Source: a virus (taxonomy: Duplodnaviria; Caudoviricetes). Taken from it: a stretch of 64,000 bases of DNA. The notes below the pieces were generated by a model that worked only from the letters and a program-made list of their open reading frames with translations, was not told where the DNA came from and did no database searches. Of this stretch, positions 1-64,000 are shown piece by piece (positions within the stretch are counted from its first letter, which is position 1; each line of letters starts with the position of its first letter). The DNA lies in the IMG/VR virus record IMGVR_UViG_3300005611_000006. The stretch is one strand, 5' to 3'. The position numbers were made by a program, and so were the translations under genes.

Positions 1-68
1 ATGTCTCTATTATGTCTCTTAATGCCTGTTAATGTCTCTATTATTCCTCTTAATGCCTGTTAATGTCT
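1..68. repeat. Tandem 31-bp repeat built from 10-11 bp subrepeats (may continue beyond the window start)
   Basis: atgtctctattatgtctcttaatgcctgtta (1-31), atgtctctattattcctcttaatgcctgtta (32-62), then a partial third copy. Confidence 0.85.
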
Positions 69-92
69 TCACTTATTGTGATCTTAGCCAGC

Positions 93-121
93 ATAATACC
101 ACAAAAACTTCGTGGTGTCAA
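93..121 (-). promoter_or_regulatory. sigma70-type (early) promoter pointing leftwards
   Basis: Minus strand reads TTGACA-17nt-TATTAT with a TGn extended -10. Confidence 0.7.
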
Positions 122-158
122 GAGAACTGGGACACTTCACAAAGTGGCACATAATAAG

Positions 159-201
159 TTTTCCACAACCCTGTGGAAAACTATTAGTAACCTGTGGAAA
201 A
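159..201. promoter_or_regulatory. Three TTTTCCACA boxes (cyanobacterial DnaA-box type); the first two form an inverted repeat
   Basis: TTTTCCACA at 159-167 (+); TGTGGAAAA at 172-180 and 193-201 (minus-strand copies). Confidence 0.55.
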
Positions 202-218
202 CTTATTAACTCATAGGG

Positions 219-248
219 TTGACAATAACCACACAGTTAGATTATAAT
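219..248 (+). promoter_or_regulatory. sigma70-type promoter pointing rightwards into non-coding DNA
   Basis: TTGACA (219-224)-18nt-TATAAT (243-248). Confidence 0.6.
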
Positions 249-539
249 AACAGTGAAATAACAGCAGTATTTTAGACCCCCCCCTATTCGTTCATTCTGA
301 GTATTATGAATCAACAACAGTTCGTGTTCTTTATACGTTCTCTAAGGTGTCTATAATCGTCTACAATCATACTGAGAGGTTATTCGAGTATAGTTCGTTG
401 TTTTATTATTAGTTCGTGTTATAGACGATTCTGAGAGGAGTTATAACTTTAGAGTTTTCTGGGAGTTTATAATTGTGTAAGTTATATAATTATAATTAAC
501 TTTACCCGATGTATTATTATTATAAAATCTGAAAGGACA

Positions 540-581
540 GTCTATTAGTAATACAATCTAATCCAAGTATTACTAATAGAC
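540..581. repeat. Perfect 15-bp inverted repeat
   Basis: gtctattagtaatac (540-554) / gtattactaatagac (567-581); related palindrome gtattagtaatac at 592-604. Confidence 0.85.
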
Positions 582-838
582 AGTCAGGTTAGTATTAGTA
601 ATACATTGGCAGTTTCTATTAATAATTCGTGTTCGTTCATTGACAGTTATACCGGGGGGTTTGTGTTAATTATTATGGGTAATGCGATATAAAAATGCCA
701 AACATCCCTAACCTACAGAGGTGACAAATCGAGAGAGTGATTTCGAGTCAATAAAAAAAATTTTTCCCAAAATTTTTTAGAGAAAACCTTTTTTGGAGAA
801 AAAAATTTCCGTGGTAAAAAACCTATGAGGGTATTCGA

Positions 839-867
839 TTGACAAGAGATAAATAATCGAGTATCAT
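839..867 (+). promoter_or_regulatory. sigma70-type promoter with a late (gp55) ATAAATA motif in its spacer
   Basis: TTGACA-17nt-TATCAT; ATAAATA at 849-855; lies upstream of ORF 903. Confidence 0.6.
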
Positions 868-902
868 TGAGTTGGTACAATATAACCTAATTATTACTTA
901 AA

Positions 903-1667
903 ATGGCAAAAGGATTTAGAGTTAAAGCAAAAGCACCAACAACTAAAGAAGAGAAAGAAGATAGTCTATTTGATATTAACGAATGTAAAGAGAGAATTCG
1001 CGGAAAGAGTATTGTATTTTGTCTTCCAGGTAGGGGAGTTTCTTATAGGTATTTGAAGAGTTTTGTGCAGTTGTGTTTCGACCTAGTTCAAGCAGGGGCA
1101 AGCATTCAGATCAGTCAGGACTATTCAAGTATGGTCAATTTCGCTCGATGCAAGTGCCTAGGGGCAAATGTATTGAAAGGACCTGACCAAATTCCCTGGG
1201 ATGGAAAGTTGAAGTATGACTATCAGCTTTGGATTGATTCTGATATTGTGTTTAACTCGGATGCATTCTGGGCAGTATTTGCGATGGACAAAGATATTGC
1301 TTGTGGGTGGTATGCAACTGAAGATGGAAAAACCACAAGTGTCGCGCATTGGCTTGAGGAGGATGACTTCAAGAACAATGGAGGAGTAATGAACCATGAG
1401 ATGGTTGATACGATTGGGCAACGTAAGAAGCCTTTTACAGTTGACTACACAGGATTTGGTTGGACATTGATCAAGCACGGCGTGTTTGAGCATCCTGAAA
1501 TGAAGTATCCTTGGTTTGCCCCTCAGATGCAAGTCTTCGACTCTGGAGAGGTTCAGGATATGTGTGGAGAGGATGTTTCATTCTGTCTCGATGCTAAGAA
1601 GGCTGGTTTTGAGATCTGGTGTCATCCACAGGTCAGAGTTGGTCACGAAAAAATGAGAGTAATCTAA
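903..1667 (+). CDS. Putative GT-A fold glycosyltransferase (conserved cyanophage protein)
   Basis: DxD motif in QLWIDSDIVF; N-x-ARC, YTGFGWTLIK, GEDVSFC and C-terminal VGHEK, all typical of GT2-like phage proteins. Confidence 0.7.
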   Translation: MAKGFRVKAKAPTTKEEKEDSLFDINECKERIRGKSIVFCLPGRGVSYRYLKSFVQLCFDLVQAGASIQISQDYSSMVNFARCKCLGANVLKGPDQIPWDGKLKYDYQLWIDSDIVFNSDAFWAVFAMDKDIACGWYATEDGKTTSVAHWLEEDDFKNNGGVMNHEMVDTIGQRKKPFTVDYTGFGWTLIKHGVFEHPEMKYPWFAPQMQVFDSGEVQDMCGEDVSFCLDAKKAGFEIWCHPQVRVGHEKMRVI

Positions 1668-2275
1668 TGATTTTAACTGATGATGTCATTTGGAAACATT
1701 GTCATTTAAAAGATCTTTGGATATTTGATAAATTAATTTTAAGTCAGGTTTTGGGATATCGCTGTGGACCAGTTGGTCTTCAGGTCCCAGAGCCTGATTT
1801 TTATTGTATTAGACCAATTACAAATGTACTTGGTATGGGAAGATATGCAAGAATTGAATGGATTCAGGATAGCACTGATCACTATCATCCAGGAGAGTTT
1901 TGGTGTGAGGTTTTTGAAGGAGAACATCTCAGTGTTGATTATTATCAGAAGCAATCTGTATTGGTCGTGAGAGGGGAAAGAGAAAAGAATGCTCCATTGT
2001 ATCAGTGGAAGAAATGGGAGAGGTTAGAGAAGCAGGTAGAGTTCCCTCAGGTCCTAAATGAATTATATGATGATTATGAATGGATTAATTGTGAGTTTAT
2101 TGGAGATAAACTAATTGAGGTTCATTTTCGTAGTAATCCAGATTTTGTTTACAATAATTCTGTTGCAATTCCTATTTGGGATGGCGCAGAAAATGAAATT
2201 AAAAATGAAGAAAATTATAAGTATATTACCTCTTCAGATTATCACCGAATAGGTTTCCTTATTGACGAAAAATAA
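1667..2275 (+). CDS. Hypothetical protein, ATP-grasp-like
   Basis: Start at ATG 1667 overlapping the upstream TAA (TAATG); motifs IRP..N..GMG, CEVFEGEHLSVDY and NCEF...LIEVHFR resemble ATP-grasp elements. Confidence 0.6.
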   Translation: MILTDDVIWKHCHLKDLWIFDKLILSQVLGYRCGPVGLQVPEPDFYCIRPITNVLGMGRYARIEWIQDSTDHYHPGEFWCEVFEGEHLSVDYYQKQSVLVVRGEREKNAPLYQWKKWERLEKQVEFPQVLNELYDDYEWINCEFIGDKLIEVHFRSNPDFVYNNSVAIPIWDGAENEIKNEENYKYITSSDYHRIGFLIDEK

Positions 2276-2301
2276 ATATCATTTAGTTACATTTTCAGCA
2301 A

Positions 2302-2472
2302 ATGAAAACAGAAAAAATTAATATATACTGTCAGGGGAGAAAGATTTATACAGGTCTTTCTGAAGAATCAATGTTCGAAGTTCTTGATGAATTAACTGAA
2401 GAATTTTATGCAACAGGGGTTCCCCTTCCTGAGGATATTATGGTAGAATATACAAGTACCACGGAAACATAA
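2302..2472 (+). CDS. Small acidic hypothetical protein (56 aa)
   Basis: Translated by hand: MKTEKINIYCQGRKIYTGLSEESMFEVLDELTEEFYATGVPLPEDIMVEYTSTTET; ATAAATA late-promoter motif just upstream (about 2272-2278). Confidence 0.75.
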   Translation: MKTEKINIYCQGRKIYTGLSEESMFEVLDELTEEFYATGVPLPEDIMVEYTSTTET

Positions 2473-2474
2473 TT

Positions 2475-2618
2475 ATGGCACTGCGTCCAGGTAAAAATGG
2501 AAAGGACACTATCGAAAGTCGTCCGAAAAAAACGAGACAGGGGAGTTCACAATATACGAAACTCTCTGCATCGTCTCGGAATGGAAGGCGAAAGCGTTAT
2601 AGGGGTCAAGGTAAATAA
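2475..2618 (+). CDS. Small basic hypothetical protein (47 aa)
   Basis: Translated by hand: MALRPGKNGKDTIESRPKKTRQGSSQYTKLSASSRNGRRKRYRGQGK; C-terminal KRYRGQG resembles small conserved T4-like cyanophage proteins. Confidence 0.75.
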   Translation: MALRPGKNGKDTIESRPKKTRQGSSQYTKLSASSRNGRRKRYRGQGK

Positions 2619-2669
2619 TTCTTTAAAACTATTTCTGACTTGAGAGTCTATGTCTTTTACGTACGTTAA

Positions 2670-2795
2670 ATGTCAAATACTCTCAGAAAACTGAATAGCG
2701 TTAACTTAACGACGCTTTTAATTACAGTGATGGCATCTTCTGCCCTTATCAAAATGTCGGTAGCGTCATTATATCTTGAGGATTACTTTGATTGA
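2670..2795 (+). CDS. Putative small membrane peptide (41 aa)
   Basis: MSNTLRKLNSVNLTTLLITVMASSALIKMSVASLYLEDYFD; hydrophobic core; followed by a terminator. Confidence 0.5.
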   Translation: MSNTLRKLNSVNLTTLLITVMASSALIKMSVASLYLEDYFD

Positions 2796-2810
2796 ATTCT
2801 CTCAGATTCC

Positions 2811-2839
2811 AAGAAGTCTCGTAAGAGGCTTCTTTTTTT
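2811..2839 (+). terminator. Rho-independent terminator
   Basis: aagaagtctc-GTAA-gaggcttctt followed by a T tract. Confidence 0.85.
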
Positions 2840-2881
2840 ATGCTTTGATTTTTATAAGAGTAATTATATGCGGCGAGTTTG

Positions 2882-2928
2882 AACTCGCGTTTCTTTCAAT
2901 AGGTATAACTCGCGTTTCTTTCAATAGG
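2882..2928. repeat. Perfect 22-bp direct repeat, two copies
   Basis: aactcgcgtttctttcaatagg at 2882-2903 and 2907-2928. Confidence 0.9.
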
Positions 2929-2971
2929 AAAAATCACAATAAATACATATATAATTTTTGAGAAAGACAAA

Positions 2972-3376
2972 GTGCCTCTCAATTCAGTATCAATAGGATT
3001 TAAAGATATTAGTTTATCTTTTTTAAGACATCCTGTAACAAATGACATTTCAACCTTAAGGGATGAGGATGCAATCAAAAAGTCAGTAATGAACTTGATT
3101 CGCACTCAAGTGGGAGAAAGATTTTTCAATTCACTTTTAGGATCAAATATTGAAGGATCTATATTTGAACTTGCAACAGATGATTTACTTGATCCATTAC
3201 AAATTGAAATTGAAACTGTTATTAATAATTTTGAACCAAGAGTAGTATTAAGGAAGGTTGAAGTTAATCCTCGACCAGACGAAAATGCATTAAATATTTC
3301 TATAAATTACGATATTGTTGGATTAGGTGCTCCTACACAATCAATTAACTTTGTATTACAACCAACCCGATACTAA
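2972..3376 (+). CDS. gp25: Baseplate wedge subunit gp25
   Basis: FKDISLSF, AIKKSVMNLIRT..GERFF and FEPRV motifs; GTG start; late motif ATAAATA at 2939-2945; precedes gp6. Confidence 0.92.
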   Translation: MPLNSVSIGFKDISLSFLRHPVTNDISTLRDEDAIKKSVMNLIRTQVGERFFNSLLGSNIEGSIFELATDDLLDPLQIEIETVINNFEPRVVLRKVEVNPRPDENALNISINYDIVGLGAPTQSINFVLQPTRY

Positions 3377-5259
3377 TGGCATTTACACAACTCACGAATT
3401 TAGACTTCGATCAAATTCGGGCATCAATTAAGGACTACTTAAGATCAAATTCAACATTTACAGATTTTGATTTTGAGGGATCGAACTTTTCAATCCTCAT
3501 TGACATTCTGGCTTACAATACTTATTTGACTGCCTACAACACTAATATGGTGGCAAACGAGGCGTTTCTAGACTCCGCTACCATTCGTGAGAATGTAGTA
3601 TCCCTTGCACGTAATATTGGGTATATTCCTTTATCTCGTAGGGCAGCAAGAGCAAGTATATCCTTCAGTGCATTTGATTTACCTGAATCTTCTTTAACAG
3701 CAACTCTTAAAGCAGGTATTATTTGTACTGGAAATTTAAATAATACAAGTTACATTTTCTCGATTCCTGAAGATATTCAGGTTGGAGTCGTAAATAATAG
3801 AGCAAATTTTTTAGATATTGAAATTTATGAAGGAACTTTAATTACAAAAAAGTTCATAGTCGATGATTCTCAGCCAAATCAGAAATATATTTTACAAAAT
3901 CCTTATATTGATACCTCTACAATTAGAGTTGAAGTTAAAAATACCTCTACTGATACTACTTCAGAGGAGTATACTGCAATAGATAATATCACAAATATCA
4001 ATTCCGACTCTCAAATATTCTTAATCCAGGAAGTTTCTGACGAAAAGTATGAAATTTTCTTTGGAGATGGTATTTTAGGAAAGAAATTAAGTAATAACAA
4101 TGAAATTACTGTAACTTATATCGTTACAAATGGAAGATCTGGTAACGGAGCATCCAATTTTACGTTTTCCGGTGTAATTTTAGACAATAATTCCGCAAAT
4201 ATTACTCAAAATAGTGGATCTATCATTGTAAATGAGGCAGCATCTAACGGAGATGAGATACAGAGTGTTGAATCAGTGCGTTATTATGCACCAAGGCTCT
4301 ATTCAACGCAGTATAGAGCAGTCACTGCTGCAGATTATGAAGCAATTCTACCATCAATATTCCCAAATATTGAATCTGCCACAGCATATGGTGGTGAAGA
4401 GTTAGATAATCCAGAATATGGGAAGATTTTTCTTGCAATCAAACCTAAAAATTCAGAATATTTAAGTGAATACTCAAAAGATTTGATTCGTCAGTCTCTT
4501 AAACAGTATTCAGTTTCTGGAATGAGATTAGAGTTTGTTGATGTGAATGTACTTTATGTTGAATTATACAGTACTTTCTATTACAATGCAAATTTAATTT
4601 CATCTTCATCAAATTTAAAGTCAAATGTTACAAAATCTTTAACAACATTTGCAAATTCTTCAGATTTAAATAAGTTTGGTGGAAGATTTAAGTATAGTAA
4701 AGCAGTTCGTATTATTGACGCAACAAATGAAGCAATTACATCAAATATTACAAAGGTAAGAATTCGTCGTAATATCCCAGTAACTTTAAATACTCCAACA
4801 AAATACTCAATTTGCTTTGAAAATGAATTTAATGTCTTAAATCAGAACCACAATATTCGTTCAACAGGATTTAAGGTTAACGGAATTAGTGAAACAGTTT
4901 ATATCGGTGATCAACCAGATTCCAATCTATCTAAAGGAACTTTATTCTTATTTTCTTACGTTGAAGATAAAGTTACCATTAAAGTTCAAAACGTTGGATC
5001 TATAAATTATACCACTGGAAAAATTGATATAGATAATATAAATGTAACTTCAACTATTTTACAAAATAATATAATTGAAATTGATGCAATTCCACATTCA
5101 AACGATGTAATTGCTAAAAAATCAATCTATTTGAAATTGGACATCGGAAGAAGTATCATTAGTCCTGTTAAGGACATAATTTCATCAGGAGAAAATGTTT
5201 CCGGAAGTAGATTTACTCCAGAATCAAGTTATTTTTCAGACTCAAAGATAAGAATTTAA
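3376..5259 (+). CDS. gp6: Baseplate wedge subunit gp6
   Basis: LDFDQIR...DFDFEGSNFSILIDILAYNTY and RAVTAADYE motifs. Confidence 0.95.
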   Translation: MAFTQLTNLDFDQIRASIKDYLRSNSTFTDFDFEGSNFSILIDILAYNTYLTAYNTNMVANEAFLDSATIRENVVSLARNIGYIPLSRRAARASISFSAFDLPESSLTATLKAGIICTGNLNNTSYIFSIPEDIQVGVVNNRANFLDIEIYEGTLITKKFIVDDSQPNQKYILQNPYIDTSTIRVEVKNTSTDTTSEEYTAIDNITNINSDSQIFLIQEVSDEKYEIFFGDGILGKKLSNNNEITVTYIVTNGRSGNGASNFTFSGVILDNNSANITQNSGSIIVNEAASNGDEIQSVESVRYYAPRLYSTQYRAVTAADYEAILPSIFPNIESATAYGGEELDNPEYGKIFLAIKPKNSEYLSEYSKDLIRQSLKQYSVSGMRLEFVDVNVLYVELYSTFYYNANLISSSSNLKSNVTKSLTTFANSSDLNKFGGRFKYSKAVRIIDATNEAITSNITKVRIRRNIPVTLNTPTKYSICFENEFNVLNQNHNIRSTGFKVNGISETVYIGDQPDSNLSKGTLFLFSYVEDKVTIKVQNVGSINYTTGKIDIDNINVTSTILQNNIIEIDAIPHSNDVIAKKSIYLKLDIGRSIISPVKDIISSGENVSGSRFTPESSYFSDSKIRI

Positions 5260-5260
5260 A

Positions 5261-8200
5261 ATGAATCAAGATAAAAAAGTAATTAAAATTAGTGATGTTG
5301 TTGAAAATCAAATTCCAGAATTTATTTTCACAGAGAATCCAAATTTTGCAGAATTTTTAAAGCAATATTACATATCACAAGAGTTTCAAGGTGGAACTGT
5401 AGATATTGCTGAAAACTTAATTGAGTATAAAAATTTTGATTCGTTTGATTCAAGTAATCTAATCACAAAAACAACACTATCTTCTGATATTGATATTTTT
5501 GAAGAGACAATTCCTGTAGTATCTACTAAAGGTTGGCCAGAAAAGTATGGTCTTTTAAAAATTAATGATGAGATTATAACTTATACTGGAATAACTACAA
5601 ATTCTTTTACTGGTTGTGTAAGAGGATTTAGTGCAATTGAATCGATTGTAAAGGAAAATGATCCAGAGTATCTTGTATTTTCACAATCGGAATCAGATTT
5701 CCATAAAGATGGGGATTCTGTAGATAACTTAAGTAATTTATTCTTAATTGAATTTTTTAAAAAGACTAAATCCCAGTTCATTCCTGGATTTGAAGACTTA
5801 AATTTTGATTCTAGAATTGATATTCCCAACTTTATTAGTAAAGCTAAAGACTTTTATCAGTCTAAAGGAACTGATGAATCCTTTGAAATTTTATTTAAAG
5901 TTCTTTTTGGAGAAAAAGTAGAAGTTATTAAACCAAAAGACTTTTTATTCGCTCCTTCAGATGACAAGTGGATTGTAGTTGAAAACTTTGTTTGCGATTT
6001 AGTTGAAGGAGATCCTTTAAAGTTAAATGGTCAAACTCTATATCAAGATAAAAATATTTCAGGATCAGTTTTAGAGTCTAATGGATCAATTTATTCTGTC
6101 AGTTCTTTAAATATTGGAGAAAATATTTTTTATAAAGTTAGTATATTTTCAGGATATTCTAATAACTTAAATCCAAAAGGATCTATTTTTGGAGAATTTA
6201 AAACTACCCCAAAAACATATGTAGTTTCTGAAGTTTCTAGTAATAGCACTACAATTCCAGTTGTATCTACAGTTGGATTTGATAGCAGTGGTAAGTTAAT
6301 TATTGATGGGTCTGAGATAACTTATACGGATAAGACTTCAACAGAGTTCTTGAACTGCTCAGGAATACAAAGCGATATCAATTCTTCAACTAAAGTATAT
6401 GCAGATAATTTTGTATATTCTTATGAAGATGGTAATATCAATTCTGTCGTCAAGTTAAGAATTATTAATACAGTTTCAAATATTGATTCAAGTGGTCTAG
6501 TTTTAATAAATGAAGGGGATAAAATTAATATTAAAAACTTAGGATCTACTGAAAAAAGTATATTTACAGAATCATTAAATTATAATGTACCATCAATTAT
6601 TTTTGCCGGAAAAGTTTTTCCTGCTGAAACAAATATAGGTTCATTAGATGAAGGGATTAGCATTAATGGTTTTGTGAAAACTAAATATCCACATTACCTA
6701 AAAGAGGGTGATGCTGTTGAAGTTTATAATTCATCTAGAGGTGAAAAAATAACTAACTCTATTGTTAGTAATGTTAACTCTGAGAGATCTTTTACAATTA
6801 GTGATGCTCAAAATTTAAAAAATTATAAAAATAACCAAATAAAAATTAGAAGAATTCCGTTTAGATCAAATTCTTCAATGTATCCTGAGATTAATGGCAT
6901 TTTTGCAGTCAACATTCAAAATTCATATGAAGACTCAAATTGTTATTACGTTGAATCAAACGGGTTGCCAGATAATAACATTAAACCTTACAAGAAAGAA
7001 TATTCATTCTCCTGTGATAATGATACATTAACTATTATATCTGATAGTAATAATGGATCAGAACATTATTATGAAAATGGGGATGTTGTAAATATATCTA
7101 ATATTGTTGGCGTATCTACTATATTATCTACCAATATTGATTATTATATCAAAAAATTAAATGTTGATGAGGTAAAAATTGCTAGAAGTTTACTTGATGT
7201 AATACAAAATAATTTTATTACTCCTGATATTGAACAAGTTACTTTAACATCTAAGTCTTTATATGGAAAACAGTTTACTTCTTCAAAATCATTTAAAAAG
7301 ATATTAAAAAATATTGATTACACTAAAACTGAAAAAACTACAAAACCGGGATCAATCGGAATTTTAGTTAATGGTGTTGAGATTCAAAATTATAAATCTT
7401 CGGATAAAGTTTATTTTGGAAATTTAGAAAATATAAAAGTTTTAAATTCCGGATCTGGATATGATTTATTGAATCCTCCTACGTTTGAGATTAACGATGG
7501 CACTGATACGACTTCATCAATCATTCCACAGATGGAAGGAATAGTTGAAAGTATTATTGTAAGTGATCCTGGGTATGATTATGTAGAAACTCCAATAGTT
7601 ACTATTAAGAATGGTAGCAACGAAGAGATTAAAACTGAAGTTAGAATGAAACTAATTTCAAGAGAACTTGAGTTTAATGCCGCTAATTCTGATATAGTTG
7701 CTACTTTAGATATAGAAGAAAAGTTTATATTTACAGAACCCCACAGATTAATTGTTGGTGATGGAGTAATATATGATTCTTCTTCAGGAACTAAAATTGG
7801 AATAGGAACTCAAGTTTCTGATGGAACATTATTAGATGACTCTGTTTATTTTGTTTCTTCTATTGGTGCTGGAACTTCTTTTAGATTAGCACCAACATAT
7901 AATGATGCTATAAATGAAACGAATTTAATTAAATTAAGAACTCTTGGAACTGGAATTCAGAAATTTACTTCAGTTAAAAAAGTCAAAGTTATAGATTCCG
8001 TCAACATAACTGATAGTAATCCGGTATTAAAATATAAAAAAGTTGTAGCGAGAGAAGATGATATCAACAAATATGATAACATTATAAACATTAAAAACCA
8101 TGGATTTTTATCCGGAGATGAAATTTCATATTCATATTCTAGTGGTAGTGGTTTAGATGGTCTTTTAGTATCACAATATTATTATATTGTTAAAATTGAT

Positions 8201-11200
8201 GATAATAGTTTTAAATTATCATCAACAAAAAATTTAAACAATATTGTAGATTTTGACCTAATTGACAGTTCAGTTCACATCTTTGAATATTCTCCAATAA
8301 GAGTAGATATTTTAGGATCGTTAACAATTTCTGGAATTTCTACAATAGGAACTTCTGCAGTATTAACCCCAGTAGTTAGAGGATCGATTAATGATATAAA
8401 AATTGAAGAATCTGATCCTGAATATAATTCAAACTATACTGCATATCTTAACTATAACCTTAACCCGACAATTAGAGTTGTTAATGGAAAAGGTGCATTT
8501 CTACAACCAGTAATTACTAATGGTAAAATCACTAATGTAATTATTTTGAGCCAAGGTGAAAACTACTTTAATTCACTGGAAATTGATGTTATTGGAGTAG
8601 GTAATGGAGCAAAGTTATCTCCAGTAGTTGTTAATGGTAGAATTACCAGTGTAAACATTATAAACAAAGGTATTGGATATGACTCAAACACAACAATTAA
8701 AATTAGAACTATAGGATCCAACTTTAGTGCGATAGGTGAAATTAAAAGTTATACTTTAAATGAAGTTGATAGATATCCAAATTCTATACTAAAGAGAGGT
8801 ATTATTGTTAATGATGTTTACCACCCTGATCAAAACATATATGGAGTTTATAAGTTAACAGATACTTTAGAATCTTTATTAAATTTAAATGATGCAAATA
8901 GACATTCTCCGATAATTGGATGGGCATATGATGGTTGTCCAATTTACGGACCTTATGCGTATGAAAATCCTGATGGTACTGGTAATATTATTGAAATGAC
9001 CAGTAGTTATAAAAAATCTAAAGTAGGAGATATTCCTTTAGGTCTCATAGAAGATTATTCTTATATTCAAAATCGTGGTTCTTTAGATAAGCATAATGGA
9101 AGATACTGCATTACTCCAGAGTATCCAAATGGAGTTTATGCATATTTTGCAACTTCAAAATTTCCTTATTTTATAGGAGATACATATAAGTTCACTCCAT
9201 TACCAGAAAATTTTGATTTCCATCATACTCAAAATTTAAACTATAATCAATTAGATATTGTTAAAAATACTTTACCGTACTACGTTGAAGATGAATTAAA
9301 TTACTATGATTATTTTGATTATAGACCAAATCCCGAAAAGGAAGAAGCATTTGTACTAAAAAGTTTATCAGGAGATATTGATAGTATTGATGTGGTAGAT
9401 TCTGGTGAAGGTTATTCTATAGGGAGCAAATTAATATTTGATAATACTGGTACAGGTGGATATGGTGCATCAGCAGAAATTACTGAACTTTCTGGAGTTG
9501 GTATCTCATCTATAGAATCTACTACTAAAACAATTCAAAATATAACATTCATTTCAGATAATAATACTATTATAGGAGTTGCTACAACTGCACATAATTT
9601 CAAAGATGAGTATTTTATAAAAATCTCAGGAATTACAAGCACTACTTTTATATCTTTAAATGGAGTTAAAAAGATAAATGTTGATGAGATTGTAACAAAT
9701 CTAGAAGATGCTTTAGATTCTGAGTCTGTAACTGGAATTACAACTTCAATTAAGATTAAAGATTCTATAACAATTTTTGATATAGATTCTAAAATAAGAA
9801 TTTCTAATGAGAATGCAACTGTTATTGGTCTTGACTACTTAAATAATAGAATTAATATCTTAAGAGAATCTTCATCTCCATCATATGCAGTTGACGAATA
9901 TGTTTATTTAAATCAAAATAAATTTTATTTTGAAGAAAATAAATCTTTAGATCTCCCAGAAGCAAATGTATCATATTATTTTGATTCTAATCTTGTATCT
10001 ATTGGAATAGATACCTCTGTAGGAGCAGGAAATACTATTACTTCATATCCACTTGGAGTTGGAGTTTCGCAAACGAAGTACATTAGAACAGCAGGAATCT
10101 GGATGCCCAATCACAGATTTAAATCTGGTGAATCTGTATCTTATTCTAATGATAGTGCATTTTTAAATGTACAAACAAGTTTAAGTAGTCAGTTCTTATC
10201 GGATTTTTCTAATTTATACATTGTAGACTTTGGAAATGATGTAGTTGGATTAACTACTATTCAAAATGAGTTTAGTGGATTGTTATATTATACCAGTGCT
10301 GGAACAGGAAGACTCCACAAACTAAAAACAAATAGAAATATAATTTCTGGTCAAGCGATATTTAATGAAACTATTGTTTCAACAGCATCTTCTCACGGGT
10401 TAGATGTTGGTGACAAAGTAAAGTTAAATGTTACTTCTGGTTTAACTACAAATTATACTGTAACATATAGTTCGGGAAATGCAAAACTAAGAATTGATGG
10501 TGATAATAATCCAGAAATAAATGTTTACAGAAATCAAAAAGTTGTATTTGATACTTCTGCATCATCATTAAATAGAACTCATTTTAAACTGTATACAGAT
10601 AGTGATTATAAAAATGAATATATTGGAACTGGAAATTCTGGAGTTGAAGTTGTAGTTGGAGTTAACTCTGTAACTTTAAATATTCAAGATACAACTTTAT
10701 CAACTCTTTATTATAATATTGAATCCACATCTAAAAAAGTATTTGATGATGAAACAGTTTTTAATCACAATAGAATAAATGTTAAACAAAGTCTTTATAA
10801 TATTACTAGTGGAATCGTTACTAATACAAATGAATCTTTTACAGTTAATTTACCATATTCTCCAGAAGAAAATAATTATAGTTCATCTGATTCTAATAAA
10901 ATTTCTTATACAGTTAGAGAATCTGATGTTTTAGGTCCAATTTCTGAAGTAAAAGTAACTTCTAAGGGAGTTGATTATAAAAAAATTCCATCTATTAAGA
11001 GTGTAGAAGGTGATGGTAAAGATGCCGTACTAATTCCTATAACTAAAAACATTGGAAGAGTATCTGAAATAGGTCCTTTAGCAGTTAATATATGTCCTTC
11101 TGATAAAACTTTAGTTCCAACTTCAAATTTATATTCAGTTCTATATTTAAAAAATAACTATAAAGTATCTACAGTAGACTTAACTTTTTCTGGAAAAAAT

Positions 11201-13441
11201 TATTTAAATCCTCCTAAAGTAAAATTATTTAATACAGAAACAAATTCTTTAGAAGATTCCTTTAGTGCATTCTGTAATTTAAAAGGAAATACTGTTGACG
11301 AAATATTAATTATTAATCCTGGTAATGGTTTACATAGATTTTCTAATAAATTAGTATTTACAGATAATTCTAATGGAGTCAAGATTTTAAGTGCAAGTTC
11401 TGTACAAGATTCTCCTTCACTGTATACAGTTTCATTAACTCTTGAGACACCATTATCTGGATTTACAACTTCAAATCCTCCACCATTTGATCTCAATGAT
11501 GATATATTTGTTGAAAATCTTGGCACTAACTATGATTCATCAGATTATTCTTATAATACATTTAAAGTAGTAGGAATAGTTACTAATTATAGTAGTGAGA
11601 ATGAAACCATATTAAGATATCAAGTCTCTAAGTCTCCTGGTAGTGTGCTTTCATATGATAATGCTTATGTAATTAATTCAAATGATCTTCCGCAAGCAAA
11701 TGTTTCATTGATTCAAAGTTCATTTATTGCTGGAGAAGATATTAATGGTGAAAAGTCCATATCAAACAAAATAGATAATTATACAAATAATATTGTAAAA
11801 GTTGAAGATTTAGAATCAATAAAAGTTGGAGATGATATTAAAGGAAACTTAAGTTTTTCAGAGGGAAACGTAGTTAAGATTGATAAATTTAGTTCAAAGT
11901 TCAATGTTAGTAATAGTATTTCTAGTAAATTCGGATGGAAAGAATTTAAAGGAAAACTTTCTGTAAATGATCAAAATTTATCTGATAACGATTATTATCA
12001 AAATTTTTCATATTCTTTACGTAGTAAAATACAAATTTCTGATTGGAATTCTCAAGTTTCTGATTTAAATCATATTGCAGGATTTAAAAAGTTTAGCGAT
12101 CTACAAGTAGAATCTAAATCGACTATATCTGGACAACAATCTAATTCGTCTTCTATAGTTAATGTATCAATAAATTCTTTTGGAGATATAAACACAAAAA
12201 ATAATTTTGATCTAGTTTTAGAGGACGTTGATGAAAATAATAATGAATATTCTGAATTATTAAAATTCAGGTCTAGGAAACTTTCTGACTATTTACTTTC
12301 AGAAGAAAATAGAGTTTTGTCTATAGATAATGTATCAACAAATTTTAATAATCAAACTTCCTTTGCAGAAATTATAGTAGACACTTTACCAACAATTAAT
12401 ACTGGAGGAATAGTTGCAAAATATTTTGTTCTTATAGAATCTACAACTTCACTTTTTACAGACTTTGAACTTCCTTTACTTGCAGAAGTTTTTATAACTA
12501 AACAAAGTGATTCTATTAATGGAGGAGTAAGTTTAATTACATACTCTTACTTTGAAGACATTCCATTAGGAACATTTACTTCTGCATTGAATCCTCAAAA
12601 TAAAAATGAAATTTTATTGAAGTTTGCACCAATAAATGTTAATAATATAATATCAGCTAGAACTATAACAGACTATATTCCTTTAGATGTATCTACAGAA
12701 AGTAACAGTTATGGAAATGTTAATAGTGTAGCAATTACTAGCACGTTTCCTGCAGAAAGTTCTCCAACACAAAAAGAAATTATACTATCTCCTTTATCTG
12801 AGTGCCAGTCTGGTTCAATATATGTTGGTATTGCTTCAGTTGCTTCTCAAATTGAAGAATTTAAAGAAATTGGATTTTTATATAATGGGACAAATGTTTT
12901 ATTCACTACTTATTCTGAAAGTGAATTAAATAATTTAGGAGAGGTTGGAATTTCTACAAGTGGAAGTAATTTAGTTATTACATATGATGGAATTGCAAAT
13001 ACAGGTGTTACTGTGTATGTAGATTCAACCTTACTTGTAGAAACTCAAACTTCTCCAAATCAGATTCAAAGTGATTATGGACTATTAAATAGTTCAAGGT
13101 CACAATTTACTGGAAGTTCCCCAGTAGGACTAACAACAATTACTTCAGATTATGGAGTTTCAAATTTTATAGTTGAAATTGAAAAAACTGTTGGTGTTAC
13201 ATTAACAAGATCTGTTGCTCAAATAAATGCAGTTCATTATGATATAAACTTCTTAGAGAATAAATATTTGGCAAATATTACTTATAGTGCTCTCGGTAAT
13301 TTCAATGACATAGATTTTGATTTAACTTTCGATCCAGGTTCAAACTCTTATACTCTTTCTTATGTTCCGTCTGAAGTTGGAACTTTTGATATAAAATTAT
13401 CTCAAAAGAGTATATTAAGATCCACAAATCCATTATTGTAA
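5261..13441 (+). CDS. gp7: Giant baseplate wedge protein (gp7-like) with a YHYH-type domain
   Basis: N-terminal QIPEFI...FLKQYY and KDFYQSKGTDESF..LFKVLFG; position between gp6 and gp8; HSPIIGWAYDG.PIYGPY...LDKHNGRYC; DNDYYQNFSYS motif. Confidence 0.75.
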   Translation: MNQDKKVIKISDVVENQIPEFIFTENPNFAEFLKQYYISQEFQGGTVDIAENLIEYKNFDSFDSSNLITKTTLSSDIDIFEETIPVVSTKGWPEKYGLLKINDEIITYTGITTNSFTGCVRGFSAIESIVKENDPEYLVFSQSESDFHKDGDSVDNLSNLFLIEFFKKTKSQFIPGFEDLNFDSRIDIPNFISKAKDFYQSKGTDESFEILFKVLFGEKVEVIKPKDFLFAPSDDKWIVVENFVCDLVEGDPLKLNGQTLYQDKNISGSVLESNGSIYSVSSLNIGENIFYKVSIFSGYSNNLNPKGSIFGEFKTTPKTYVVSEVSSNSTTIPVVSTVGFDSSGKLIIDGSEITYTDKTSTEFLNCSGIQSDINSSTKVYADNFVYSYEDGNINSVVKLRIINTVSNIDSSGLVLINEGDKINIKNLGSTEKSIFTESLNYNVPSIIFAGKVFPAETNIGSLDEGISINGFVKTKYPHYLKEGDAVEVYNSSRGEKITNSIVSNVNSERSFTISDAQNLKNYKNNQIKIRRIPFRSNSSMYPEINGIFAVNIQNSYEDSNCYYVESNGLPDNNIKPYKKEYSFSCDNDTLTIISDSNNGSEHYYENGDVVNISNIVGVSTILSTNIDYYIKKLNVDEVKIARSLLDVIQNNFITPDIEQVTLTSKSLYGKQFTSSKSFKKILKNIDYTKTEKTTKPGSIGILVNGVEIQNYKSSDKVYFGNLENIKVLNSGSGYDLLNPPTFEINDGTDTTSSIIPQMEGIVESIIVSDPGYDYVETPIVTIKNGSNEEIKTEVRMKLISRELEFNAANSDIVATLDIEEKFIFTEPHRLIVGDGVIYDSSSGTKIGIGTQVSDGTLLDDSVYFVSSIGAGTSFRLAPTYNDAINETNLIKLRTLGTGIQKFTSVKKVKVIDSVNITDSNPVLKYKKVVAREDDINKYDNIINIKNHGFLSGDEISYSYSSGSGLDGLLVSQYYYIVKIDDNSFKLSSTKNLNNIVDFDLIDSSVHIFEYSPIRVDILGSLTISGISTIGTSAVLTPVVRGSINDIKIEESDPEYNSNYTAYLNYNLNPTIRVVNGKGAFLQPVITNGKITNVIILSQGENYFNSLEIDVIGVGNGAKLSPVVVNGRITSVNIINKGIGYDSNTTIKIRTIGSNFSAIGEIKSYTLNEVDRYPNSILKRGIIVNDVYHPDQNIYGVYKLTDTLESLLNLNDANRHSPIIGWAYDGCPIYGPYAYENPDGTGNIIEMTSSYKKSKVGDIPLGLIEDYSYIQNRGSLDKHNGRYCITPEYPNGVYAYFATSKFPYFIGDTYKFTPLPENFDFHHTQNLNYNQLDIVKNTLPYYVEDELNYYDYFDYRPNPEKEEAFVLKSLSGDIDSIDVVDSGEGYSIGSKLIFDNTGTGGYGASAEITELSGVGISSIESTTKTIQNITFISDNNTIIGVATTAHNFKDEYFIKISGITSTTFISLNGVKKINVDEIVTNLEDALDSESVTGITTSIKIKDSITIFDIDSKIRISNENATVIGLDYLNNRINILRESSSPSYAVDEYVYLNQNKFYFEENKSLDLPEANVSYYFDSNLVSIGIDTSVGAGNTITSYPLGVGVSQTKYIRTAGIWMPNHRFKSGESVSYSNDSAFLNVQTSLSSQFLSDFSNLYIVDFGNDVVGLTTIQNEFSGLLYYTSAGTGRLHKLKTNRNIISGQAIFNETIVSTASSHGLDVGDKVKLNVTSGLTTNYTVTYSSGNAKLRIDGDNNPEINVYRNQKVVFDTSASSLNRTHFKLYTDSDYKNEYIGTGNSGVEVVVGVNSVTLNIQDTTLSTLYYNIESTSKKVFDDETVFNHNRINVKQSLYNITSGIVTNTNESFTVNLPYSPEENNYSSSDSNKISYTVRESDVLGPISEVKVTSKGVDYKKIPSIKSVEGDGKDAVLIPITKNIGRVSEIGPLAVNICPSDKTLVPTSNLYSVLYLKNNYKVSTVDLTFSGKNYLNPPKVKLFNTETNSLEDSFSAFCNLKGNTVDEILIINPGNGLHRFSNKLVFTDNSNGVKILSASSVQDSPSLYTVSLTLETPLSGFTTSNPPPFDLNDDIFVENLGTNYDSSDYSYNTFKVVGIVTNYSSENETILRYQVSKSPGSVLSYDNAYVINSNDLPQANVSLIQSSFIAGEDINGEKSISNKIDNYTNNIVKVEDLESIKVGDDIKGNLSFSEGNVVKIDKFSSKFNVSNSISSKFGWKEFKGKLSVNDQNLSDNDYYQNFSYSLRSKIQISDWNSQVSDLNHIAGFKKFSDLQVESKSTISGQQSNSSSIVNVSINSFGDINTKNNFDLVLEDVDENNNEYSELLKFRSRKLSDYLLSEENRVLSIDNVSTNFNNQTSFAEIIVDTLPTINTGGIVAKYFVLIESTTSLFTDFELPLLAEVFITKQSDSINGGVSLITYSYFEDIPLGTFTSALNPQNKNEILLKFAPINVNNIISARTITDYIPLDVSTESNSYGNVNSVAITSTFPAESSPTQKEIILSPLSECQSGSIYVGIASVASQIEEFKEIGFLYNGTNVLFTTYSESELNNLGEVGISTSGSNLVITYDGIANTGVTVYVDSTLLVETQTSPNQIQSDYGLLNSSRSQFTGSSPVGLTTITSDYGVSNFIVEIEKTVGVTLTRSVAQINAVHYDINFLENKYLANITYSALGNFNDIDFDLTFDPGSNSYTLSYVPSEVGTFDIKLSQKSILRSTNPLL

Positions 13442-13447
13442 AATAAA

Positions 13448-16150
13448 ATGCCAGTATCAGGTTCTACAAATTCAGTATATGTACCAACTAGTCTTGGTGT
13501 TAATTCCTTTAAGTTAAAGCATAGAGGAGATTCAATTTTCTATAAAATTTTTAATGCATCAGATTCTGAAATTATAGACCTAGATAGGGATAGAATAAAA
13601 ATTAAAAATCACTTTTTTAAAACTGGAGAAAAATTAACTTACGAAATTGAGGAAGGTGGACAAAGATTAGGAATTTCTACATTAAGTCCTGGAAATACTT
13701 TATCAACTTCATTTTTACCAGATGAGGTATATCCAATAGTTGTTGATTCTGAAAATATAAGACTTGCTTTTAGTACTTCATTAGCAGAATCAAATCAATA
13801 TATAGATATTACTTCTCTTGGAATTGGAACAGTTCAATCCTTTGAAGCAGAAAAGCAAAATACAAAGTGTATAATTCTAATTGATAATATTATACAATCT
13901 CCAGTTTCTGTTGCATCTACTGTAGGTATAACAGATTTTACCTCAAGTAATTTAGTTTTAAATAATTTAGATAACATAAACATAGGATCAACTCTTAAAA
14001 TAAGTGATGAATTAGTTAAAGTAACAAAAGTTGATTATTCAAATAATACAATAACTATTTTAAGAGGTCCAGATTACTTAGGTACTGAAAAAGAAGATTT
14101 TACATCTGCAACTACAGTTGCTAGTGTAATGTCTGGACAATATAATATTGTTGAGGACGTTATTTACTTTTGTGATCCTCCATTTGAAGGTATTAGACTT
14201 AAGTATCAATTAACCCCTTCAGATTTTAATTATCTTGATAATTCTTTTAATATATTTGATAGTAAAATAGAAACTGGTTCAATTATAACAATATCCTCAC
14301 AAAATCCCCCAGAAGGATTAGAAGGATCTACAACTTACTTTGCAATTAAAAATACTGAAAATAATTTCAGCTTTGCCGAAACTTATAATAAAGCAATTTC
14401 TGAAGATGCAATTACTATTCAAAATTTAGGTGGAATTGATCCAACAGCACCAGTAACTGATGTTGATTTATTTTTATTAGATATAACTGGAGGTAGCACC
14501 TTTGAAGGAAGAGTTTTTCTTAGAAGTGATTATACAGGAAATATTGTATTTGATGATTTTTCTGAGCAATTTAATGGAATAACTTCATCTTTTGAACTTA
14601 CGCAATCTGGAATATCTACTGTAGGAATAAAGTCTGATAATGGAATTGTTTTGATTAATAATATTTTTCAGTATCCTGAATTTGATGAATCATTTTATTT
14701 TGATGAGTCTGGATCTTCAACAAATATAATTTTTACAGGAATATCTTCTGCAAATGGATTTACTACTACTAAAGATTATGATGTGAATGTTAGAGGTCTT
14801 CCAAGAAATGGTATTATAGTTTCTTATGGAACAACTAATGGAACTAATTATCAACCTCAAAGAAGTGCATCTTTATATGAAACTGAAATAGTTGAAGATG
14901 GAAATGGATTTTATATTATTGATAATGATAATATTGGAATTGCTTATAGTGGTTCTGGATATAGAGATGTCGCAGGATATGCAACTTCAGTATTCTTTGA
15001 AAACATATATGGACAAAGAATTTCAGGATATGGTACAGCAATAATTGAAAATGGATATGTAACTAGTATCGATATTTCCATAGGTTCAACATATTTACCA
15101 TCAGATCCAACACCAGTTATAAAAATTGATCCTCCAATTCCATATTCAAATGTTGAACTTTCTGGAGTTTCGAATGGAATTGGTGCTAAAGCATCTTTAG
15201 TAGTTAATGATGATGGTACAATATCTAAATTAACTCTTACTAATACAGGATATGGGTATACAGTTGGAGAAGTTCTTACAATCCCATCTATTGTTGGCAC
15301 ATCTACTCAAATTTCTTCAGAAAGGATAGAATTTACAGTTTTAAGCGTTGGTAAAGATACATTTTCTGCTTGGAATATCGGTAATCTTAGAAAATTAGAT
15401 GATTTGAGTCAGTTTGCAAATGGCACTAGAAGATCTTTTAATATTAAAGAAAATGGAGATCTTCTCAGTTTAGAATCTACTCCAGGATCAGATATAGATA
15501 TTTCTCAAAATCTTTTAATATTTGTAAATGATGTTTTGCAAACTCCTGAGGATTCATATTCATTTACTGGAGGAACTCAAATTATATTTTCTGAAGCTCC
15601 TCCAGCAGGAAGTTCTGTAAAAGTATATTTCTACTCTGGTAGTCAAGGTGATACATCTATTGTTGACATAATACCTCCAATAGAAATTGGAGATGAACTT
15701 AATATAAAGAAAATAGTAGAAAAAAATCCAGAAACTCAGTTAAAAAGAACTGCTAAAAGAATTATATCTTCTGATATTTTAAAAACTGAACTGTATGATG
15801 ATAAAGGTCTATCTTTTGATTCATTTACATATAGACCAATAAGTTTAACACCGCAAAAAAGAGATATTTTAATTGGTGGAGAATATATAACTAAATCAAG
15901 AGAATCATTAAAATCTAAACTTATTTCTTATACATTTATTACTACTGCACCTGGAACATTTGTAGGGATAAATACAAATTCTGTTGGAATTGATACTACT
16001 TCAATTCAGATTGGTGATTACCTCGAATCTGAGTACACTGATGGACATACCATCATATCAATTTCTGCTGGTGAAGTTGGTCTATCAACAGACTCTACTT
16101 TTGATGGAAGTGTTTCTCCTGTTGATTGTAATATATGGAGAAAAATTTGA
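13448..16150 (+). CDS. Virion structural protein (baseplate-associated)
   Basis: NHFFKTGEKLTY repeat type, FDDFSEQFNG and LLIFVNDVLQ.P..SY modules; synteny with gp7 and gp8. Confidence 0.7.
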   Translation: MPVSGSTNSVYVPTSLGVNSFKLKHRGDSIFYKIFNASDSEIIDLDRDRIKIKNHFFKTGEKLTYEIEEGGQRLGISTLSPGNTLSTSFLPDEVYPIVVDSENIRLAFSTSLAESNQYIDITSLGIGTVQSFEAEKQNTKCIILIDNIIQSPVSVASTVGITDFTSSNLVLNNLDNINIGSTLKISDELVKVTKVDYSNNTITILRGPDYLGTEKEDFTSATTVASVMSGQYNIVEDVIYFCDPPFEGIRLKYQLTPSDFNYLDNSFNIFDSKIETGSIITISSQNPPEGLEGSTTYFAIKNTENNFSFAETYNKAISEDAITIQNLGGIDPTAPVTDVDLFLLDITGGSTFEGRVFLRSDYTGNIVFDDFSEQFNGITSSFELTQSGISTVGIKSDNGIVLINNIFQYPEFDESFYFDESGSSTNIIFTGISSANGFTTTKDYDVNVRGLPRNGIIVSYGTTNGTNYQPQRSASLYETEIVEDGNGFYIIDNDNIGIAYSGSGYRDVAGYATSVFFENIYGQRISGYGTAIIENGYVTSIDISIGSTYLPSDPTPVIKIDPPIPYSNVELSGVSNGIGAKASLVVNDDGTISKLTLTNTGYGYTVGEVLTIPSIVGTSTQISSERIEFTVLSVGKDTFSAWNIGNLRKLDDLSQFANGTRRSFNIKENGDLLSLESTPGSDIDISQNLLIFVNDVLQTPEDSYSFTGGTQIIFSEAPPAGSSVKVYFYSGSQGDTSIVDIIPPIEIGDELNIKKIVEKNPETQLKRTAKRIISSDILKTELYDDKGLSFDSFTYRPISLTPQKRDILIGGEYITKSRESLKSKLISYTFITTAPGTFVGINTNSVGIDTTSIQIGDYLESEYTDGHTIISISAGEVGLSTDSTFDGSVSPVDCNIWRKI

Positions 16151-16177
16151 TAAATAAGGATAAAATAGACTTTTAAA

Positions 16178-17734
16178 ATGCCAGCAATTATATCAGACAA
16201 TTTAAAAATTCAAAATTGCTCTAATTTTATCTCTCAAGTTGCAGGTTCGGCAAATAATAACAATGAATCTAATTACTATATGTTCATTGGACTTGCGAAT
16301 CCTGATGAGTATTTTTTAGATTGGGATTCAAATCCACAATCACCAATAGATAATACAACTTATCTAAATTCTTATAGAGATAATATTCTTGGAGTTAAAA
16401 GAATAAAAGAATCAGATGTAGTTAGAGTTATTCCTAAAGTTGAGTGGAAGACTGGAACTACTTATGATATGTATAGACATGATTATAGCATACATAACCT
16501 TACAAAAGTAACTGGATTTAGTAGTTTATACGATAGTAATTATTACGTTATAAATGATTATAGAGTTTATATTTGTTTAAGTAATGGTGCTTCATTCTCT
16601 AATAGTATGAAGGGATTACCTTCTACCATAGCCCCAGTTCATACTGACACTGCAGATTTAACTGATAAAGGAGATGGATATGTTTGGAAATATCTTTATA
16701 CTATTACTCCTGGAGATTTCTTAAAATATGATTCTACTGATTTTATTTCAGTTCCAAATAACTGGAAAACTTCTTCAGATGCTTCAATCATATCTGTTAG
16801 AGGAAATGCTATAGATGGAGAGATAAAAATTGTTCTCATTGAAAAATCTACAGCATACAATATTACCTCAAATACTGTTACTTGTAATATTGAAGGGGAT
16901 GGAACTGGAGCAACTGCATCAGTAACTTTTGACAACTTAGGTAAACCAATCAAAGTTCAAGTTTTAACTGGTGGATCTGGATATACTTTTGGAACTTTGA
17001 ATCTAGATGCTGTAGTTTCTCCTATAGATAGTTCTAATAAGTCTATCTTTAATGTAATTATTCCTCCAGAAGGTGGTCATGGTGCTGATATATACAAAGA
17101 ATTGGGAGCGTATAGAGCTTTAGTTTATAGTAGAATAGAAAACTCATTAACAAACCCAGACTTTATTGTAAATAATCAATTTGCAACAGTTGGAATTATA
17201 AAAGATGTTAAGACATATAATACCTCAGGACTTTTTACAGATGATACTGGATCAGGTTTATATGGTATAGCACTTAATACTACTGATGTATTAGCGAGTG
17301 ATTCATTTATAGAGCAATCATCTACTAATGCTAGAGGAACTTTAATCAGTAGTTCGGAAGTTTCAGGTGTAACTATAGTAAAATACTCTCAAAGTAGAGA
17401 TGATTATACAGACTACTATAATTCAAATAATATTATAAAAACTTTCGATCCTTATATTGTAAATCCAGATTACTCAGGTATAACTACATCTACGGTTTAT
17501 AGTTCTAGCGAATTTGATATTACTGATGTAACAATTTCTTCTACTAATTATGGTGTTGCAAACATTAGTGGGAATGAATATGAAGGAGCATATCTTGGTC
17601 AAACATTTACATCAGGTATTTCAAAACCTGACATAAATACAAAGAGTGGTGATATTTTGTACGTAGATAATCGAGCATCTGTAACCAGATCATCACAACA
17701 AAGAGAAGACATTAAAATTATTATAGAGTTCTAA
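16178..17734 (+). CDS. gp8: Baseplate wedge subunit gp8
   Basis: W..GTTYDMYRHDY, YRVYICLSNG, DGYVWKYLYTI, PPEGGHG and SGDILYVDNR...EDIKIIIEF. Confidence 0.92.
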   Translation: MPAIISDNLKIQNCSNFISQVAGSANNNNESNYYMFIGLANPDEYFLDWDSNPQSPIDNTTYLNSYRDNILGVKRIKESDVVRVIPKVEWKTGTTYDMYRHDYSIHNLTKVTGFSSLYDSNYYVINDYRVYICLSNGASFSNSMKGLPSTIAPVHTDTADLTDKGDGYVWKYLYTITPGDFLKYDSTDFISVPNNWKTSSDASIISVRGNAIDGEIKIVLIEKSTAYNITSNTVTCNIEGDGTGATASVTFDNLGKPIKVQVLTGGSGYTFGTLNLDAVVSPIDSSNKSIFNVIIPPEGGHGADIYKELGAYRALVYSRIENSLTNPDFIVNNQFATVGIIKDVKTYNTSGLFTDDTGSGLYGIALNTTDVLASDSFIEQSSTNARGTLISSSEVSGVTIVKYSQSRDDYTDYYNSNNIIKTFDPYIVNPDYSGITTSTVYSSSEFDITDVTISSTNYGVANISGNEYEGAYLGQTFTSGISKPDINTKSGDILYVDNRASVTRSSQQREDIKIIIEF

Positions 17735-17737
17735 AAA

Positions 17738-20700
17738 ATGTCACAAAGCACAAATTTAAATGTCAATCCATATTATGACGATTTTGATTCCCAAAAAAAC
17801 TACTATAAGGTACTCTTTAAACCTGGAGTAACTGTTCAAGCAAGAGAACTTACAACTTTACAGTCGATTTTACAAAATCAGATTGAAAAATTTGGTAGTA
17901 GTTTCTATTCAAATGGTGGAATAGTAATTCCAGGAAACTTTGCATATGACGGAACTTTTACTTGTGTTGAAGTCGAATCTACGTACAAAGGAGTTGATGT
18001 AGAGACATATTTCAATTCTTTAGTTGGAAAAGTTGTAGAGGGTAAAAATACAGGAATTACTGCAAAAGTAGAAAGTGTTTTATCAAAAATTAATTCTATT
18101 AGAAACGTAACAACTTTATATATCAAGTATCAAAAATCTTCATCAGACGACTTTTCTACAGAAATTTTTGAAAATGGTGAGGAATTGTCAGTACAATCTG
18201 ATGTAGTTTCAGGAAGTACTTTAATAGAATCTGGACAAGATGTATTTAAAGTAATTTCTCCAGTTGATAGAAGTGCTTGTTCTGTTGGTTCTGCTGCAAA
18301 AATTGAATCTGGTGTTTATTTTATAAGAGGTTATTTTGTAGATATTGAATCTGATTTAATTTTATTGGATCAATATACAAATACTCCATCATATAGAGTT
18401 GGTTTAAATGTAAAAGAAAGTATTATAGATGCTAATGATGATTTATCATTGTATGATAATGCTCAAGGATTTTCAAATTATGCTGCGCCAGGAGCAGATA
18501 GGTTTAAAATATCTTTATCTTTATCTAAGAAAGAAATTGATGATTTTATTGACAATGATTTTATTGAACTCTTTAGAGTTGAAAATGGAATAGTCAAAAA
18601 AATTAAACAAAATGATCAATACTCCTGGATAAATGATATATTAGCAAGAAGAACTTTTGATGAATCGGGAAATTATTATGTTTCTCCTTTTGGAGTAGAA
18701 TCCTTAGAGTCTTTAAATGACAGATTGGGTAATCAAGGATTATATTTGAGTAGTCAAAAAACTTCTGATGGATCTACCCCATCAGATGATTTAGCTGTTC
18801 TTAAAATATCTCCAGGAAAAGCTTATGTTAAAGGATATGAAGTGCCGACTTCTACTGAAGTTTTAGATTTACCAAAACCAAGAACTACAAAAGAAGTAGA
18901 ATCATCCTCTAGCAATTTTTATGCTGCGAATTTAATTAGAGTTAATAATGTTCAAGATTTACCTAAGATAGGTTTAACCACTGATTCTTCTATATCTCTC
19001 TATGATTCTAGATTGGTAAATGGATCTGTTTCAGCAGGAACAACAATTGGACTAGCTAAAATATATGATTTTGAATCTCATAATAATTCATATGAAGATG
19101 ATTCTAGTCAATCTAACTTATACTTATTTGACATTCAGACATATACAAACTTAACTTTAAGTGGTTCAGTAACTGCAGGTGTTGGAGAGTACGTTCAAGG
19201 GCAGTACAGCAATGCCTCAGGATATGTTAAATCTGGATCTGGTGGCGATTTAACTCTATATCAAGTATCTGGTGAATTTATTGTAGATGAGCCTTTAATT
19301 ATTTCTGGCATCTCAACAACTACTAATATTAATTCTATTCAAGACTACTCGATACAAGATATTAAATCTGTTGGTGTTGACAATTTTGCTTCAGATACTT
19401 TACTTTCTAAAGAAATATCGGTTGATGGACCTTTCGACTTTGTATCAAGTGCAGGAGTTTCGACAATAACTGCATTTGATGGAAGTGCATTTGCTACTGG
19501 ATTTAAAGTTAATGATATTATTAAATACTCTAGATCTGGAGTAGATCTTCCAAGTTTTTCTAAAGTTACTAATATTAATAACTCTTTAACTAGCGTTACT
19601 GTTACAGGAGTTTCTACTGTTACAAATGTTTGTGATGGTGGTATTGGATCGACAACAACTTTACAAAATATCAAAATAGTTAGACCAGAAGTATTAAACT
19701 TTGAAGATTCTTCACTATATTCGAGATTAAATAATAGTAATATTTCAGAAATTAGTTTCTTAAATTCCAGTATTTTCACTAAAAAATATTATGATGGTCA
19801 AACTATTTCCGGCAATTCGATAACATTACCATCTCTACTCAATACAGATTTTGTTTATGCTGCTTTTGATGAGGAAAGATATAGTTTAGTTGATGATTCT
19901 GGTAATGGCATAGATTTATCTTCAGCAACGTTTAATCTTACAAATGGTGGAAAAGATGCAGAATTTACAGGATTGAGTGTAGCAACTGCATCTGCAGCAA
20001 AGGTGATAACCACTCAAATTAAATCAAATATTTCGCAGAAATTTAAAAAACTACAAAGAGTACAATCAGTTGTAGTAAACAGGACAAAATATAATCCCTC
20101 TAGAAATGGTGGATTATCTAACTCTACAGTTTATGGAACTAGAGTTGAAGATTCCGAAATAAGTTTAAATTATGCAGATATAGTTGAAGTTCACGGAGTA
20201 TATCAATCATCATCTACATCAAATCCAGAGTTACCTTCTATTACATTTTCTGGCACTTCTGCTGGAAGTTTGAAATTTGGAGAGGTATTTATTGGACAAA
20301 CTTCTGGTGCTGTTGCAATTTATGCAGAAAGAATAACTAGTAGCAGAATTTCTTTTGTGTATAAGTCTAGTAATAAGTTTATTGAAAATGAAGATATCAA
20401 ATTCCAAGAGTCTACAAGAACTGCTACAATATTAACTGTAATTGAAGGAGAAGAAAATATACTATCAGATTTTATTCTAGATAATGGTCAAAGAAAGCAA
20501 TTCTATGATTTTGGTAGATTAGTAAGAAAAACAGCATCAAAAGATCCTTCTGCAAGATTAAAAATTATTTTTGACTACTTTAAGTTTGAGTCTACAGATT
20601 CTGGAGATTTAATTGGAGCAAACAGTTATCAAGAATTTTTATCTAAAAACAAAATTCCAGTTTTCAATGGAATAAAAAATTCTGATGCTATTGATATTAG

Positions 20701-23700
20701 ACCAAGAGTATCTGATTATAGCACTTCATCAAATATAAGTCCATTTGAATATGGATCTAGATCTTTTGATAATGGTTCAAATAATTCATCTCAAGTACTT
20801 TCATCTAATGAATCAATAATTTTTGATTATAGTTTCTATCTTCCCAGAACTGATAAATTAACTTTAGATAGAAATGGTAATTTTAATTTAGTGCTTGGAG
20901 AACCTAGTGAAACTCCAGTTAAACCACAAATAACAGAAGAAGTATTAGATGTCGCAACAATTGTAAGTTCACCTTACGTTTATGATGCTACAAAAGATAT
21001 TAATATAATTTTAACTGATAATAAGAGATATACTATGTCTGATTTAAGAGACATAGAAAAAAGAGTTAATAATTTAGAATATTATAGTACTCTATCTCTT
21101 CTTGAAGTTGAAACTAAAAATCTTTTAGTTCAAGATTCTCAAGGTTTTAATAGATTTAAGTCTGGATTCTTTGTAGATGATTTCCAAAATTATAATACTT
21201 CAAATACTGATTCATCCATTTTTAGGTCAAATATTAGTAATGGATCTTTAAAATCTGAAGTAAATAAAAATCAAATTACACTCAAGTTAGATTCTAATAA
21301 TAATACTCAAATAACCGGAGATACATTAACATTAAAATACTCTGAAAATGAGTATCAAAAGCAACCATTTGCAAGTAGGATTGTAAATGTAAATCCATTT
21401 AACATTGTAACTTGGACTGGAAAACTTCAATTAAATCCATCTTCTGATAGTTGGACTGTAGAAGTTTCTTCAGTTCAAGAGATTGCTGATGTTGATAGAA
21501 GAGGTCAAGTAGATCGTACTAGATCTTCTACTTCTATTCCATACATTAGATCTAGAAATATAGAGTTTATTGGAACTAGATTAAAGCCATCTACACAGTT
21601 TAACTTAATATTTGACTCTAGAAATTTATCAACAAATTCAACAGGAAATACTTATGCATTTCCTAAGTTATTACAGATATCAAATGTAGTTGGAACATTC
21701 TCAATCGGTGAGACTGTTCGAGGATTTGATAATAACGGAAATAGAATTTCATTTAGAATTTGCACTCCAAACCATAAAACTGGAACATTCAATAATCCAG
21801 ATTCAACTTATAATGTTAATCCATATGAATCTAATGTTAAAATTCCTTCATCTTATGGTCCTCAGTCTACAGTATTGAATGTTGATACTTCATCACTTCA
21901 AATTTCAAATGAATCTTCTTATTTTGGTAATGTTACTTCTGGTATGAAATTGTACGGATCTTCAAGTGGAGCAACAGCAACAGTATCAGAATTAAAATTA
22001 GTTTCAGATGATAATGGTACTCTAATAGGTAGTATTTTTATTCCTGATCCAGACTCAAGTTCATTGAAGTTTAAAACAGGCAATACTTCTGTAAAATTAA
22101 CTACCTCTACTGCTGCTTTAGGAGTTCCAGGAGAGTTTACAAGTTCTGCAGAAACTACTTTTAATACTTCGGGAAGTAGAGTAGAGATCAGAACTGTTAC
22201 TTATTACGATCCTTTAGCGCAGTCATTTATTGTAGAAGAATCAGAGGGTATTGTTCCAACTTCTGTTGACGTTTTCTTTGCAACTAAAGATTCTACATTA
22301 CCAGTAACTCTACAGATTAGAGAAGTTTTAAATGGTCTTCCAGGTGGTCCTGATAAAATTGTTGGAGGTTTGGAAAAAATAATAAACCCAAATAAAGTAA
22401 AGGTTAGTAATAATGCTTCAGTTGCAACAAACTTTAAGTTTGATAATTTAACTAGATTAGAGGGAGGTAAAGAATATGCAATCGTTTTAATTTCAGATTC
22501 AAGTGATTATAACGTTTGGATATCTAGAGTAGGAGAAGTTGAAATTTCTACACAATCATTCACCGAAGCTCAAAAAGTTATAATTAATAAGCAACCATCT
22601 TTAGGTTCTCTATTCAAATCTCAAAACGGAACAACCTGGGTTCCAACTCCAGAAGATGATCTTAAATTTACAATTAAAAATGCTAAGTTTAGTAATAAAG
22701 CAGGAACTTCAATTTTCTTTAATAGTGAAATTCCTACAAGATCAAATGAAAATAAACTTTCTTCAAATCCAATTTTTTCAATATCATCATCTGCTTCAGA
22801 ATATAATAGTGGAAGACATATTTTAGTATTTCATCCAAATCATGGAATGAATTCATTAACTAATAAAGTTGACATTGAAGGAATTATTTCAGACGTTCTT
22901 CCTGAGAAATTAACTGTTGCATATGGAATTACAGATTCTGGTCCAATATCTGTAGCAAGTGATACAATATTTGAAGAATTTGAAGGATCTACAGTTAATA
23001 ACTCTACAGCTTATGTTGTAATTAATGGTGAAATTATAAAATATGAAAATACTGGAAGTGATCAATTAGTTGATATAACTAGAGCACAATTTGGAACAAC
23101 GAAGTTAGATCATCCAGTAAATTCTTTAGTTTATAAGTATGAATTTAATAATGTATCATTGGAAAGAATTAACAAAACTCACGATATAATTGATCCTACA
23201 ATAGATTCTTATTATATCCAAGTTGGATCTGGAAGTTTGTTTAGTGAAAGTAAGTTTGGTGGTGGTGATAAAGTTTATGCATCAAAAAATAAGCAATTTA
23301 GTAAGTTAGAATTTGATAATAACTTTATCACTAGATTTGAATCTACTTCTGTTGATTCTTCAGTTAGAACTGTAAGTTCTACTAGTATAGATGGTAGTGA
23401 AGTATCATTCAAGGATAAGGGATATGAATCTGTCGGGATCAATAGTATTAATCAGTTTACAGATCCGAGAATGGTTTGTTCAAGAATAAATGAAACTACA
23501 TCATTAAATACTAATCAGTTTAAGGATAATAAATCATTTACTTTACAGTTAACTTTATCGACTAATAATCAAGATTTATCACCTATACTAAATTTAAATA
23601 ATTCAAATTTAATTGTTGAAAATAATAGAATAAATCAACCAATTGGTATAAATTCTTATTCAGTAGACAATAGAATTAACTCAAACGTTGATGATCCAAA

Positions 23701-24091
23701 TGCTTTAATTTATGTTTCAAACAGAGTTGATTTATCTCAAAGTGCATCATCGATAAAAGTTTTACTTTCCGCTTATAGATCACAATACTCTGATATTAGA
23801 GCTCTTTATAAAATTTACAGAGATGACAATCCAGATGAAAATCAAGTTTGGCAATTATTCCCAGGATATTTGAATCTTGATGTAAATAATAAGATTATTA
23901 ACACTTCAAATAATGATGGAAGATCTGATACATCAGTACCTTCTAGTTTAGAAAATGAATACCGTGAATATTCATTTACAATTGACGAGTTGCCACAGTT
24001 TACATCATTTGCTATAAAAATTGTTGGTACAAGCTCTAATCAAGCATATACACCAATTATTGAAGATTTAAGAGTAATTGCTTTAAAATGA
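17738..24091 (+). CDS. Large virion structural protein, VrlC/DUF4815-like
   Basis: NLNVNPYYDDFD...VLFKPG..VQARELTTLQSILQ, APGADR, LARRTFDESGNY, YYDPLAQSF and GSLFKSQNG.TW. Confidence 0.85.
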   Translation: MSQSTNLNVNPYYDDFDSQKNYYKVLFKPGVTVQARELTTLQSILQNQIEKFGSSFYSNGGIVIPGNFAYDGTFTCVEVESTYKGVDVETYFNSLVGKVVEGKNTGITAKVESVLSKINSIRNVTTLYIKYQKSSSDDFSTEIFENGEELSVQSDVVSGSTLIESGQDVFKVISPVDRSACSVGSAAKIESGVYFIRGYFVDIESDLILLDQYTNTPSYRVGLNVKESIIDANDDLSLYDNAQGFSNYAAPGADRFKISLSLSKKEIDDFIDNDFIELFRVENGIVKKIKQNDQYSWINDILARRTFDESGNYYVSPFGVESLESLNDRLGNQGLYLSSQKTSDGSTPSDDLAVLKISPGKAYVKGYEVPTSTEVLDLPKPRTTKEVESSSSNFYAANLIRVNNVQDLPKIGLTTDSSISLYDSRLVNGSVSAGTTIGLAKIYDFESHNNSYEDDSSQSNLYLFDIQTYTNLTLSGSVTAGVGEYVQGQYSNASGYVKSGSGGDLTLYQVSGEFIVDEPLIISGISTTTNINSIQDYSIQDIKSVGVDNFASDTLLSKEISVDGPFDFVSSAGVSTITAFDGSAFATGFKVNDIIKYSRSGVDLPSFSKVTNINNSLTSVTVTGVSTVTNVCDGGIGSTTTLQNIKIVRPEVLNFEDSSLYSRLNNSNISEISFLNSSIFTKKYYDGQTISGNSITLPSLLNTDFVYAAFDEERYSLVDDSGNGIDLSSATFNLTNGGKDAEFTGLSVATASAAKVITTQIKSNISQKFKKLQRVQSVVVNRTKYNPSRNGGLSNSTVYGTRVEDSEISLNYADIVEVHGVYQSSSTSNPELPSITFSGTSAGSLKFGEVFIGQTSGAVAIYAERITSSRISFVYKSSNKFIENEDIKFQESTRTATILTVIEGEENILSDFILDNGQRKQFYDFGRLVRKTASKDPSARLKIIFDYFKFESTDSGDLIGANSYQEFLSKNKIPVFNGIKNSDAIDIRPRVSDYSTSSNISPFEYGSRSFDNGSNNSSQVLSSNESIIFDYSFYLPRTDKLTLDRNGNFNLVLGEPSETPVKPQITEEVLDVATIVSSPYVYDATKDINIILTDNKRYTMSDLRDIEKRVNNLEYYSTLSLLEVETKNLLVQDSQGFNRFKSGFFVDDFQNYNTSNTDSSIFRSNISNGSLKSEVNKNQITLKLDSNNNTQITGDTLTLKYSENEYQKQPFASRIVNVNPFNIVTWTGKLQLNPSSDSWTVEVSSVQEIADVDRRGQVDRTRSSTSIPYIRSRNIEFIGTRLKPSTQFNLIFDSRNLSTNSTGNTYAFPKLLQISNVVGTFSIGETVRGFDNNGNRISFRICTPNHKTGTFNNPDSTYNVNPYESNVKIPSSYGPQSTVLNVDTSSLQISNESSYFGNVTSGMKLYGSSSGATATVSELKLVSDDNGTLIGSIFIPDPDSSSLKFKTGNTSVKLTTSTAALGVPGEFTSSAETTFNTSGSRVEIRTVTYYDPLAQSFIVEESEGIVPTSVDVFFATKDSTLPVTLQIREVLNGLPGGPDKIVGGLEKIINPNKVKVSNNASVATNFKFDNLTRLEGGKEYAIVLISDSSDYNVWISRVGEVEISTQSFTEAQKVIINKQPSLGSLFKSQNGTTWVPTPEDDLKFTIKNAKFSNKAGTSIFFNSEIPTRSNENKLSSNPIFSISSSASEYNSGRHILVFHPNHGMNSLTNKVDIEGIISDVLPEKLTVAYGITDSGPISVASDTIFEEFEGSTVNNSTAYVVINGEIIKYENTGSDQLVDITRAQFGTTKLDHPVNSLVYKYEFNNVSLERINKTHDIIDPTIDSYYIQVGSGSLFSESKFGGGDKVYASKNKQFSKLEFDNNFITRFESTSVDSSVRTVSSTSIDGSEVSFKDKGYESVGINSINQFTDPRMVCSRINETTSLNTNQFKDNKSFTLQLTLSTNNQDLSPILNLNNSNLIVENNRINQPIGINSYSVDNRINSNVDDPNALIYVSNRVDLSQSASSIKVLLSAYRSQYSDIRALYKIYRDDNPDENQVWQLFPGYLNLDVNNKIINTSNNDGRSDTSVPSSLENEYREYSFTIDELPQFTSFAIKIVGTSSNQAYTPIIEDLRVIALK

Positions 24092-24318
24092 ATAAATTCG
24101 CCAAAATAGATGGTCATCAAAATTTAATAAGAGATATTAAATCAAATGCAATAATAAATACTGACATATCTGAGGGAAGCAATTATTTTCAAAATAGAGA
24201 GAAGAGAAAAGAAGACCAAGAAACCATGCAAAAATTGAAAAAAGATATCGATTCTCTAAAATCTTCAATTGATGAAATTAAATTTTTAATTAAAGGCATA
24301 AAAAATGAATCACAATGA
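24088..24318 (+). CDS. Hypothetical coiled-coil protein
   Basis: KIDGHQNLIRD...AIIN followed by a coiled-coil C-terminus; overlaps both neighbouring genes. Confidence 0.8.
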   Translation: MNKFAKIDGHQNLIRDIKSNAIINTDISEGSNYFQNREKRKEDQETMQKLKKDIDSLKSSIDEIKFLIKGIKNESQ

Positions 24319-24484
24319 AATTGAACTCAAAAATGTTACAAAGTTATTTGCATTTGAAAATTTATCTAGAGAAATAGATTCCATTGAAGATATTAATTCC
24401 TTAAGAAATGTATGTAAGTGTTACGTTAAACTTTACTTTAAACAACAAGAAACACTAAGTGAAATAAACATTCTAAATAGTTAA
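24305..24484 (+). CDS. Small helical hypothetical protein (59 aa), weakly NblA-like
   Basis: Translated by hand: MNHNEIELKNVTKLFAFENLSREIDSIEDINSLRNVCKCYVKLYFKQQETLSEINILNS; fills the gap before gp13. Confidence 0.7.
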   Translation: MNHNEIELKNVTKLFAFENLSREIDSIEDINSLRNVCKCYVKLYFKQQETLSEINILNS

Positions 24485-24497
24485 AAAAGTAAAAATA

Positions 24498-25319
24498 ATG
24501 GCAAAACCTGCATCAAGACAAGAATTAAAAGAATATGCTTTAAGGCAACTTGGTGCTCCCGTTTTAGAGATTAATATTGCCGATGAACAACTTGATGATA
24601 GATTGGATGACGCTCTTCAACTTTTTTATGAGCGTCATTTCGATGGTGTTGAAAGAGTTTACCTCAAATACAAAATAACTGATGATGACATTAAAAGAGG
24701 TAAGGCAAGAGGTGATAGTGAGTCTCTTGGAATTACAACTTATACGACTTCTAGTGGAAATTTTGAAGAAAATTCAAATTATTTAACTTTACCAGATTCA
24801 ATTCTTGGAGTTGAAAGAATTTTCAAGTTTGATACAAGCACTGTTTCAAACAATATGTTTAGTTATAAGTACCAACTTTTTTTAAATGATATCGCATTTA
24901 ATGTTGGTTATGATGGATTACTTAATTACGCAATGACAAAAACATATGTTGAGGACATTGATTATCTAATTACAACAAATAAGCAAATTAGATTTAATAA
25001 AAGAAATAATAGATTGTACTTAGATATTGATTGGGGATCAGCAAAAGCGGATACTTATATTATTATAGATTGTCAAAGAATTATGGATCCATCAAATTAT
25101 ACTGGAGTCTATAATGATTCATTTTTAAAACTATATTTTACTGCTTCAGTCAAAAAGCAATGGGGTCAAAACTTAATTAAATTCCAAGGAGTAAAACTTC
25201 CAGGTGGAGTAGAGCTTAATGGAAGACAAATTTATGATGATGCTGTTAAAGAATTAGAGTCAATAAGAGAAAGAATGATGAGTGAATATGAAACTGCTCC
25301 TTTCGATTTGATAGGATAA
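24498..25319 (+). CDS. gp13: Neck protein gp13
   Basis: ELKEYALRQLGAPVLEIN and KKQWGQNLIKF.GV.LPGGV.LNG. Confidence 0.95.
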   Translation: MAKPASRQELKEYALRQLGAPVLEINIADEQLDDRLDDALQLFYERHFDGVERVYLKYKITDDDIKRGKARGDSESLGITTYTTSSGNFEENSNYLTLPDSILGVERIFKFDTSTVSNNMFSYKYQLFLNDIAFNVGYDGLLNYAMTKTYVEDIDYLITTNKQIRFNKRNNRLYLDIDWGSAKADTYIIIDCQRIMDPSNYTGVYNDSFLKLYFTASVKKQWGQNLIKFQGVKLPGGVELNGRQIYDDAVKELESIRERMMSEYETAPFDLIG

Positions 25320-25320
25320 T

Positions 25321-26691
25321 ATGTTAAATCCATTTTTTCTTAACGGCAATTATACTGAGCAAGGTCTTGTCCAAGACCTTATAAATGAGCAATTAAAGAT
25401 GTATGGCATAGAAGTTTACTATATGCCTAGATCTATTTTTTCGGAAGGAAAAATAATTAAGGAAGCTATATATTCTAAATTTAAAAATGCATTTCCAATT
25501 GAAGCTTATGTAGCAAACTACGAAGGATTTCAAGATAATAGTGTATTAATGAGTAAATTTGGAGTTAGAGTTACTGATGAGATGAATTTGATTATCTCAA
25601 AGGAAAGATTTGAGTTATATATAAGTGAAATGATGAAATCAATTCCAAATGTTAAAAACTACTCCAGACCAAATGAAGGAGACTTAATTTATATTCCATT
25701 AACTGAAAGTTTAATGGAAATTAAATTTGTGGAGAATAGAAAACCATTCTTTCAATTGCAAAAAATTTATGTATATGAACTGAGATGTGAAGTATACGAA
25801 TTAGAAGATGATGAAATTAATACAGGAGTAGCATCTATTGACTCAACATTTAAAAATGAAAGTTACTCATCTACATTATCTCTTTCTGGTATAGGGTTAA
25901 CAGCGACAGCAACAGCAACTGTTGTTAATGGAGGAATTCAAAATGTTGACGTAATTAATGAAGGTTATGGATTTACATCTAATCCAACTTTAATTGTAAG
26001 CTCTCCAACATCTGGATCTCAAGCTAGAATCGTAGGTACAACAACAAGTTCCAGATCATTAACTTCTAAGTTAAGTATTAATAAAGTTTATATTGAAGAT
26101 GGTGGAAGTGGATATACCTCAAAACCAAGTATATCTTTATTTGGTGGAGGTGGATCTGGAGTTCAATTTAATGTTGGAATTGCTACAACTGGATCTATTG
26201 GATCAGTATCAATTGTAAATAGTGGTCAAGGATATGTTTCTGCGCCAACAGTAACATTTTCTTCTCCTTCGGGATATGGAGTAACAGCTATTGGAGAAGC
26301 AGTATTAAATAATAGTGGAGGAATATCTACTATTAGAATGACAAATTGTGGATCTGGATATACAACTGCTCCAACAGTTACAATATCTGCAGGGTCTACT
26401 ATTTCCACTGGAAACTTTATATTTAATGAGCAAGTAACTGGATCCATATCTAATGCTACTGGATTAGTAAGAAATTGGGATCCAGATACCAAAGTATTAA
26501 AAGTTTATGGTCAAGGAAAAGATTTTATTGTAGGAGATCTGGTAACTGGATCTAATTCATCTGCTACATATTTCATTCAAAAATATGAAACATATGAGTC
26601 TGATTTTGGATATGATCAGAATGAAGTTATTCAAGAAGAGTCTGATGAAATTCTTAGTTTTGATGAAATAAATCCTTTTGGAGAAGTTTAA
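25321..26691 (+). CDS. gp14: Neck protein gp14 with a Gly/Ser/Thr-rich insertion
   Basis: EQ.LVQDLINEQLKMYG, RPNEGDLIY.P and C-terminal F.E.NPFG. Confidence 0.92.
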   Translation: MLNPFFLNGNYTEQGLVQDLINEQLKMYGIEVYYMPRSIFSEGKIIKEAIYSKFKNAFPIEAYVANYEGFQDNSVLMSKFGVRVTDEMNLIISKERFELYISEMMKSIPNVKNYSRPNEGDLIYIPLTESLMEIKFVENRKPFFQLQKIYVYELRCEVYELEDDEINTGVASIDSTFKNESYSSTLSLSGIGLTATATATVVNGGIQNVDVINEGYGFTSNPTLIVSSPTSGSQARIVGTTTSSRSLTSKLSINKVYIEDGGSGYTSKPSISLFGGGGSGVQFNVGIATTGSIGSVSIVNSGQGYVSAPTVTFSSPSGYGVTAIGEAVLNNSGGISTIRMTNCGSGYTTAPTVTISAGSTISTGNFIFNEQVTGSISNATGLVRNWDPDTKVLKVYGQGKDFIVGDLVTGSNSSATYFIQKYETYESDFGYDQNEVIQEESDEILSFDEINPFGEV

Positions 26692-26723
26692 TTTGTTAAA
26701 TAATTAACAAGGAGATTAAGAAA

Positions 26724-27578
26724 ATGTTTGGAACTTATTTTTATAATAAAATAATTACAAAGAATGTTGTTGCATTCGGTACATTATTTAATAATATATC
26801 AATAAAAAAACAAGATGAATCTGATAATGATCTTTCTATATTTAAAGTTCCAATTTCTTATGGTCCAGTACAAAAGTTTTTAGCAAGAATAGAGCAATTT
26901 CCTGATGGAAATAGAAAGATTGCAACAACTTTGCCTAGGATGTCTTTTGAAATGGTTTCAATTGATTATGATGGATCTAGAAAGTCGTCTGTAATTCAAA
27001 CATTTAAAACATCTTCATCATCTGATGGAACTTCAATTAATAATGTTTATATGCCAACTCCTTATAATATTCAATTTGAATTAAATATTATGTCAAAAGT
27101 TCAAGATGATGTACTTCAAATTGTAGAACAAATATTACCATTTTTTCAACCATCATTTAATGTTTCTATTAATTTTGTTCCAGAAATTAATGAGATTAGA
27201 GATGTTCCAATAATTTTAAATAGAATTAATTTTAGAGATGATTACGAAGAAGACTTTAGAAGTAGAAGGATTATAAATTATACATTAACGTTTACTTTAA
27301 AAACATACTTGTTTAGTCAAATTCCATCAGATTCTCAAGGACTTATTAAAAAAGTTCAAGTTGATTATGCAACTGATGCAATTAAGAGTGCTAAGAGAGA
27401 AGTTAGATATGTATCTACACCAAAAGCTCTTCAAGACTATAACGATGATAATCAAATAAATGAATTAGATGATCCATTTATTGAGATGGGAGATGATTTT
27501 GGATTCAATAGAACCATAACAGAATACCAAGATTTTAAAACATACAGTTCTGCTCAAGGAGTTGATGTGGATGTATGA
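26724..27578 (+). CDS. gp15: Tail sheath stabilizer / tail terminator gp15
   Basis: VVAFGTLFNNI, LPRMSFE and QIVEQILPFFQP. Confidence 0.95.
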   Translation: MFGTYFYNKIITKNVVAFGTLFNNISIKKQDESDNDLSIFKVPISYGPVQKFLARIEQFPDGNRKIATTLPRMSFEMVSIDYDGSRKSSVIQTFKTSSSSDGTSINNVYMPTPYNIQFELNIMSKVQDDVLQIVEQILPFFQPSFNVSINFVPEINEIRDVPIILNRINFRDDYEEDFRSRRIINYTLTFTLKTYLFSQIPSDSQGLIKKVQVDYATDAIKSAKREVRYVSTPKALQDYNDDNQINELDDPFIEMGDDFGFNRTITEYQDFKTYSSAQGVDVDV

Positions 27579-28024
27579 GTATGATAGAAAAAAAGTATGA
27601 AGGTTTAGAGAAAGCCTTAAATATAGAAACTGAAATTGAAAAAAGTATTGATATTGAAGTAGTATCAAAGGATATTGTAGATATTACATCTGAACAAAAA
27701 ACATCAGATGATCCTGAAAAAGATTATGAATATACTAGGGCAAACTTATATAAATTGATAGATAGAGGTCAAGAAGCAATTGAAGGAATTCTTGAATTGG
27801 CACAAGAGTCTGAACACCCAAGAGCATTTGAAGTTGCTGGACAATTAATTAAGTCTGTGGGAGATGTTACAGATAAACTATTAGACCTTCAGAAAAAAAT
27901 GAAAGACTTGGATGCTCCAACTAAAAAAGGAAATACAACAGTCAATAATGCACTTTTTGTAGGATCTACCGCTGAACTATCAAAACTTTTAAAACAAGGT
28001 CTTCTAAATAATAAAGAAGAATAA
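27575..28024 (+). CDS. gp16: Terminase small subunit gp16
   Basis: DYEYTRANL, HPRAFEVAGQLIK and NNALFVGSTAEL. Confidence 0.95.
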   Translation: MSMIEKKYEGLEKALNIETEIEKSIDIEVVSKDIVDITSEQKTSDDPEKDYEYTRANLYKLIDRGQEAIEGILELAQESEHPRAFEVAGQLIKSVGDVTDKLLDLQKKMKDLDAPTKKGNTTVNNALFVGSTAELSKLLKQGLLNNKEE

Positions 28025-28033
28025 TCTTAACTC

Positions 28034-29062
28034 ATGAGATCACTTAATTTAAATGAGGAGGGACTACGTGATTGGTTTGGAAAGTCCAAATCAAAAGATG
28101 GTAAACCTGGATGGGTGAATGTCGTTACTGGAGGAACTTGTGCAAGTGATAAACCAGGAGAAGGAGTTCCTAAATGTGTTTCTTCTACAAAAAGAGCAAG
28201 TATGACACCAGAAGAAAGAAGATCTGCTGCAAGAAGGAAAAAAGAAAAAGATCCTGGTCAACAACAAAAAACTGGGGCAGCAAAACCAACTTATGTTTCT
28301 ACAGATACTAAGAAAAAAATGAAAGAAGAAGTAGACACAAGAAGAGCACCAAAAGAATTAGTTGCTAGGTTGAGTGCCAGAAGAGAAGGAGAGATGGCAC
28401 AAGACGGTCCTAATAAAGCAGCATATGATGCTAAGCAAAGACTTCTTGCCAAATCAAAAGCAAAAATGAAAAAGGAAGAATTGGAATTAGATGAAGCAAA
28501 AGATAAGAAAGGAAAAAGTAGTGGCAAGAAAGATGCTTGCTACAGTAAAGTAAAATCACGTTATAGTGTTTGGCCATCTGCTTATGCATCTGGAGCATTA
28601 GTCAAGTGTCGTAAGGTTGGTGCAAAAAATTGGGGAAACAAATCTGAGTCTGCAGAAGCTAACGCTAAAATGTTAGCAGGTGAAAGATATTGTGATCTCT
28701 GCCAAAAGATGGAAAAAAGAGATGAGTGTATGTATGGTCCTAAAATGTGGGATAAGCATTCAAGAGGAATTAGTGAAGATTGTGTACCAGAACAAAAAAC
28801 TTTTGATCAATTCATTTTAGAATCTGCTGCTTGGACAAGAAAAGAAGGACAGAATCCTGAGGGTGGACTCAATGACGCAGGACGTAAGTCTGCCAAAGCA
28901 GATGGACATAACTTAAAACGACCTTCAAAGAAAGTTGGTAATAAGAGAAGAGATTCATTCTGCAAAAGAATGAAAGGTATGAAGAAGAAACTCACTTCTG
29001 CCAAAACTGCTAATGATCCAGATAGCAGAATCAACAAAAGTTTAAGAGCTTGGAATTGCTGA
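28034..29062 (+). CDS. Basic multi-module hypothetical protein, probable internal head protein
   Basis: Modules GLRDWF..PKC, KDACYSKVK...WPSAYASG, RYCDLC..C.YG and AWTRKEG...SLRAWNC, separated by Glu-containing linkers; CTAAATA late motif at 28004-28010. Confidence 0.8.
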   Translation: MRSLNLNEEGLRDWFGKSKSKDGKPGWVNVVTGGTCASDKPGEGVPKCVSSTKRASMTPEERRSAARRKKEKDPGQQQKTGAAKPTYVSTDTKKKMKEEVDTRRAPKELVARLSARREGEMAQDGPNKAAYDAKQRLLAKSKAKMKKEELELDEAKDKKGKSSGKKDACYSKVKSRYSVWPSAYASGALVKCRKVGAKNWGNKSESAEANAKMLAGERYCDLCQKMEKRDECMYGPKMWDKHSRGISEDCVPEQKTFDQFILESAAWTRKEGQNPEGGLNDAGRKSAKADGHNLKRPSKKVGNKRRDSFCKRMKGMKKKLTSAKTANDPDSRINKSLRAWNC

Positions 29063-29063
29063 T

Positions 29064-29378
29064 ATGAAAAGTTATAAAGAGTTTATTTCAGAGAGCATCA
29101 ATATTCAAGGTGACTTCAATGGAACTTTAAATATTGGATCTGCTCCAGAACCACAAAGAGTTGGCGAAGAATTCTCTGCAGACTTTGTTTGGCAGGGAAG
29201 CATTTATAGAGTTGAGATGGTTTCTGAAAATGGAATTCCATCTAGGGGGGAATTAGCAGAGCAACTTCAAGGTGAGTATCCTGGAGCAGTTGTGCATAAT
29301 ATCTACCCAACATCGCCAAAAAATACAAATATTACTAAAGTAAATAGATATCATCCAAGTAAATTAGAATGGATTTAA
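29064..29378 (+). CDS. Hypothetical protein with a T4 capsid-targeting-like N-terminus
   Basis: N-terminus MKSYKEFISE; tightly packed ORF. Confidence 0.8.
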   Translation: MKSYKEFISESINIQGDFNGTLNIGSAPEPQRVGEEFSADFVWQGSIYRVEMVSENGIPSRGELAEQLQGEYPGAVVHNIYPTSPKNTNITKVNRYHPSKLEWI

Positions 29379-29381
29379 ATT

Positions 29382-30704
29382 ATGGCAATTTGGAATATAA
29401 CTACACAAGATTATTTAAATCAGGAGAGAAGTCTTTTTGAAGTTTTTGGTGTTGCAACAAGGGATGGAAATGTTGTAGATAGATTTAATCGTTTTCCAGT
29501 TGATGTTCTTCCAGCAAATGCAGATGCTTTTGGGAGAACTAGAATATCTCAACCACTTACACTATTTGATAGTTCTCACAGATATAGAGATAATAATCTT
29601 TGGGAAAGTTTGATTGTAGGCACTGGTTCTACAGTTGGATTTGTAACAACTCAAGGATTAGTCAATATTGGTATTGGAACTACTGCTGGTTGTTCAGTAA
29701 TTAGAGAAACTACTAAGACATTCTCATATCAACCAGGAAAATCTTTGCTTGTGTTGAATACTTTTGTTCCTGCCGCACCAAAAGAAAATCTAAGACAAAG
29801 AATTGGATATTTTGGTGCCGATAATGGAATGTATTTTGAGATTAATGGCACAACTCCTTATTTTGTAGAGAGAAGTTTGTCTACTGGCACTCAAACTGAA
29901 GTAGCACAAGCAAATTGGAATGGTGATAAGTTGGATGGAACTGGTCCATCTGGTATTACATTAGATACATCCAAAGCACAAATTCTTTGGATGGATATTG
30001 AGTGGCTGGGTCTTGGCACAGTCAGAATGGGATTTGTGATAAACGGACAGTTTATCCTCTGCCATTCATTCCACCACTCAAACTTAATTGAATCCACTTA
30101 CATCACAACAGCATCTCTTCCTTTGAGATATGAGATTGCGAATACTGGTATTACTACAAGTAGTAGCACTATGAAGCAAGTTTGCTCTACCGTAATTTCT
30201 GAAGGTGGTTATGAATTGAGTGGATTGCAACAGGCAGTTCAGACACCAATTACAGCACCAGTAGATTTACCTTCTCCTGCAGGAACTTATTATCCAGTCA
30301 TTTCAATTCGTCTCAAATCTTCTCCAGATAGATTAGATGCGATTGTAATTCTGACAGCACTATCCATAATGGGTATTGGAAATGGACCAGAATACAACTG
30401 GCAAATGAGAGCATCAGCAACTACTACTGGTGGCACTTGGGTCAGTGCTGGTGTTGATAGTTCTGTTGAATACAAGATTGGTGGAACAAGTATAAGTGGT
30501 GGAAGAATTTTAGCATCAGGTTTCTTTTCATCAACCAATCAATCTTCCACATCAGTAGATATTCTGAAAGAAGCACTATTCAAGTTTCAGTTAGAAAGAA
30601 ATGGATTGACTGGAACTCCTTATGAATTGACACTTGTATGTGCATCTAACACTGCTGGTGCTGATGTTTTTGCTTCACTGGACTGGGAAGAAATTAGTAG
30701 GTAA
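29382..30704 (+). CDS. Beta-rich hypothetical, probably virion protein
   Basis: 440-aa ORF with DAFGR.R.S.P.TLFDS, YQPGKS and DIEWLG.G.VR motifs; located between gp16 and gp17. Confidence 0.75.
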   Translation: MAIWNITTQDYLNQERSLFEVFGVATRDGNVVDRFNRFPVDVLPANADAFGRTRISQPLTLFDSSHRYRDNNLWESLIVGTGSTVGFVTTQGLVNIGIGTTAGCSVIRETTKTFSYQPGKSLLVLNTFVPAAPKENLRQRIGYFGADNGMYFEINGTTPYFVERSLSTGTQTEVAQANWNGDKLDGTGPSGITLDTSKAQILWMDIEWLGLGTVRMGFVINGQFILCHSFHHSNLIESTYITTASLPLRYEIANTGITTSSSTMKQVCSTVISEGGYELSGLQQAVQTPITAPVDLPSPAGTYYPVISIRLKSSPDRLDAIVILTALSIMGIGNGPEYNWQMRASATTTGGTWVSAGVDSSVEYKIGGTSISGGRILASGFFSSTNQSSTSVDILKEALFKFQLERNGLTGTPYELTLVCASNTAGADVFASLDWEEISR

Positions 30705-30709
30705 TTCTT

Positions 30710-32353
30710 ATGAGTGATATATATCTTGGCAATCCTTTACTAAAAAAGGCTAATACTCCAATTGAATTTAGTGAAGAACAAATTATTGAATTTATTAAAT
30801 GTAAAGAGGATCCAGTTTATTTTGCCCAAAAATATATTAAAATTGTAAACGTAGATAGGGGATTAATACCCTTTGAAATGTATGATTTTCAAAAAAAGTT
30901 AATTCGTAATTTCCATCAAAATAGATTTAATATATGTAAAATGCCAAGACAGAGTGGTAAAAGTACCACTGTTGTTTCATATCTTTTACATTATGCTCTT
31001 TTCAATGATAGTTCAAATATTGCAATTCTTGCTAACAAAGCATCCACAGCAAGAGATCTTTTAGGTAGATTGCAAACTGCTTATGAAAATTTGCCTAAGT
31101 GGTTGCAACAAGGAGTTCTTGCTTGGAACAGAGGATCTTTAGAAATTGAAAATGGATCAAAGATTGTAGCGGCATCAACATCAGCATCTGCTGTTCGTGG
31201 TGGATCATATAATATTATATTCTTAGACGAATTTGCATTCATCCCAAACCATCTTGCAGATCAGTTTTTTGCATCTGTATATCCTACAATTTCTTCTGGT
31301 ACTTCAACCAAAGTAATTATGGTTTCTACCCCACACGGTATGAACCATTTTTATCGTTACTGGCACGATGCTGAAAGAGGAAAAAATAAATATGTGGCAA
31401 CTGAGGTTCATTGGACCGAAGTTCCTGGGAGAGATGATAAATGGAGAGAAGATACAATTGCAAATACTTCTGAACAACAATTCAGGGTTGAGTTTGAATG
31501 TGAGTTCTTAGGATCAGTAGATACTCTTATTGCACCTAGTAAGTTGAGGAGTATGGTTTATGATGATCCAATTAAAAGAAATGCAGGATTAGATATCTAT
31601 GAAAATCCCATTTTAGACCACGATTATTTAATTACTGTAGATGTTGCAAGAGGAGTTGAAATTGATTACTCAGCGTTCATAGTTTTTGATATAACGACTT
31701 TTCCACATAAGATAGTTGCAAAATATAGAAATAATGAAATAAAACCAATGATATATCCTTCAGTAATTCATCAAGTTGCAACATCTTATAATAATGCTTT
31801 TATATTATGTGAAGTTAATGATGTTGGAGATCAAGTTGCTAGTATATTACAATATGATTTAGAATATCAAAATTTACTTATGTGTTCGATGAGGGGTAGA
31901 GCTGGTCAATTGGTTGGTCAGGGATTCTCCGGTAAGAAGACTCAACTTGGAGTTAAAATGTCGAAGGTGGTAAAAAAAGTAGGATGTTTAAATTTGAAAA
32001 CTATTATAGAAGAAGATAAACTAATATTCAATGATTATGAAATTATTTCAGAACTAACTACATTTATTCAAAAATCAAATTCTTTTGAAGCAGAAGAAGG
32101 TTGTAATGATGATTTAGCAATGTGCCTTGTAATTTATGCTTGGTTAGTTGCACAAGACTACTTTAAAGAATTAACTGATCAAGATGTAAGAAAACGACTA
32201 TATCAAGAGCAAAAAAATCAAATTGAACAAGATATGTCTCCTTTTGGATTTATTTTGGATGGTAGAGAATCTACTTCACTAGTAGATTCTGAAGGTGACA
32301 TTTGGCATTTAGATGAATACGGAGATAAGTCTTATATGTGGGAGTATAGATAA
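30710..32353 (+). CDS. gp17: Terminase large subunit gp17
   Basis: YLGNP.LKK, Walker A PRQSGKSTT, Walker B IIFLDEFAF, STPHGMNHFY and DDLAM. Confidence 0.97.
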   Translation: MSDIYLGNPLLKKANTPIEFSEEQIIEFIKCKEDPVYFAQKYIKIVNVDRGLIPFEMYDFQKKLIRNFHQNRFNICKMPRQSGKSTTVVSYLLHYALFNDSSNIAILANKASTARDLLGRLQTAYENLPKWLQQGVLAWNRGSLEIENGSKIVAASTSASAVRGGSYNIIFLDEFAFIPNHLADQFFASVYPTISSGTSTKVIMVSTPHGMNHFYRYWHDAERGKNKYVATEVHWTEVPGRDDKWREDTIANTSEQQFRVEFECEFLGSVDTLIAPSKLRSMVYDDPIKRNAGLDIYENPILDHDYLITVDVARGVEIDYSAFIVFDITTFPHKIVAKYRNNEIKPMIYPSVIHQVATSYNNAFILCEVNDVGDQVASILQYDLEYQNLLMCSMRGRAGQLVGQGFSGKKTQLGVKMSKVVKKVGCLNLKTIIEEDKLIFNDYEIISELTTFIQKSNSFEAEEGCNDDLAMCLVIYAWLVAQDYFKELTDQDVRKRLYQEQKNQIEQDMSPFGFILDGRESTSLVDSEGDIWHLDEYGDKSYMWEYR

Positions 32354-32364
32354 ATGAAGAAAAT

Positions 32365-32372
32365 TATAAATA
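32365..32372 (+). promoter_or_regulatory. T4-type late promoter for gp18
   Basis: TATAAATA. Same or variant motifs (N-TAAATA) occur at 16150, 24473, 26696, 28004, 35665, 37339, 38737, 39959, 41496, 61908, 62507 and 62915, each before a late gene. Confidence 0.85.
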
Positions 32373-32408
32373 CTTTTAGACAAAAATGAAGCATTTAGAG
32401 GAGTTAAA

Positions 32409-35021
32409 ATGGCTTTACGCTTAGCATCTCCAGGGATTAGTATTAGAGAAGTAGACTTAACTAGAGGGTCAGTTAATGCTACTTCTACTTTGTCTGCAGG
32501 AATTGCAGCACCATTTGAAAAAGGTCCTGTAGAGGAAGTAGTTGCTATTAATAATGAAAATGAATTAATTCAAGTATTTGGAAAACCAAGTAAAAATGAT
32601 TACCACTATGAGCATTGGTTCTCAGCTTCAAACTTTTTATCTTACGGCGGAAGTTTAAAGGTAGTAAGATCGGACTCCAGTAATCTTAAAAGTTCAAATG
32701 CTGCAGTTGGTGCAGCTTCAACATCACTTAAAATTAATAACTACGAAAGTTATCAATCATCATCTTCTTCTGGATACTATTGGGCAGCAAAAACTCCAGG
32801 ATCTTGGTCAGATTCTATTAAAGTTTGTATAATTGACAATTTTGCGGATCAAACTTTTTCTGGATTAAGTACCTCAGGAATTGCTGTTGGATATGCAATT
32901 ACTCAAACAGTTTCTGCCAATGAAGAAGTAAAGGGAATTGTAACTGGAGTAGGAAGTTCTGAATTTTATGTTAAGATTGTAAGTAAAACTAATACTTCAT
33001 CTGGAACTGCAGTAACAACCTCACAAGAATATACCGAGAGAGGAAAGTATTCCTTTAAAACGACATACGATTTTTATGTTAATGGAACTCTTGGTGCAGG
33101 ATCAACCACGGTTTCAGTAACTAGAGCGGGATTAGGTACGAATACAGCTCAAACTATCGGAGCAGGAACAAGTTTAACTTTATTAGATAAGACTGGATCT
33201 ACTGTAGTACAATTAGCCGGAGGAGATGTTTTCACTTCATCGGAAGATGAACTTACAGTATCTAATGTTTCTGGAATTTCTACAGGAACTGTAATTGGAG
33301 TTGGAACTGAACTTCTTTATGTCAATGCGGTATCTGGCAATAACTTAGTAGTAAGAAATGGTGGCACAAATTATAATAGTTATGGAACAGTTCAATCTGA
33401 GCATCAAGATGGTGCAGTAGTTACAATTTATTCATATATACAAGATCATGTAGAAGTATCAGAAGAAGCTCTTTCTGATTCTACTACTTTAAAATTAAGT
33501 GGAATTGGAAGTATTACTGCAGACGATTACCTAATTGATCAACTATCTAATGAAGTAATTAAAGTAAATACTATCTCAAATACTGGTGTTTTAACTGCAT
33601 CTAAAATTGATGATTGGTATAGTTCTCAATATATTTTAAAAACAGCAGATGGTGATACCAGAAATCTTCTCTGGAGGGATGTTGCACCAAGACCACAAAC
33701 TAATGAATATGTAACAACAAGAAATGGTGGAAACGACTCTTTCCACATAGTTGTTGTTGATGGTGTAAAGGGATTAAATAACAATAATTCTGTTGCTCAA
33801 GAAAGATTAGAAACATTTTTAAATCTTTCAAAAGCATCTGATGCACAAATTTCTCCAGCAGAAAAAGTTTACTATAAAGATTATCTAGCATTAAATTCTC
33901 AATTTATTTACGCTGGTTCAGTATTAGGATCAGATAGCTGGTGGAACTTGTATCCAGTTGCTTCAAATTTCTCAAGTGGAAATACTCCACTTTCAACTTC
34001 ATTGGGTCTTTGGGGTCAAGAGTCTTCTGGAGTTTACTTTAACGCAATTGGTAATAAATCTTTTACTTTGACTGGAGGTAAGGATTACTCTGGAACAAAT
34101 AATATTGGTGGATTTGAAGTTTCAAACTCTGATATTGAGTCTGCTTATGACAAACTATCAAATGAAAATGAAGTTTCACTAAATTTCTTACTTCAGGGTG
34201 GTTCATCTGGAACTACTCAGTATGAACAGCAAAAAGCAAATTATATAATTGGAATTGCAAATCAAAGAAAAGATTGTATTGCATTTATTTCACCAAATAG
34301 AACAAGTCTTGTTAATGTTACGACAGAATCTCAAAAACTATCAAATGTTCTTGAGTTTTTCACGCCATTAACTTCTTCATCTTATGCTGTTTTTGATTCT
34401 GGATATCAATATTTTTATGATAGATTTAACAAGGATTTCCATTATATGCCTTGTTCATCTGATGTTGCTGGACTTTGTGTTAAAACTGATATAGATCAGT
34501 TCCCTTGGTATTCTCCAGCAGGAAAAGTCAGAGGTTCTTTAAAGAATGTAGTAAAACTAGCATATAATCCTAACCAATCTGATAGAGATAGTTTATACTC
34601 AAATAGAATTAATCCAATTATAACTTCTCCAGGTTCTGGAACCATTCTATTTGGCGACAAGACTGCACTTTCATACTCTTCGGCATTCGATAGAATAAAT
34701 GTTCGTAGATTGTTTATTACAATCGAAGGAGCAATTAGATCTGCTGCTGATGCACAACTATTTGAGTTTAATGATGGTGCTACAAGAGCAAACTTTATTA
34801 ATATTGTTGAACCATATTTAAGAGATGTTCAAGCAAAAAGAGGAATTACTGATTTCCTCTTAATTTGTGATGAAACTAATAATACTCCAGCGGTTATTGA
34901 TCGTAATGAATTTGTAGCTGATATCTATGTGAAACCAGCTCGTTCAATTAACTTTATTGGACTTACATTTATTGCTACGAGAACTGGAGTTTCATTCCAG
35001 ACCGTTGCAGGAACAGTTTAA
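32409..35021 (+). CDS. gp18: Tail sheath protein gp18 (with inserted domain)
   Basis: SPGISIREVDLT, PWYSPAG..RG, AFDRINVRRLF and KPARSINFI. Confidence 0.97.
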   Translation: MALRLASPGISIREVDLTRGSVNATSTLSAGIAAPFEKGPVEEVVAINNENELIQVFGKPSKNDYHYEHWFSASNFLSYGGSLKVVRSDSSNLKSSNAAVGAASTSLKINNYESYQSSSSSGYYWAAKTPGSWSDSIKVCIIDNFADQTFSGLSTSGIAVGYAITQTVSANEEVKGIVTGVGSSEFYVKIVSKTNTSSGTAVTTSQEYTERGKYSFKTTYDFYVNGTLGAGSTTVSVTRAGLGTNTAQTIGAGTSLTLLDKTGSTVVQLAGGDVFTSSEDELTVSNVSGISTGTVIGVGTELLYVNAVSGNNLVVRNGGTNYNSYGTVQSEHQDGAVVTIYSYIQDHVEVSEEALSDSTTLKLSGIGSITADDYLIDQLSNEVIKVNTISNTGVLTASKIDDWYSSQYILKTADGDTRNLLWRDVAPRPQTNEYVTTRNGGNDSFHIVVVDGVKGLNNNNSVAQERLETFLNLSKASDAQISPAEKVYYKDYLALNSQFIYAGSVLGSDSWWNLYPVASNFSSGNTPLSTSLGLWGQESSGVYFNAIGNKSFTLTGGKDYSGTNNIGGFEVSNSDIESAYDKLSNENEVSLNFLLQGGSSGTTQYEQQKANYIIGIANQRKDCIAFISPNRTSLVNVTTESQKLSNVLEFFTPLTSSSYAVFDSGYQYFYDRFNKDFHYMPCSSDVAGLCVKTDIDQFPWYSPAGKVRGSLKNVVKLAYNPNQSDRDSLYSNRINPIITSPGSGTILFGDKTALSYSSAFDRINVRRLFITIEGAIRSAADAQLFEFNDGATRANFINIVEPYLRDVQAKRGITDFLLICDETNNTPAVIDRNEFVADIYVKPARSINFIGLTFIATRTGVSFQTVAGTV

Positions 35022-35041
35022 TTTAACCAGGAGAAAAAACA

Positions 35042-35668
35042 ATGCCACAATTTCAAGATAGAACTATTGAAAAGTTCAAAAAACAACTAAAAGGTGGAGG
35101 AGCTCGTAGTAATCTTTTTGAAGTAAGTTTTGGTACTGCTCCCTCTTCAACATTCACTTTACCGCCTACTGGAGATCAGATCAATTCTGACGATTATATG
35201 TTGATTAAATCTGCTGGTCTTCCTGCATCTACTATTACTGAAATTCCAATTGCTTTTAGAGGAAGAACTTTAAAAATTGCTGGAGACAGAACTTTTGATA
35301 TCTGGACAATCACTATTATTAATGATGTAGACTTTAAGTGGAGAAATATTTTTGAAAGATGGATGAATTATATTGTAAAAGTTTCTGATGGAAGTGGTTC
35401 TATTGATCCAAGTGAATATATGGTGGATATGAATGTAACTCAATTATCTAAGGGTCCTGGAACTTCATTAGGAACTCCTGGAACTCAGGGTGGCAATATT
35501 GATGTTTTAAGAAAATATATTGTCCATAGTGTATTCCCAACTAATATATCTCAAATTGACTTGTCTTATAATAATGAAAATGAAGTTGAAGAATTTACTG
35601 TAGATCTTCAAATTCAATGGTGGGAAGCTGCAGATAATAATAATAGTCCAGAGTCTCAAGTCATCTAA
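35042..35668 (+). CDS. gp19: Tail tube protein gp19
   Basis: GGGARSNLFEV, FRGRTLKIAGDRTF..WT.T..ND and EEFTV. Confidence 0.96.
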   Translation: MPQFQDRTIEKFKKQLKGGGARSNLFEVSFGTAPSSTFTLPPTGDQINSDDYMLIKSAGLPASTITEIPIAFRGRTLKIAGDRTFDIWTITIINDVDFKWRNIFERWMNYIVKVSDGSGSIDPSEYMVDMNVTQLSKGPGTSLGTPGTQGGNIDVLRKYIVHSVFPTNISQIDLSYNNENEVEEFTVDLQIQWWEAADNNNSPESQVI

Positions 35669-35693
35669 ATACTAGAAAGTTTAAATTTACACA

Positions 35694-37343
35694 ATGGCAA
35701 AGTTATTTGGATTTTCTATTGATGATGAAAAAAATAAGCCTAAGGGTGTTATATCCCCCGTTCCCGTAAATAACGAGGACGGGGCAAATTATCATTTAAC
35801 AAGCGGATTTTCTGGTCAATATGTAGATATTGAAGGAGTATTTAGAAATGAATATGACCTAGTTAAAAAGTATCGTGAAATGTCACTTCATCCAGAGTGT
35901 GACAGTGCAATTGAAAATGTTGTAAATGAAGCTATTGTAAGTGATTTAAATGATAGTCCTGTGGAAATTGAACTTAGCAATTTAAATGCTAGTGATGGAT
36001 TAAAGAATATTATACGTGAAGAATTTAAATATCTTAAAGATTTAATGGATTTTGATAAAAAATCCCATGAAATCTTTAAGAATTGGTATGTAGATGGAAG
36101 ACTTTATTATCATAAAGTTATAGATTTAAAAAATCCATCAGCAGGAATTCAAGATATTCGTTATATTGATCCTTTGAAAATTAAATTTATGCGTGTTGAA
36201 GATAAGAATAATTATAATATAGGATATTCTAATATTAAAGATATAAAAGATTCAAGTACTATTAGAGAACCAAATATTAATGAATTTTTTATATATACTC
36301 CATCTACCACTACACAAAAATATGGTGGAAGTAATATAGGTGTAAAAATTGCAAAGGATTCTATTACATATGTTACTTCTGGTCTTATCGATAGAAATAA
36401 ACAACTAACACTTTCTTACTTACATAAAGCAATAAAATCACTCAATCAATTGAGAATGATTGAAGATGCACTTGTAATTTATCGTTTATCTCGCGCTCCA
36501 GAGAGGAGAATATTTTATATTGATGTTGGAAATCTTCCTAAGGTAAAGGCAGAACAATATCTTCGTGAAGTTATGAATAGGTATCGTAATAAGTTAGTTT
36601 ATGATGCAAATACTGGTGAGATGAGAGATGATAAAAAATTTATGAGTATGATGGAAGATTTTTGGCTTCCAAGAAGAGAAGGTGGAAGAGGCACAGAAAT
36701 TTCTACTCTTCCTGGAGGACAAAATCTTGGAGAACTTCAAGATGTTCAATATTTTCAAAAGAAGTTATTCAGATCACTAAATGTTCCTGAATCAAGAACT
36801 GCTTCTGATGGTGGATTCAATTTAGGACGTTCTTCAGAAATTCTAAGAGATGAATTAATGTTTACTAAGTATGTAGGAAGACTGAGGAAGAGATTTAGTA
36901 ACCTTTTTCATGATATTCTTAAGACACAATTAATCCTTAAGAATATAGTTACTCCTGAAGATTGGGAGCAAATGAGTGATCATATTCAATATGATTACTT
37001 GTATGATAATCATTTTTCAGAGTTGAAAGATTCTGAACTTATGACTGAAAGAATTAATCTACTAATGGCAGTTCAACCTTATGTTGGAACTTACTACTCT
37101 CAAGATTATGTCAAGAGAAAGATTTTAAGACAAACTGATCAAGAAATCATAGATCAAAAGAAAATAATTGAAAAGGAAATTAATGATGGAGTTTATCCAG
37201 ATCCACAATTAGTTCCTCCAGTAGATTCTGATGGTAATCCAATGATTGATGGTCAACAAATGATGGGTCAAGTTCCAAATGAACCAGAAGTATCTGGAGC
37301 AGATAAGGCAACATCTATAGATTCCAAAGCTGCAGAAATATAA
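35694..37343 (+). CDS. gp20: Portal vertex protein gp20
   Basis: YRLSRAPERRIFYIDVGNLPK and EDFWLPRREGGRGTEISTLPGGQNLG. Confidence 0.98.
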   Translation: MAKLFGFSIDDEKNKPKGVISPVPVNNEDGANYHLTSGFSGQYVDIEGVFRNEYDLVKKYREMSLHPECDSAIENVVNEAIVSDLNDSPVEIELSNLNASDGLKNIIREEFKYLKDLMDFDKKSHEIFKNWYVDGRLYYHKVIDLKNPSAGIQDIRYIDPLKIKFMRVEDKNNYNIGYSNIKDIKDSSTIREPNINEFFIYTPSTTTQKYGGSNIGVKIAKDSITYVTSGLIDRNKQLTLSYLHKAIKSLNQLRMIEDALVIYRLSRAPERRIFYIDVGNLPKVKAEQYLREVMNRYRNKLVYDANTGEMRDDKKFMSMMEDFWLPRREGGRGTEISTLPGGQNLGELQDVQYFQKKLFRSLNVPESRTASDGGFNLGRSSEILRDELMFTKYVGRLRKRFSNLFHDILKTQLILKNIVTPEDWEQMSDHIQYDYLYDNHFSELKDSELMTERINLLMAVQPYVGTYYSQDYVKRKILRQTDQEIIDQKKIIEKEINDGVYPDPQLVPPVDSDGNPMIDGQQMMGQVPNEPEVSGADKATSIDSKAAEI

Positions 37344-37371
37344 ATAGTTTCATAAAAAATGAGGTATTTTA

Positions 37372-37551
37372 ATGGAAGATAATAATGATCTTATGGACAT
37401 TATTTTAGATGGCAGTTCTCCTGAAGAAGTGTCTGATAAAATCAAACAATTACTATATGCAAAGTCTATTGAAAAAATTGATAGTTTAAAACCACAAGTT
37501 GCTCTTAGTATGTTTAAAGCTGATGATTCAGATAGTTCAGAGGAAGATTGA
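37372..37551 (+). CDS. Small acidic protein (59 aa), prohead-core-like position
   Basis: Translated by hand: MEDNNDLMDIILDGSSPEEVSDKIKQLLYAKSIEKIDSLKPQVALSMFKADDSDSSEED; GAGG RBS; TATAAATA at 37339-37346. Confidence 0.8.
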   Translation: MEDNNDLMDIILDGSSPEEVSDKIKQLLYAKSIEKIDSLKPQVALSMFKADDSDSSEED

Positions 37552-38078
37552 TGTCATTTAAAGTAGTACAAACTGTAAATAATTTATCAGTTTCGACTGG
37601 AGTATCTACAAGTGTCCCAATTGAATTGAATAGTGGATATTTAAAATTAACTCCTACTGTAGGGTGTAGTGTTGCTACTGGCAATTCGCCAACAGCATCG
37701 TCTAATGATTTTTATATTCCTGCTAACGAAAGTGAAGTTTTAAAAGAAAGAGTTGCTCGTCAAAAGATTTCTGGTATTACTACTGGAGCAACAACAATTG
37801 TTTCATTTTCTCAAAATTCTTCAAATCCCTTTCTTGTTGGTGATTATGTAACAATTTCAAATGCTTCACCTTCAGGAATTAATACCTCACATAATTTAAT
37901 ATCTGCGATATCTGAAGATCCTTTAACTGGGATTGTTAGTCTTACTATTAACTATAATAGTTCTTCGGTAACAGGAGTAACTGTTAATAATGCATACTTG
38001 GCAAGAAGCGTAAAAGTTTCTGGATTAGGTGTTAGTTCTGGACTTTTACATATTACAGAAGTACAAATTACATCTTAA
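37551..38078 (+). CDS. Hypothetical Ser/Thr-rich structural protein
   Basis: ATG overlaps the upstream TGA; lies between gp20 and gp21. Confidence 0.75.
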   Translation: MSFKVVQTVNNLSVSTGVSTSVPIELNSGYLKLTPTVGCSVATGNSPTASSNDFYIPANESEVLKERVARQKISGITTGATTIVSFSQNSSNPFLVGDYVTISNASPSGINTSHNLISAISEDPLTGIVSLTINYNSSSVTGVTVNNAYLARSVKVSGLGVSSGLLHITEVQITS

Positions 38079-38083
38079 ACAAA

Positions 38084-38734
38084 ATGAAACTAATAACGGA
38101 AGAAATCGAATCAGTAAAAATTATTACTGAAGAATCAGATGGAAAGCAATCGTTATACATTACTGGTCCTTTTCTTCAGGCAGAAGTTACTAATAGAAAT
38201 AATAGATGCTATCCTTTTCAAATTTTAGAAAGGGAAGTTAAGCGTTATAATGATAATTTTATTAAAAAAGGTCGTGCTTTAGGAGAACTTGGACACCCAA
38301 ATGGTCCAACTGTAAATTTGGATCGTGTTTCTCATATGATTACTTCATTAAAACCTGAAGGAAATAATTTTATTGGTAAAGCAAAAATTCTTGATACCCC
38401 TATGGGTAATATTGCTAAATCACTTATTGAATCTGGAGTAACTCTTGGTGTTTCTACTAGAGGAGTTGGTTCTTTAGTCGAAAAAAATGGTATTAAGTAT
38501 GTAGCAGATGACTTTATGCTATCTACTGCTGCAGACATTGTTGCAGATCCATCTGCTCCAGACGCCTTTGTTCAAGGAATTATGGAAGGTAAAGAATGGG
38601 TTTGGGATGGTGATATTTTAAGAGAAATGAATGCATCAAATACTAAAAAAAGAATTGAATCATTATCAAGAAAGAAATCATTAAACGAAAGAAATAAACT
38701 TAAACTATTAAATGATTTTCTTTCAAATCTGTAA
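38084..38734 (+). CDS. gp21: Prohead core protease gp21
   Basis: MKLITEE, ALGELGHP, GVSTRGVGS and DIVADPSAPDAFV. Confidence 0.97.
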   Translation: MKLITEEIESVKIITEESDGKQSLYITGPFLQAEVTNRNNRCYPFQILEREVKRYNDNFIKKGRALGELGHPNGPTVNLDRVSHMITSLKPEGNNFIGKAKILDTPMGNIAKSLIESGVTLGVSTRGVGSLVEKNGIKYVADDFMLSTAADIVADPSAPDAFVQGIMEGKEWVWDGDILREMNASNTKKRIESLSRKKSLNERNKLKLLNDFLSNL

Positions 38735-38785
38735 TTTATAAATAAATATAGAATAAATTAAAGATTTTTATTCGGAGTATAAAAA

Positions 38786-39946
38786 ATGAGTATCGGTAAC
38801 GACTTACAAGAAATGGAAGTATCTACTAAAAAATCTGTAACGGCAGTAAATAAAAATGCAAAGCCTGCAGATCCAATGTCTAAAATGACTACTGGGATTC
38901 CTGATGGTCAAACTGGTAACTGGGAAGATCTTGGGGGACCAACTCCTTTTAATTCTCGTTCTACCGATGACTCTAATAAGTTAAAGACTCCTGGTAAAAC
39001 TCTTAAGCAAGTTTCAAACATAGTAACTAAAGGTGCAAAAAGCGCCGAAGGTATGGAGAAATATTCTGAAGAGTCTGAGTATGAGGAAGAATTAGTTGAA
39101 AAGGTAGAGGATGAGGAAGAGGGTGAAGAGAATGAAGAAGAATCTTCTTGCGATGATAAGGAAGACAAGAAAAATAAAAAGAAGATGAAAGAAGAAATTG
39201 AAGAAGATAGTGAGGAAGAAACTGAAGAAGACTATGAACTCGATTTCAGTGAAGATGTAAAAGCTTTAATCGGTGAAGAAGATCTATCCGAAGATTTCAA
39301 AAGTAAGGCATCTCTTATTTTTGAATCTGCTGTAAGAACTAAAGTCAATGAAATCAGAGAATCTCTTCAGCAAAAGTACGATCAAAGTATGTCTGAAGAG
39401 GTTGTAACAATCAAAGAAGAGTTAACTGAAAGAGTTGACTCATATCTAGAATATGTATCTGGAGAGTGGATTGAAGAAAACTCTCTCCAGATTGAAACTG
39501 GTCTGAAGGGTCAACTTTCAGAATCATTTATGAGTGGTTTAAAATCACTTTTTGAAGAACATTATGTAGAAATCCCTGAAGATAAATATGATGTATTAGA
39601 AGGAATGGTCGGAAGACTAGATGAAATGGAGTCAAAACTCAATGAACAGATCGAAAGAAATGTTCAACTAAATAGAAGACTTAGTGAAGCTGTAAGCGAC
39701 ACTATCTTAAATGATGTTTCTGAAGGGTTAGCTTTAACTCAGAAAGAAAAACTTGCAAGTCTTGCAGAAAGTGTTGAGTTTGAAAGTGAAGAAGACTATC
39801 GTGAGAAACTAGAAACTCTTAAAGAGTCGTATTTTACGAGAACTGCACCTACTTCTTCGGAAGAAGTTTTATCCGAAGGTGTAACCCAAGATTTTGGTCC
39901 TAGAATGGATTCTTATATCAAAGCAGTTACTAAATTCTCTAAGTGA
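38786..39946 (+). CDS. gp22: Prohead core scaffold gp22
   Basis: Glu-rich coiled coil, VDSYLEYV..EW and LFEEHY; lies between gp21 and gp23. Confidence 0.93.
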   Translation: MSIGNDLQEMEVSTKKSVTAVNKNAKPADPMSKMTTGIPDGQTGNWEDLGGPTPFNSRSTDDSNKLKTPGKTLKQVSNIVTKGAKSAEGMEKYSEESEYEEELVEKVEDEEEGEENEEESSCDDKEDKKNKKKMKEEIEEDSEEETEEDYELDFSEDVKALIGEEDLSEDFKSKASLIFESAVRTKVNEIRESLQQKYDQSMSEEVVTIKEELTERVDSYLEYVSGEWIEENSLQIETGLKGQLSESFMSGLKSLFEEHYVEIPEDKYDVLEGMVGRLDEMESKLNEQIERNVQLNRRLSEAVSDTILNDVSEGLALTQKEKLASLAESVEFESEEDYREKLETLKESYFTRTAPTSSEEVLSEGVTQDFGPRMDSYIKAVTKFSK

Positions 39947-40011
39947 AAATTCTTACATAATAAATATTTTTAGATTAAAAACACTTTTAACAAGACAAAG
40001 GAGAAAAGCAA

Positions 40012-41445
40012 ATGTTCCTTTCAGAACAATTGCAGAACAAGTGGCAACCCTTACTTGAAGCAGAAGGAGCTGGTGCAATCACCGATCCTTACCGTAAGGC
40101 TGTTACCGCTGTTCTGTTAGAAAACCAAGAAAGATTCCTCGCAGAGGAAAGAGGATTTTTATCAGAAACCCCTGCTGGATCTTATGCAAGCCAAGCTGGA
40201 GCTGCTGGTGCTGCTGGATTTAGTGGTTCGGCAGGTGCAACTGGACCTGTTGCTGGTTTTGATCCTGTTCTAATCTCTTTGATTAGACGTTCAATGCCTA
40301 ACCTCGTTGCTTATGATCTCGCTGGCGTTCAACCAATGAATGGTCCTACCGGACTTATCTTTGCAATGAGAGCTAAGTATGTAGATCAGAACGGTGCAGA
40401 AGCACTATACAACGAAGTTGATACTGCATACTCTGGTCAGGATGATGGATTCAATACCACTACTGGAAACTATACTGGTGGTACTGATGACGGTGCATCT
40501 GTTGGTTTCGGAACCACTGGATTCGCAGGTGGCGGATCTGCAGCTGGAAGCAACCCTGGAGATCTAAACAACGCTGGTGCTACTGGAACTGAGTACAGAG
40601 TTGGCCAGGCAATGAGCACCTTTGATGCTGAGAGTCTTGGATCAGAAGCTGGTGATCAGTTCAACCAGATGGCATTTGCTATCGAGAAGCTTGCCGTTAC
40701 TGCGAAGTCAAGAGCACTCAAGGCTGAATACACTTTGGAACTTGCTCAAGACCTTAAGGCGATTCACGGTCTCGATGCTGAAGCTGAATTAGCAAATATT
40801 CTCTCTACTGAGATTCTTGCTGAAATCAACCGTGAAGTCATCCGTACCATCTACAAGATCGCTGAACCAGGCGCTCAGGCAAATGTTGCCACCAATGGTG
40901 TATTTGACCTTGATGTTGACTCTAACGGTCGTTGGTCTGTTGAGAAGTTCAAGGGTCTACTCTTCCAGTTAGAGCGTGATGCTAACGCTATCGCTCAAAG
41001 AACTCGTAGAGGAAAGGGCAACATTGTTATGTGCTCTGCTGATGTTGCTTCTGCACTAACAATGGCAGGTATCCTTGATTATACTCCTGCACTCAATGCT
41101 AACCTTAACGTAGATGATACTGGCAACACATTTGCTGGTACTATCAATGGTAAGTTTAAGGTCTACATTGATCCATATGCTGCTAACGTATCTGCTAATC
41201 AGTACTACGTTGTTGGTTATAAGGGTTCTAATCCTTATGATGCTGGTCTTTTCTATTGCCCATACGTTCCTCTTCAGATGGTTCGTGCTGTTGGACAAGA
41301 CACTTTCCAACCAAAAATTGGATTCAAGACTCGTTACGGTATGGTTGCAAATCCATTTGCTGCTGGAACCGATCAAGACGAAGGTGGAATCAGAGCAAAC
41401 AGAAACCGCTACTACAGAAGAGTTCAAATCAGAAATCTTATGTGA
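40012..41445 (+). CDS. gp23: Major capsid protein gp23
   Basis: GVQPMNGPTGLIFAMR, SRALKAEYTLELAQDLKAIHGLDAE and FQPKIGFKTRYG; AGGAG RBS; strongly biased codon usage. Confidence 0.99.
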   Translation: MFLSEQLQNKWQPLLEAEGAGAITDPYRKAVTAVLLENQERFLAEERGFLSETPAGSYASQAGAAGAAGFSGSAGATGPVAGFDPVLISLIRRSMPNLVAYDLAGVQPMNGPTGLIFAMRAKYVDQNGAEALYNEVDTAYSGQDDGFNTTTGNYTGGTDDGASVGFGTTGFAGGGSAAGSNPGDLNNAGATGTEYRVGQAMSTFDAESLGSEAGDQFNQMAFAIEKLAVTAKSRALKAEYTLELAQDLKAIHGLDAEAELANILSTEILAEINREVIRTIYKIAEPGAQANVATNGVFDLDVDSNGRWSVEKFKGLLFQLERDANAIAQRTRRGKGNIVMCSADVASALTMAGILDYTPALNANLNVDDTGNTFAGTINGKFKVYIDPYAANVSANQYYVVGYKGSNPYDAGLFYCPYVPLQMVRAVGQDTFQPKIGFKTRYGMVANPFAAGTDQDEGGIRANRNRYYRRVQIRNLM

Positions 41446-41463
41446 TTTTGGTTTCACATTTAC

Positions 41464-41490
41464 AGGAGGGGCATTTGCCCCTCTTTTTTT
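41464..41490 (+). terminator. Rho-independent terminator after gp23
   Basis: gaggggca-tt-tgcccctc followed by a T tract. Confidence 0.88.
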
Positions 41491-41520
41491 ATGCTAATAA
41501 ATAATACAAAAAGGAGAGTG

Positions 41521-42075
41521 ATGGCAAGAAATCCTTGGGATAATCAACCTACAAATAGAAATTTTCTTTCTCCAGTTGGTTTCAAATTTATATTAAATAA
41601 AGCACCTAAAGTAGATTTTTATTCAAATTCTGCAAGTATTCCAGCAATTACTTTAGGATCTTCTTTACAAACTAGATATGGTAAAAACATTGATATCCCT
41701 GGTGATAAAATGACATATGGGGATTTGAATATAAGATTCCTAATTGATGAAAACTTAGAAAACTATTTGGAAATTCATAATTGGATGACTGGATTAGGAT
41801 ATCCATTTAGTTTAGAGCAGTATAAAGATTTAAAAGAAAATGATCCAGATTATGATGTATCTAAGATAAGTACAAGATCCTTATTTTATGAAGTATCTGA
41901 TGGATCATTAAGTATTTTAAATAGTAATTTTACAGAATCCGCAAGGGTTATTTTTTACGATTTATATCCAGTATACCTTTCTTCATTAGACTTTGATGCT
42001 ACAGAAGAAAATATAAATTATTTTACAGCACAAGTAAACTTTAAATATACTTATTACGAATTTAAAAATAATTAA
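41521..42075 (+). CDS. gp3: Tail completion / tube terminator gp3-like
   Basis: NRNFLSPVGFKF, IPGDK and FLIDENLENY.EI.NW; AAGGAG RBS supports the ATG at 41521. Confidence 0.88.
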   Translation: MARNPWDNQPTNRNFLSPVGFKFILNKAPKVDFYSNSASIPAITLGSSLQTRYGKNIDIPGDKMTYGDLNIRFLIDENLENYLEIHNWMTGLGYPFSLEQYKDLKENDPDYDVSKISTRSLFYEVSDGSLSILNSNFTESARVIFYDLYPVYLSSLDFDATEENINYFTAQVNFKYTYYEFKNN

Positions 42076-42506
42076 TGATGAATCTTGAAGAAATACAAAA
42101 TATGTGGAAAGAAGATTCTAAGATTAATATTGATGATCTTCACAACGAATCCTTAAAAGTTTCAACTTTACATTCAAAATATTATGAAATATATAATAAC
42201 ATTTCATTATTAAGAAAAAGAACAGAAAGTCAATATAAAATTAAAAAATTAGAAAGATATAATTATTATAATGGCAAAGCAGATCCAGAGGTATATAAAA
42301 AAGATCCATTTCCATACAAAGTAAGAGATAAAGAGTCATTACAGAGACATTTAGATGCAGATAAGCATCTGTCTGAACTTGTGATGAAAATAGAATATTA
42401 CGATACAATTTTAAAATTTTTAGAAGAAATTATAAAAACAATATCAAACAGAACATATCAAATTAAGAATTCAATAGACTTTTTAAGATTTCAATCAGGA
42501 TTATAA
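42075..42506 (+). CDS. uvsY: Recombination mediator UvsY
   Basis: W..DS.I..D.L..ESL....LHSKY, YY.GKA and R.YQIKN.I.F..F. Confidence 0.9.
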   Translation: MMNLEEIQNMWKEDSKINIDDLHNESLKVSTLHSKYYEIYNNISLLRKRTESQYKIKKLERYNYYNGKADPEVYKKDPFPYKVRDKESLQRHLDADKHLSELVMKIEYYDTILKFLEEIIKTISNRTYQIKNSIDFLRFQSGL

Positions 42507-42507
42507 T

Positions 42508-43971
42508 ATGTCATATTTAATTATTTCAAAAAAGAATGAAGTTTATCTAAAAATAGATTGTGAACCTCACGTTAAATATGAGTTATCAGATCAATTTACT
42601 TTTGATGTTCCTGGTGCAAAGTTTATGCCTCAATATAGGAGTAAGCATTGGGATGGTAAAATTAGACTTTTTAATATTCAAACTGGAGAAATTTATATTG
42701 GATTATTAGATAAGATCATTAACTTTTGCAATAATCATAATTATAAGTTTGAATTAAAAGATAATAAATTCTATGGAATTCCTGGAGAAATTAATGAGAT
42801 GATTTCTTTAGAAGGAGTAAAAGATTATATGAAGAGTATATGTTCTCATGAACCAAGGGATTATCAAGTTAAAGGAGTTTATGAAGCTTTAAGATATAAT
42901 AGAAAACTAACAATATCTCCAACTGCTTCTGGAAAATCTCTGATGATATATTCTGTAGTTAGATACTTTACAGAACAAGATAAAAATACACTCCTTATAG
43001 TGCCCACTACATCGCTTGTAGAGCAGATGTATAAGGACTTTGAAGACTATGGTTGGGATGTAGAAAAACACTGTCACAGGGTCTATGGAGGCAGTGATAG
43101 GACATCTAATAAAAGTGTTACCATATCTACTTGGCAATCAATCTATAAATTAGATAAAAAATTCTTTGATAATTTTCAAGTCGTTATTGGTGATGAAGCT
43201 CATCAATTCAAATCTAAATCTTTAATTAGTATTATGACAAAATTGTTTGATGCAAAATATAGATATGGATTCACAGGTACTTTAGATGGAACTCAAACTC
43301 ATAAATTAGTTCTTGAAGGTCTATTTGGATCATCTTATAAACTAGTTAAAACAGATGAATTAATTAAGCAAGGATATCTTTCCAAACTAAAAATTAATGT
43401 GATTTTGTTAGGTCACGAAGCAAAGAAAATTGAAGACTACGAATCTGAAGTTCAATATCTAATTACTCACGAAAAGAGAAATAATTTCATACGTAATTTA
43501 ACTTTAGATTTAAAAGGAAATACTTTAGTCCTTTTTAATAGAGTAGAATCTCACGGTAAACCTCTTTTTGACTTAATAAATAGTAAGGCAGATAAGAATA
43601 GGAAAATATTCTTCATTCATGGTGGAGTTGATACCGAAGATAGAGAAAAAGTCAGAGAAATTACTGAGAAAGAAAATGATGCAATAATAGTTGCATCATA
43701 TGGTACTTTTTCTACTGGTATTAATATCAAAAAACTTCACAATGTTATATTTGCTTCTCCTTCAAAATCTAGAATTAGAAACCTTCAATCAATAGGAAGA
43801 GTTTTAAGAAAGGGAAAAGGAAAGATTTCAGCTACTTTATATGATATTGCAGATGATATAACATACAAAGGTATGAAAAATTATACTCTAAATCATCTAG
43901 TTGAAAGGATTAAAATATATAATGAAGAAAACTTTGATTATGACATTATCAATGTAAATTTAAAAAAGTAA
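42508..43971 (+). CDS. uvsW: RNA-DNA/DNA helicase UvsW
   Basis: PRDYQ, SPTASGKS, DEAH, GFTGT and QSIGRVLR. Confidence 0.96.
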   Translation: MSYLIISKKNEVYLKIDCEPHVKYELSDQFTFDVPGAKFMPQYRSKHWDGKIRLFNIQTGEIYIGLLDKIINFCNNHNYKFELKDNKFYGIPGEINEMISLEGVKDYMKSICSHEPRDYQVKGVYEALRYNRKLTISPTASGKSLMIYSVVRYFTEQDKNTLLIVPTTSLVEQMYKDFEDYGWDVEKHCHRVYGGSDRTSNKSVTISTWQSIYKLDKKFFDNFQVVIGDEAHQFKSKSLISIMTKLFDAKYRYGFTGTLDGTQTHKLVLEGLFGSSYKLVKTDELIKQGYLSKLKINVILLGHEAKKIEDYESEVQYLITHEKRNNFIRNLTLDLKGNTLVLFNRVESHGKPLFDLINSKADKNRKIFFIHGGVDTEDREKVREITEKENDAIIVASYGTFSTGINIKKLHNVIFASPSKSRIRNLQSIGRVLRKGKGKISATLYDIADDITYKGMKNYTLNHLVERIKIYNEENFDYDIINVNLKK

Positions 43972-43972
43972 T

Positions 43973-44353
43973 ATGGAAGAAAGTTTTTATTCAACAATAA
44001 AGTTAATTTCTGGTGAAGAAATATTCTCTACAGTATGTGTTTCAAATGAAGAAGATGAAACATTTTTACTTTTAGATAATCCTGTAGTAATGTCTCCTTT
44101 ATTCTCTAAAAAAAACTATTTTATGGGATATAAAGTTAGTCCTTGGTTAAGTATTACAGATGATGAATTATTTGTACTTCGTATTCAAAATGTAATTACT
44201 ATGACTGAAGTTAAGAATCCTCAGATCATTAGTGCATATAAAAAATATATAAGAAATAGTTCTCAAGTTCCAGTTAATTCTCATATTGGACTACTCTGTA
44301 AAATAGATGAAGCAAGAGAATCCCTAGAGAAAATCTATAAGTCTAATAGTTAA
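43973..44353 (+). CDS. Conserved hypothetical protein
   Basis: YSTIKLISGEEIF...LDNP; uvsW-gp55 position. Confidence 0.8.
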   Translation: MEESFYSTIKLISGEEIFSTVCVSNEEDETFLLLDNPVVMSPLFSKKNYFMGYKVSPWLSITDDELFVLRIQNVITMTEVKNPQIISAYKKYIRNSSQVPVNSHIGLLCKIDEARESLEKIYKSNS

Positions 44354-44389
44354 TTAAGCTATTACTAATCTTTCAACCCTAACAGAGTT

Positions 44390-44418
44390 ATTATATTCAT
44401 ATTTCTAGGTTGTGTCAA
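44390..44418 (-). promoter_or_regulatory. Perfect sigma70 consensus promoter, antisense to the upstream genes
   Basis: Minus strand TTGACA (44418-44413)-17nt-TATAAT (44395-44390). Confidence 0.7.
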
Positions 44419-44422
44419 GCTC

Positions 44423-44451
44423 TTGTCAAGATATCATAAAAATGGTATACT
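44423..44451 (+). promoter_or_regulatory. sigma70-type promoter for the gp55 operon
   Basis: TTGTCA-17nt-TATACT with TGn extension. Confidence 0.7.
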
Positions 44452-44497
44452 TTAATGATTAAATAGTACAAAAATAATTTAAAGGGTGAGTAATACT

Positions 44498-44971
44498 ATG
44501 GCAAAGAAAAGATCAGAACATTATGTAAGTAATAAAGATTTTCTACAAGCTTTAATAGATTATAGAAAGCAAGTAGAATTTGCTAAAGAGTCTGGAAAAT
44601 CAAAACCAAAAATTCCTAATTATATTGGAGATTGTTTTTTAAAAATTGCAACACATTTATCATATAAACCAAACTTCGTGAATTATATGTTTAAAGAAGA
44701 TATGATAAGTGATGGAATTGAGAATTGTGTTCAATATATCGATAATTTTGATGTTTCTAGACCAAATCCATTTGCATATTTTACTCAAGTAATTTATTAT
44801 GCTTTCTTAAGAAGAATATCTAAAGAAAAAAGACAACTTGAGATTAAATCTAAAATTATTCATAGATCTGGATTTGATGAAGTATTTACTGCAGATTCAT
44901 CTGATATTGGTTATAGTTATGGAGATATGAATGGAATTAAAGATAGTGTAAATTATAAATTTTATTCATGA
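44498..44971 (+). CDS. gp55: Late-transcription sigma factor gp55
   Basis: HYV.NKDFL, YIG.CF.KIA..LS.KPNF.NY...DMISDGIENC and NPFAYFTQ. Confidence 0.96.
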   Translation: MAKKRSEHYVSNKDFLQALIDYRKQVEFAKESGKSKPKIPNYIGDCFLKIATHLSYKPNFVNYMFKEDMISDGIENCVQYIDNFDVSRPNPFAYFTQVIYYAFLRRISKEKRQLEIKSKIIHRSGFDEVFTADSSDIGYSYGDMNGIKDSVNYKFYS

Positions 44972-45999
44972 AAGTAGCAATACTAACTGATACTCACTAT
45001 AATTTTAAGAAGGGAAATAAAGTTTTTCACGATTATTTTGAGATGTTTTATAAAAATATTTTCTTTCCAACTATAGAGGAAAGAAATATTGATACTATAA
45101 TTCATCTTGGAGATATTTTTGATAATAGAAAATCTACTGATTATTGGAGCATTGAATGGTCTAGAAGAGTTATTTTCGATCCCCTTAAGAAATATAATGT
45201 CCACGCAATAGTTGGAAATCATGATATATTTTATAAAAATACTAATGACTTAAATAGTCCTTACTTATTATTAAAAGACTATTCAAATATTGAAGTATAT
45301 TCAAAACCTAAAGAAGTTGTTTTAGATAATCTAAAAATTCTTTTTGTACCTTGGATATCTACAGATCAAGAAAACGAATCTATAGATATAATTGAATCTA
45401 CATCATCTAAAGTTGCGATGGGTCATCTTGAACTTGGTGGATTTCACGTTTTTAAGGGACATATTCAAGAACCAACTAAATTTGATGAATATTTTAAAAA
45501 ATTTGAAAAAGTTTTTTCCGGACATTATCATACAAGAAGTGATAATGATAAAGTTTTTTATATAGGAAATCCTTATCAAATGTTTTGGAATGATTATAAA
45601 GATGAAAGAGGATTCGTTATATTTGATACTAATACTTTAAGTGTAGAATATATCAATAATCCATACGAAATTTTTAAAGTAATACATTATGATGAAGATA
45701 ATATTCCTAATGATCTTAGTGAATATAAAAACTGTGTAGTAAAATTGATAATAAAAAATAGAACTGATCAGAAAAAGTACGAAAAGTTTTTTGATAAATT
45801 GTATAAAGAAAATCCTTATGAATTAAAAGTAATTGAAAATATAGAGATAAAAAAAGATTTTGATGAGGAGCAATTTTTAAATACAGAAGATACTTTATAT
45901 CTACTAAAAAAATATGTAGATGAATCTGAAATTCAGTTAAATAAGAAAAAGATTAAAAATCTTATCAATTCAATTTATCAAGAATCATTTCAGATATAA
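44968..45999 (+). CDS. gp47: Recombination endonuclease subunit gp47 (Mre11-like)
   Basis: TDTH, HLGDIFD.RK, GNHD and SGHYH phosphoesterase motifs. Confidence 0.95.
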   Translation: MKVAILTDTHYNFKKGNKVFHDYFEMFYKNIFFPTIEERNIDTIIHLGDIFDNRKSTDYWSIEWSRRVIFDPLKKYNVHAIVGNHDIFYKNTNDLNSPYLLLKDYSNIEVYSKPKEVVLDNLKILFVPWISTDQENESIDIIESTSSKVAMGHLELGGFHVFKGHIQEPTKFDEYFKKFEKVFSGHYHTRSDNDKVFYIGNPYQMFWNDYKDERGFVIFDTNTLSVEYINNPYEIFKVIHYDEDNIPNDLSEYKNCVVKLIIKNRTDQKKYEKFFDKLYKENPYELKVIENIEIKKDFDEEQFLNTEDTLYLLKKYVDESEIQLNKKKIKNLINSIYQESFQI

Positions 46000-46001
46000 T
46001 A

Positions 46002-46283
46002 ATGTTTATACTTACTGTTAATGGAAATAGTTTAGAAGGTGTATTTTCAGTTGCTAATGAAGATAAAGAAAAAGTTCTTTTAATATTTGTTGAAGAAGAT
46101 GATGCATCAAGATATTTAATGATGTTAGAAGAACTTGGATATATTGGTATAGAAGTTACAGAGGTTGATCCTGAAGTAGCAATTTTAACCTGTGAGCATT
46201 TCAATTATCAGTATGCTATAATTACTCCTAATGAATTAGTTATTCCACCAAATTATGATTATATTTCAAAAGCTAAAGTATAA
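46002..46283 (+). CDS. DUF3110-like protein (cyanobacterial family)
   Basis: EGVFSV and F.EEDDA.RY..MLE pattern. Confidence 0.7.
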   Translation: MFILTVNGNSLEGVFSVANEDKEKVLLIFVEEDDASRYLMMLEELGYIGIEVTEVDPEVAILTCEHFNYQYAIITPNELVIPPNYDYISKAKV

Positions 46284-47973
46284 AAATTTCTTAAGTTCTG
46301 GAAACTATTGGACGGATATAAACTTCACTAAACATAGATCAACATTAGTTGTTGGTCAAAATGGTGCAGGAAAAAGCACAATGCTTGATGCATTAACTTT
46401 TGTTCTTTTCAATAAACCATTTAGAAAAATTAATAAATCTCAATTAGTAAACACTGTAAATGAAAAAGAATGTTATGTTGAAATTACTTTTACTATAGGA
46501 AGCGAAGAATATAAAATAGTTCGTGGAATTAAACCTAATATTTTTGAAATATACAAAAATGGAAAAATATTTGATAAGTTAGCATCTTCTGTAGACCAAC
46601 AAAAACTTCTAGAGCAAAATATATTAAAGTTAAATTATAAGTCATTTACACAAATTGTAATTCTTGGATCATCTAATTTTGTTCCTTTTATGCAATTGTC
46701 TCTTCAGAGTCGTAGAGAGGTTGTTGAAGATATCTTAGATATTAAAGTTTTTTCTTCAATGAATGAAACTGCAAAAGTATATTTGAAAGAAGTTAAAGAT
46801 AAGATTAAGCAATTAACATATAAAAAAGATAATATAGAATATAAAATAGAAACTCAAAATAAACTAATAGAAAAACTTGATAAAGCAGAGAGCAATTTTG
46901 TAGATGATAAGAAGAATAAAATTAGAGAGTTAGAAATTGAAAAAAATAAAATAAGGGATATTATAGATAAAATAATTTCTAAAGTTGAAGATTTGAATAG
47001 TATATCTGTAAATTATTCTGATTCTATTTCAAGGTTAAAAAAGTTTGAATCTCTTAAGGGTAAAATACAACAAAAAATTTCATCTATAGTTAATGACCAT
47101 AAATTTTTTACTGATAATACGGTTTGCCCTACCTGCAAGCAAAACATTGATGAAGATTTTAGATTAAATAAAATTGAAGAAACTCAAAGTAGTGCAAAAG
47201 AACTTCAAAAAGGTTTCAAAGATTTAGAACTAGCTATTAAAAATGAAGAAGAGAGGGAAGAAAAATTTACTTCAATATCAAAAGAAATTATTTCTTTAAA
47301 TAATGATATATCTAAAAAAAATACTACTATTTCTGAGTATGAAAAACAGATCGTATCATTACAATCGGAAATTCAAGCTATTATCGAAAACACTGAAGAG
47401 AGAGATATTGAAATAAAAAAAATACAATCTCTTAAATCTGAATATGAAAATTGTTTTAATGAAATTTCTTCAAACAAAGAAGAATTGATAAATTATGAGT
47501 TTATTATTTCTTTATTGAAAGATGACGGTGCTAAAACAAAAATTATAGATAAGTATTTACCTTTAATTAATCATAATTTGAATAAGTATCTAGATTTATT
47601 GGAGTTTTCAATTAATTTTACATTAGATGAAGAATTTAATGAAAAAGCTTTAAATCCAATTTATGAAGATTTTTCATATTCTTCTTTTAGCGAAGGTGAA
47701 AAGATGAGAATTGATTTGTCACTTTTATTCACTTGGAGAGAAATTGCAAAAGTAAAAAATTCCACAAATACAAATTTATTAATACTTGATGAAATTTTTG
47801 ATAGTTCTCTTGATGACTTTGGTACAGATAATTTTACAAAGATTATTCGTTATGTTGTTGAAAAGTCAAACGTTTTTGTAATATCTCATAAAAGAGAAGA
47901 ACTTGAAGAAAAATTTGAAAATACTCTAAAGTTTGAGAAACAAAAAGGATTTAGTATGTTATCTTCTAATTAA
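46255..47973 (+). CDS. gp46: Recombination ATPase gp46 (Rad50-like)
   Basis: GQNGAGKST, CPTC zinc hook, FSEGEKMRID and LILDE. Confidence 0.96.
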   Translation: MIIFQKLKYKNFLSSGNYWTDINFTKHRSTLVVGQNGAGKSTMLDALTFVLFNKPFRKINKSQLVNTVNEKECYVEITFTIGSEEYKIVRGIKPNIFEIYKNGKIFDKLASSVDQQKLLEQNILKLNYKSFTQIVILGSSNFVPFMQLSLQSRREVVEDILDIKVFSSMNETAKVYLKEVKDKIKQLTYKKDNIEYKIETQNKLIEKLDKAESNFVDDKKNKIRELEIEKNKIRDIIDKIISKVEDLNSISVNYSDSISRLKKFESLKGKIQQKISSIVNDHKFFTDNTVCPTCKQNIDEDFRLNKIEETQSSAKELQKGFKDLELAIKNEEEREEKFTSISKEIISLNNDISKKNTTISEYEKQIVSLQSEIQAIIENTEERDIEIKKIQSLKSEYENCFNEISSNKEELINYEFIISLLKDDGAKTKIIDKYLPLINHNLNKYLDLLEFSINFTLDEEFNEKALNPIYEDFSYSSFSEGEKMRIDLSLLFTWREIAKVKNSTNTNLLILDEIFDSSLDDFGTDNFTKIIRYVVEKSNVFVISHKREELEEKFENTLKFEKQKGFSMLSSN

Positions 47974-47979
47974 GACTAC

Positions 47980-48008
47980 TTGACAATAAAATTTAAATAG
48001 TATAAAAT
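47980..48008 (+). promoter_or_regulatory. sigma70-type promoter
   Basis: TTGACA-17nt-TAAAAT upstream of ORF 48033 and gp45. Confidence 0.7.
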
Positions 48009-48032
48009 TAATTTGAGGTTGAATATTTAATT

Positions 48033-48368
48033 ATGTCTGAAAACTTGGATTCTTTTACATTAAAAAGTAATAATCTTTGGAAATATGAAGAAGATAAAAC
48101 TTTAAAAGAAATAGCAAATTATATCACAGAAACGTATAAAGGTCACTATACTTCTCAAGAATCTAAGACTCAAACACTTGATTTGATTGAAAGTATCGGT
48201 GATGCGGAACCATTTTGCAGGAGCAATGCAATCAAATATCTTTCTAGGTTTGGTAAAAAGAATGGTAAGTCAAGACTTGACATTCTTAAAGTGATTCACT
48301 ACTGTGTTCTTCTTTACCACTTCTCTGGTCTACATAAAAAAACTACTGATAATTATGAAACTTTCTGA
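48033..48368 (+). CDS. DUF3310-like protein (possible nucleotide kinase)
   Basis: TY.GHY, F..SNAIKY..R.GKK.G and D..K..HY. Confidence 0.7.
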   Translation: MSENLDSFTLKSNNLWKYEEDKTLKEIANYITETYKGHYTSQESKTQTLDLIESIGDAEPFCRSNAIKYLSRFGKKNGKSRLDILKVIHYCVLLYHFSGLHKKTTDNYETF

Positions 48369-49020
48369 ACAAACTATCAAACTTCTTGAAAACTTTTCTA
48401 CAATTAATGAATCTATTCTGATTAAAAGTGGAAATAGGATTCGTACTATTTCCGTTATGAAAAATATTTTTGCGGAAGCAGAGGTTCAAGAACAATTTCC
48501 AAGAGATTTTGCAATTTATGAATTGAAGCAATTTTTAAATGGTCTCTCACTTCACGATGATCCTGATCTAGATTTCACAAACGAATCTTATCTTCTAATT
48601 AAAGAAGGTAAGCGTTTGGTTAAGTATTATTTTGCAGATCCTGAGATTATTGTTGCTCCACCGGATAAGGAAATTTGCTTGAATTCAAAGGATGTTTGTT
48701 TTCAAGTAGAGCATTCACAACTTTCTAAACTTATGAAAGCAGCATCTGTTTATCAACTACCAGATCTTACAGTATCTGGAGAAGATGGAAGTATTAGACT
48801 TTTGGTTCGTGATAAGAAGAATAGTAGTTCTACTGAATACTCTATTTTGGTTGGCGAAACTTCTGAAGAGTTTACTTTGAATTATAAAATTGAGAATATG
48901 AAGATGATTCCCGGATCTTATGATGTAGTAATTTCTTCAGACTTGCTTTCTGAATTTAAAAGTTCTAAATTTGATTTGAAATATTACATCGCTCTTGAAT
49001 CCGATTCTACATTCGGATAA
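48355..49020 (+). CDS. gp45: Sliding clamp gp45
   Basis: MKLS..T..LL.NFS.IN.SI, F.IY.L..FL and C-terminal YYIALE. Confidence 0.95.
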   Translation: MKLSEQTIKLLENFSTINESILIKSGNRIRTISVMKNIFAEAEVQEQFPRDFAIYELKQFLNGLSLHDDPDLDFTNESYLLIKEGKRLVKYYFADPEIIVAPPDKEICLNSKDVCFQVEHSQLSKLMKAASVYQLPDLTVSGEDGSIRLLVRDKKNSSSTEYSILVGETSEEFTLNYKIENMKMIPGSYDVVISSDLLSEFKSSKFDLKYYIALESDSTFG

Positions 49021-49054
49021 GTCAAAAATTTACTTCAAACTTGATTAATTTATT

Positions 49055-49999
49055 ATGAGAAATGATTTTTTGTGGGTGGAAAAGTATTCCCCCAAAAAAA
49101 TTGAAGATTGTATTCTTCCCGAAAGCACTAAAAAGACATTTCAAGATTTTGTAGATAAGGGAGAGATCTCAAATCTTTTACTTGCTGGTCCTCCCGGAAT
49201 TGGAAAAACTACTGTAGCTAAAGCACTTTGTAATGAACTAGGAGCAGATTATTATGTCATCAATGGATCCGATGAAGGTAGATTTTTGGACACGGTTAGA
49301 AACCAAGCAAAGAACTTTGCTTCGACCGTATCAATTCAAGCAACTTCTAAACACAAAGTCATCATCATTGACGAGGCAGATAACACGGGGAACGACGTAC
49401 AACTCCTCCTACGGGCAAATATTGAGGCATTTTATAACAATTGCAGATTCATCTTCACCTGCAATTACAAAAACAAAATCATTGAACCTCTTCACAGCAG
49501 ATGTGCAGTTGTCGAGTTTGGCATCAGATCAAAAGACAAACCAAAGATCGCAGCAAAGTTCTTTGAGAGGCTCAAAGAGATCTTGGATAAAGAAAAAGTT
49601 GAAGCAGACGATAAAGTTCTTGTTCAATTAATCAATAAGCATTTTCCTGACTGGAGAAGAGTACTCAATGAATGTCAGAGGTACTCTGTTTCAGGAAAAA
49701 TTGATTCAGCAATTCTTGCAACTTTTTCTGATGTAAAGATTGATGACATTATCAAACATCTTAAAACTAAAAACTTTACAGATGTACGTAAATGGGTAAT
49801 AGCACACCTAGATAATGATTCTGGATCATTACTAAGGATGGTTTATGACGGTCTATACCAACACCTAGATGGTCCTAGCATTGCTGCTTGTGTACTTATT
49901 GTATCAAAGTATCAATATCAATCTGCTTTCGTTGCAGACCAAGAGATCAACCTTCTTGCTGCTTTAACGGAAATTATGTGTGAGTGTAATTTCAAATGA
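49055..49999 (+). CDS. gp44: Clamp loader large subunit gp44
   Basis: LWVEKY.P, GPPGIGKTT, IIDEAD, PLHSRC and FPDWRR. Confidence 0.97.
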   Translation: MRNDFLWVEKYSPKKIEDCILPESTKKTFQDFVDKGEISNLLLAGPPGIGKTTVAKALCNELGADYYVINGSDEGRFLDTVRNQAKNFASTVSIQATSKHKVIIIDEADNTGNDVQLLLRANIEAFYNNCRFIFTCNYKNKIIEPLHSRCAVVEFGIRSKDKPKIAAKFFERLKEILDKEKVEADDKVLVQLINKHFPDWRRVLNECQRYSVSGKIDSAILATFSDVKIDDIIKHLKTKNFTDVRKWVIAHLDNDSGSLLRMVYDGLYQHLDGPSIAACVLIVSKYQYQSAFVADQEINLLAALTEIMCECNFK

Positions 50000-50160
50000 A
50001 AAAGAAAACAACACCACAAAATGTAGAAGAAGCAAATAGAGGTTTGTTTACTTCTACAATGAATTTACCTGAAGCTGCTGAGCATTGTGGAATGACTCAA
50101 AAAGAAATGAAAATGACTTTTAGAGAATTTTTAAAATACAATAAATCTGATTGGATTTGA
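49996..50160 (+). CDS. Small putative HTH protein (54 aa)
   Basis: Translated by hand: MKKKTTPQNVEEANRGLFTSTMNLPEAAEHCGMTQKEMKMTFREFLKYNKSDWI; ATGA overlap with gp44. Confidence 0.75.
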   Translation: MKKKTTPQNVEEANRGLFTSTMNLPEAAEHCGMTQKEMKMTFREFLKYNKSDWI

Positions 50161-50162
50161 TT

Positions 50163-50771
50163 ATGAAAGGGATTGAAATTTTGGATGAAATTTTAACGGA
50201 AATGAATATCATTCAGGAAGAATATAAGCAAATATTGTATTATTATGTTTATGCAATTTTCTTTCCGAATGGTAATTTTTACATAGGGTCTCGTCAGTGC
50301 AAATGCAAACCGGATGAAGATAAAAAATACACTGGTTCCTATAAAGATAAAAGCAATGGTGATGGTAAAAAGATCATTTTAAAAACTTTTTCTAATGAAA
50401 ATGAAATGACTTTTTATGAGACAAATTTAATTCAAAAATTTAAATCGTATTCAATTTGCATTAATGCAAATTCGTCTCCGCGAGTTTGTACTAATATTAA
50501 CTTTAATAATGAAGTTTTTAAAACATCTGATCTGGCGAATATTTATGGATATACAAGTTCATCAACACTTTCTAATTGGTGTGTAATTGCTGAAGTTAAT
50601 AGATTTAGGATGGGAAAATACTTTTATATGAATAATGAAGATAAACTAAAACTTGATGAGTTATCAAATTTTATTAAATCTGGATATACTTATGAGGATT
50701 ATCTTAAAACTAAAGGTAAATCAAATGAAGAAATTAAAAGTATCCTTTCAAAAGTAAAGGGTTTAAATTGA
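50163..50771 (+). CDS. Free-standing GIY-YIG (Seg-like) homing endonuclease with C-terminal HTH-like region
   Basis: YYVY...FYIGSR...Y.GS and a later conserved Glu/Asn; TSDLANIYG..SSTLSNW resembles an HTH. Confidence 0.75.
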   Translation: MKGIEILDEILTEMNIIQEEYKQILYYYVYAIFFPNGNFYIGSRQCKCKPDEDKKYTGSYKDKSNGDGKKIILKTFSNENEMTFYETNLIQKFKSYSICINANSSPRVCTNINFNNEVFKTSDLANIYGYTSSSTLSNWCVIAEVNRFRMGKYFYMNNEDKLKLDELSNFIKSGYTYEDYLKTKGKSNEEIKSILSKVKGLN

Positions 50772-50818
50772 CTATCTCTTGGTTTTTTATCTTAAACTTC
50801 CCTATCGTAAACCTGATT

Positions 50819-51652
50819 ATGAAATCACTAAAGACTCCCCTTAGATATCCTGGTGGAAAGAGTAGAGCACTAACTAAATTATCCCAGTTTCTTCCAGATA
50901 TTTCCAATTATAATGAATTTAGAGAACCATTTGTTGGCGGAGGTTCTGTAGCAATCTATGTTACTAAAATGTATCCAGATATTCCTATTTGGGTTAATGA
51001 TTTATATGAACCTCTTTATAACTTTTGGGTACAACTACAGGTAAACTCTAATGAAATTAGGTCTAAACTTGTACAACTTAAACAAAGGCACCCTGACCCT
51101 AGTTCAGCGAAATTTCTTTTCTTGGAATCTAAAGAGTATCTTTCTCAAGAACCCAGAAAATGTGATGCTACGTCTCGTGCTATCTCTTTTTATATTGCTA
51201 ACAAGTGCTCTTTTTCTGGTCTCACTGAGTCCTCATCCTTTTCTTCCGAAGCATCTGAATCAAACTTCTCAATGCGAGGAATAGAAAAACTACCAGAGTA
51301 CTCTAAAATAATTAAGAATTGGAAGATTACCAATTTTTCTTATGAACAATTACTTACAAACGATAGTAGAACTTTCGTTTATCTTGATCCTCCTTACGAC
51401 ATTCGGGATTCTTTATATGGTCATAAGGGCAATATGCATAAAGGATTTGATCATGATAAGTTTGCTGAAAATTGCAATAGTTTTCGGTGTCCTATTCTTA
51501 TCTCTTACAACAATGACGATAAAGTAATTGATAGGTTTACTGATTGGAAAACTGCTGAGTTTTCTCATACTTATACAATGAGATCAGTTGGAACATATAA
51601 TAAAGATCAGCAGGAAAGAAAGGAATTAGTTTTATTAAATTATGATCTATGA
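50819..51652 (+). CDS. dam: DNA adenine methyltransferase (Dam-like)
   Basis: PLRYPGGKS, EPFVGGGSV and YLDPPY. Confidence 0.93.
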   Translation: MKSLKTPLRYPGGKSRALTKLSQFLPDISNYNEFREPFVGGGSVAIYVTKMYPDIPIWVNDLYEPLYNFWVQLQVNSNEIRSKLVQLKQRHPDPSSAKFLFLESKEYLSQEPRKCDATSRAISFYIANKCSFSGLTESSSFSSEASESNFSMRGIEKLPEYSKIIKNWKITNFSYEQLLTNDSRTFVYLDPPYDIRDSLYGHKGNMHKGFDHDKFAENCNSFRCPILISYNNDDKVIDRFTDWKTAEFSHTYTMRSVGTYNKDQQERKELVLLNYDL

Positions 51653-52028
51653 ATTGAAAGATTGGTTGAATTCTATCAATCAAACAAAGAAAAACTTGAT
51701 GGATGAAAATCCTTTATCTGAAAAAGAATACTCTCCATTTGTAATAAACAAGTGTTTATCTGGACATATTGATTGTTTGATGTATTCAAATGAGATGAAT
51801 ATTAATCATAATCTAGATAAAAAGTTACAATATGATTTCTTTATAAATATTTTGAGAACTAAGAAGAGATTTTCTCCTTGGATTCGTAAAGATATAGTCA
51901 AAGATCTTGATTATGTTAAAAAATATTATGGGTATAATAATGAAAAAGCACAACAAGCTTTGAATATTTTGACAAAAGATCAAATTAACTTTATTCGCAA
52001 TAAATTTGAAACTGGAGGAAGAAAATGA
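51642..52028 (+). CDS. gp62: Clamp loader small subunit gp62
   Basis: WLNSIN, Y.PF.IN.CLS, QYDF and YYGY..EKA. Confidence 0.93.
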   Translation: MIYELKDWLNSINQTKKNLMDENPLSEKEYSPFVINKCLSGHIDCLMYSNEMNINHNLDKKLQYDFFINILRTKKRFSPWIRKDIVKDLDYVKKYYGYNNEKAQQALNILTKDQINFIRNKFETGGRK

Positions 52029-52465
52029 CTGTGGTAAATGAACCTGAAGTAAATTGGAAACCATCTGATATGGTAGAAGTATCACTAAATGAACCAGATG
52101 ATTTTCTAAAGGTTCGTGAAACTTTGACTCGTATTGGAGTTGCTTCTCGCAAGGAAAAAAAACTTTACCAGTCTTGTCACATTTTACATAAGCAAGGTAA
52201 ATATTATATTGTTCATTTTAAAGAACTATTTGCTCTTGATGGTAAAAATACAAATTTGACTGTAAATGACATTCAAAGAAGAAATCGTATTGTAAATCTG
52301 ATTTCTGATTGGGGTCTTATTAATGTTATTGATGAAGATAAGATTCAAGATATTGCACCTTTGAATCAGATTAAAGTTCTTTCTTATAAAGACAAATCTG
52401 ACTGGACTTTGGAAGCAAAATACAATATTGGATCCAAAAAGAAGAGAGTAGAAGAAACCGAATAA
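52025..52465 (+). CDS. regA: Translational repressor RegA
   Basis: PDDFLKVRETLTRIGVAS and LYQSCHILHKQG.YYIVHFKELF. Confidence 0.97.
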   Translation: MTVVNEPEVNWKPSDMVEVSLNEPDDFLKVRETLTRIGVASRKEKKLYQSCHILHKQGKYYIVHFKELFALDGKNTNLTVNDIQRRNRIVNLISDWGLINVIDEDKIQDIAPLNQIKVLSYKDKSDWTLEAKYNIGSKKKRVEETE

Positions 52466-52495
52466 AAATGGGGGGTATCTGACATCCCCTTTTTT
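52464..52495. terminator. Probable bidirectional terminator after regA
   Basis: A tract, ggggggt-atctg-acatcccc stem, T tract. Confidence 0.65.
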
Positions 52496-52503
52496 ATGCT
52501 TTG

Positions 52504-52571
52504 TGTTATAATTAGTACTGGATGCCGAAAGGGTCCACAAAACACAATCTCGCTTATTAAGGAGAAGTTAA
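52504..52571 (+). promoter_or_regulatory. Extended -10 promoter and structured hsp20 5' UTR (ROSE-like)
   Basis: TGnTATAAT at 52504-52512; hairpin tggatgcc-GAAA-gggtcca; hairpin tctcgctt-att-aaggaga that pairs the SD. Confidence 0.6.
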
Positions 52572-52997
52572 ATGTCTTTAACAAAGTATAATGCTGCAAA
52601 CTTAGAGCAGCTTATGGATCGTATTGCAAAGAACTCAATCGGAATGGATGAATACTTCGATAGAGTTTTTAGCACATCTGTAAATAATTACCCTCCCTAC
52701 AATGTAATTCAAGTAAATAGTAATGAAACAAAATTAGAAATTGCATTAGCAGGATTCAAGAAGGAGCAAGTTAATGCTTACACCGAGTATGGAAAACTTT
52801 TTGTCAGGGGGGAGAAAGAACCATCTGATGAAAAGGGAACGTTTATCCACAAGGGATTGGCTCAGAGAAACTTTGAAAGATCCTGGACCCTTTCTGAAGA
52901 CACTGAGGTCTCCAACGTCGTATTTGAGGACGGACTTTTATCAATCACACTATCAAAAGTAGTTCCAGAAGCACATAAACGTAAAGATTATCTATAA
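52572..52997 (+). CDS. hsp20: Small heat-shock protein Hsp20
   Basis: NYPPYN, LEIALAGF, HKGLA.R.F.RSWTL and FEDGLL.I.L..VPE. Confidence 0.96.
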   Translation: MSLTKYNAANLEQLMDRIAKNSIGMDEYFDRVFSTSVNNYPPYNVIQVNSNETKLEIALAGFKKEQVNAYTEYGKLFVRGEKEPSDEKGTFIHKGLAQRNFERSWTLSEDTEVSNVVFEDGLLSITLSKVVPEAHKRKDYL

Positions 52998-53030
52998 ATA
53001 AATTTGGGGAATCCCAAATATCGTCGCAAT

Positions 53031-53069
53031 AAAGGAGATTCTGGCAAAATCCAGAGTATCTCCTTTTTT
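53031..53069 (+). terminator. Long hairpin terminator after hsp20
   Basis: aaaggagat-tctgg-caaaat-ccaga-gt-atctccttt followed by a T tract. Confidence 0.8.
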
Positions 53070-53070
53070 A

Positions 53071-53099
53071 TTGCAAAATATTCTATGTGGTGCTATACT
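53071..53099 (+). promoter_or_regulatory. sigma70-type promoter for the gp43 operon
   Basis: TTGCAA-17nt-TATACT with TGn. Confidence 0.65.
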
Positions 53100-53127
53100 A
53101 CATAGAGAGAAATACTATGAGGTAATT

Positions 53128-53412
53128 ATGGCAATTAAAATTGTAATGCTAAAATCTTTGGAAGATGTTATCGCTGATGTCAAAGAAATGGTGTCTGGAG
53201 ATAGCGTAATTGGATATACTCTTACAAATCCTTTCACACTAACTTTCAGGGAAGAAGCACAGGTTAAGTTTTATCCTTATGCTCCACTTTCTACTGATAA
53301 AATTATTCCAATTCCATCTGATTGGGTAGTTTCTATTGTAGAACCTATGGAAGAAATTAAAAACTCATATTTGGAGAATATCGATGGAAAATCTGAAAGT
53401 ACTGATAGCTAA
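53128..53412 (+). CDS. Conserved hypothetical protein
   Basis: MAIKIVMLKS.EDVIADVKEM; GAGG RBS supports the ATG at 53128. Confidence 0.8.
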   Translation: MAIKIVMLKSLEDVIADVKEMVSGDSVIGYTLTNPFTLTFREEAQVKFYPYAPLSTDKIIPIPSDWVVSIVEPMEEIKNSYLENIDGKSESTDS

Positions 53413-53647
53413 GCCAAACTTGGTTTTGCTTACTCAAGTTGAAGAAGTAGAATCAGAGTTGGGAGAACCTGATTGTAAGTTAATAAATCCTTTTGAACTT
53501 TTTAAAAATTCTGAAGGTAAATACGATCTAAGAAAGTGGCCAGATTTTACAGATCAGAGAGAGATGAAAATTCACTCAGACTCTATCTTTACAATTTTGG
53601 ATCCAACTCCTTGGCAATTTGAAATGTATCTGAAATTATCTAAATGA
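53384..53647 (+). CDS. Conserved hypothetical protein
   Basis: EEV.SELGEPDCKLINP motif; GGAG RBS. Confidence 0.8.
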   Translation: MENLKVLIAKPNLVLLTQVEEVESELGEPDCKLINPFELFKNSEGKYDLRKWPDFTDQREMKIHSDSIFTILDPTPWQFEMYLKLSK

Positions 53648-56139
53648 AGTTTTACACAAATATTGTTCTTGTAGGGAATGAAATTCTTTCCCGAGGATTT
53701 GATAATGGGAAATCTTTTCAAAATAGAGAAGAATTTTATCCAACTTTATATGTACAATCTAGTAATAAGACAAAATATAAAACACTTGATGGACAATATG
53801 TTGAAGAGGTAAAACCAGGAACAATTAAAGAAACTCGTAACTTTATTGAAAGATATAAAGGTATTGATAACTTTAAATTATTTGGTAATACAAGATATGT
53901 AAATCAATACATTTCTGAAAAATATCCAGAAGATCATATAGTATTTGATATTACTAAAATCAAACTAATTACTATTGATATTGAGGTTGCTTCAGAAAAT
54001 GGATTTCCTGATGTAAGAAGTTGTAGTGAAGAAATACTTACAATTTCTATTCAGAATTATGCTACAAAAAAAGTTATTACTTGGGGTGTTAAACCTTTTG
54101 AAAGTAAAGACCCAAATGTAAAGTATATTGAATGTAAAGATGAATTTGATCTTTTAGACAATTTTATTGCATACTGGGAATATGATACACCGGAAGTAAT
54201 TACTGGTTGGAATTGTGAGTTTTATGATATTCCATACATTTATGGAAGACTTAAAAAGGTATTGGATACTAAAACTGCAAAGAAGATTTCTCCTTGGGGA
54301 ATCGTAACTGAAGATGAAGTTGTAATTAATGGCAGACAAAATGATCGTTGTCAGATTGCAGGAGTTACAGTTCTAGATTATCTTGATCTTTATAAGAAAT
54401 TTACTTATACAAATCAAGAGTCTTATCGACTGGATCATATTGCTTTTGTTGAACTTGGTGCAAATAAACTAGATCACTCTGAGTATGAAACCTTCAAAGA
54501 TTTTTATACTAAAGACTGGAATAAATTTGTAGAATACAATATCATTGACGTTAAACTTGTTGACCGTCTGGAAGACAAGATGAAACTTATTGAGTTAGCC
54601 ATTACTATGGCATATGACTCGAAAAGTAATTACAATGATGTATTCTACCAAGTTAGAATGTGGGACTCAATTATCTACAACTATCTTAAAAAGAGAGATA
54701 TTGTAATTCCATTTAAGACTGATAATAAGAAAGATTCTAAGTATGCTGGTGCATATGTAAAAGAACCAGTTCCAGGGATGTATGACTATGTTGTAAGTTT
54801 TGACTTGAACAGTCTATACCCACACTTGATTATGCAGTATAATATCTCTCCAGAAACTCTATTGAATGATAGATATCCAGGAGTATCTGTTGATAGACTT
54901 TTAGAAGGAAAAGTTGAAATACCTGATAATCATCCATTTGCAGTTTGCGCTAATGGAGCACAATACAGGAAAGATGTTAGAGGATTTCTTCCAGAGTTGA
55001 TGGATAAGATGTATAGTGATCGAGTCATCTATAAAAAGAAGATGATCGAAGCTAAGAAAAAATATGAAAAAAATCCATCTATAGAATTAGAGAAAGAAAT
55101 TGCTAGATGTAATAATATTCAGATGGCAAAAAAGATTTCTCTAAACTCTGCTTATGGTGCGGTTGGAAATGAATATTTTAGATATTTCCGAATCGAGAAT
55201 GCAGAAGCAATTACTCTCTCTGGACAACTTTCAATTCGTTGGATTGAAAGTAAGATGAATTCTTATATGAATAAAGTACTTAAAACTAATAATACTGATT
55301 ATGTTATTGCTTCTGATACTGATTCTATCTATCTTAATATGGGTCCTTTTGTTGAAGCTATATTCAAAGGAAGAGAGAAAACTACTGAAAGCGTTATTTC
55401 GTTCCTTGACAAGGTCTGTAAGGTGGAACTTGAAAAATATATTGAAAGTTCTTACCAAGAATTGGCCAACTACGTAAATGCGTATGACCAGAAGATGCAA
55501 ATGAAGAGGGAGAATATTGCTGATCGTGGTATTTGGACTGCAAAGAAAAGATATATCCTCAACGTTTGGGATAGTGAAGGAGTAAAGTATTCTGAACCTA
55601 AACTTAAAATGATGGGAATTGAAGCAGTTAAATCTTCTACACCTTCTCCTTGTAGAACTAAGATTAAAGAAGCCCTTGCTATCATTATGAATCAAACTGA
55701 GGATGATCTTATTAAGTTTATCGATCAGTTCAAAGGTGAATTTTTCAATATGCCACCGGAAGATATTTCATTCCCAAGGTCTGTTAATGATATTAAAAAG
55801 TATAGAAATCCTCAAACGATTTATTCTAAGGGAACTCCAATTCATTGCAGAGGAGCTCTTTTATATAATCACTATGTTAAAAAGAAGAAAATTGAAAATA
55901 AGTATGCATTGATCGCAAATGGAGAAAAAATTAAGTTTTGCTACTTAAAGAAAGCAAATCCAATTAGAGAAAATGTTATGTCTTTTATTCAAAAATTCCC
56001 AAATGAACTTGGATTAAATAAGTATGTAGATTATGATCTTCAATTCGAAAAAAGTTTCTTGGATCCTTTAAAAACTATCATTCAAGCAATTGGTTGGAAC
56101 ATTGAAAAGACTGTAAATCTTGAATTGTTTTTCTCATGA
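53644..56139 (+). CDS. gp43: Family B DNA polymerase gp43
   Basis: Exonuclease DIEV and GWN..FYDIPY; polymerase DLNSLYP, KISLNSAYG and SDTDS. Confidence 0.98.
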   Translation: MKFYTNIVLVGNEILSRGFDNGKSFQNREEFYPTLYVQSSNKTKYKTLDGQYVEEVKPGTIKETRNFIERYKGIDNFKLFGNTRYVNQYISEKYPEDHIVFDITKIKLITIDIEVASENGFPDVRSCSEEILTISIQNYATKKVITWGVKPFESKDPNVKYIECKDEFDLLDNFIAYWEYDTPEVITGWNCEFYDIPYIYGRLKKVLDTKTAKKISPWGIVTEDEVVINGRQNDRCQIAGVTVLDYLDLYKKFTYTNQESYRLDHIAFVELGANKLDHSEYETFKDFYTKDWNKFVEYNIIDVKLVDRLEDKMKLIELAITMAYDSKSNYNDVFYQVRMWDSIIYNYLKKRDIVIPFKTDNKKDSKYAGAYVKEPVPGMYDYVVSFDLNSLYPHLIMQYNISPETLLNDRYPGVSVDRLLEGKVEIPDNHPFAVCANGAQYRKDVRGFLPELMDKMYSDRVIYKKKMIEAKKKYEKNPSIELEKEIARCNNIQMAKKISLNSAYGAVGNEYFRYFRIENAEAITLSGQLSIRWIESKMNSYMNKVLKTNNTDYVIASDTDSIYLNMGPFVEAIFKGREKTTESVISFLDKVCKVELEKYIESSYQELANYVNAYDQKMQMKRENIADRGIWTAKKRYILNVWDSEGVKYSEPKLKMMGIEAVKSSTPSPCRTKIKEALAIIMNQTEDDLIKFIDQFKGEFFNMPPEDISFPRSVNDIKKYRNPQTIYSKGTPIHCRGALLYNHYVKKKKIENKYALIANGEKIKFCYLKKANPIRENVMSFIQKFPNELGLNKYVDYDLQFEKSFLDPLKTIIQAIGWNIEKTVNLELFFS

Positions 56140-56267
56140 GTAAATTATTTACTGTAAATCTTAATGAAAAGGAAATAAGATTAATATTAAAAAATATAAA
56201 ACATTGCGAATGTGATGATTTATACGGAAGACTTTGGAGAATGTTATTCAAAAAAATAAAAAATTAG
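56136..56267 (+). CDS. Small hypothetical protein (43 aa)
   Basis: Translated by hand: MSKLFTVNLNEKEIRLILKNIKHCECDDLYGRLWRMLFKKIKN; ATGA overlap with gp43. Confidence 0.6.
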   Translation: MSKLFTVNLNEKEIRLILKNIKHCECDDLYGRLWRMLFKKIKN

Positions 56268-56279
56268 GAGAATTTTCTT

Positions 56280-56477
56280 ATGTATGACCAATATGTAACT
56301 GACGACGGGGAAAGTAAGCAAGATAAGTGGAATCGTGGACTTGATATCTTTATTGAGTCTGTATACAAACCTGATTCCGAACTAAGAAAATGTGCCCACA
56401 ATCAAAGGTGTTATCACGAACTTATGGATGTTCGTACTAATGTGATAGAATATTTGAATACATTACGTTGGGAATAA
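56280..56477 (+). CDS. Hypothetical protein
   Basis: 65-aa ORF with AGGAG RBS; KWNRGLD.FIESV.KPD..LR.CAHNQ.CY. Confidence 0.8.
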   Translation: MYDQYVTDDGESKQDKWNRGLDIFIESVYKPDSELRKCAHNQRCYHELMDVRTNVIEYLNTLRWE

Positions 56478-56480
56478 TTT

Positions 56481-57488
56481 ATGGATTTTTTAAAAGATAT
56501 TGTAAAAGAAATTGGTGATGATTACACCAAACTAGCTGCAGATATTGATGAAACTGAAACATATGTTGACACGGGTTCTTACATTTTTAATGGACTCGTT
56601 TCAGGTAGTATATTTGGTGGTGTCTCTGGCAATAAGATTACTGCCATTGCTGGTGAGTCTAGTACTGGAAAAACTTTTTTTAGCCTCGCAGTGGTTAAGA
56701 ATTTTCTGGACACTAATCCTGATGGATATTGTTTGTATTTTGACACTGAGGCAGCTATCACTAAATCACTTGTAGAAAGTCGTGGGGTTCCTACAGATCG
56801 TTTAGTAGTTGTAAATGTTGTTACTGTTGAAGAGTTCCGTAGTAAAGCTCTTAAAGCTGTAGATATATACTTAAAAAAACCTGAAGATGAACGCAAACCT
56901 TGTATGTTTGTGTTAGACTCTTTAGGAATGCTCTCCACAGAAAAAGAGATTACTGATGCACTGAATGATAAACAAGTTCGTGATATGACAAAATCACAAC
57001 TTATTAAAGGTGCTTTTAGAATGTTGACTTTGAAGTTGGGACAGGCAAAAATTCCAATGATCGTAACCAATCATACCTACGATGTTATCGGTTCTTATGT
57101 TCCTACTAAAGAAATGGGTGGTGGTAGTGGACTTAAGTATGCTGCCTCTACGATCATTTATCTCAGCAAGAAAAAAGAAAAGGATGGAACAGAAGTCATT
57201 GGAAATATTATCAAGGCAAAGACTGCTAAGTCGCGTTTAAGTAAAGAAAATAAGGACGTTGAAATTAGATTATTTTATGATGAACGTGGTTTAGATCGAT
57301 ATTACGGATTGCTTGAATTGGGAGAACTTGGTGGAATTTGGAAGAACGTAGCAGGACGTTATGAAATAGATGGTAAAAAAGTTTATGCAAAACAAATCTA
57401 TAAAGAACCCGAAAAATATTTCACTCCAGAAGTAATGCAAGCTTTAGATGAAATTGCGAGAGGAGAATTTTCATATGGTAAATCTTGA
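56481..57488 (+). CDS. uvsX: RecA-like recombinase UvsX
   Basis: AGESSTGKTF, YFDTE, VLDSLGML and MGGGSGLKYAAS. Confidence 0.96.
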   Translation: MDFLKDIVKEIGDDYTKLAADIDETETYVDTGSYIFNGLVSGSIFGGVSGNKITAIAGESSTGKTFFSLAVVKNFLDTNPDGYCLYFDTEAAITKSLVESRGVPTDRLVVVNVVTVEEFRSKALKAVDIYLKKPEDERKPCMFVLDSLGMLSTEKEITDALNDKQVRDMTKSQLIKGAFRMLTLKLGQAKIPMIVTNHTYDVIGSYVPTKEMGGGSGLKYAASTIIYLSKKKEKDGTEVIGNIIKAKTAKSRLSKENKDVEIRLFYDERGLDRYYGLLELGELGGIWKNVAGRYEIDGKKVYAKQIYKEPEKYFTPEVMQALDEIARGEFSYGKS

Positions 57489-58032
57489 CAATTTGATTCA
57501 AGTATATGAAAATTCTTTAGATGAAAGCATTTGCAATTTTTTAATTGATACATTTGAAAATCTTAGTGAATATCAAGAAAAAATTAATAATGATTTTAAA
57601 CCTTCATTCACTCAATTTAATTTAACTGCTTGTTCTAAATTAAGTAAAGAACTTGAAGAAGTTCATAATCATGTAATTCGTAAAACTATTGAGCATAGAA
57701 ATAGTTATTATGATTTTATTGATGATAGAGTGTTTCCTGAATCACATTCATTTGAACAATTTAGGGTTAAGCGGTATAATAATGATGGTCAAGATCAGTT
57801 TAATACTCACGTAGATGTTCAAGATTATGAATCAGCAAGAAGGTTTTTAACCTTTATTTGGTACTTGAATAATGTTGAAGAAGGAGGAGAAACTGAATTT
57901 ATTAATATGAAAGTTTCTCCAAAACGAGGAAGTTTAGTTGTATTTCCTCCATTATGGATGTTTCCTCATAGGGGACTTCCTCCAATTAGCAACAAAAAAT
58001 ACATTTTACATACATATTTACACTATAAATGA
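57475..58032 (+). CDS. 2OG-Fe(II) oxygenase
   Basis: HxD (HVD), YLNNVEEGGETEF, FPP.W.FPH.G and KY. Confidence 0.9.
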   Translation: MVNLDNLIQVYENSLDESICNFLIDTFENLSEYQEKINNDFKPSFTQFNLTACSKLSKELEEVHNHVIRKTIEHRNSYYDFIDDRVFPESHSFEQFRVKRYNNDGQDQFNTHVDVQDYESARRFLTFIWYLNNVEEGGETEFINMKVSPKRGSLVVFPPLWMFPHRGLPPISNKKYILHTYLHYK

Positions 58033-59411
58033 TGGAAAACATTGAAACTACTATTATCAGAAATCTTCTTTTCAACAATGACTATTGTAGAAAAGTTCTT
58101 CCATTTATTAACAAAGAATATTTTGAAAATTTTCATGAGAAAGTAGTTTTTGAAGAAATTTCTAAATTTATGGTTTCATATGAAAATCTTGCAACAAAAG
58201 AAGTATTGTTAATTGAATCTGAAAAAAGAACAGATATCACAGAAGACACATATAAAGTTGTTTGTGAATATGTATCTTCTCTTGATAATTCTCCTGCAGA
58301 CTTAGAATGGCTCTATGATGTAACTGAAAAGTGGTGTAGAGATCGTGCAATTTATATTGCTTTGATGGAATCTATTAAGATTGCTGATGGTCAGGATGAG
58401 AAGAAAAACAGAGATGCAATTCCAAGCATTCTTCAAGAAGCTTTATCTGTAAGTTTTGATAACAATATTGGTCACGACTATTTACAAAATTATGAAGAAA
58501 GATATGAATACTATCATAAGAAAGAGGAGAAACTTCCGTTTGATCTTGAATATTTTAACAAAATTACCAAAGGTGGGTTGCCTCCTAAAACTCTTAATAT
58601 CGCGCTTGCTGGTACAGGTGTCGGCAAATCTCTATTCATGTGCCACGTTGCTAGCTCCGTCTTGCTCCAAGGACGGAACGTTCTCTATATTACAATGGAG
58701 ATGGCAGAAGAGAAAATTGCTGAACGAATTGACGCAAATCTTTTGAACGTACCGATTCAACAACTAACTGATTTACCAAAAGCAATGTTTGAGAATAGGG
58801 TAAATAAGATTAGCAAGAAAACACAGGGAACTTTTATTATTAAAGAATATCCGACCGCTTCTGCTCATACAGGGCACTTCAAGTCACTTCTTAATGAACT
58901 TGCACTTAAGAAATCTTTTAAACCTGATATAATTTTTATCGACTATTTGAATATCTGTGCTTCTAGTAGATATAAGTCAAACTTTTCAGTAAACTCATAT
59001 TCTTATGTAAAGGCGATTGCTGAAGAACTTCGTGGACTTGCTGTTGAATATAATGTTCCGATTGTGAGTGCAACTCAAACAACTCGTAGTGGTTATGGTA
59101 ACTCTGATGTAGAATTGACAGATACTTCAGAATCTTTCGGTCTTCCTGCAACTGCTGATCTTATGTTTGCACTTATTGCTACAGAAGAACTTGAGAATCT
59201 TGGTCAGATTATGGTCAAGCAACTTAAAAATCGTTATAATGATCCAACAATGAATAAAAGATTTATTGTTGGTATTGATCGTGCGAAAATGAGATTGTAC
59301 GATTGTGAACAATCCGCACAAGAAGATATACTTGACTCTGGTAAAGATGAAGAGTATAATCCTGAAGAGGATCAAAAACAAAACAAATTTTCTGGTTTTA
59401 AATTCACATGA
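58029..59411 (+). CDS. gp41: Replicative helicase gp41
   Basis: AGTGVGKS, IDYLNI, SATQTTR, SESFGLPATAD and KQLKNRY. Confidence 0.97.
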   Translation: MMENIETTIIRNLLFNNDYCRKVLPFINKEYFENFHEKVVFEEISKFMVSYENLATKEVLLIESEKRTDITEDTYKVVCEYVSSLDNSPADLEWLYDVTEKWCRDRAIYIALMESIKIADGQDEKKNRDAIPSILQEALSVSFDNNIGHDYLQNYEERYEYYHKKEEKLPFDLEYFNKITKGGLPPKTLNIALAGTGVGKSLFMCHVASSVLLQGRNVLYITMEMAEEKIAERIDANLLNVPIQQLTDLPKAMFENRVNKISKKTQGTFIIKEYPTASAHTGHFKSLLNELALKKSFKPDIIFIDYLNICASSRYKSNFSVNSYSYVKAIAEELRGLAVEYNVPIVSATQTTRSGYGNSDVELTDTSESFGLPATADLMFALIATEELENLGQIMVKQLKNRYNDPTMNKRFIVGIDRAKMRLYDCEQSAQEDILDSGKDEEYNPEEDQKQNKFSGFKFT

Positions 59412-59818
59412 GTAAAAAAATTAATTTTAATAAGTATACAGAATTCGTAGATGCTGTTACTTCTGATGCATCAAAAGATTTTGTAGCACTCTCTGATCGT
59501 ATGGTAGAATTAGATCAGAAAGGAGCAAACATTGAACGTCTTTTGACTGCTGGAGTTGGAATCAATGCAGAAGCAGGAGAATTCCTAGAAATTGTAAAGA
59601 AGATGATTTTCCAAGGAAAGCCCTGGAATAAAGATAATAAAGATCATCTTATTATTGAACTTGGAGATGTAATGTGGTACGTTGCTCAAGCTTGTATTGC
59701 TCTTGAAGTATCTTTGGATGAAGTTGTTTCTGGTAATGTTGATAAACTGATGAAAAGGTATCCTGGTGGAAACTTTGATGTTTATTATAGCGAACATCGA
59801 TCTGAAGACGATAGGTGA
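59408..59818 (+). CDS. mazG: MazG-family nucleotide pyrophosphohydrolase
   Basis: G..AEAGEF.E.VKK and ELGDVMWY...N..KL..RYP. Confidence 0.92.
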   Translation: MSKKINFNKYTEFVDAVTSDASKDFVALSDRMVELDQKGANIERLLTAGVGINAEAGEFLEIVKKMIFQGKPWNKDNKDHLIIELGDVMWYVAQACIALEVSLDEVVSGNVDKLMKRYPGGNFDVYYSEHRSEDDR

Positions 59819-59823
59819 TTTTC

Positions 59824-59856
59824 AAATCTCGTTTCTAAATATAAGAAACGAGATTT
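59824..59856 (+). promoter_or_regulatory. 13-bp perfect hairpin with a late-promoter motif in its loop
   Basis: aaatctcgtttct-aaatata-agaaacgagattt; CTAAATA at 59835-59841; ATG 3 nt after the stem. Confidence 0.75.
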
Positions 59857-59859
59857 TTT

Positions 59860-60588
59860 ATGGCTTTAAATAAGGGGCAGATATATGAAAGATCTATTTT
59901 TAGAGAGTTGAAAAGGAGTGGAAAAATTCCTGATTATATTAATAGAAATGAACAAATATCTGGTCAGGACGTTACAGTCTATAATCAATTTGGACAATCT
60001 GGAATTGAAATTAAGAGTAATATTGGTGCTGCATTTGGATCCGGAACTTTGAAGTTTAATCACTCAAAATTGAATGATCCTTGGGTTTTAACTGAAACAA
60101 ATGAGCAAGATGAAGAAGATACTTCAAAACAAATTATGAAAAATGTTGCTAATAAATATAAATTGACTGATATAGTCAATAAAAAGTGGTATAGAGATAA
60201 TGATAATTATTATCCATTTTATTTGGAAGAAAGTAATCCATCTCCAGCAAGACCTATTCTTTCTATTCCTAGAAGTAAGAGGGGAAAGCAAGATTTAGAG
60301 GCATTGGGTGATATTAAAATAAAATGCTCAAAAGATGATATTGTAAATTATTACACTAGCAAAGGATCACATTATATTCAAGTTGGAAATAAAGGATTAT
60401 ACTGGTTTGGTAAAGAAGACCCTTTAAAAATATCAAATAAGATTCCTATATTTTATCCGGGAGAAACTTTTATAAGAGTTAGAGTTCAACCAAAAGGATC
60501 TGGAACTTATAATTTTTCTTATGGACTTTACATTAAAAGATTATCAAGTTCTAATGAAGACTTATCCAAGAATCCTTACGTCATATGA
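59860..60588 (+). CDS. Putative PD-(D/E)XK nuclease
   Basis: G..YE helix, then QDV and IEIK spaced like the D...ExK active site. Confidence 0.6.
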   Translation: MALNKGQIYERSIFRELKRSGKIPDYINRNEQISGQDVTVYNQFGQSGIEIKSNIGAAFGSGTLKFNHSKLNDPWVLTETNEQDEEDTSKQIMKNVANKYKLTDIVNKKWYRDNDNYYPFYLEESNPSPARPILSIPRSKRGKQDLEALGDIKIKCSKDDIVNYYTSKGSHYIQVGNKGLYWFGKEDPLKISNKIPIFYPGETFIRVRVQPKGSGTYNFSYGLYIKRLSSSNEDLSKNPYVI

Positions 60589-60809
60589 AAGAACTATTTT
60601 TAGAACTTATTAAAATATATAAAAACTCTATTAAGATAAAACAGATAAAGAAAATATCTATCCAAAATTTTTCAAGATTTTTTATATCATTTGTAGATTC
60701 TAATAAAAATCCAAAGGATAATAAAGATAAATATTTACATCTAAAAAAAGCAGGTCTTAGTTATATTAATAACAATCAAGACCTTATTTACAGAGAAATT
60801 AATAAATGA
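60585..60809 (+). CDS. Hypothetical basic protein
   Basis: 74-aa ORF overlapping both neighbours. Confidence 0.65.
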   Translation: MKELFLELIKIYKNSIKIKQIKKISIQNFSRFFISFVDSNKNPKDNKDKYLHLKKAGLSYINNNQDLIYREINK

Positions 60810-61906
60810 AAAGATTTTTAGATTTTTTATCCGAAGCATTAGAAACTTCAGCATCAACTCAAGCAAAAAGATTGGGGTTGATTGGAAATGGTCATGGTGA
60901 CTGGTATGATCGCCAGGGAAATTTAGTTGCAAAAACTGTTAAGGGGCAACTCAAAATTTTCAGTGGGAGTAAATCTGAAAAAAAATCTGAAGGTGATAAA
61001 GATGTTAAATCTACTTCCAAATCAGATTATAAGTCTACTGGAAGTGGATCATCTAGGAAATCTCCTAGACAGTCAGAAGTTTCAAAGAAATTAAAAGACA
61101 TTGCGGCAAGAGCAAAAGAAGTAAAAATGACTCGAAGAGTGCAACCCACTCAAAAAAATGATGTAGTAAGTATTGCTTTTGGTAAGTTTAACCCACCATC
61201 TAAAGATCATCAGAAACTTTTCAAAACTTTGGAGAAGGTTTCTTCTGGTGGGGAATTCTATATTTTTCCTAGCAGAACACAAGACGGAAAGAGAAATCCT
61301 TTAGATCCTGAATTGAAGATTGCGTATATGAAAGAAATGTATCCAGAATATGCTGAAGTCATTGTGGATGATGATAAATTTAAAACTATTTTTGATGCAT
61401 TAACTTTTTTAAACCAAAAAGGGTATACTTCTATAAACATTGTTGCTGGTGCAGAGAGAGTTGCAGAAATTGATAGTTTAACTTCAAAGTCTAATGGTGA
61501 AAAATATCAGTATGAAAAAATAAATGTTATTTCTTCTGGAGAAAAAGATTCCGAGTCACAATCATCAGTTGCAAGAGAGTCTGCACTTAATGGGGATATT
61601 GATACTTTTATTGAGACAATGCCAGAATCTATGGATAATGAATTGAAAGAAAAGTTATATAACGATTTAAAAGCATCAATGAATTCAAAGGAATCTTATA
61701 AATGGGAAATTTCTCCAGAGTTAAATTGGAAAAGTTTAAGAGAAAATTATATTTCTGGAAAAATTTTTAATGTAGGAACAATTATAGAAAATTGTAATAC
61801 AGGACTTAGAGGAGAAATAATTCGCTCTGGAGCAAACCATTTAATTTGTGTAAGTGAAGATGGCCTTATGTTTAAATCTTGGATTAAGGATGTTTGTGAA
61901 TGTTAG
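60806..61906 (+). CDS. Cytidyltransferase-like (HIGH-family nucleotidyltransferase) protein
   Basis: AFGKFNPP...H, SRTQD.K.NPL and VAGAERV; C-terminal LRENY..G.IF.VG module. Confidence 0.8.
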   Translation: MKRFLDFLSEALETSASTQAKRLGLIGNGHGDWYDRQGNLVAKTVKGQLKIFSGSKSEKKSEGDKDVKSTSKSDYKSTGSGSSRKSPRQSEVSKKLKDIAARAKEVKMTRRVQPTQKNDVVSIAFGKFNPPSKDHQKLFKTLEKVSSGGEFYIFPSRTQDGKRNPLDPELKIAYMKEMYPEYAEVIVDDDKFKTIFDALTFLNQKGYTSINIVAGAERVAEIDSLTSKSNGEKYQYEKINVISSGEKDSESQSSVARESALNGDIDTFIETMPESMDNELKEKLYNDLKASMNSKESYKWEISPELNWKSLRENYISGKIFNVGTIIENCNTGLRGEIIRSGANHLICVSEDGLMFKSWIKDVCEC

Positions 61907-61941
61907 TTATAAATAAAAAAAGGAAATCTGTAAGTAAGTAA

Positions 61942-62511
61942 ATGTCTAATCCTTGGTCCAATCCATTTAAAGAAATTAGATACTCTAATTTTGAGATAGA
62001 AGATCCATATACTTCAATTGAAGAGAAAAAAAACTATTCTCCTTCTAGAGACAAGGATAATGATGGAGACAATGATTTTGCTGATAATATGATCGCAAGA
62101 ATGGTTGCCTCCGGAATTAGTGAAAAGGAAGCATCTGAAAAAGTTAAAAATAAGTCTTACAATAAAAAAAGTAAGACGATTGACGTAATGCCATCTGGAG
62201 AAAAAAATTCAGTGAAAATAAATCCAGAAGTGAATGAAGCAACTTCGATTGAAATGGGAGAAAAGTTTGATATTACAAAGCAATCTTCAAAAAGAAAATC
62301 TTTAGGTAGAAAATCCTCTATAAAAGATGGATCCAAACCAACAGGTTATGAATCTCCAAAAGAATTTAGAGATGCTGAGAAAAAATTCTCAAAGAAAACA
62401 TATTCTGAAGAATTTGGGAATTGGGTCAATAGTCTTATTGATGAGGGGTGTAATATTTCAGAATATACTTTGATGGAGATGGTTAAAATTTTTGAGTCTG
62501 AACATTCATAA
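61942..62511 (+). CDS. Hypothetical charged late protein
   Basis: DKDNDGDNDFAD.MIARM motif; TATAAATA at 61908-61915. Confidence 0.75.
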   Translation: MSNPWSNPFKEIRYSNFEIEDPYTSIEEKKNYSPSRDKDNDGDNDFADNMIARMVASGISEKEASEKVKNKSYNKKSKTIDVMPSGEKNSVKINPEVNEATSIEMGEKFDITKQSSKRKSLGRKSSIKDGSKPTGYESPKEFRDAEKKFSKKTYSEEFGNWVNSLIDEGCNISEYTLMEMVKIFESEHS

Positions 62512-62556
62512 ATATTTGAGGGAAACCCTAAATTAAGATTACTTTAAGGGGGAAAA

Positions 62557-62721
62557 ATGTCCAATCTCATAAATCTATTCAAACCAATTATTATCGCTTT
62601 CTTGTCCTCTACTCAGGTAAAGGAACTAGTATGTGATCTTTTGGATCGTTACGTTCAAACTACAGATAACGATATTGATGATGTTATTTCAGATACAGTA
62701 AGAAAGGCTCTTCTAAAGTGA
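62557..62721 (+). CDS. Small hypothetical protein (54 aa)
   Basis: Translated by hand: MSNLINLFKPIIIAFLSSTQVKELVCDLLDRYVQTTDNDIDDVISDTVRKALLK; G-rich RBS. Confidence 0.75.
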   Translation: MSNLINLFKPIIIAFLSSTQVKELVCDLLDRYVQTTDNDIDDVISDTVRKALLK

Positions 62722-62882
62722 TCTCTGCACTAACTTGCATTTTTTATGCACACGGAGCAGCAATAATTTTTGCTTTTCTATTTGCAGTTTCAGAATGGGT
62801 TGGAAATAATAAAAAAATCAAACAAAATTCAATATATCAAATCATTAATACTTTTTTGAAGAGTATAGTTAACAGTAAATAA
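62718..62882 (+). CDS. Small membrane protein (54 aa), holin-like candidate
   Basis: GTGA overlap; MISALTCIFYAHGAAIIFAFLFAVSEWVGNNKKIKQNSIYQIINTFLKSIVNSK. Confidence 0.65.
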   Translation: MISALTCIFYAHGAAIIFAFLFAVSEWVGNNKKIKQNSIYQIINTFLKSIVNSK

Positions 62883-62886
62883 ACTT

Positions 62887-62915
62887 TTGGGGGAAGTCTC
62901 ATTTCCCCCATTTTT
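62887..62915 (+). terminator. Rho-independent terminator
   Basis: tgggggaa-gtctcat-ttccccca followed by a T tract, immediately followed by TATAAATA (62915-62922). Confidence 0.8.
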
Positions 62916-62948
62916 ATAAATAAATTTAGGAAAATTAAGGAAAATCAA

Positions 62949-63713
62949 ATGGCACTTTGGGGAATTTCAACAAATTCAGAAACTTCGGGTAATAATTTTG
63001 CTATCCCAAAATACTTAGGAAATTATTCTTCTGACAATTCTTTGTTTGAGGCAACTGATAGAAACACAAGTCCTTATGATTGCTTTGCAGATAATCGTGG
63101 GTGGGTATTCAGACATTACAAGAATTCTCATCACTCAGGATTAACTTCAAAATATAATGATGAAATTCTAGTTCCTGTTGCTGGTTTAAACACAACTGGT
63201 GCTGGAACAAGCACAACTGGTTTAGGACTTGCCACTCCCATTGCAGTGTTCTTTGAGGATCCTAATTTTGCATCTCCAATCAGTGTCGCAGCTGGTGGTA
63301 CAACTGGAATTGGAACTGGAACAACTGGATATGTTCACGTTGTTTGGAACGAAGCAGTTTATTGTGGTGCTGGAGCAACTATTTTAATTAATGGTGATGA
63401 CGGAAGCGTTGTTGTTGGTACTGCTGCTTCTGCTGGAGCAGAAGTTCAAGTTAATGTTCCTGGTGTTGGGCAAACAGTAGTGACCTTCAATGGTCAAATT
63501 ACGAATAGAGTTGCATTTACATTCACTGCTCCAAGTGGAATTGGAACAGTATTAACTATTGATGACTCCACATCAGTAGTTGGTACTATTACAGACTTTT
63601 CTGGTGGATCTGCAGTAACAAAAACTATTTCCGGATTAGTTAAAAATATTGCTGGTGCAGGAACAACTGCAGGAGTAGGCATCGGAGTAACAACACTAAC
63701 AATCACTGCTTGA
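62949..63713 (+). CDS. Gly/Thr-rich virion structural protein
   Basis: MALWG start, FAD.RGWV.RH and VHVVWNE.V; late promoter upstream. Confidence 0.75.
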   Translation: MALWGISTNSETSGNNFAIPKYLGNYSSDNSLFEATDRNTSPYDCFADNRGWVFRHYKNSHHSGLTSKYNDEILVPVAGLNTTGAGTSTTGLGLATPIAVFFEDPNFASPISVAAGGTTGIGTGTTGYVHVVWNEAVYCGAGATILINGDDGSVVVGTAASAGAEVQVNVPGVGQTVVTFNGQITNRVAFTFTAPSGIGTVLTIDDSTSVVGTITDFSGGSAVTKTISGLVKNIAGAGTTAGVGIGVTTLTITA

Positions 63714-63714
63714 T

Positions 63715-64000
63715 ATGAAATTTGACGAGTTGAACGAAGATAATTACATATTATTTGCAATTAAGTATTACGATAATCCTCAAGCAGTAACTAAAGAAGA
63801 TTTCTTTGAGGATTTGAATCGATTCAAATATATTAAAAAACTTCTTAGAAAATATGTTAAGGGTGGAGAATTAAAAGTTGAACTTTTAATTAATCATTTT
63901 ATTATCATATTTAATATCTTTGATGATGCAGCAGCTCCTTTACTTTTTTATAAACTTGAAAAGGAGTTGTGGTCATCTATAAAAACTTTTTTATATTTTT
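63715..64000 (+). CDS. Conserved T4-like hypothetical protein (truncated by the window end)
   Basis: MKFDELNEDNYILFAIKYYDNPQ...DF.EDL.RFKYIK.LL...LINH.II..N.F; no stop codon before the window end. Confidence 0.8.
   Translation, partial: MKFDELNEDNYILFAIKYYDNPQAVTKEDFFEDLNRFKYIKKLLRKYVKGGELKVELLINHFIIIFNIFDDAAAPLLFYKLEKELWSSIKTFLYF

Follow-up and report, generated by a model that had tools for sequence, protein, structure and literature searches.

Results

Second-frame ORFs in the replication gene region

The window, that is the whole stretch of 64,000 nucleotides analysed, is T4-like cyanomyovirus DNA and is AT-rich (31% GC). Four of its replication and recombination genes, together with the ORFs nested in their +1 frames that were followed up in most depth, are:

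49055–49999, + strand: gp44 clamp-loader gene, host frame, 314-aa ORF
49254–49631, + strand: gp44-a, nested +1 ORF of 125 aa, polar/basic and rich in Ser, Thr, Lys and Gln; open in the window
49743–49924, + strand: gp44-b, second conserved +1 ORF position in gp44; decayed in the window (5 stops)
53644–56139, + strand: gp43 DNA polymerase gene, host frame, 831-aa ORF
55301–55477, + strand: gp43-a, nested +1 ORF of 58 aa, starting in the YVIASDTDS motif
56481–57488, + strand: uvsX recombinase gene, host frame, 335-aa ORF
56548–56775, + strand: uvsX-a, nested +1 ORF of 75 aa, Leu-rich and hydrophobic, spanning the Walker A region
57082–57240, + strand: uvsX-b, nested +1 ORF of 52 aa with a hydrophobic N-terminus and a basic C-terminus
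58029–59411, + strand: gp41 primase-helicase gene, host frame, 460-aa ORF
58492–58746, + strand: nested +1 ORF of 84 aa in gp41, basic, spanning the Walker A region

The initial annotation had proposed that such ORFs, lying in patches of atypical codons and partly sharing an ATTATG start context with annotated genes, form a layer of overprinted small proteins. The nested ORFs are all present at the positions it listed, and between 48 and 60 kb all nested ORFs on the same strand that reach 50 aa lie in the +1 frame. The atypical-codon patches are likewise real and are common to the orthologues: C-ending codons are elevated in gp44 (C3 of 0.39 in the ORF vs 0.19) and gp41 (0.23 vs 0.13), and T-ending codons are enriched in the patches of gp43 and uvsX.

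ORF length in the single genome gave a different picture. Codon-permutation tests for overlapping genes have been described (PMC6188560). Shuffles of synonymous codons revealed no excess: in the +1 frame the window holds 19 runs of 58 codons or more, compared with 22.2 ± 3.9 after gene-wide shuffling of synonymous codons and 24.2 ± 3.0 after shuffling in 40-codon blocks. The six focus genes contain 8 such runs where 5.3–7.4 are expected (p 0.09–0.45), and the +1 run lengths in gp43, uvsX and gp41 do not depart from the shuffles (p 0.1–1.0). Only the gp44 run of 129 codons, which includes gp44-a, is nominally long (p 0.013–0.017, uncorrected for 48 genes). Long open runs in the window are far more numerous in the antisense frames, and genome-wide the stop density of the +1 frame is half that of the +2 frame. 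The ATTATG context occurs 83 times in the window, compared with 80 ± 8 expected. Because this is chance frequency, and because ATTATG at the nested starts is dictated by host-frame residues (for example D-Y-V), the context has no weight. Neither ORF length nor ATTATG context carries weight as a single-genome argument.

Stop depletion across orthologues

The host genes were aligned with 80 orthologues for gp44 (74–89% aa identity), 100 for gp43 (850 alignment columns), 95 for uvsX (85–94% identity) and 92 for gp41. Null distributions were obtained by column swaps that move whole alignment columns, so that phylogenetic inertia is kept; a local version also preserves the codon usage of the region and adjusts for the scanning of each gene. 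Five ORFs (gp44-a, gp43-a, uvsX-a, uvsX-b and the gp41 ORF) sit where +1 stops are depleted 6- to 100-fold, with scan p values of at most 0.0025–0.007; under the column-swap nulls p was at most 0.0025 or the observed score was unmatched by any null replicate.

The depletion affects T-A-R and T-G-A of the +1 phase specifically, and stops in the +2 frame are at expectation. Of the 64 +1 triplets, none are depleted more than TAA, TAG and TGA, while their neighbours TAT, TAC and TGG are enriched. In codon families with T at the second base, A-ending codons make up 1% where a purine follows, compared with 25% where a pyrimidine follows and 24% elsewhere than in the regions; families with C or G at the second base show no avoidance of A-ending codons. 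G-ending Leu and Val codons are used before G and not before A. Columns at risk of forming a stop are polymorphic (2–6 codon types), with stop-forming codons at 0–11% where the median outside the ORFs is 21–34%, and third-position composition is shifted relative to columns of the same amino acid elsewhere in the gene (p < 0.0005).

The ends of the ORFs are conserved as well. ATG is found at the modal column in 63–90% of sequences, above the codon-usage expectation in every ORF, and boundary stops, expected at 40–48% (31% in gp44), are present in 95/95 (uvsX-b), 89/100 (gp43-a), 77/92 (gp41) and 55/80 (gp44) sequences; the limits of the deserts and ORFs were set from the same alignments as some of these descriptive counts. 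The proposed conservation of +1 start and stop positions thus held for the five ORFs. Nested ORF lengths are tight among orthologues, and loss in individual lineages looks all-or-none. As negative controls, gp23 (81 sequences), gp45 (63), gp62 (56) and regA (50) have no +1 desert, nor do gp47 and a mazG-like gene. Local amino-acid conservation showed no relation to stop avoidance.

In gp44-a, 59 of 80 orthologues have no stop, compared with about 8.5 expected from within-region column swaps (p < 0.0005), and 4 of 80 have 6–9, AT-rich relatives occurring in both classes; the mean is 0.26 vs 1.91 stops per sequence (scan p = 0.0025). Its ATG column holds ATG in 63 of 80 sequences (44 expected). 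The gp44-b position, although decayed in the window, is free of stops in 70 of 80 orthologues (0.34 vs 2.49 stops per sequence) and has a conserved TAA-ATG junction (stop in 55/80 vs 24.8 expected, ATG in 74/80 vs 35.7 expected).

gp43-a is the only +1 desert along the gp43 alignment, with 0.11 vs 2.66 stops per sequence and a score unmatched by null replicates. No stop occurs in 94 of 100 orthologues and ATG is present in 90; the terminal stop is retained by means of GTA|A or GTG|A (42 expected), and the ATG-initiated ORF is 58–67 codons long. The uvsX-a interval is nearly devoid of stops (0.02 vs 2.03 per sequence; none in 93 of 95 orthologues; score unmatched by null replicates), its better conserved ATG is at 56563, and all 6 conserved columns of Leu or Val before a purine have 0% stop-forming codons while using 2–4 codon types each. 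uvsX-b has 0.13 vs 1.83 stops per sequence (score again unmatched), ATG in 85 of 95 sequences (63 expected), a length of 50–63 codons and an invariant terminal stop maintained by alternation among at least three synonymous Leu codons, including TTG|A, TTA|A, CTG|A (39.6 expected). For the gp41 ORF, which has a better conserved ATG at 58504, stops number 0.16 vs 2.48 per sequence with no null replicate reaching the score, the stop column is retained in 77 of 92 sequences (44 expected), and ATG is found in 65 of 92 (51.5 expected).

As to distribution, the cultured phage P-SSM2 carries gp43-a (also 58 aa), uvsX-a, uvsX-b and the gp41 ORF. Of 6 distant cyanophage genomes, 5 keep the gp41 ORF open, and a pelagiphage does not; neither Syn19-type Kyanoviridae nor the pelagiphage HTVC008M has the uvsX ORFs.

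Constraint on the predicted nested products

Reduced synonymous variability had been named as a check on overprinting, and the reduction is modest: in phylogenetically independent close pairs the synonymous rate within the ORFs is 12–38% lower, with the largest reduction in uvsX-a (38%), and for the gp41 ORF parsimony shows no reduction. Synonymous changes in the host frame, all of which alter the +1 amino acid, run at 62–88% of the outside rate and flip +1 residues such as Ser/Leu, Pro/Leu and Met/Thr. Replacements in the +1 frame have a mean BLOSUM62 score of −0.72 vs −0.85, a small conservative shift (p = 2e-5 pooled) that is absent in uvsX and gp43. Conservation of the +1 amino acids appears weak, except in gp43. 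There, only the C-terminal half of the ORF shows a synonymous rate as low as 0.29 of the gene mean (about 70% lower), and the peptide has a mean column identity of 85%. The predicted gp43-a product combines a hydrophobic N-terminal helix with a basic amphipathic helix, and AF2 modelled two helices (pLDDT 89.5); the sequence of the C-terminal helix itself is constrained. In the nested ORFs other than gp43-a, constraint is mostly on length and composition. The gp44-a product had no confident fold (poor AF2 model, pLDDT 51).

No family in Pfam or PHROG matched the nested products and no free-standing homologues of them were found. Of 43 database matches to the gp44-a product, the 2 inspected come from gene prediction on long-read contigs with frameshifts. 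Our literature search found no cyanophage report of translated nested products.

Non-conserved ORFs and a further candidate in gp46

The remaining ORFs of the initial annotation, and one further candidate outside the positions that it named, are:

51051–51284, + strand: dam +1 ORF of 77 aa; open in 4/35 orthologues, not conserved
51342–51527, + strand: dam +1 ORF of 61 aa; open in 5/35 orthologues vs 3.5 expected, not conserved
52774–52962, + strand: hsp20 +1 ORF of 62 aa; open in 4/40 orthologues vs 3.4 expected, no desert
55703–55912, + strand: gp43-b, second gp43 +1 ORF of 69 aa; open in 0/20 orthologues
47303–47416, + strand: small +1 ORF of 37 aa in gp46

No +1 desert was found in dam, and gp43-b orthologues have 1–6 stops each. 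The dam, hsp20 and gp43-b ORFs have no support as genes: stops occur in their orthologues near the expected shuffle rate, and they look like chance shadow frames. In gp46, alignment columns 353–386 form a +1 desert (0 vs 1.42 stops per sequence, p = 0.003), and the small ORF has its ATG in 22/22 sequences and a downstream stop in 21/22.

Discussion

Five of ten second-frame ORFs are probable unannotated overlapping genes, whereas the other five look like chance. The five are probably real because they are kept open with conserved starts and stops in about 80–100 related phages. The overprinting proposal of the initial annotation thus stands for gp44-a, gp43-a, uvsX-a, uvsX-b and the gp41 ORF, where stop avoidance, ATG and stop positions and third-position shifts agree, and is unsupported for both ORFs in dam, the one in hsp20 and gp43-b. 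These alone show the interruption in close orthologues that had been named beforehand as refuting; most of their orthologues carry stops, about as often as predicted. The alignments show that natural selection purges those synonymous host codons which create +1 stops inside the intervals and retains a 3′ stop and an ATG near the 5′ end. We consider it probable, from comparative evidence, that the five ORFs are evolutionarily maintained overprinted frames in a cyanophage clade including P-SSM2 and S-T4.

We propose that ribosomes may initiate at internal +1 ATGs on early or middle mRNAs and would yield small proteins of 52–125 aa. The predicted gp43 and uvsX products would be hydrophobic or amphipathic, those of gp41 and gp44 basic or polar. 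As a working guess, they could be small accessory proteins of the early programme that act on membranes or bind nucleic acids.

Chance, as the origin of all +1 ORFs from T- and C-ending codon usage, an AT-rich genome and common ancestry, is very improbable. Single-genome shuffles do yield as many or more long +1 runs, the +1 frame is poorer in stops than the +2 frame genome-wide, and this explanation predicts exactly the behaviour of the dam, hsp20 and gp43-b ORFs. However, synonymous sites are near saturation, with within-site diversity at 72–87% of pooled diversity in the five ORFs; at-risk sites are polymorphic and include T/G transversions, but none of 95 sequences has A there; and nulls that preserve ancestry reject chance for the five ORFs. 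From these comparisons chance is rejected for the five and would still explain the other five. It is unlikely, though less so, that the stop deserts are a non-coding by-product of another synonymous-site constraint, such as RNA structure, selection on codon context or accuracy, or gene conversion between co-infecting phages, which happens to exclude +1 stops. The ORF regions overlie catalytic cores: in gp44 the Walker B and sensor motifs, in gp43 motif C, and in both uvsX and gp41 Walker A. Site-specific conservation of some rare codons (ATA, GTA, GGG, TCA) in uvsX, the moderately lowered synonymous rates and the weak +1 amino-acid constraint also fit. An antisense-frame stop desert co-located in gp43 and uvsX would point the same way, but it is an automatic consequence of avoiding TTA and CTA before purines. 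Such a constraint does not readily account for avoidance confined to three stop triplets in one phase, with neighbouring triplets enriched and the +2 frame unaffected, for rejection by local nulls that keep regional codon usage, or for terminal stops retained through synonymous alternation. Moreover, the well conserved gp23 and regA lack deserts, stop avoidance is not tied to local amino-acid conservation, no Rfam match was found, and the gp43 interval has no unusual fold (z −0.26).

A further alternative accepts translation and holds that what counts is translation itself or a trans-frame product: +1 frameshifting could give truncated enzymes with alternative tails, similar to PA-X, or the ORFs could be regulatory and selected for length. 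Strong selection on stops and length, while +1 amino-acid change is nearly neutral in gp44 and gp41, would suit this idea, as would the rare codons CGG, TCG and ACG in the patches. We regard it as improbable, since ATGs near the 5′ ends are commoner than expected and are directly preceded by conserved +1 stops (as at the TAA-ATG junction in gp44), which fits independent initiation; the C-terminal half of the gp43 peptide is sequence-constrained, and no shift site stood out in the alignments inspected. The over-representation of ATG argues for independent initiation, while leaving room for shifting.

Overprinted maintenance has precedents. In phiX174, an ssDNA phage whose genome of 5.4 kb is under strong pressure to stay small, gene E is nested in gene D and gene B in A; E is a proven lysis protein with an N-terminal transmembrane helix whose hydrophobic residues derive from third positions of the host gene. 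The ORFs described here are likewise small +1 frames wholly within larger essential genes on the same strand, and the hydrophobic predicted products of gp43-a and uvsX-a resemble the E helix in where their hydrophobic residues come from. Unlike in phiX174, the genome is far larger (judged from relatives of 144–252 kb), the hosts are replication enzymes, several ORFs occur together, sequence constraint is mostly weak, and the products are putative. In lambda, Rz1 is embedded in Rz; these spanin genes are partners in lysis, and annotation missed Rz1 for years. A nested +1 gene on the same strand of a dsDNA tailed phage is common to both cases, whereas the genes that harbour our ORFs have nothing to do with lysis, and no link in function between host gene and nested product is evident. 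PA-X of influenza A is reached by +1 ribosomal frameshifting without an ATG of its own and was detected by ORF conservation and reduced synonymous variation. The X-ORF, like gp43-a, is a conserved +1 ORF of defined length within a polymerase gene, but over-represented ATGs at 5′ ends and the lack of a visible shift site in the inspected alignments set our ORFs apart. Long alternative or shadow ORFs, such as antisense ORFs in hsp70 genes, have been explained by codon bias. The ORFs here behave likewise in the single genome: T- and C-ending codons naturally leave the +1 frame open. The ORFs in dam and hsp20 and gp43-b belong to this class; in comparative tests the five conserved ORFs depart from the shadow expectation.

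In conclusion, we find it slightly favoured by the comparative data that the Kyanoviridae clade comprising P-SSM2, S-T4-like phages and the phage studied here has a conserved set of small overprinted genes, at least five or six, that lie in the +1 frame of the catalytic cores of replication and recombination genes (gp44, gp43, uvsX, gp41, perhaps also gp46 and gp17) and would encode membrane-active and basic peptides absent from annotation. If true, lineage-restricted genes would have been born by overprinting within marker genes that are routinely sequenced in marine virology.

Genome setting and single-genome tests

PHROG matches and BLAST identify the window as a T4-like cyanomyovirus. Its GC content is 31%, and its long ORFs are all on the + strand. 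The recognised genes are portal, major head protein, sheath, terminase, gp46/47, gp45, gp44, dam, gp62, regA, hsp20, gp43, uvsX, gp41 and mazG, and the cultured relatives nearest in UvsX are S-T4 (92%), S-SCSM1, ACG-2014f and P-SSM2 (83%). The nested ORFs named in the initial annotation were all found, each in the +1 frame of its own host gene, i.e. the annotated gene that encloses it. The ORFs discussed by name are listed here together with the depleted alignment intervals described below.

Nested ORFs in the window and +1 stop-depleted intervals in the orthologue alignments
49254-49631, +, gp44-a, first +1 ORF position in gp44
49743-49924, +, gp44-b, second +1 ORF position in gp44
55301-55477, +, conserved +1 ORF in gp43
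55703-55912, +, gp43-b, second +1 ORF in gp43
56548-56775, +, uvsX-a, +1 ORF in uvsX
57082-57240, +, uvsX-b, +1 ORF in uvsX
58492-58746, +, +1 ORF in gp41
Depleted alignment columns: gp44 92-174 and 231-291; gp43 573-627; uvsX 23-93 and 202-244; gp41 166-231

Genome-wide, the +1 stop density is half of that in the +2 frame, and the antisense frames hold even more long open runs than the +1 frame. When synonymous codons were permuted per gene or per 40-codon block in the window's 48 genes, 22.2 or 24.2 +1 runs of ≥58 codons, respectively, were expected, and 19 were observed. The six focus genes contain 8 runs versus 5.3–7.4 expected by codon permutation, and the 129-codon run of gp44 is the only nominally long one (p = 0.013–0.017 before correcting for 48 genes). 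The argument from ORF length thus does not hold in the window alone, which has no excess of long +1 ORFs. The ATTATG start context, which had been taken to support the ORFs, occurs 83 times versus 80 expected and is therefore at chance frequency. From the permuted-codon run counts and the ATTATG count it follows that, on the window genome alone, the nested ORFs are as codon usage predicts.

Stop codon depletion among orthologues

For gp44, 80 IMG/VR loci with 10-kb flanks were collected, and 80 loci each were fetched later for gp23, uvsX, gp41, gp43 and gp17. Codon alignments were guided by protein alignments, and the window was excluded from all statistics. The orthologues in each set are the top 80 database matches and thus sample one clade; the ORF limits were taken from the same alignments that were used in some of the descriptive counts. 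Since related sequences are not independent, whole alignment columns were exchanged among columns of equal consensus residue, either gene-wide, within the interval or within 80-codon neighbourhoods. The neighbourhood version scores the best desert, an interval depleted in +1 stops, anywhere in the gene, so that scanning is corrected for.

In several intervals, about two +1 stops per sequence were expected from per-sequence synonymous shuffles and almost none were observed. The uvsX-a interval has 0.02 versus 2.03 expected stops per sequence (~95 sequences), and gp43 has one desert only in 850 columns, with 0.11 versus 2.66. Five intervals reached p ≤ 0.0025 in the first data set under the column-swap nulls, and uvsX-b also passes with larger sequence sets. 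No desert was found in the orthologue alignments of gp23 (81 sequences), gp45, gp62, regA, gp47 and the mazG-like gene.

The depletion is confined to stop codons in one phase. Among the 64 +1 triplets, depletion is strongest for TAA, TAG and TGA (0.08–0.16 of expectation), and TAT, TAC and TGG rank among the most enriched. Inside the intervals, A-ending codons with T at the second position make up 1% before a purine versus 25% before a pyrimidine, and 24% before a purine outside. G-ending Leu and Val codons are present before G (giving TGG) and not before A (giving TGA). The at-risk columns hold two to six codon types, including T/G transversions, and essentially never A; within-site synonymous diversity amounts to 72–87% of the pooled diversity.

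The open runs have defined ends in the orthologue alignments, and both start and stop positions are conserved for the supported ORFs. In uvsX-b, 95/95 sequences have the terminal stop versus 39.6 expected, the host Leu codon being TTG, TTA or CTG and never CTY. The gp43 stop is retained in 89/100 via GTA or GTG (42 expected) and the gp41 stop in 77/92 (44 expected). Between the two gp44 ORFs a TAA-ATG junction is derived from the host codons GTA-AAT, with the stop in 55/80 orthologues (24.8 expected) and the ATG in 74/80 (35.7 expected). In the window, CTC-AAT replaces GTA-AAT at 49739-49745; here the stop is absent, the ATG is retained and the downstream ORF has decayed. At the modal start columns, ATG is above the codon-usage expectation in all cases, and ATG-to-stop lengths are narrow (gp43 58–67 codons, uvsX-b 50–63 codons). 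In window coordinates these ATGs correspond to 49254 (gp44-a), 55301 (gp43), 56548 or 56563 (uvsX-a), 57082 (uvsX-b) and 58492 or 58504 (gp41).

Distribution and other open frames

The gp44-a frame is free of stops in 59/80 orthologues and has 6–9 stops in four, and AT-rich relatives occur in both classes, as though the frame had been kept by some relatives and lost by others. In the window, gp44-b has been lost (5 stops) and the other five ORFs are still present. The ORFs of gp43 (58 aa), uvsX-a, uvsX-b and gp41 are also found in P-SSM2. Of six more distant Kyanoviridae (Syn19, S-RIM2, S-RIM14, S-CAM22, ACG-2014a and ACG-2014d), none has the uvsX ORFs, and the stops at these positions are imposed by the amino-acid sequence; one stop is usual in the gp43 ORF, and the gp41 ORF is open in 5/6. 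Pelagiphage HTVC008M has no stop depletion anywhere. Given this distribution, the ORFs are limited to particular lineages.

Further frames in the window and their relation to the host genes
47303-47416, +, 37-codon +1 ORF in gp46 (46255-47973, +)
about 31151-31320, +, marginal +1 desert in the terminase gene gp17 (30710-32353, +)
41114-41497, +, 127-aa +1 ORF at gp23 (40012-41445, +)
55231-55695, -, antisense ORF of 154 aa overlapping the gp43 nested ORF
56579-57070, -, antisense ORF of 163 aa overlapping uvsX-a

The gp46 ORF lies in one small desert (0 versus 1.42 stops per sequence, p = 0.003); its ATG is present in 22/22 and its downstream stop in 21/22 orthologues, at a length of 37–41 codons. 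In gp17 the desert at columns 154-196 is marginal (0.12 versus 1.67, p = 0.04), with an ATG at column 150 in 58/81 and a stop at column 204/206 in 61/81 sequences; the run in the window has 29 codons only and is hence interrupted. Four +1 runs of 58–110 codons, the 127-aa ORF included, lie within 40385-41497, reaching past the 3' end of gp23. As 81 orthologues gave no significant gp23 desert (best p = 0.07), these runs look like chance frames. The ORFs in dam (two), hsp20 and gp43-b are chance frames. In the gp43 and uvsX-a orthologues, the codon-aligned antisense frame has a weaker desert at the same place, an automatic consequence of the avoidance of TTA and CTA before purines.

Composition, constraint and products

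The patches of atypical codons described in the initial annotation are real and common to relatives. Compared with columns of equal residue in other parts of the gene, third positions are T-enriched in the gp43 and uvsX-a intervals, giving hydrophobic +1 residues, and C-enriched in the gp44-a and gp41 intervals, giving +1 Ser, Pro, Thr or Ala (p < 0.0005). The suspected reduction in synonymous variability is modest only: the difference rate among phylogenetically independent close pairs is 12–38% lower inside the ORFs. Flips of Ser/Leu, Pro/Leu and Met/Thr are common and replacements are barely more conservative overall, so the +1 sequence is weakly constrained, except in the C-terminal half of the gp43 ORF, where the synonymous rate drops to 0.29 times the average of the gene. 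The gp43 peptide has 85% identity per column. In the uvsX Walker A region (~56600-56680), rare host-frame codons are kept site-specifically in single columns of 95 orthologues (ATA 78%, GTA 91%, GGG 85%, TCA 90%), which points to strong local synonymous constraint.

None of the nested-ORF products has a Pfam or PHROG match. AlphaFold2 gave no confident fold for the gp44-a product (pLDDT 51) and modelled the gp43 peptide as two confident helices (pLDDT 89.5); the helices are weak ground and are not counted as evidence, as any Leu-rich peptide may give them. With a hydrophobic and a basic amphipathic helix, the gp43 peptide is the leading candidate among the products for a defined structure and a function. 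A homology search with the gp44-a product returned 43 matches. The two examined as possible free-standing genes (123 and 172 aa) are gene-caller artefacts on long-read contigs with a frameshift-broken gp44. On two ENA long-read "pilon" contigs (L488 and L489, 186–199 kb), both from phages, gene calling breaks gp44 up into several short pieces and annotates the +1 ORF instead, or a hybrid ORF that includes the Gp44 lid domain. These splits are probably uncorrected indel errors that seed spurious proteins in public databases.

Discussion

Selection against stops only, in one phase and with preserved end stop and start ATG, is most simply explained by translation of the +1 frame. We consider it probable, judging from the alignments, that the five conserved ORFs (gp44-a, gp43, uvsX-a, uvsX-b and gp41) are genuine overprinted genes with independent initiation. 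Pure chance is a very improbable origin for them. A regional shift in codon usage is ruled out, as shuffles confined to the interval, which keep local codon usage, still predict 3 to 10 times the observed number of stops or more, and the depletion stays strong under within-region and local column swaps. Frame-independent avoidance of TAA, TAG and TGA is ruled out by the +2 frame, which is at expectation inside the depleted intervals.

A general avoidance of A before purines at codon junctions does not apply either, since no purine/pyrimidine contrast is seen in codon families whose second base is C or G. The depletion does not track local amino-acid conservation, and gp23 and regA are negative, which rules out conservation as the driver. 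RNA structure was likewise rejected: 48.5-60 kb of the window has no Rfam match, and shuffled sequences fold as well as the constrained gp43 interval does. Some other non-coding cause is unlikely, though it is the strongest competitor to overprinted genes. Less likely still is a reading in which the frame is translated and it is the length of the ORF, or a trans-frame product, that counts.

In tiny phages and among spanins, genes nested on the same strand are an accepted feature, but the annotation of large phage genomes discards them by default. Our literature searches turned up no account of genes nested inside the replication genes of cyanophages. Comparative stop-avoidance tests detect such genes, and single-genome ORF-length tests can miss them. 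The candidate list is concrete and testable in the cultured model P-SSM2. If the ORFs are translated, abundant marine cyanophages would possess a set of small early proteins missing from current lists, and the second frame would partly shape codon choice in the widely used marker genes g43, uvsX and gp41, with bearing on dN/dS and codon-usage studies. It would also mean that overprinting has repeatedly given rise to genes within essential enzymes of a large dsDNA phage, whose genome is under little size pressure.

Follow-up and report, generated by a model that had tools for sequence, protein, structure and literature searches.

The DNA analysed here (the window) is a stretch of 64,000 nucleotides from a T4-like cyanomyovirus. 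It carries g43, encoding a family-B replicative DNA polymerase that matches the Pfam families DNA_pol_B (7.8e-31) and DNA_pol_B_exo1 (8.6e-26) and has 68–79% amino acid identity to IMG/VR cyanomyovirus polymerases. The neighbours of g43 are two DUF6561 genes, a RecA-family gene at the uvsX position, a 2OG-Fe(II) oxygenase gene, and a DnaB-like gene at the gp41 position, and g43 itself is placed between the DUF6561 genes and the RecA-family gene. The +1 frame of g43 contains an open reading frame (ORF) of 58 codons, which is the subject of this report. Its sequence, coordinates, and translation, given in a preliminary description of the window, were reproduced. As also described there, the ORF starts at the polymerase motif YVIASDTDS; the ATG takes its first two bases from the second and third positions of the Tyr codon and its G from the start of the Val codon. 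The features of the locus are as follows.

53644..56139, + strand: g43, family-B replicative DNA polymerase, 831 aa (ORF list, translation, and Pfam)
55288..55470, + strand: trough of synonymous diversity in g43, polymerase codon indices about 548–608
55301..55477, + strand: overprinted ORF, 58 codons and TAA, +1 frame of g43
55301..55303, + strand: ATG start of the ORF, from tAT Gtt of the Tyr-Val in polymerase motif C
55304..55360, + strand: residues 2–20 of the ORF, predicted transmembrane helix (AlphaFold2, hydropathy, and third-position T)
55348..55446, + strand: mosaic cassette in g43, polymerase codon indices 568–600, equal to +1 residues about 17–49
55367..55459, + strand: residues 23–53 of the ORF, predicted cationic amphipathic helix with the conserved motifs ER.LL, SLIRS, and WNL (AlphaFold2)
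55475..55477, + strand: stop TAA of the ORF, from gTA Aat of the polymerase Val-Asn

Polymerase codon usage is indeed atypical in the second half of the overlap; compared with all 30-codon windows in the genes of the 64-kb window, its typicality is at the 1.5th percentile. GC3 in this half is 0.45, compared with 0.17 genome-wide, and agc, tcg, gtc, gtg, and gcc each account for only 3–6% of their own synonymous sets. In the first 20 polymerase codons of the overlap, the third position is T in 85% of cases (46% genome-wide).

The length of the ORF alone is ordinary because eight ATG-initiated ORFs with 58 aa or more are nested in the +1 frame within the 60 kb of coding sequence in the window, many of them rich in Leu and Ile. 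One of the eight, with 69 aa, is also in g43, and this other +1 ORF (55703..55912) is not conserved. These observations are what would be expected if the T-rich third positions of an AT-rich genome produced open, hydrophobic-looking +1 frames by composition alone. The excess over chance is visible only in the comparison with orthologues, where the ORF differs from every other window of g43 in these sequences, and an origin of the signal in chance or composition is effectively refuted.

Openness of the +1 frame among orthologues

The main alignment comprised 92 g43 orthologues, and a first set comprised 81 sequences. The preliminary description had proposed translating the +1 frame of orthologues, and the same 58 codons were stop-free in 93% of the 92 sequences and in 93% of the 81-sequence set. 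A codon-usage null predicted 4.3% over the ORF. This null fits every other window of g43, the best of which has an open +1 frame in 30% of the sequences. After redundancy filtering, all 13 representatives with less than 75% identity were open (0.38 in the best other window). The frame was also open in 73 of the 80 IMG/VR loci that formed a second, independent sample. The 58 loci of the second sample with a full polymerase gene included two allelic types, open in 23 of 23 (type 1) and 20 of 22 (type 2) cases, compared with an expectation of 3–5%.

The openness is accompanied by avoidance of specific codons. Leu, Ile, and Val sites able to make a +1 stop did so in 11 cases, with 265 expected. 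The avoidance starts at the first codons after the ATG, with 5 stop-making codons at site 553 (52 expected) and none at site 563 (45 expected). Upstream of the ATG, the +1 frame is closed by stops 1–14 codons away in most sequences. Both observations argue against a programmed frameshift from the polymerase frame, which would yield a shortened polymerase that lacks the thumb domain and ends in a basic tail. Polymerase/+1 chimeras do occur in public protein sets (P0003, P0004-P0018), as this explanation would have it, but their junctions are scattered in the manner of sequencing indels rather than gathered at one shift site, and we regard such a frameshift as most improbable.

Conservation of the start and stop, to be checked according to the preliminary description, was confirmed for the stop, which lies at a fixed place; the ATG is present, but only at the frequency given by codon usage. 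An ATG was found at the start in 82 of the 92 orthologues, i.e. 89% with 88% expected. Since Tyr is mostly encoded by TAT in any case when the next codon starts with G, conservation of the ATG carries no weight on its own. The open-frame sequences of the 92-sequence set that have ACG at this position all have an in-frame ATG 3–4 codons upstream, an exception being L134 in the second sample, which has the ACG without such an upstream ATG. GGAG or GAGG is present 5–17 nt upstream of the start in 42% of the orthologues, compared with 5% gene-wide; a Shine-Dalgarno-like motif is absent upstream of the ORF start in the 64-kb window itself. At the stop, the polymerase Val codon is GTA (43) or GTG (39) in 82 of the 87 Val-bearing orthologues, so that stop-making Val codons amount to 94%, compared with 57% expected for Val before an A-starting codon. 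The position of the stop is constant and its codon switches between TAA and TGA. In orthologues without this stop the frame ends 9 codons later, at a position that is a stop in all 81 sequences of the first set.

Synonymous constraint and competing readings of it

Within the trough, the observed/expected ratio of synonymous diversity was 0.28–0.52, compared with 0.79 gene-wide. The 59-codon trough window was the 7th lowest of 773, and the windows with the lowest values overlap it. The trough coincides with the ORF. Amino acid identity of the polymerase is 0.77 over the ORF and 0.75 in the rest of the gene. Sites were classed as NS (nonsynonymous in the polymerase and synonymous in the +1 frame) or SN (synonymous in the polymerase and nonsynonymous in the +1 frame). 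The NN/NS value over the ORF was 0.45 (CI 0.31–0.66), with a median of 0.82 and a minimum of 0.53 for control windows, and NS-site diversity over the ORF was not reduced. No selection signal was detected for the +2 frame over the same region. The group of type-2 alleles served as an independent replicate, in which SN-site diversity was 0.49 (control minimum 0.67) and the synonymous trough was also observed. The dual coding proposed in the preliminary description is thus supported, in that synonymous change is not neutral and is depleted specifically where the +1 peptide would change.

The constraint is also evident in individual codons and residues. Rare Ser codons are nearly fixed (AGC in 49 of 53 and TCG in 53 of 62), and Gln is encoded by CAA in 66 cases and by CAG in 2. 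Among the 58 columns of the +1 peptide, 13 are invariant and 13 near-invariant. Three Trp codons are conserved, as is the EERKL.KAL.RSL motif singled out in the preliminary description. The +1 replacements that are tolerated were slightly less conservative by BLOSUM62 than expected (–0.68 and –0.53, respectively; controls differed by 0.01 ± 0.05). The constraint thus consists of near-invariance at most sites and free change at a few. Across most Kyanoviridae genera, the frame, the stop, and most residues are held by purifying selection, with occasional recent losses.

Strong conservation of third positions over about 180 nt, together with +1 replacements that are not especially conservative, could also reflect an element acting at the nucleotide level in g43 (RNA structure, a protein or sRNA site, a promoter, or an origin), the +1 frame being open only by ancestral chance. 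The constraint, however, tracks the effect on the +1 frame. When sites were classed by their effects in three frames, the region/rest ratios of the classes silent in the +1 frame were 0.91, 1.42, and 0.84, indicating no constraint, whereas those of the classes altering it were 0.47–0.65. Non-consensus synonymous codons create a +1 stop about 5-fold less often than expected (11 observed and 60.8 expected, z = –9.3). The TAA/TGA variation, which always leaves a stop, and the open frame in two allelic cassettes that differ greatly in sequence also argue against such an element. No Rfam family reached the gathering score, the sole match being FTX_2 at chance level (18 bits against 48, E = 1). The single-sequence fold had a z-score of –0.15, RNAalifold gave –8 kcal/mol with none of 28 pairs compensatory, and a promoter/terminator scan found no excess. 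A nucleotide-level element is therefore considered very unlikely.

An antisense gene in the codon-aligned –0 frame, with openness of the +1 frame as a by-product, was also considered. The –0 frame over polymerase codons 557–627 is stop-free in about 84% of the sequences, compared with 11–25% expected. This is the largest –0 excess in the gene, and part of the +1 signal is consequently shared with the antisense frame. The 64-kb window has a 154-aa antisense ORF at 55231..55695, but it is open at full length in only 1% of the orthologues; an antisense ATG is lacking in 77 of the 92 sequences, and the positions of both ends vary widely. Codons making only an antisense stop are reduced about 2-fold (55 observed and 122 expected), which matches the general loss of diversity, whereas those making only a +1 stop are reduced 20-fold (8 observed and 172 expected). 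Constraint persists, with a ratio of 0.47 (CI 0.25–0.81), at sites where a change alters the +1 frame but neither the polymerase nor the –0 frame. In addition, the downstream limit of the trough is the +1 stop rather than codon 627. Selection on an antisense gene is scarcely probable.

Finally, the act of translation may matter rather than the peptide, for example through ribosome traffic or the stability of the g43 mRNA. The location of the ORF inside an essential, tightly regulated gene would suit this explanation, as would the unconservative nature of the tolerated replacements. Against it, 26 of the 58 columns are invariant or near-invariant, including the three Trp and residues held by rare codons. 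Because a regulatory ORF needs only a start and a stop, this residue conservation makes a role of translation alone highly unlikely. From the comparison of orthologous sequences, we consider it likely that the ORF is a genuine overprinted gene, 58 codons long and wholly inside g43, which would start in the +1 frame at the ATG of the motif C Tyr-Val.

Distribution, losses, and allelic types

Of the 15 isolates sampled, 14 have an intact ORF, among them S-PM2, P-SSM2, P-SSM4, P-HM1, and Syn1. The 11 named Kyanoviridae examined over the whole gene all possess it, and three more are open in a variant form. Stops interrupt the +1 frame in one isolate of the Kyanoviridae and in five outgroups, which include Straboviridae. 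None of the 11 isolate records viewed with the whole g43 annotates the ORF. In a FastTree tree, the ORF was lost independently at no fewer than 5 tips, and L001, the closest relative of the 64-kb window, has 3 stops in the +1 frame. ACG-2014f is another lineage with a loss. The gene is dispensable in some lineages.

Pairs of polymerases that are 80–90% identical elsewhere fall to 34–41% identity in the cassette (L006/L002, L069/L060, and L071/L045). The cassette occurs in three sequence types, and the +1 ORF is open in all of them.

Among 5.8 billion predicted proteins searched, the single match was a frameshift chimera. When 1.84 billion representatives were searched with a profile, the hits were limited to polymerase/+1 chimeras and two stray calls of the ORF, all internal to g43. 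No free-standing homologue of the ORF product was thus found in the protein and profile searches, and the gene was probably created de novo, through overprinting, in an ancestral phage of this group. A full-text literature search found no published mention of an ORF inside cyanophage g43, and no ribosome-profiling study of cyanophage infection was found in the literature.

Predicted product and candidate functions

The product was previously described as a hydrophobic segment followed by a basic amphipathic helix. The AlphaFold2 model agrees with this description, with a helix at residues 2–20 (pLDDT about 90) and a second helix at residues 23–53, and charge and hydropathy are in accord. In 86 intact orthologues, the best 17-residue Kyte-Doolittle hydropathy within residues 1–22 has a mean of 2.5 and a minimum of 1.9. 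The net charge is about 0 for residues 1–18 and averages +8.7 (range 6–11) for residues 19–58; that of helix 23–53 is +9. The hydrophobic moment of the cationic helix, 0.71, was equalled by only 2% of shuffles. The preliminary description had allowed that the hydrophobic part might be a mere artefact of the frame. This is contradicted by the frequency of third-position T in polymerase codons 553–571, which is 0.68 in the 92 sequences, beyond all control windows (maximum 0.60; 0.42 gene-wide). The ORF product has no conserved Cys or lipobox, a Cys being present at position 12 in only a few orthologues. The predicted helices and their charge suggest a small membrane-anchored basic peptide. A two-copy complex prediction (score 0.01, no controls) speaks neither for nor against self-association.

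Comparisons with known families gave little. The only Pfam hit, Vpu (PF00558), had an E of 0.04 and 14.1 bits, short of the cut-off of 24, and PHROGs gave only families of unknown function at E 0.06–0.1. ESM Atlas returned only unnamed clusters (0.90–0.92), and Foldseek against BFVD returned nothing below E = 8. No holin family was matched in Pfam, PHROGs, or ESM Atlas. The T4 holin family PF11031 matched none of 5 cyanophage genomes, a result that is uninformative because the control genomes were equally silent; Phage_lysozyme matched 1 of the 5 cyanophage genomes.

We propose that internal initiation on the g43 mRNA of the replication module would lead to translation of the ORF. The product would be a bitopic peptide with an uncharged N-terminal transmembrane helix (residues 2–20), a kink at Tyr21, and the cationic amphipathic helix (residues 23–53), which the positive-inside rule would place on the cytoplasmic face of the host membrane. 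In the most speculative step, the peptide would act as a small membrane-active effector. Given a real gene, a holin- or viroporin-like permeabiliser or lysis timer can be put forward tentatively. A superinfection-exclusion or host-takeover factor is possible but doubtful, and a role of the basic helix in tethering nucleic acid or the replisome to the membrane is unlikely; the remaining probability goes to some other function.

The ORF product shares with holins in general its small size, at least one predicted transmembrane helix, and a charged, basic, hydrophilic C-terminus. It differs in that it has no family match and lies inside g43, not in a lysis cassette beside an endolysin, and the late timing of holins is not expected of a replication gene. 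The holin reading is weakened by the location in a replication gene and by the absence of a family match.

The lysis protein E of the ssDNA phage phiX174 is a 91-aa inhibitor of MraY that is overprinted in the +1 frame of gene D. It consists of an N-terminal transmembrane helix followed by a basic tail and apparently arose de novo, having no free-standing relatives. The g43 ORF is alike in predicted architecture and in being overprinted, but it shows no similarity to E, and the phage that carries it is a roughly 200-kb dsDNA myovirus. HIV-1 Vpu and influenza PB1-F2 have in common with the g43 ORF a design based on a transmembrane or amphipathic basic helix, and PB1-F2 is likewise a +1 overprint in a viral polymerase gene (PB1). 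Both come from viruses of eukaryotes, and the likeness to Vpu is one of architecture, not homology. Among phage genes, lambda Rz1 is also small, wholly nested in another gene (Rz) in the +1 frame, with its own start and an envelope-bound product, but it is an outer-membrane lipoprotein with a lipobox Cys and a partner of the host-gene product (PMC5295617). The g43 ORF, in contrast, has no lipobox Cys, its host gene encodes a replicative polymerase, and there is no sequence similarity to Rz1. POLGARF in human POLG is another hidden ORF in a DNA polymerase gene found through synonymous constraint; it is unrelated, being eukaryotic, with a CUG start and a long disordered product (PMC7059407).

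If the ORF is a real gene, it would account for the odd patch of rare codons and frozen synonymous sites in g43, a patch of concern to users of g43 for phylogeny or dN/dS. Kyanoviridae (T4-like cyanophages) are among the most abundant and best-sequenced marine viruses, and g43 is a standard marker gene for them. One conserved gene would be missing from hundreds of published genomes, including those of the isolates named above. It would represent a clean case of a gene born de novo, through overprinting of the active-site region of an essential enzyme in a large dsDNA phage, and may provide a concrete candidate for lysis timing or exclusion, functions without an assigned gene here. A broader proposal, which we regard as doubtful, is that a viroporin- or holin-like peptide for lysis timing or a superinfection block is family-wide in Kyanoviridae, its 2–3 deeply diverged cassettes being shuffled by recombination between otherwise near-identical polymerases. 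Were this true, an essential replication gene of these phages would conceal a module for an arms race with hosts or competitors.

Position of the hidden ORF in the replication module

The hidden ORF is overprinted on g43, the family-B DNA polymerase gene of this T4-like cyanomyovirus.

55301..55477, + strand: hidden ORF, 58 codons and TAA, frame +1 relative to g43
53644..56139, + strand: g43, family-B DNA polymerase of 831 aa (Pfam DNA_pol_B and DNA_pol_B_exo1)

The reading of 58 codons ending in TAA agrees with the preliminary description, and the ATG is composed of the "AT G" of the Tyr-Val codons at the start of polymerase motif C (YVIASDTDS). The window has a GC content of 31%, and its long ORFs are all on the + strand, including giant ones at 5261..13441 (2726 aa) and 17738..24091 (2117 aa). 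Its top nucleotide matches in the phage collection were S-SRM01 and P-SSM2, with an identity of just 71–73%. The gene order is two DUF6561 genes, g43, a RecA-family gene (uvsX position), a 2OG-Fe(II) oxygenase gene and a DnaB-like gene (gp41 position), and in T4-like cyanomyoviruses this neighbourhood constitutes the replication module. The DUF6561 paralogues (53071..53412 and 53384..53647) are adjacent, overlapping and immediately 5′ of g43, at the T4-GC176/177 positions of cyanophages.

Within the window, the length of the hidden ORF is not beyond chance. Eight nested +1 ORFs of at least 58 aa starting with ATG were found in ~60 kb of coding sequence, many of them rich in Leu and Ile, in a genome whose +1 frame is in general permissive. 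A second one in g43 itself (69 aa, 55703..55912, + strand), taken as a negative control, is open in ~20% of orthologues and not conserved. Further long examples are an ORF of 125 aa (49254..49631) nested in the gene 49055..49999 and one of 84 aa (58492..58746) nested in gp41. In the first 20 polymerase codons of the overlap, third-position T reaches 85% (46% genome-wide), and GC3 in the second half is 0.45 (0.17 genome-wide). The atypical gp43 codons pointed out earlier for this second half were borne out, at the 1.5th percentile of typicality.

Conservation of the open frame, start and terminator

Two orthologue sets were used, 80 IMG/VR polymerases with 68–79% aa identity and the whole g43 of 11 named Kyanoviridae, together with a second sample of 80 loci gathered with an S-RIM2-type polymerase as seed. 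Translation of the +1 frame of the orthologues, the check suggested in the preliminary description, indicated that the homologous 58 codons are stop-free in 93% of sequences in both the 81- and 92-sequence sets; the best other 58-codon window of g43 is stop-free in 30%. A null in which the codons of each sequence are drawn from its own usage predicts 4.3% at the hidden ORF and fits all other g43 windows, where the observed values are similar to or below the expected ones. After thinning to <75% identity (n = 13), the hidden ORF is open in 13 of 13 sequences and the best other window in a fraction of 0.38. In 73 of the 80 second-sample loci, the frame runs stop-free from the same start for 50 codons or more. 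Among the 58 with complete g43, the frame is open in 23/23 of type 1 and 20/22 of type 2, the two diverged alleles of polymerase codons 568–600, against an expectation of 3–5% (elsewhere in these genes, windows reach 7–9%).

Leu, Ile and Val codons able to create a +1 stop do so 11 times against 265 expected. Codons making only a +1 stop number 8 (172 expected), and those making only an antisense stop 55 (122 expected). Among the non-consensus synonymous codons actually present, +1 stop-makers are 11 against 60.8 expected (z = −9.3). This depletion among occurring variants indicates that the frame is protected beyond base conservation alone. The stop was also conserved as had been anticipated: the bases of the terminator Val codon vary (GTA in 43 and GTG in 39 sequences, giving TAA or TGA), and it is stop-making in 94% of sequences versus 57% expected. 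The ATG, also looked for, is present in 89% of sequences, with no excess over the 88% expected from Tyr before a G-starting codon, and does not by itself speak for the gene. Open-frame members of the 92-sequence set with ACG at the start all have an ATG 3–4 codons upstream, upstream in-frame ATGs being common in any case; one locus with ACG in the second sample, L134, lacks an upstream ATG. GGAG or GAGG occurs 5–17 nt upstream of the start in 42% of sequences versus 5% in the background (top 2.5% of positions), and is absent there from the window's own sequence.

Of 12 cyanophages, a small sample, only 1 has the window's own 75-aa +1 ORF in uvsX (56548..56775; gene 56481..57488) open throughout. 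In 9 of the 12, the +1 frame is open over 58 codons at uvsX codons ~18–76, versus ~16% expected. This stretch overlaps the Walker A region, and its +1 peptides are not obviously conserved. It is a lead, a candidate second hidden ORF.

Constraint on the +1 frame

Scaled to codon-usage expectation, pairwise synonymous diversity lies at ~0.8 along g43 and 0.28–0.52 over codons ~548–608, a trough that coincides exactly with the hidden ORF. Polymerase aa identity is not raised there (0.77 versus 0.75 elsewhere). The region/rest ratio of synonymous divergence is 0.58–1.20 in broken-ORF sequences versus 0.52 ± 0.10 in intact ones. As for a structural RNA, a weak consensus structure was obtained, with compensatory changes in 0 of 28 pairs; the fold z-score was −0.15 and the sole Rfam match was at chance level. 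A promoter and terminator scan of the region gave no excess.

To identify the selected frame, each nucleotide difference was scored as nonsynonymous (N) or synonymous (S) in the polymerase and then in +1. The NN/NS diversity ratio in the region is 0.45 (bootstrap CI 0.31–0.66), below the controls (median 0.82, minimum 0.53), and NS diversity is not lowered (0.24 versus 0.20). The +2 frame gave no comparable signal (1.55 versus a control median of 1.29). An antisense gene was also considered. The codon-aligned antisense frame, whose wobble positions are polymerase first positions, is also unusually open over the hidden ORF, and three-frame site classes were therefore used. In 77 of 92 sequences this frame lacks an ATG, and its two ends fall at scattered positions; the 154-aa antisense ORF of the window (55231..55695, − strand), a second negative control, is not conserved, with 1% of orthologues open.

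Table. Region/rest diversity ratios of three-frame site classes (order: polymerase, +1, antisense).
Class; ratio; CI
SSS; 0.91
NSS; 1.42
NSN; 0.84; 0.42–1.36
SNS; 0.47; 0.25–0.81
SNN; 0.55; 0.44–0.67
NNS; 0.55; 0.25–0.98
NNN; 0.65

The +1-silent classes are unconstrained and the +1-altering classes constrained, including changes that are silent in antisense. Ser 582 is encoded by AGC in 49/53 sequences and Ser 585 by TCG in 53/62, codons with elsewhere a share of 3% and 5%, respectively, among Ser codons; at Ser 585, TCT would be antisense-silent. Gln 604 is CAA in 66 and CAG in 2 (60:40 elsewhere). The +1 frame also retains three Trp codons. The majority of positions in the +1 peptide are near-invariant and a few accept anything, e.g. 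position 5 (L/Q/R/P); tolerated replacements are no more conservative than expectation.

The core of the +1 peptide corresponds to polymerase codons 568–600 (55348..55446, ~32 codons), which exist as deeply diverged alleles. In the locus pairs L006/L002, L069/L060 and L071/L045, the polymerases are 80–90% identical elsewhere and only 34–41% in this block. On the polymerase tree, type-2 sequences occupy scattered positions; the +1 frame is kept open in both alleles, and the type-2 set has its own constraint signal. The block looks like a recombining cassette coinciding with the hidden-ORF core.

The open frame, the avoidance of +1 stops and the +1-specific constraint support the original proposal of a real gene, which we regard as probable from the comparative sequence evidence.

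Distribution and putative product

The canonical 58-aa form is found in S-PM2, P-SSM2, P-SSM4, S-CREM1, S-SRM01, P-HM1, P-SSM7, Syn1, P-RSM1, S-CAM1 and P-TIM40, with polymerases of just 56–70% identity to that of the window, and is annotated in 0 of these 11 Kyanoviridae records. With the peptide as query, tblastn matched g43 in 134 records of cyanophages or marine viruses. S-P4, S-RIM2 and ACG-2014a have an open variant of 54 codons with a different tail, the ORF is broken in ACG-2014f, and the homologous frame contains stops in Aeromonas, Vibrio, Sinorhizobium and RB69-like phages. Six broken copies on the polymerase tree represent at least 5 independent tip losses. The closest relative of the window, L001 (IMGVR_UViG_3300027974_000387, 2158..2334; ~78% polymerase identity), carries three stops; the gene has therefore recently disappeared from a sister lineage.

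A profile run against 1.84 billion representative proteins retrieved g43-internal sequences only, and a word-index search of 5.8 billion proteins gave one match, a chimera. The public database matches P0003–P0018 were polymerase/+1 chimeras from indel-bearing contigs and a few weak unrelated matches; stand-alone calls numbered two, P0010 (58 aa) and P0013 (57 aa). One chimera is labelled 'DNA-binding phage protein' by its source. The chimera junctions are scattered, a pattern more in line with sequencing indels than with a programmed shift site. No homologue standing free of g43 thus came out of these searches, in keeping with birth by overprinting. A literature search found no paper on an ORF inside cyanophage g43.

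AlphaFold2, run on 30 orthologues, predicted a helix at residues 2–20, a break at 21–22 and a helix at 23–53, with a mean pLDDT of 89. The best 17-residue hydropathy in residues 1–22 averages 2.5 (minimum 1.9). Net charge is about zero in residues 1–18 and averages +8.7 (range 6–11) in residues 19–58, and the hydrophobic moment of 0.71 is reached by only 2% of shuffles. The reservation that the hydrophobic part might be a mere frame artefact is disfavoured by a third-position T of 0.68 over the helix, against a control-window maximum of 0.60. By the positive-inside rule, the N-terminus would be outside and the basic helix at the cytoplasmic face. Holins, viroporins and overprinted phage lysis peptides share this design of a transmembrane helix and an in-plane cationic amphipathic helix. 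Family and fold searches with the peptide gave no match backing a holin-, viroporin-, exclusion- or tether-type role; it is from the predicted structure and this likeness that we infer a membrane-active role of the putative peptide. An early membrane function, such as exclusion, or a tether would be in keeping with its place in the replication module.
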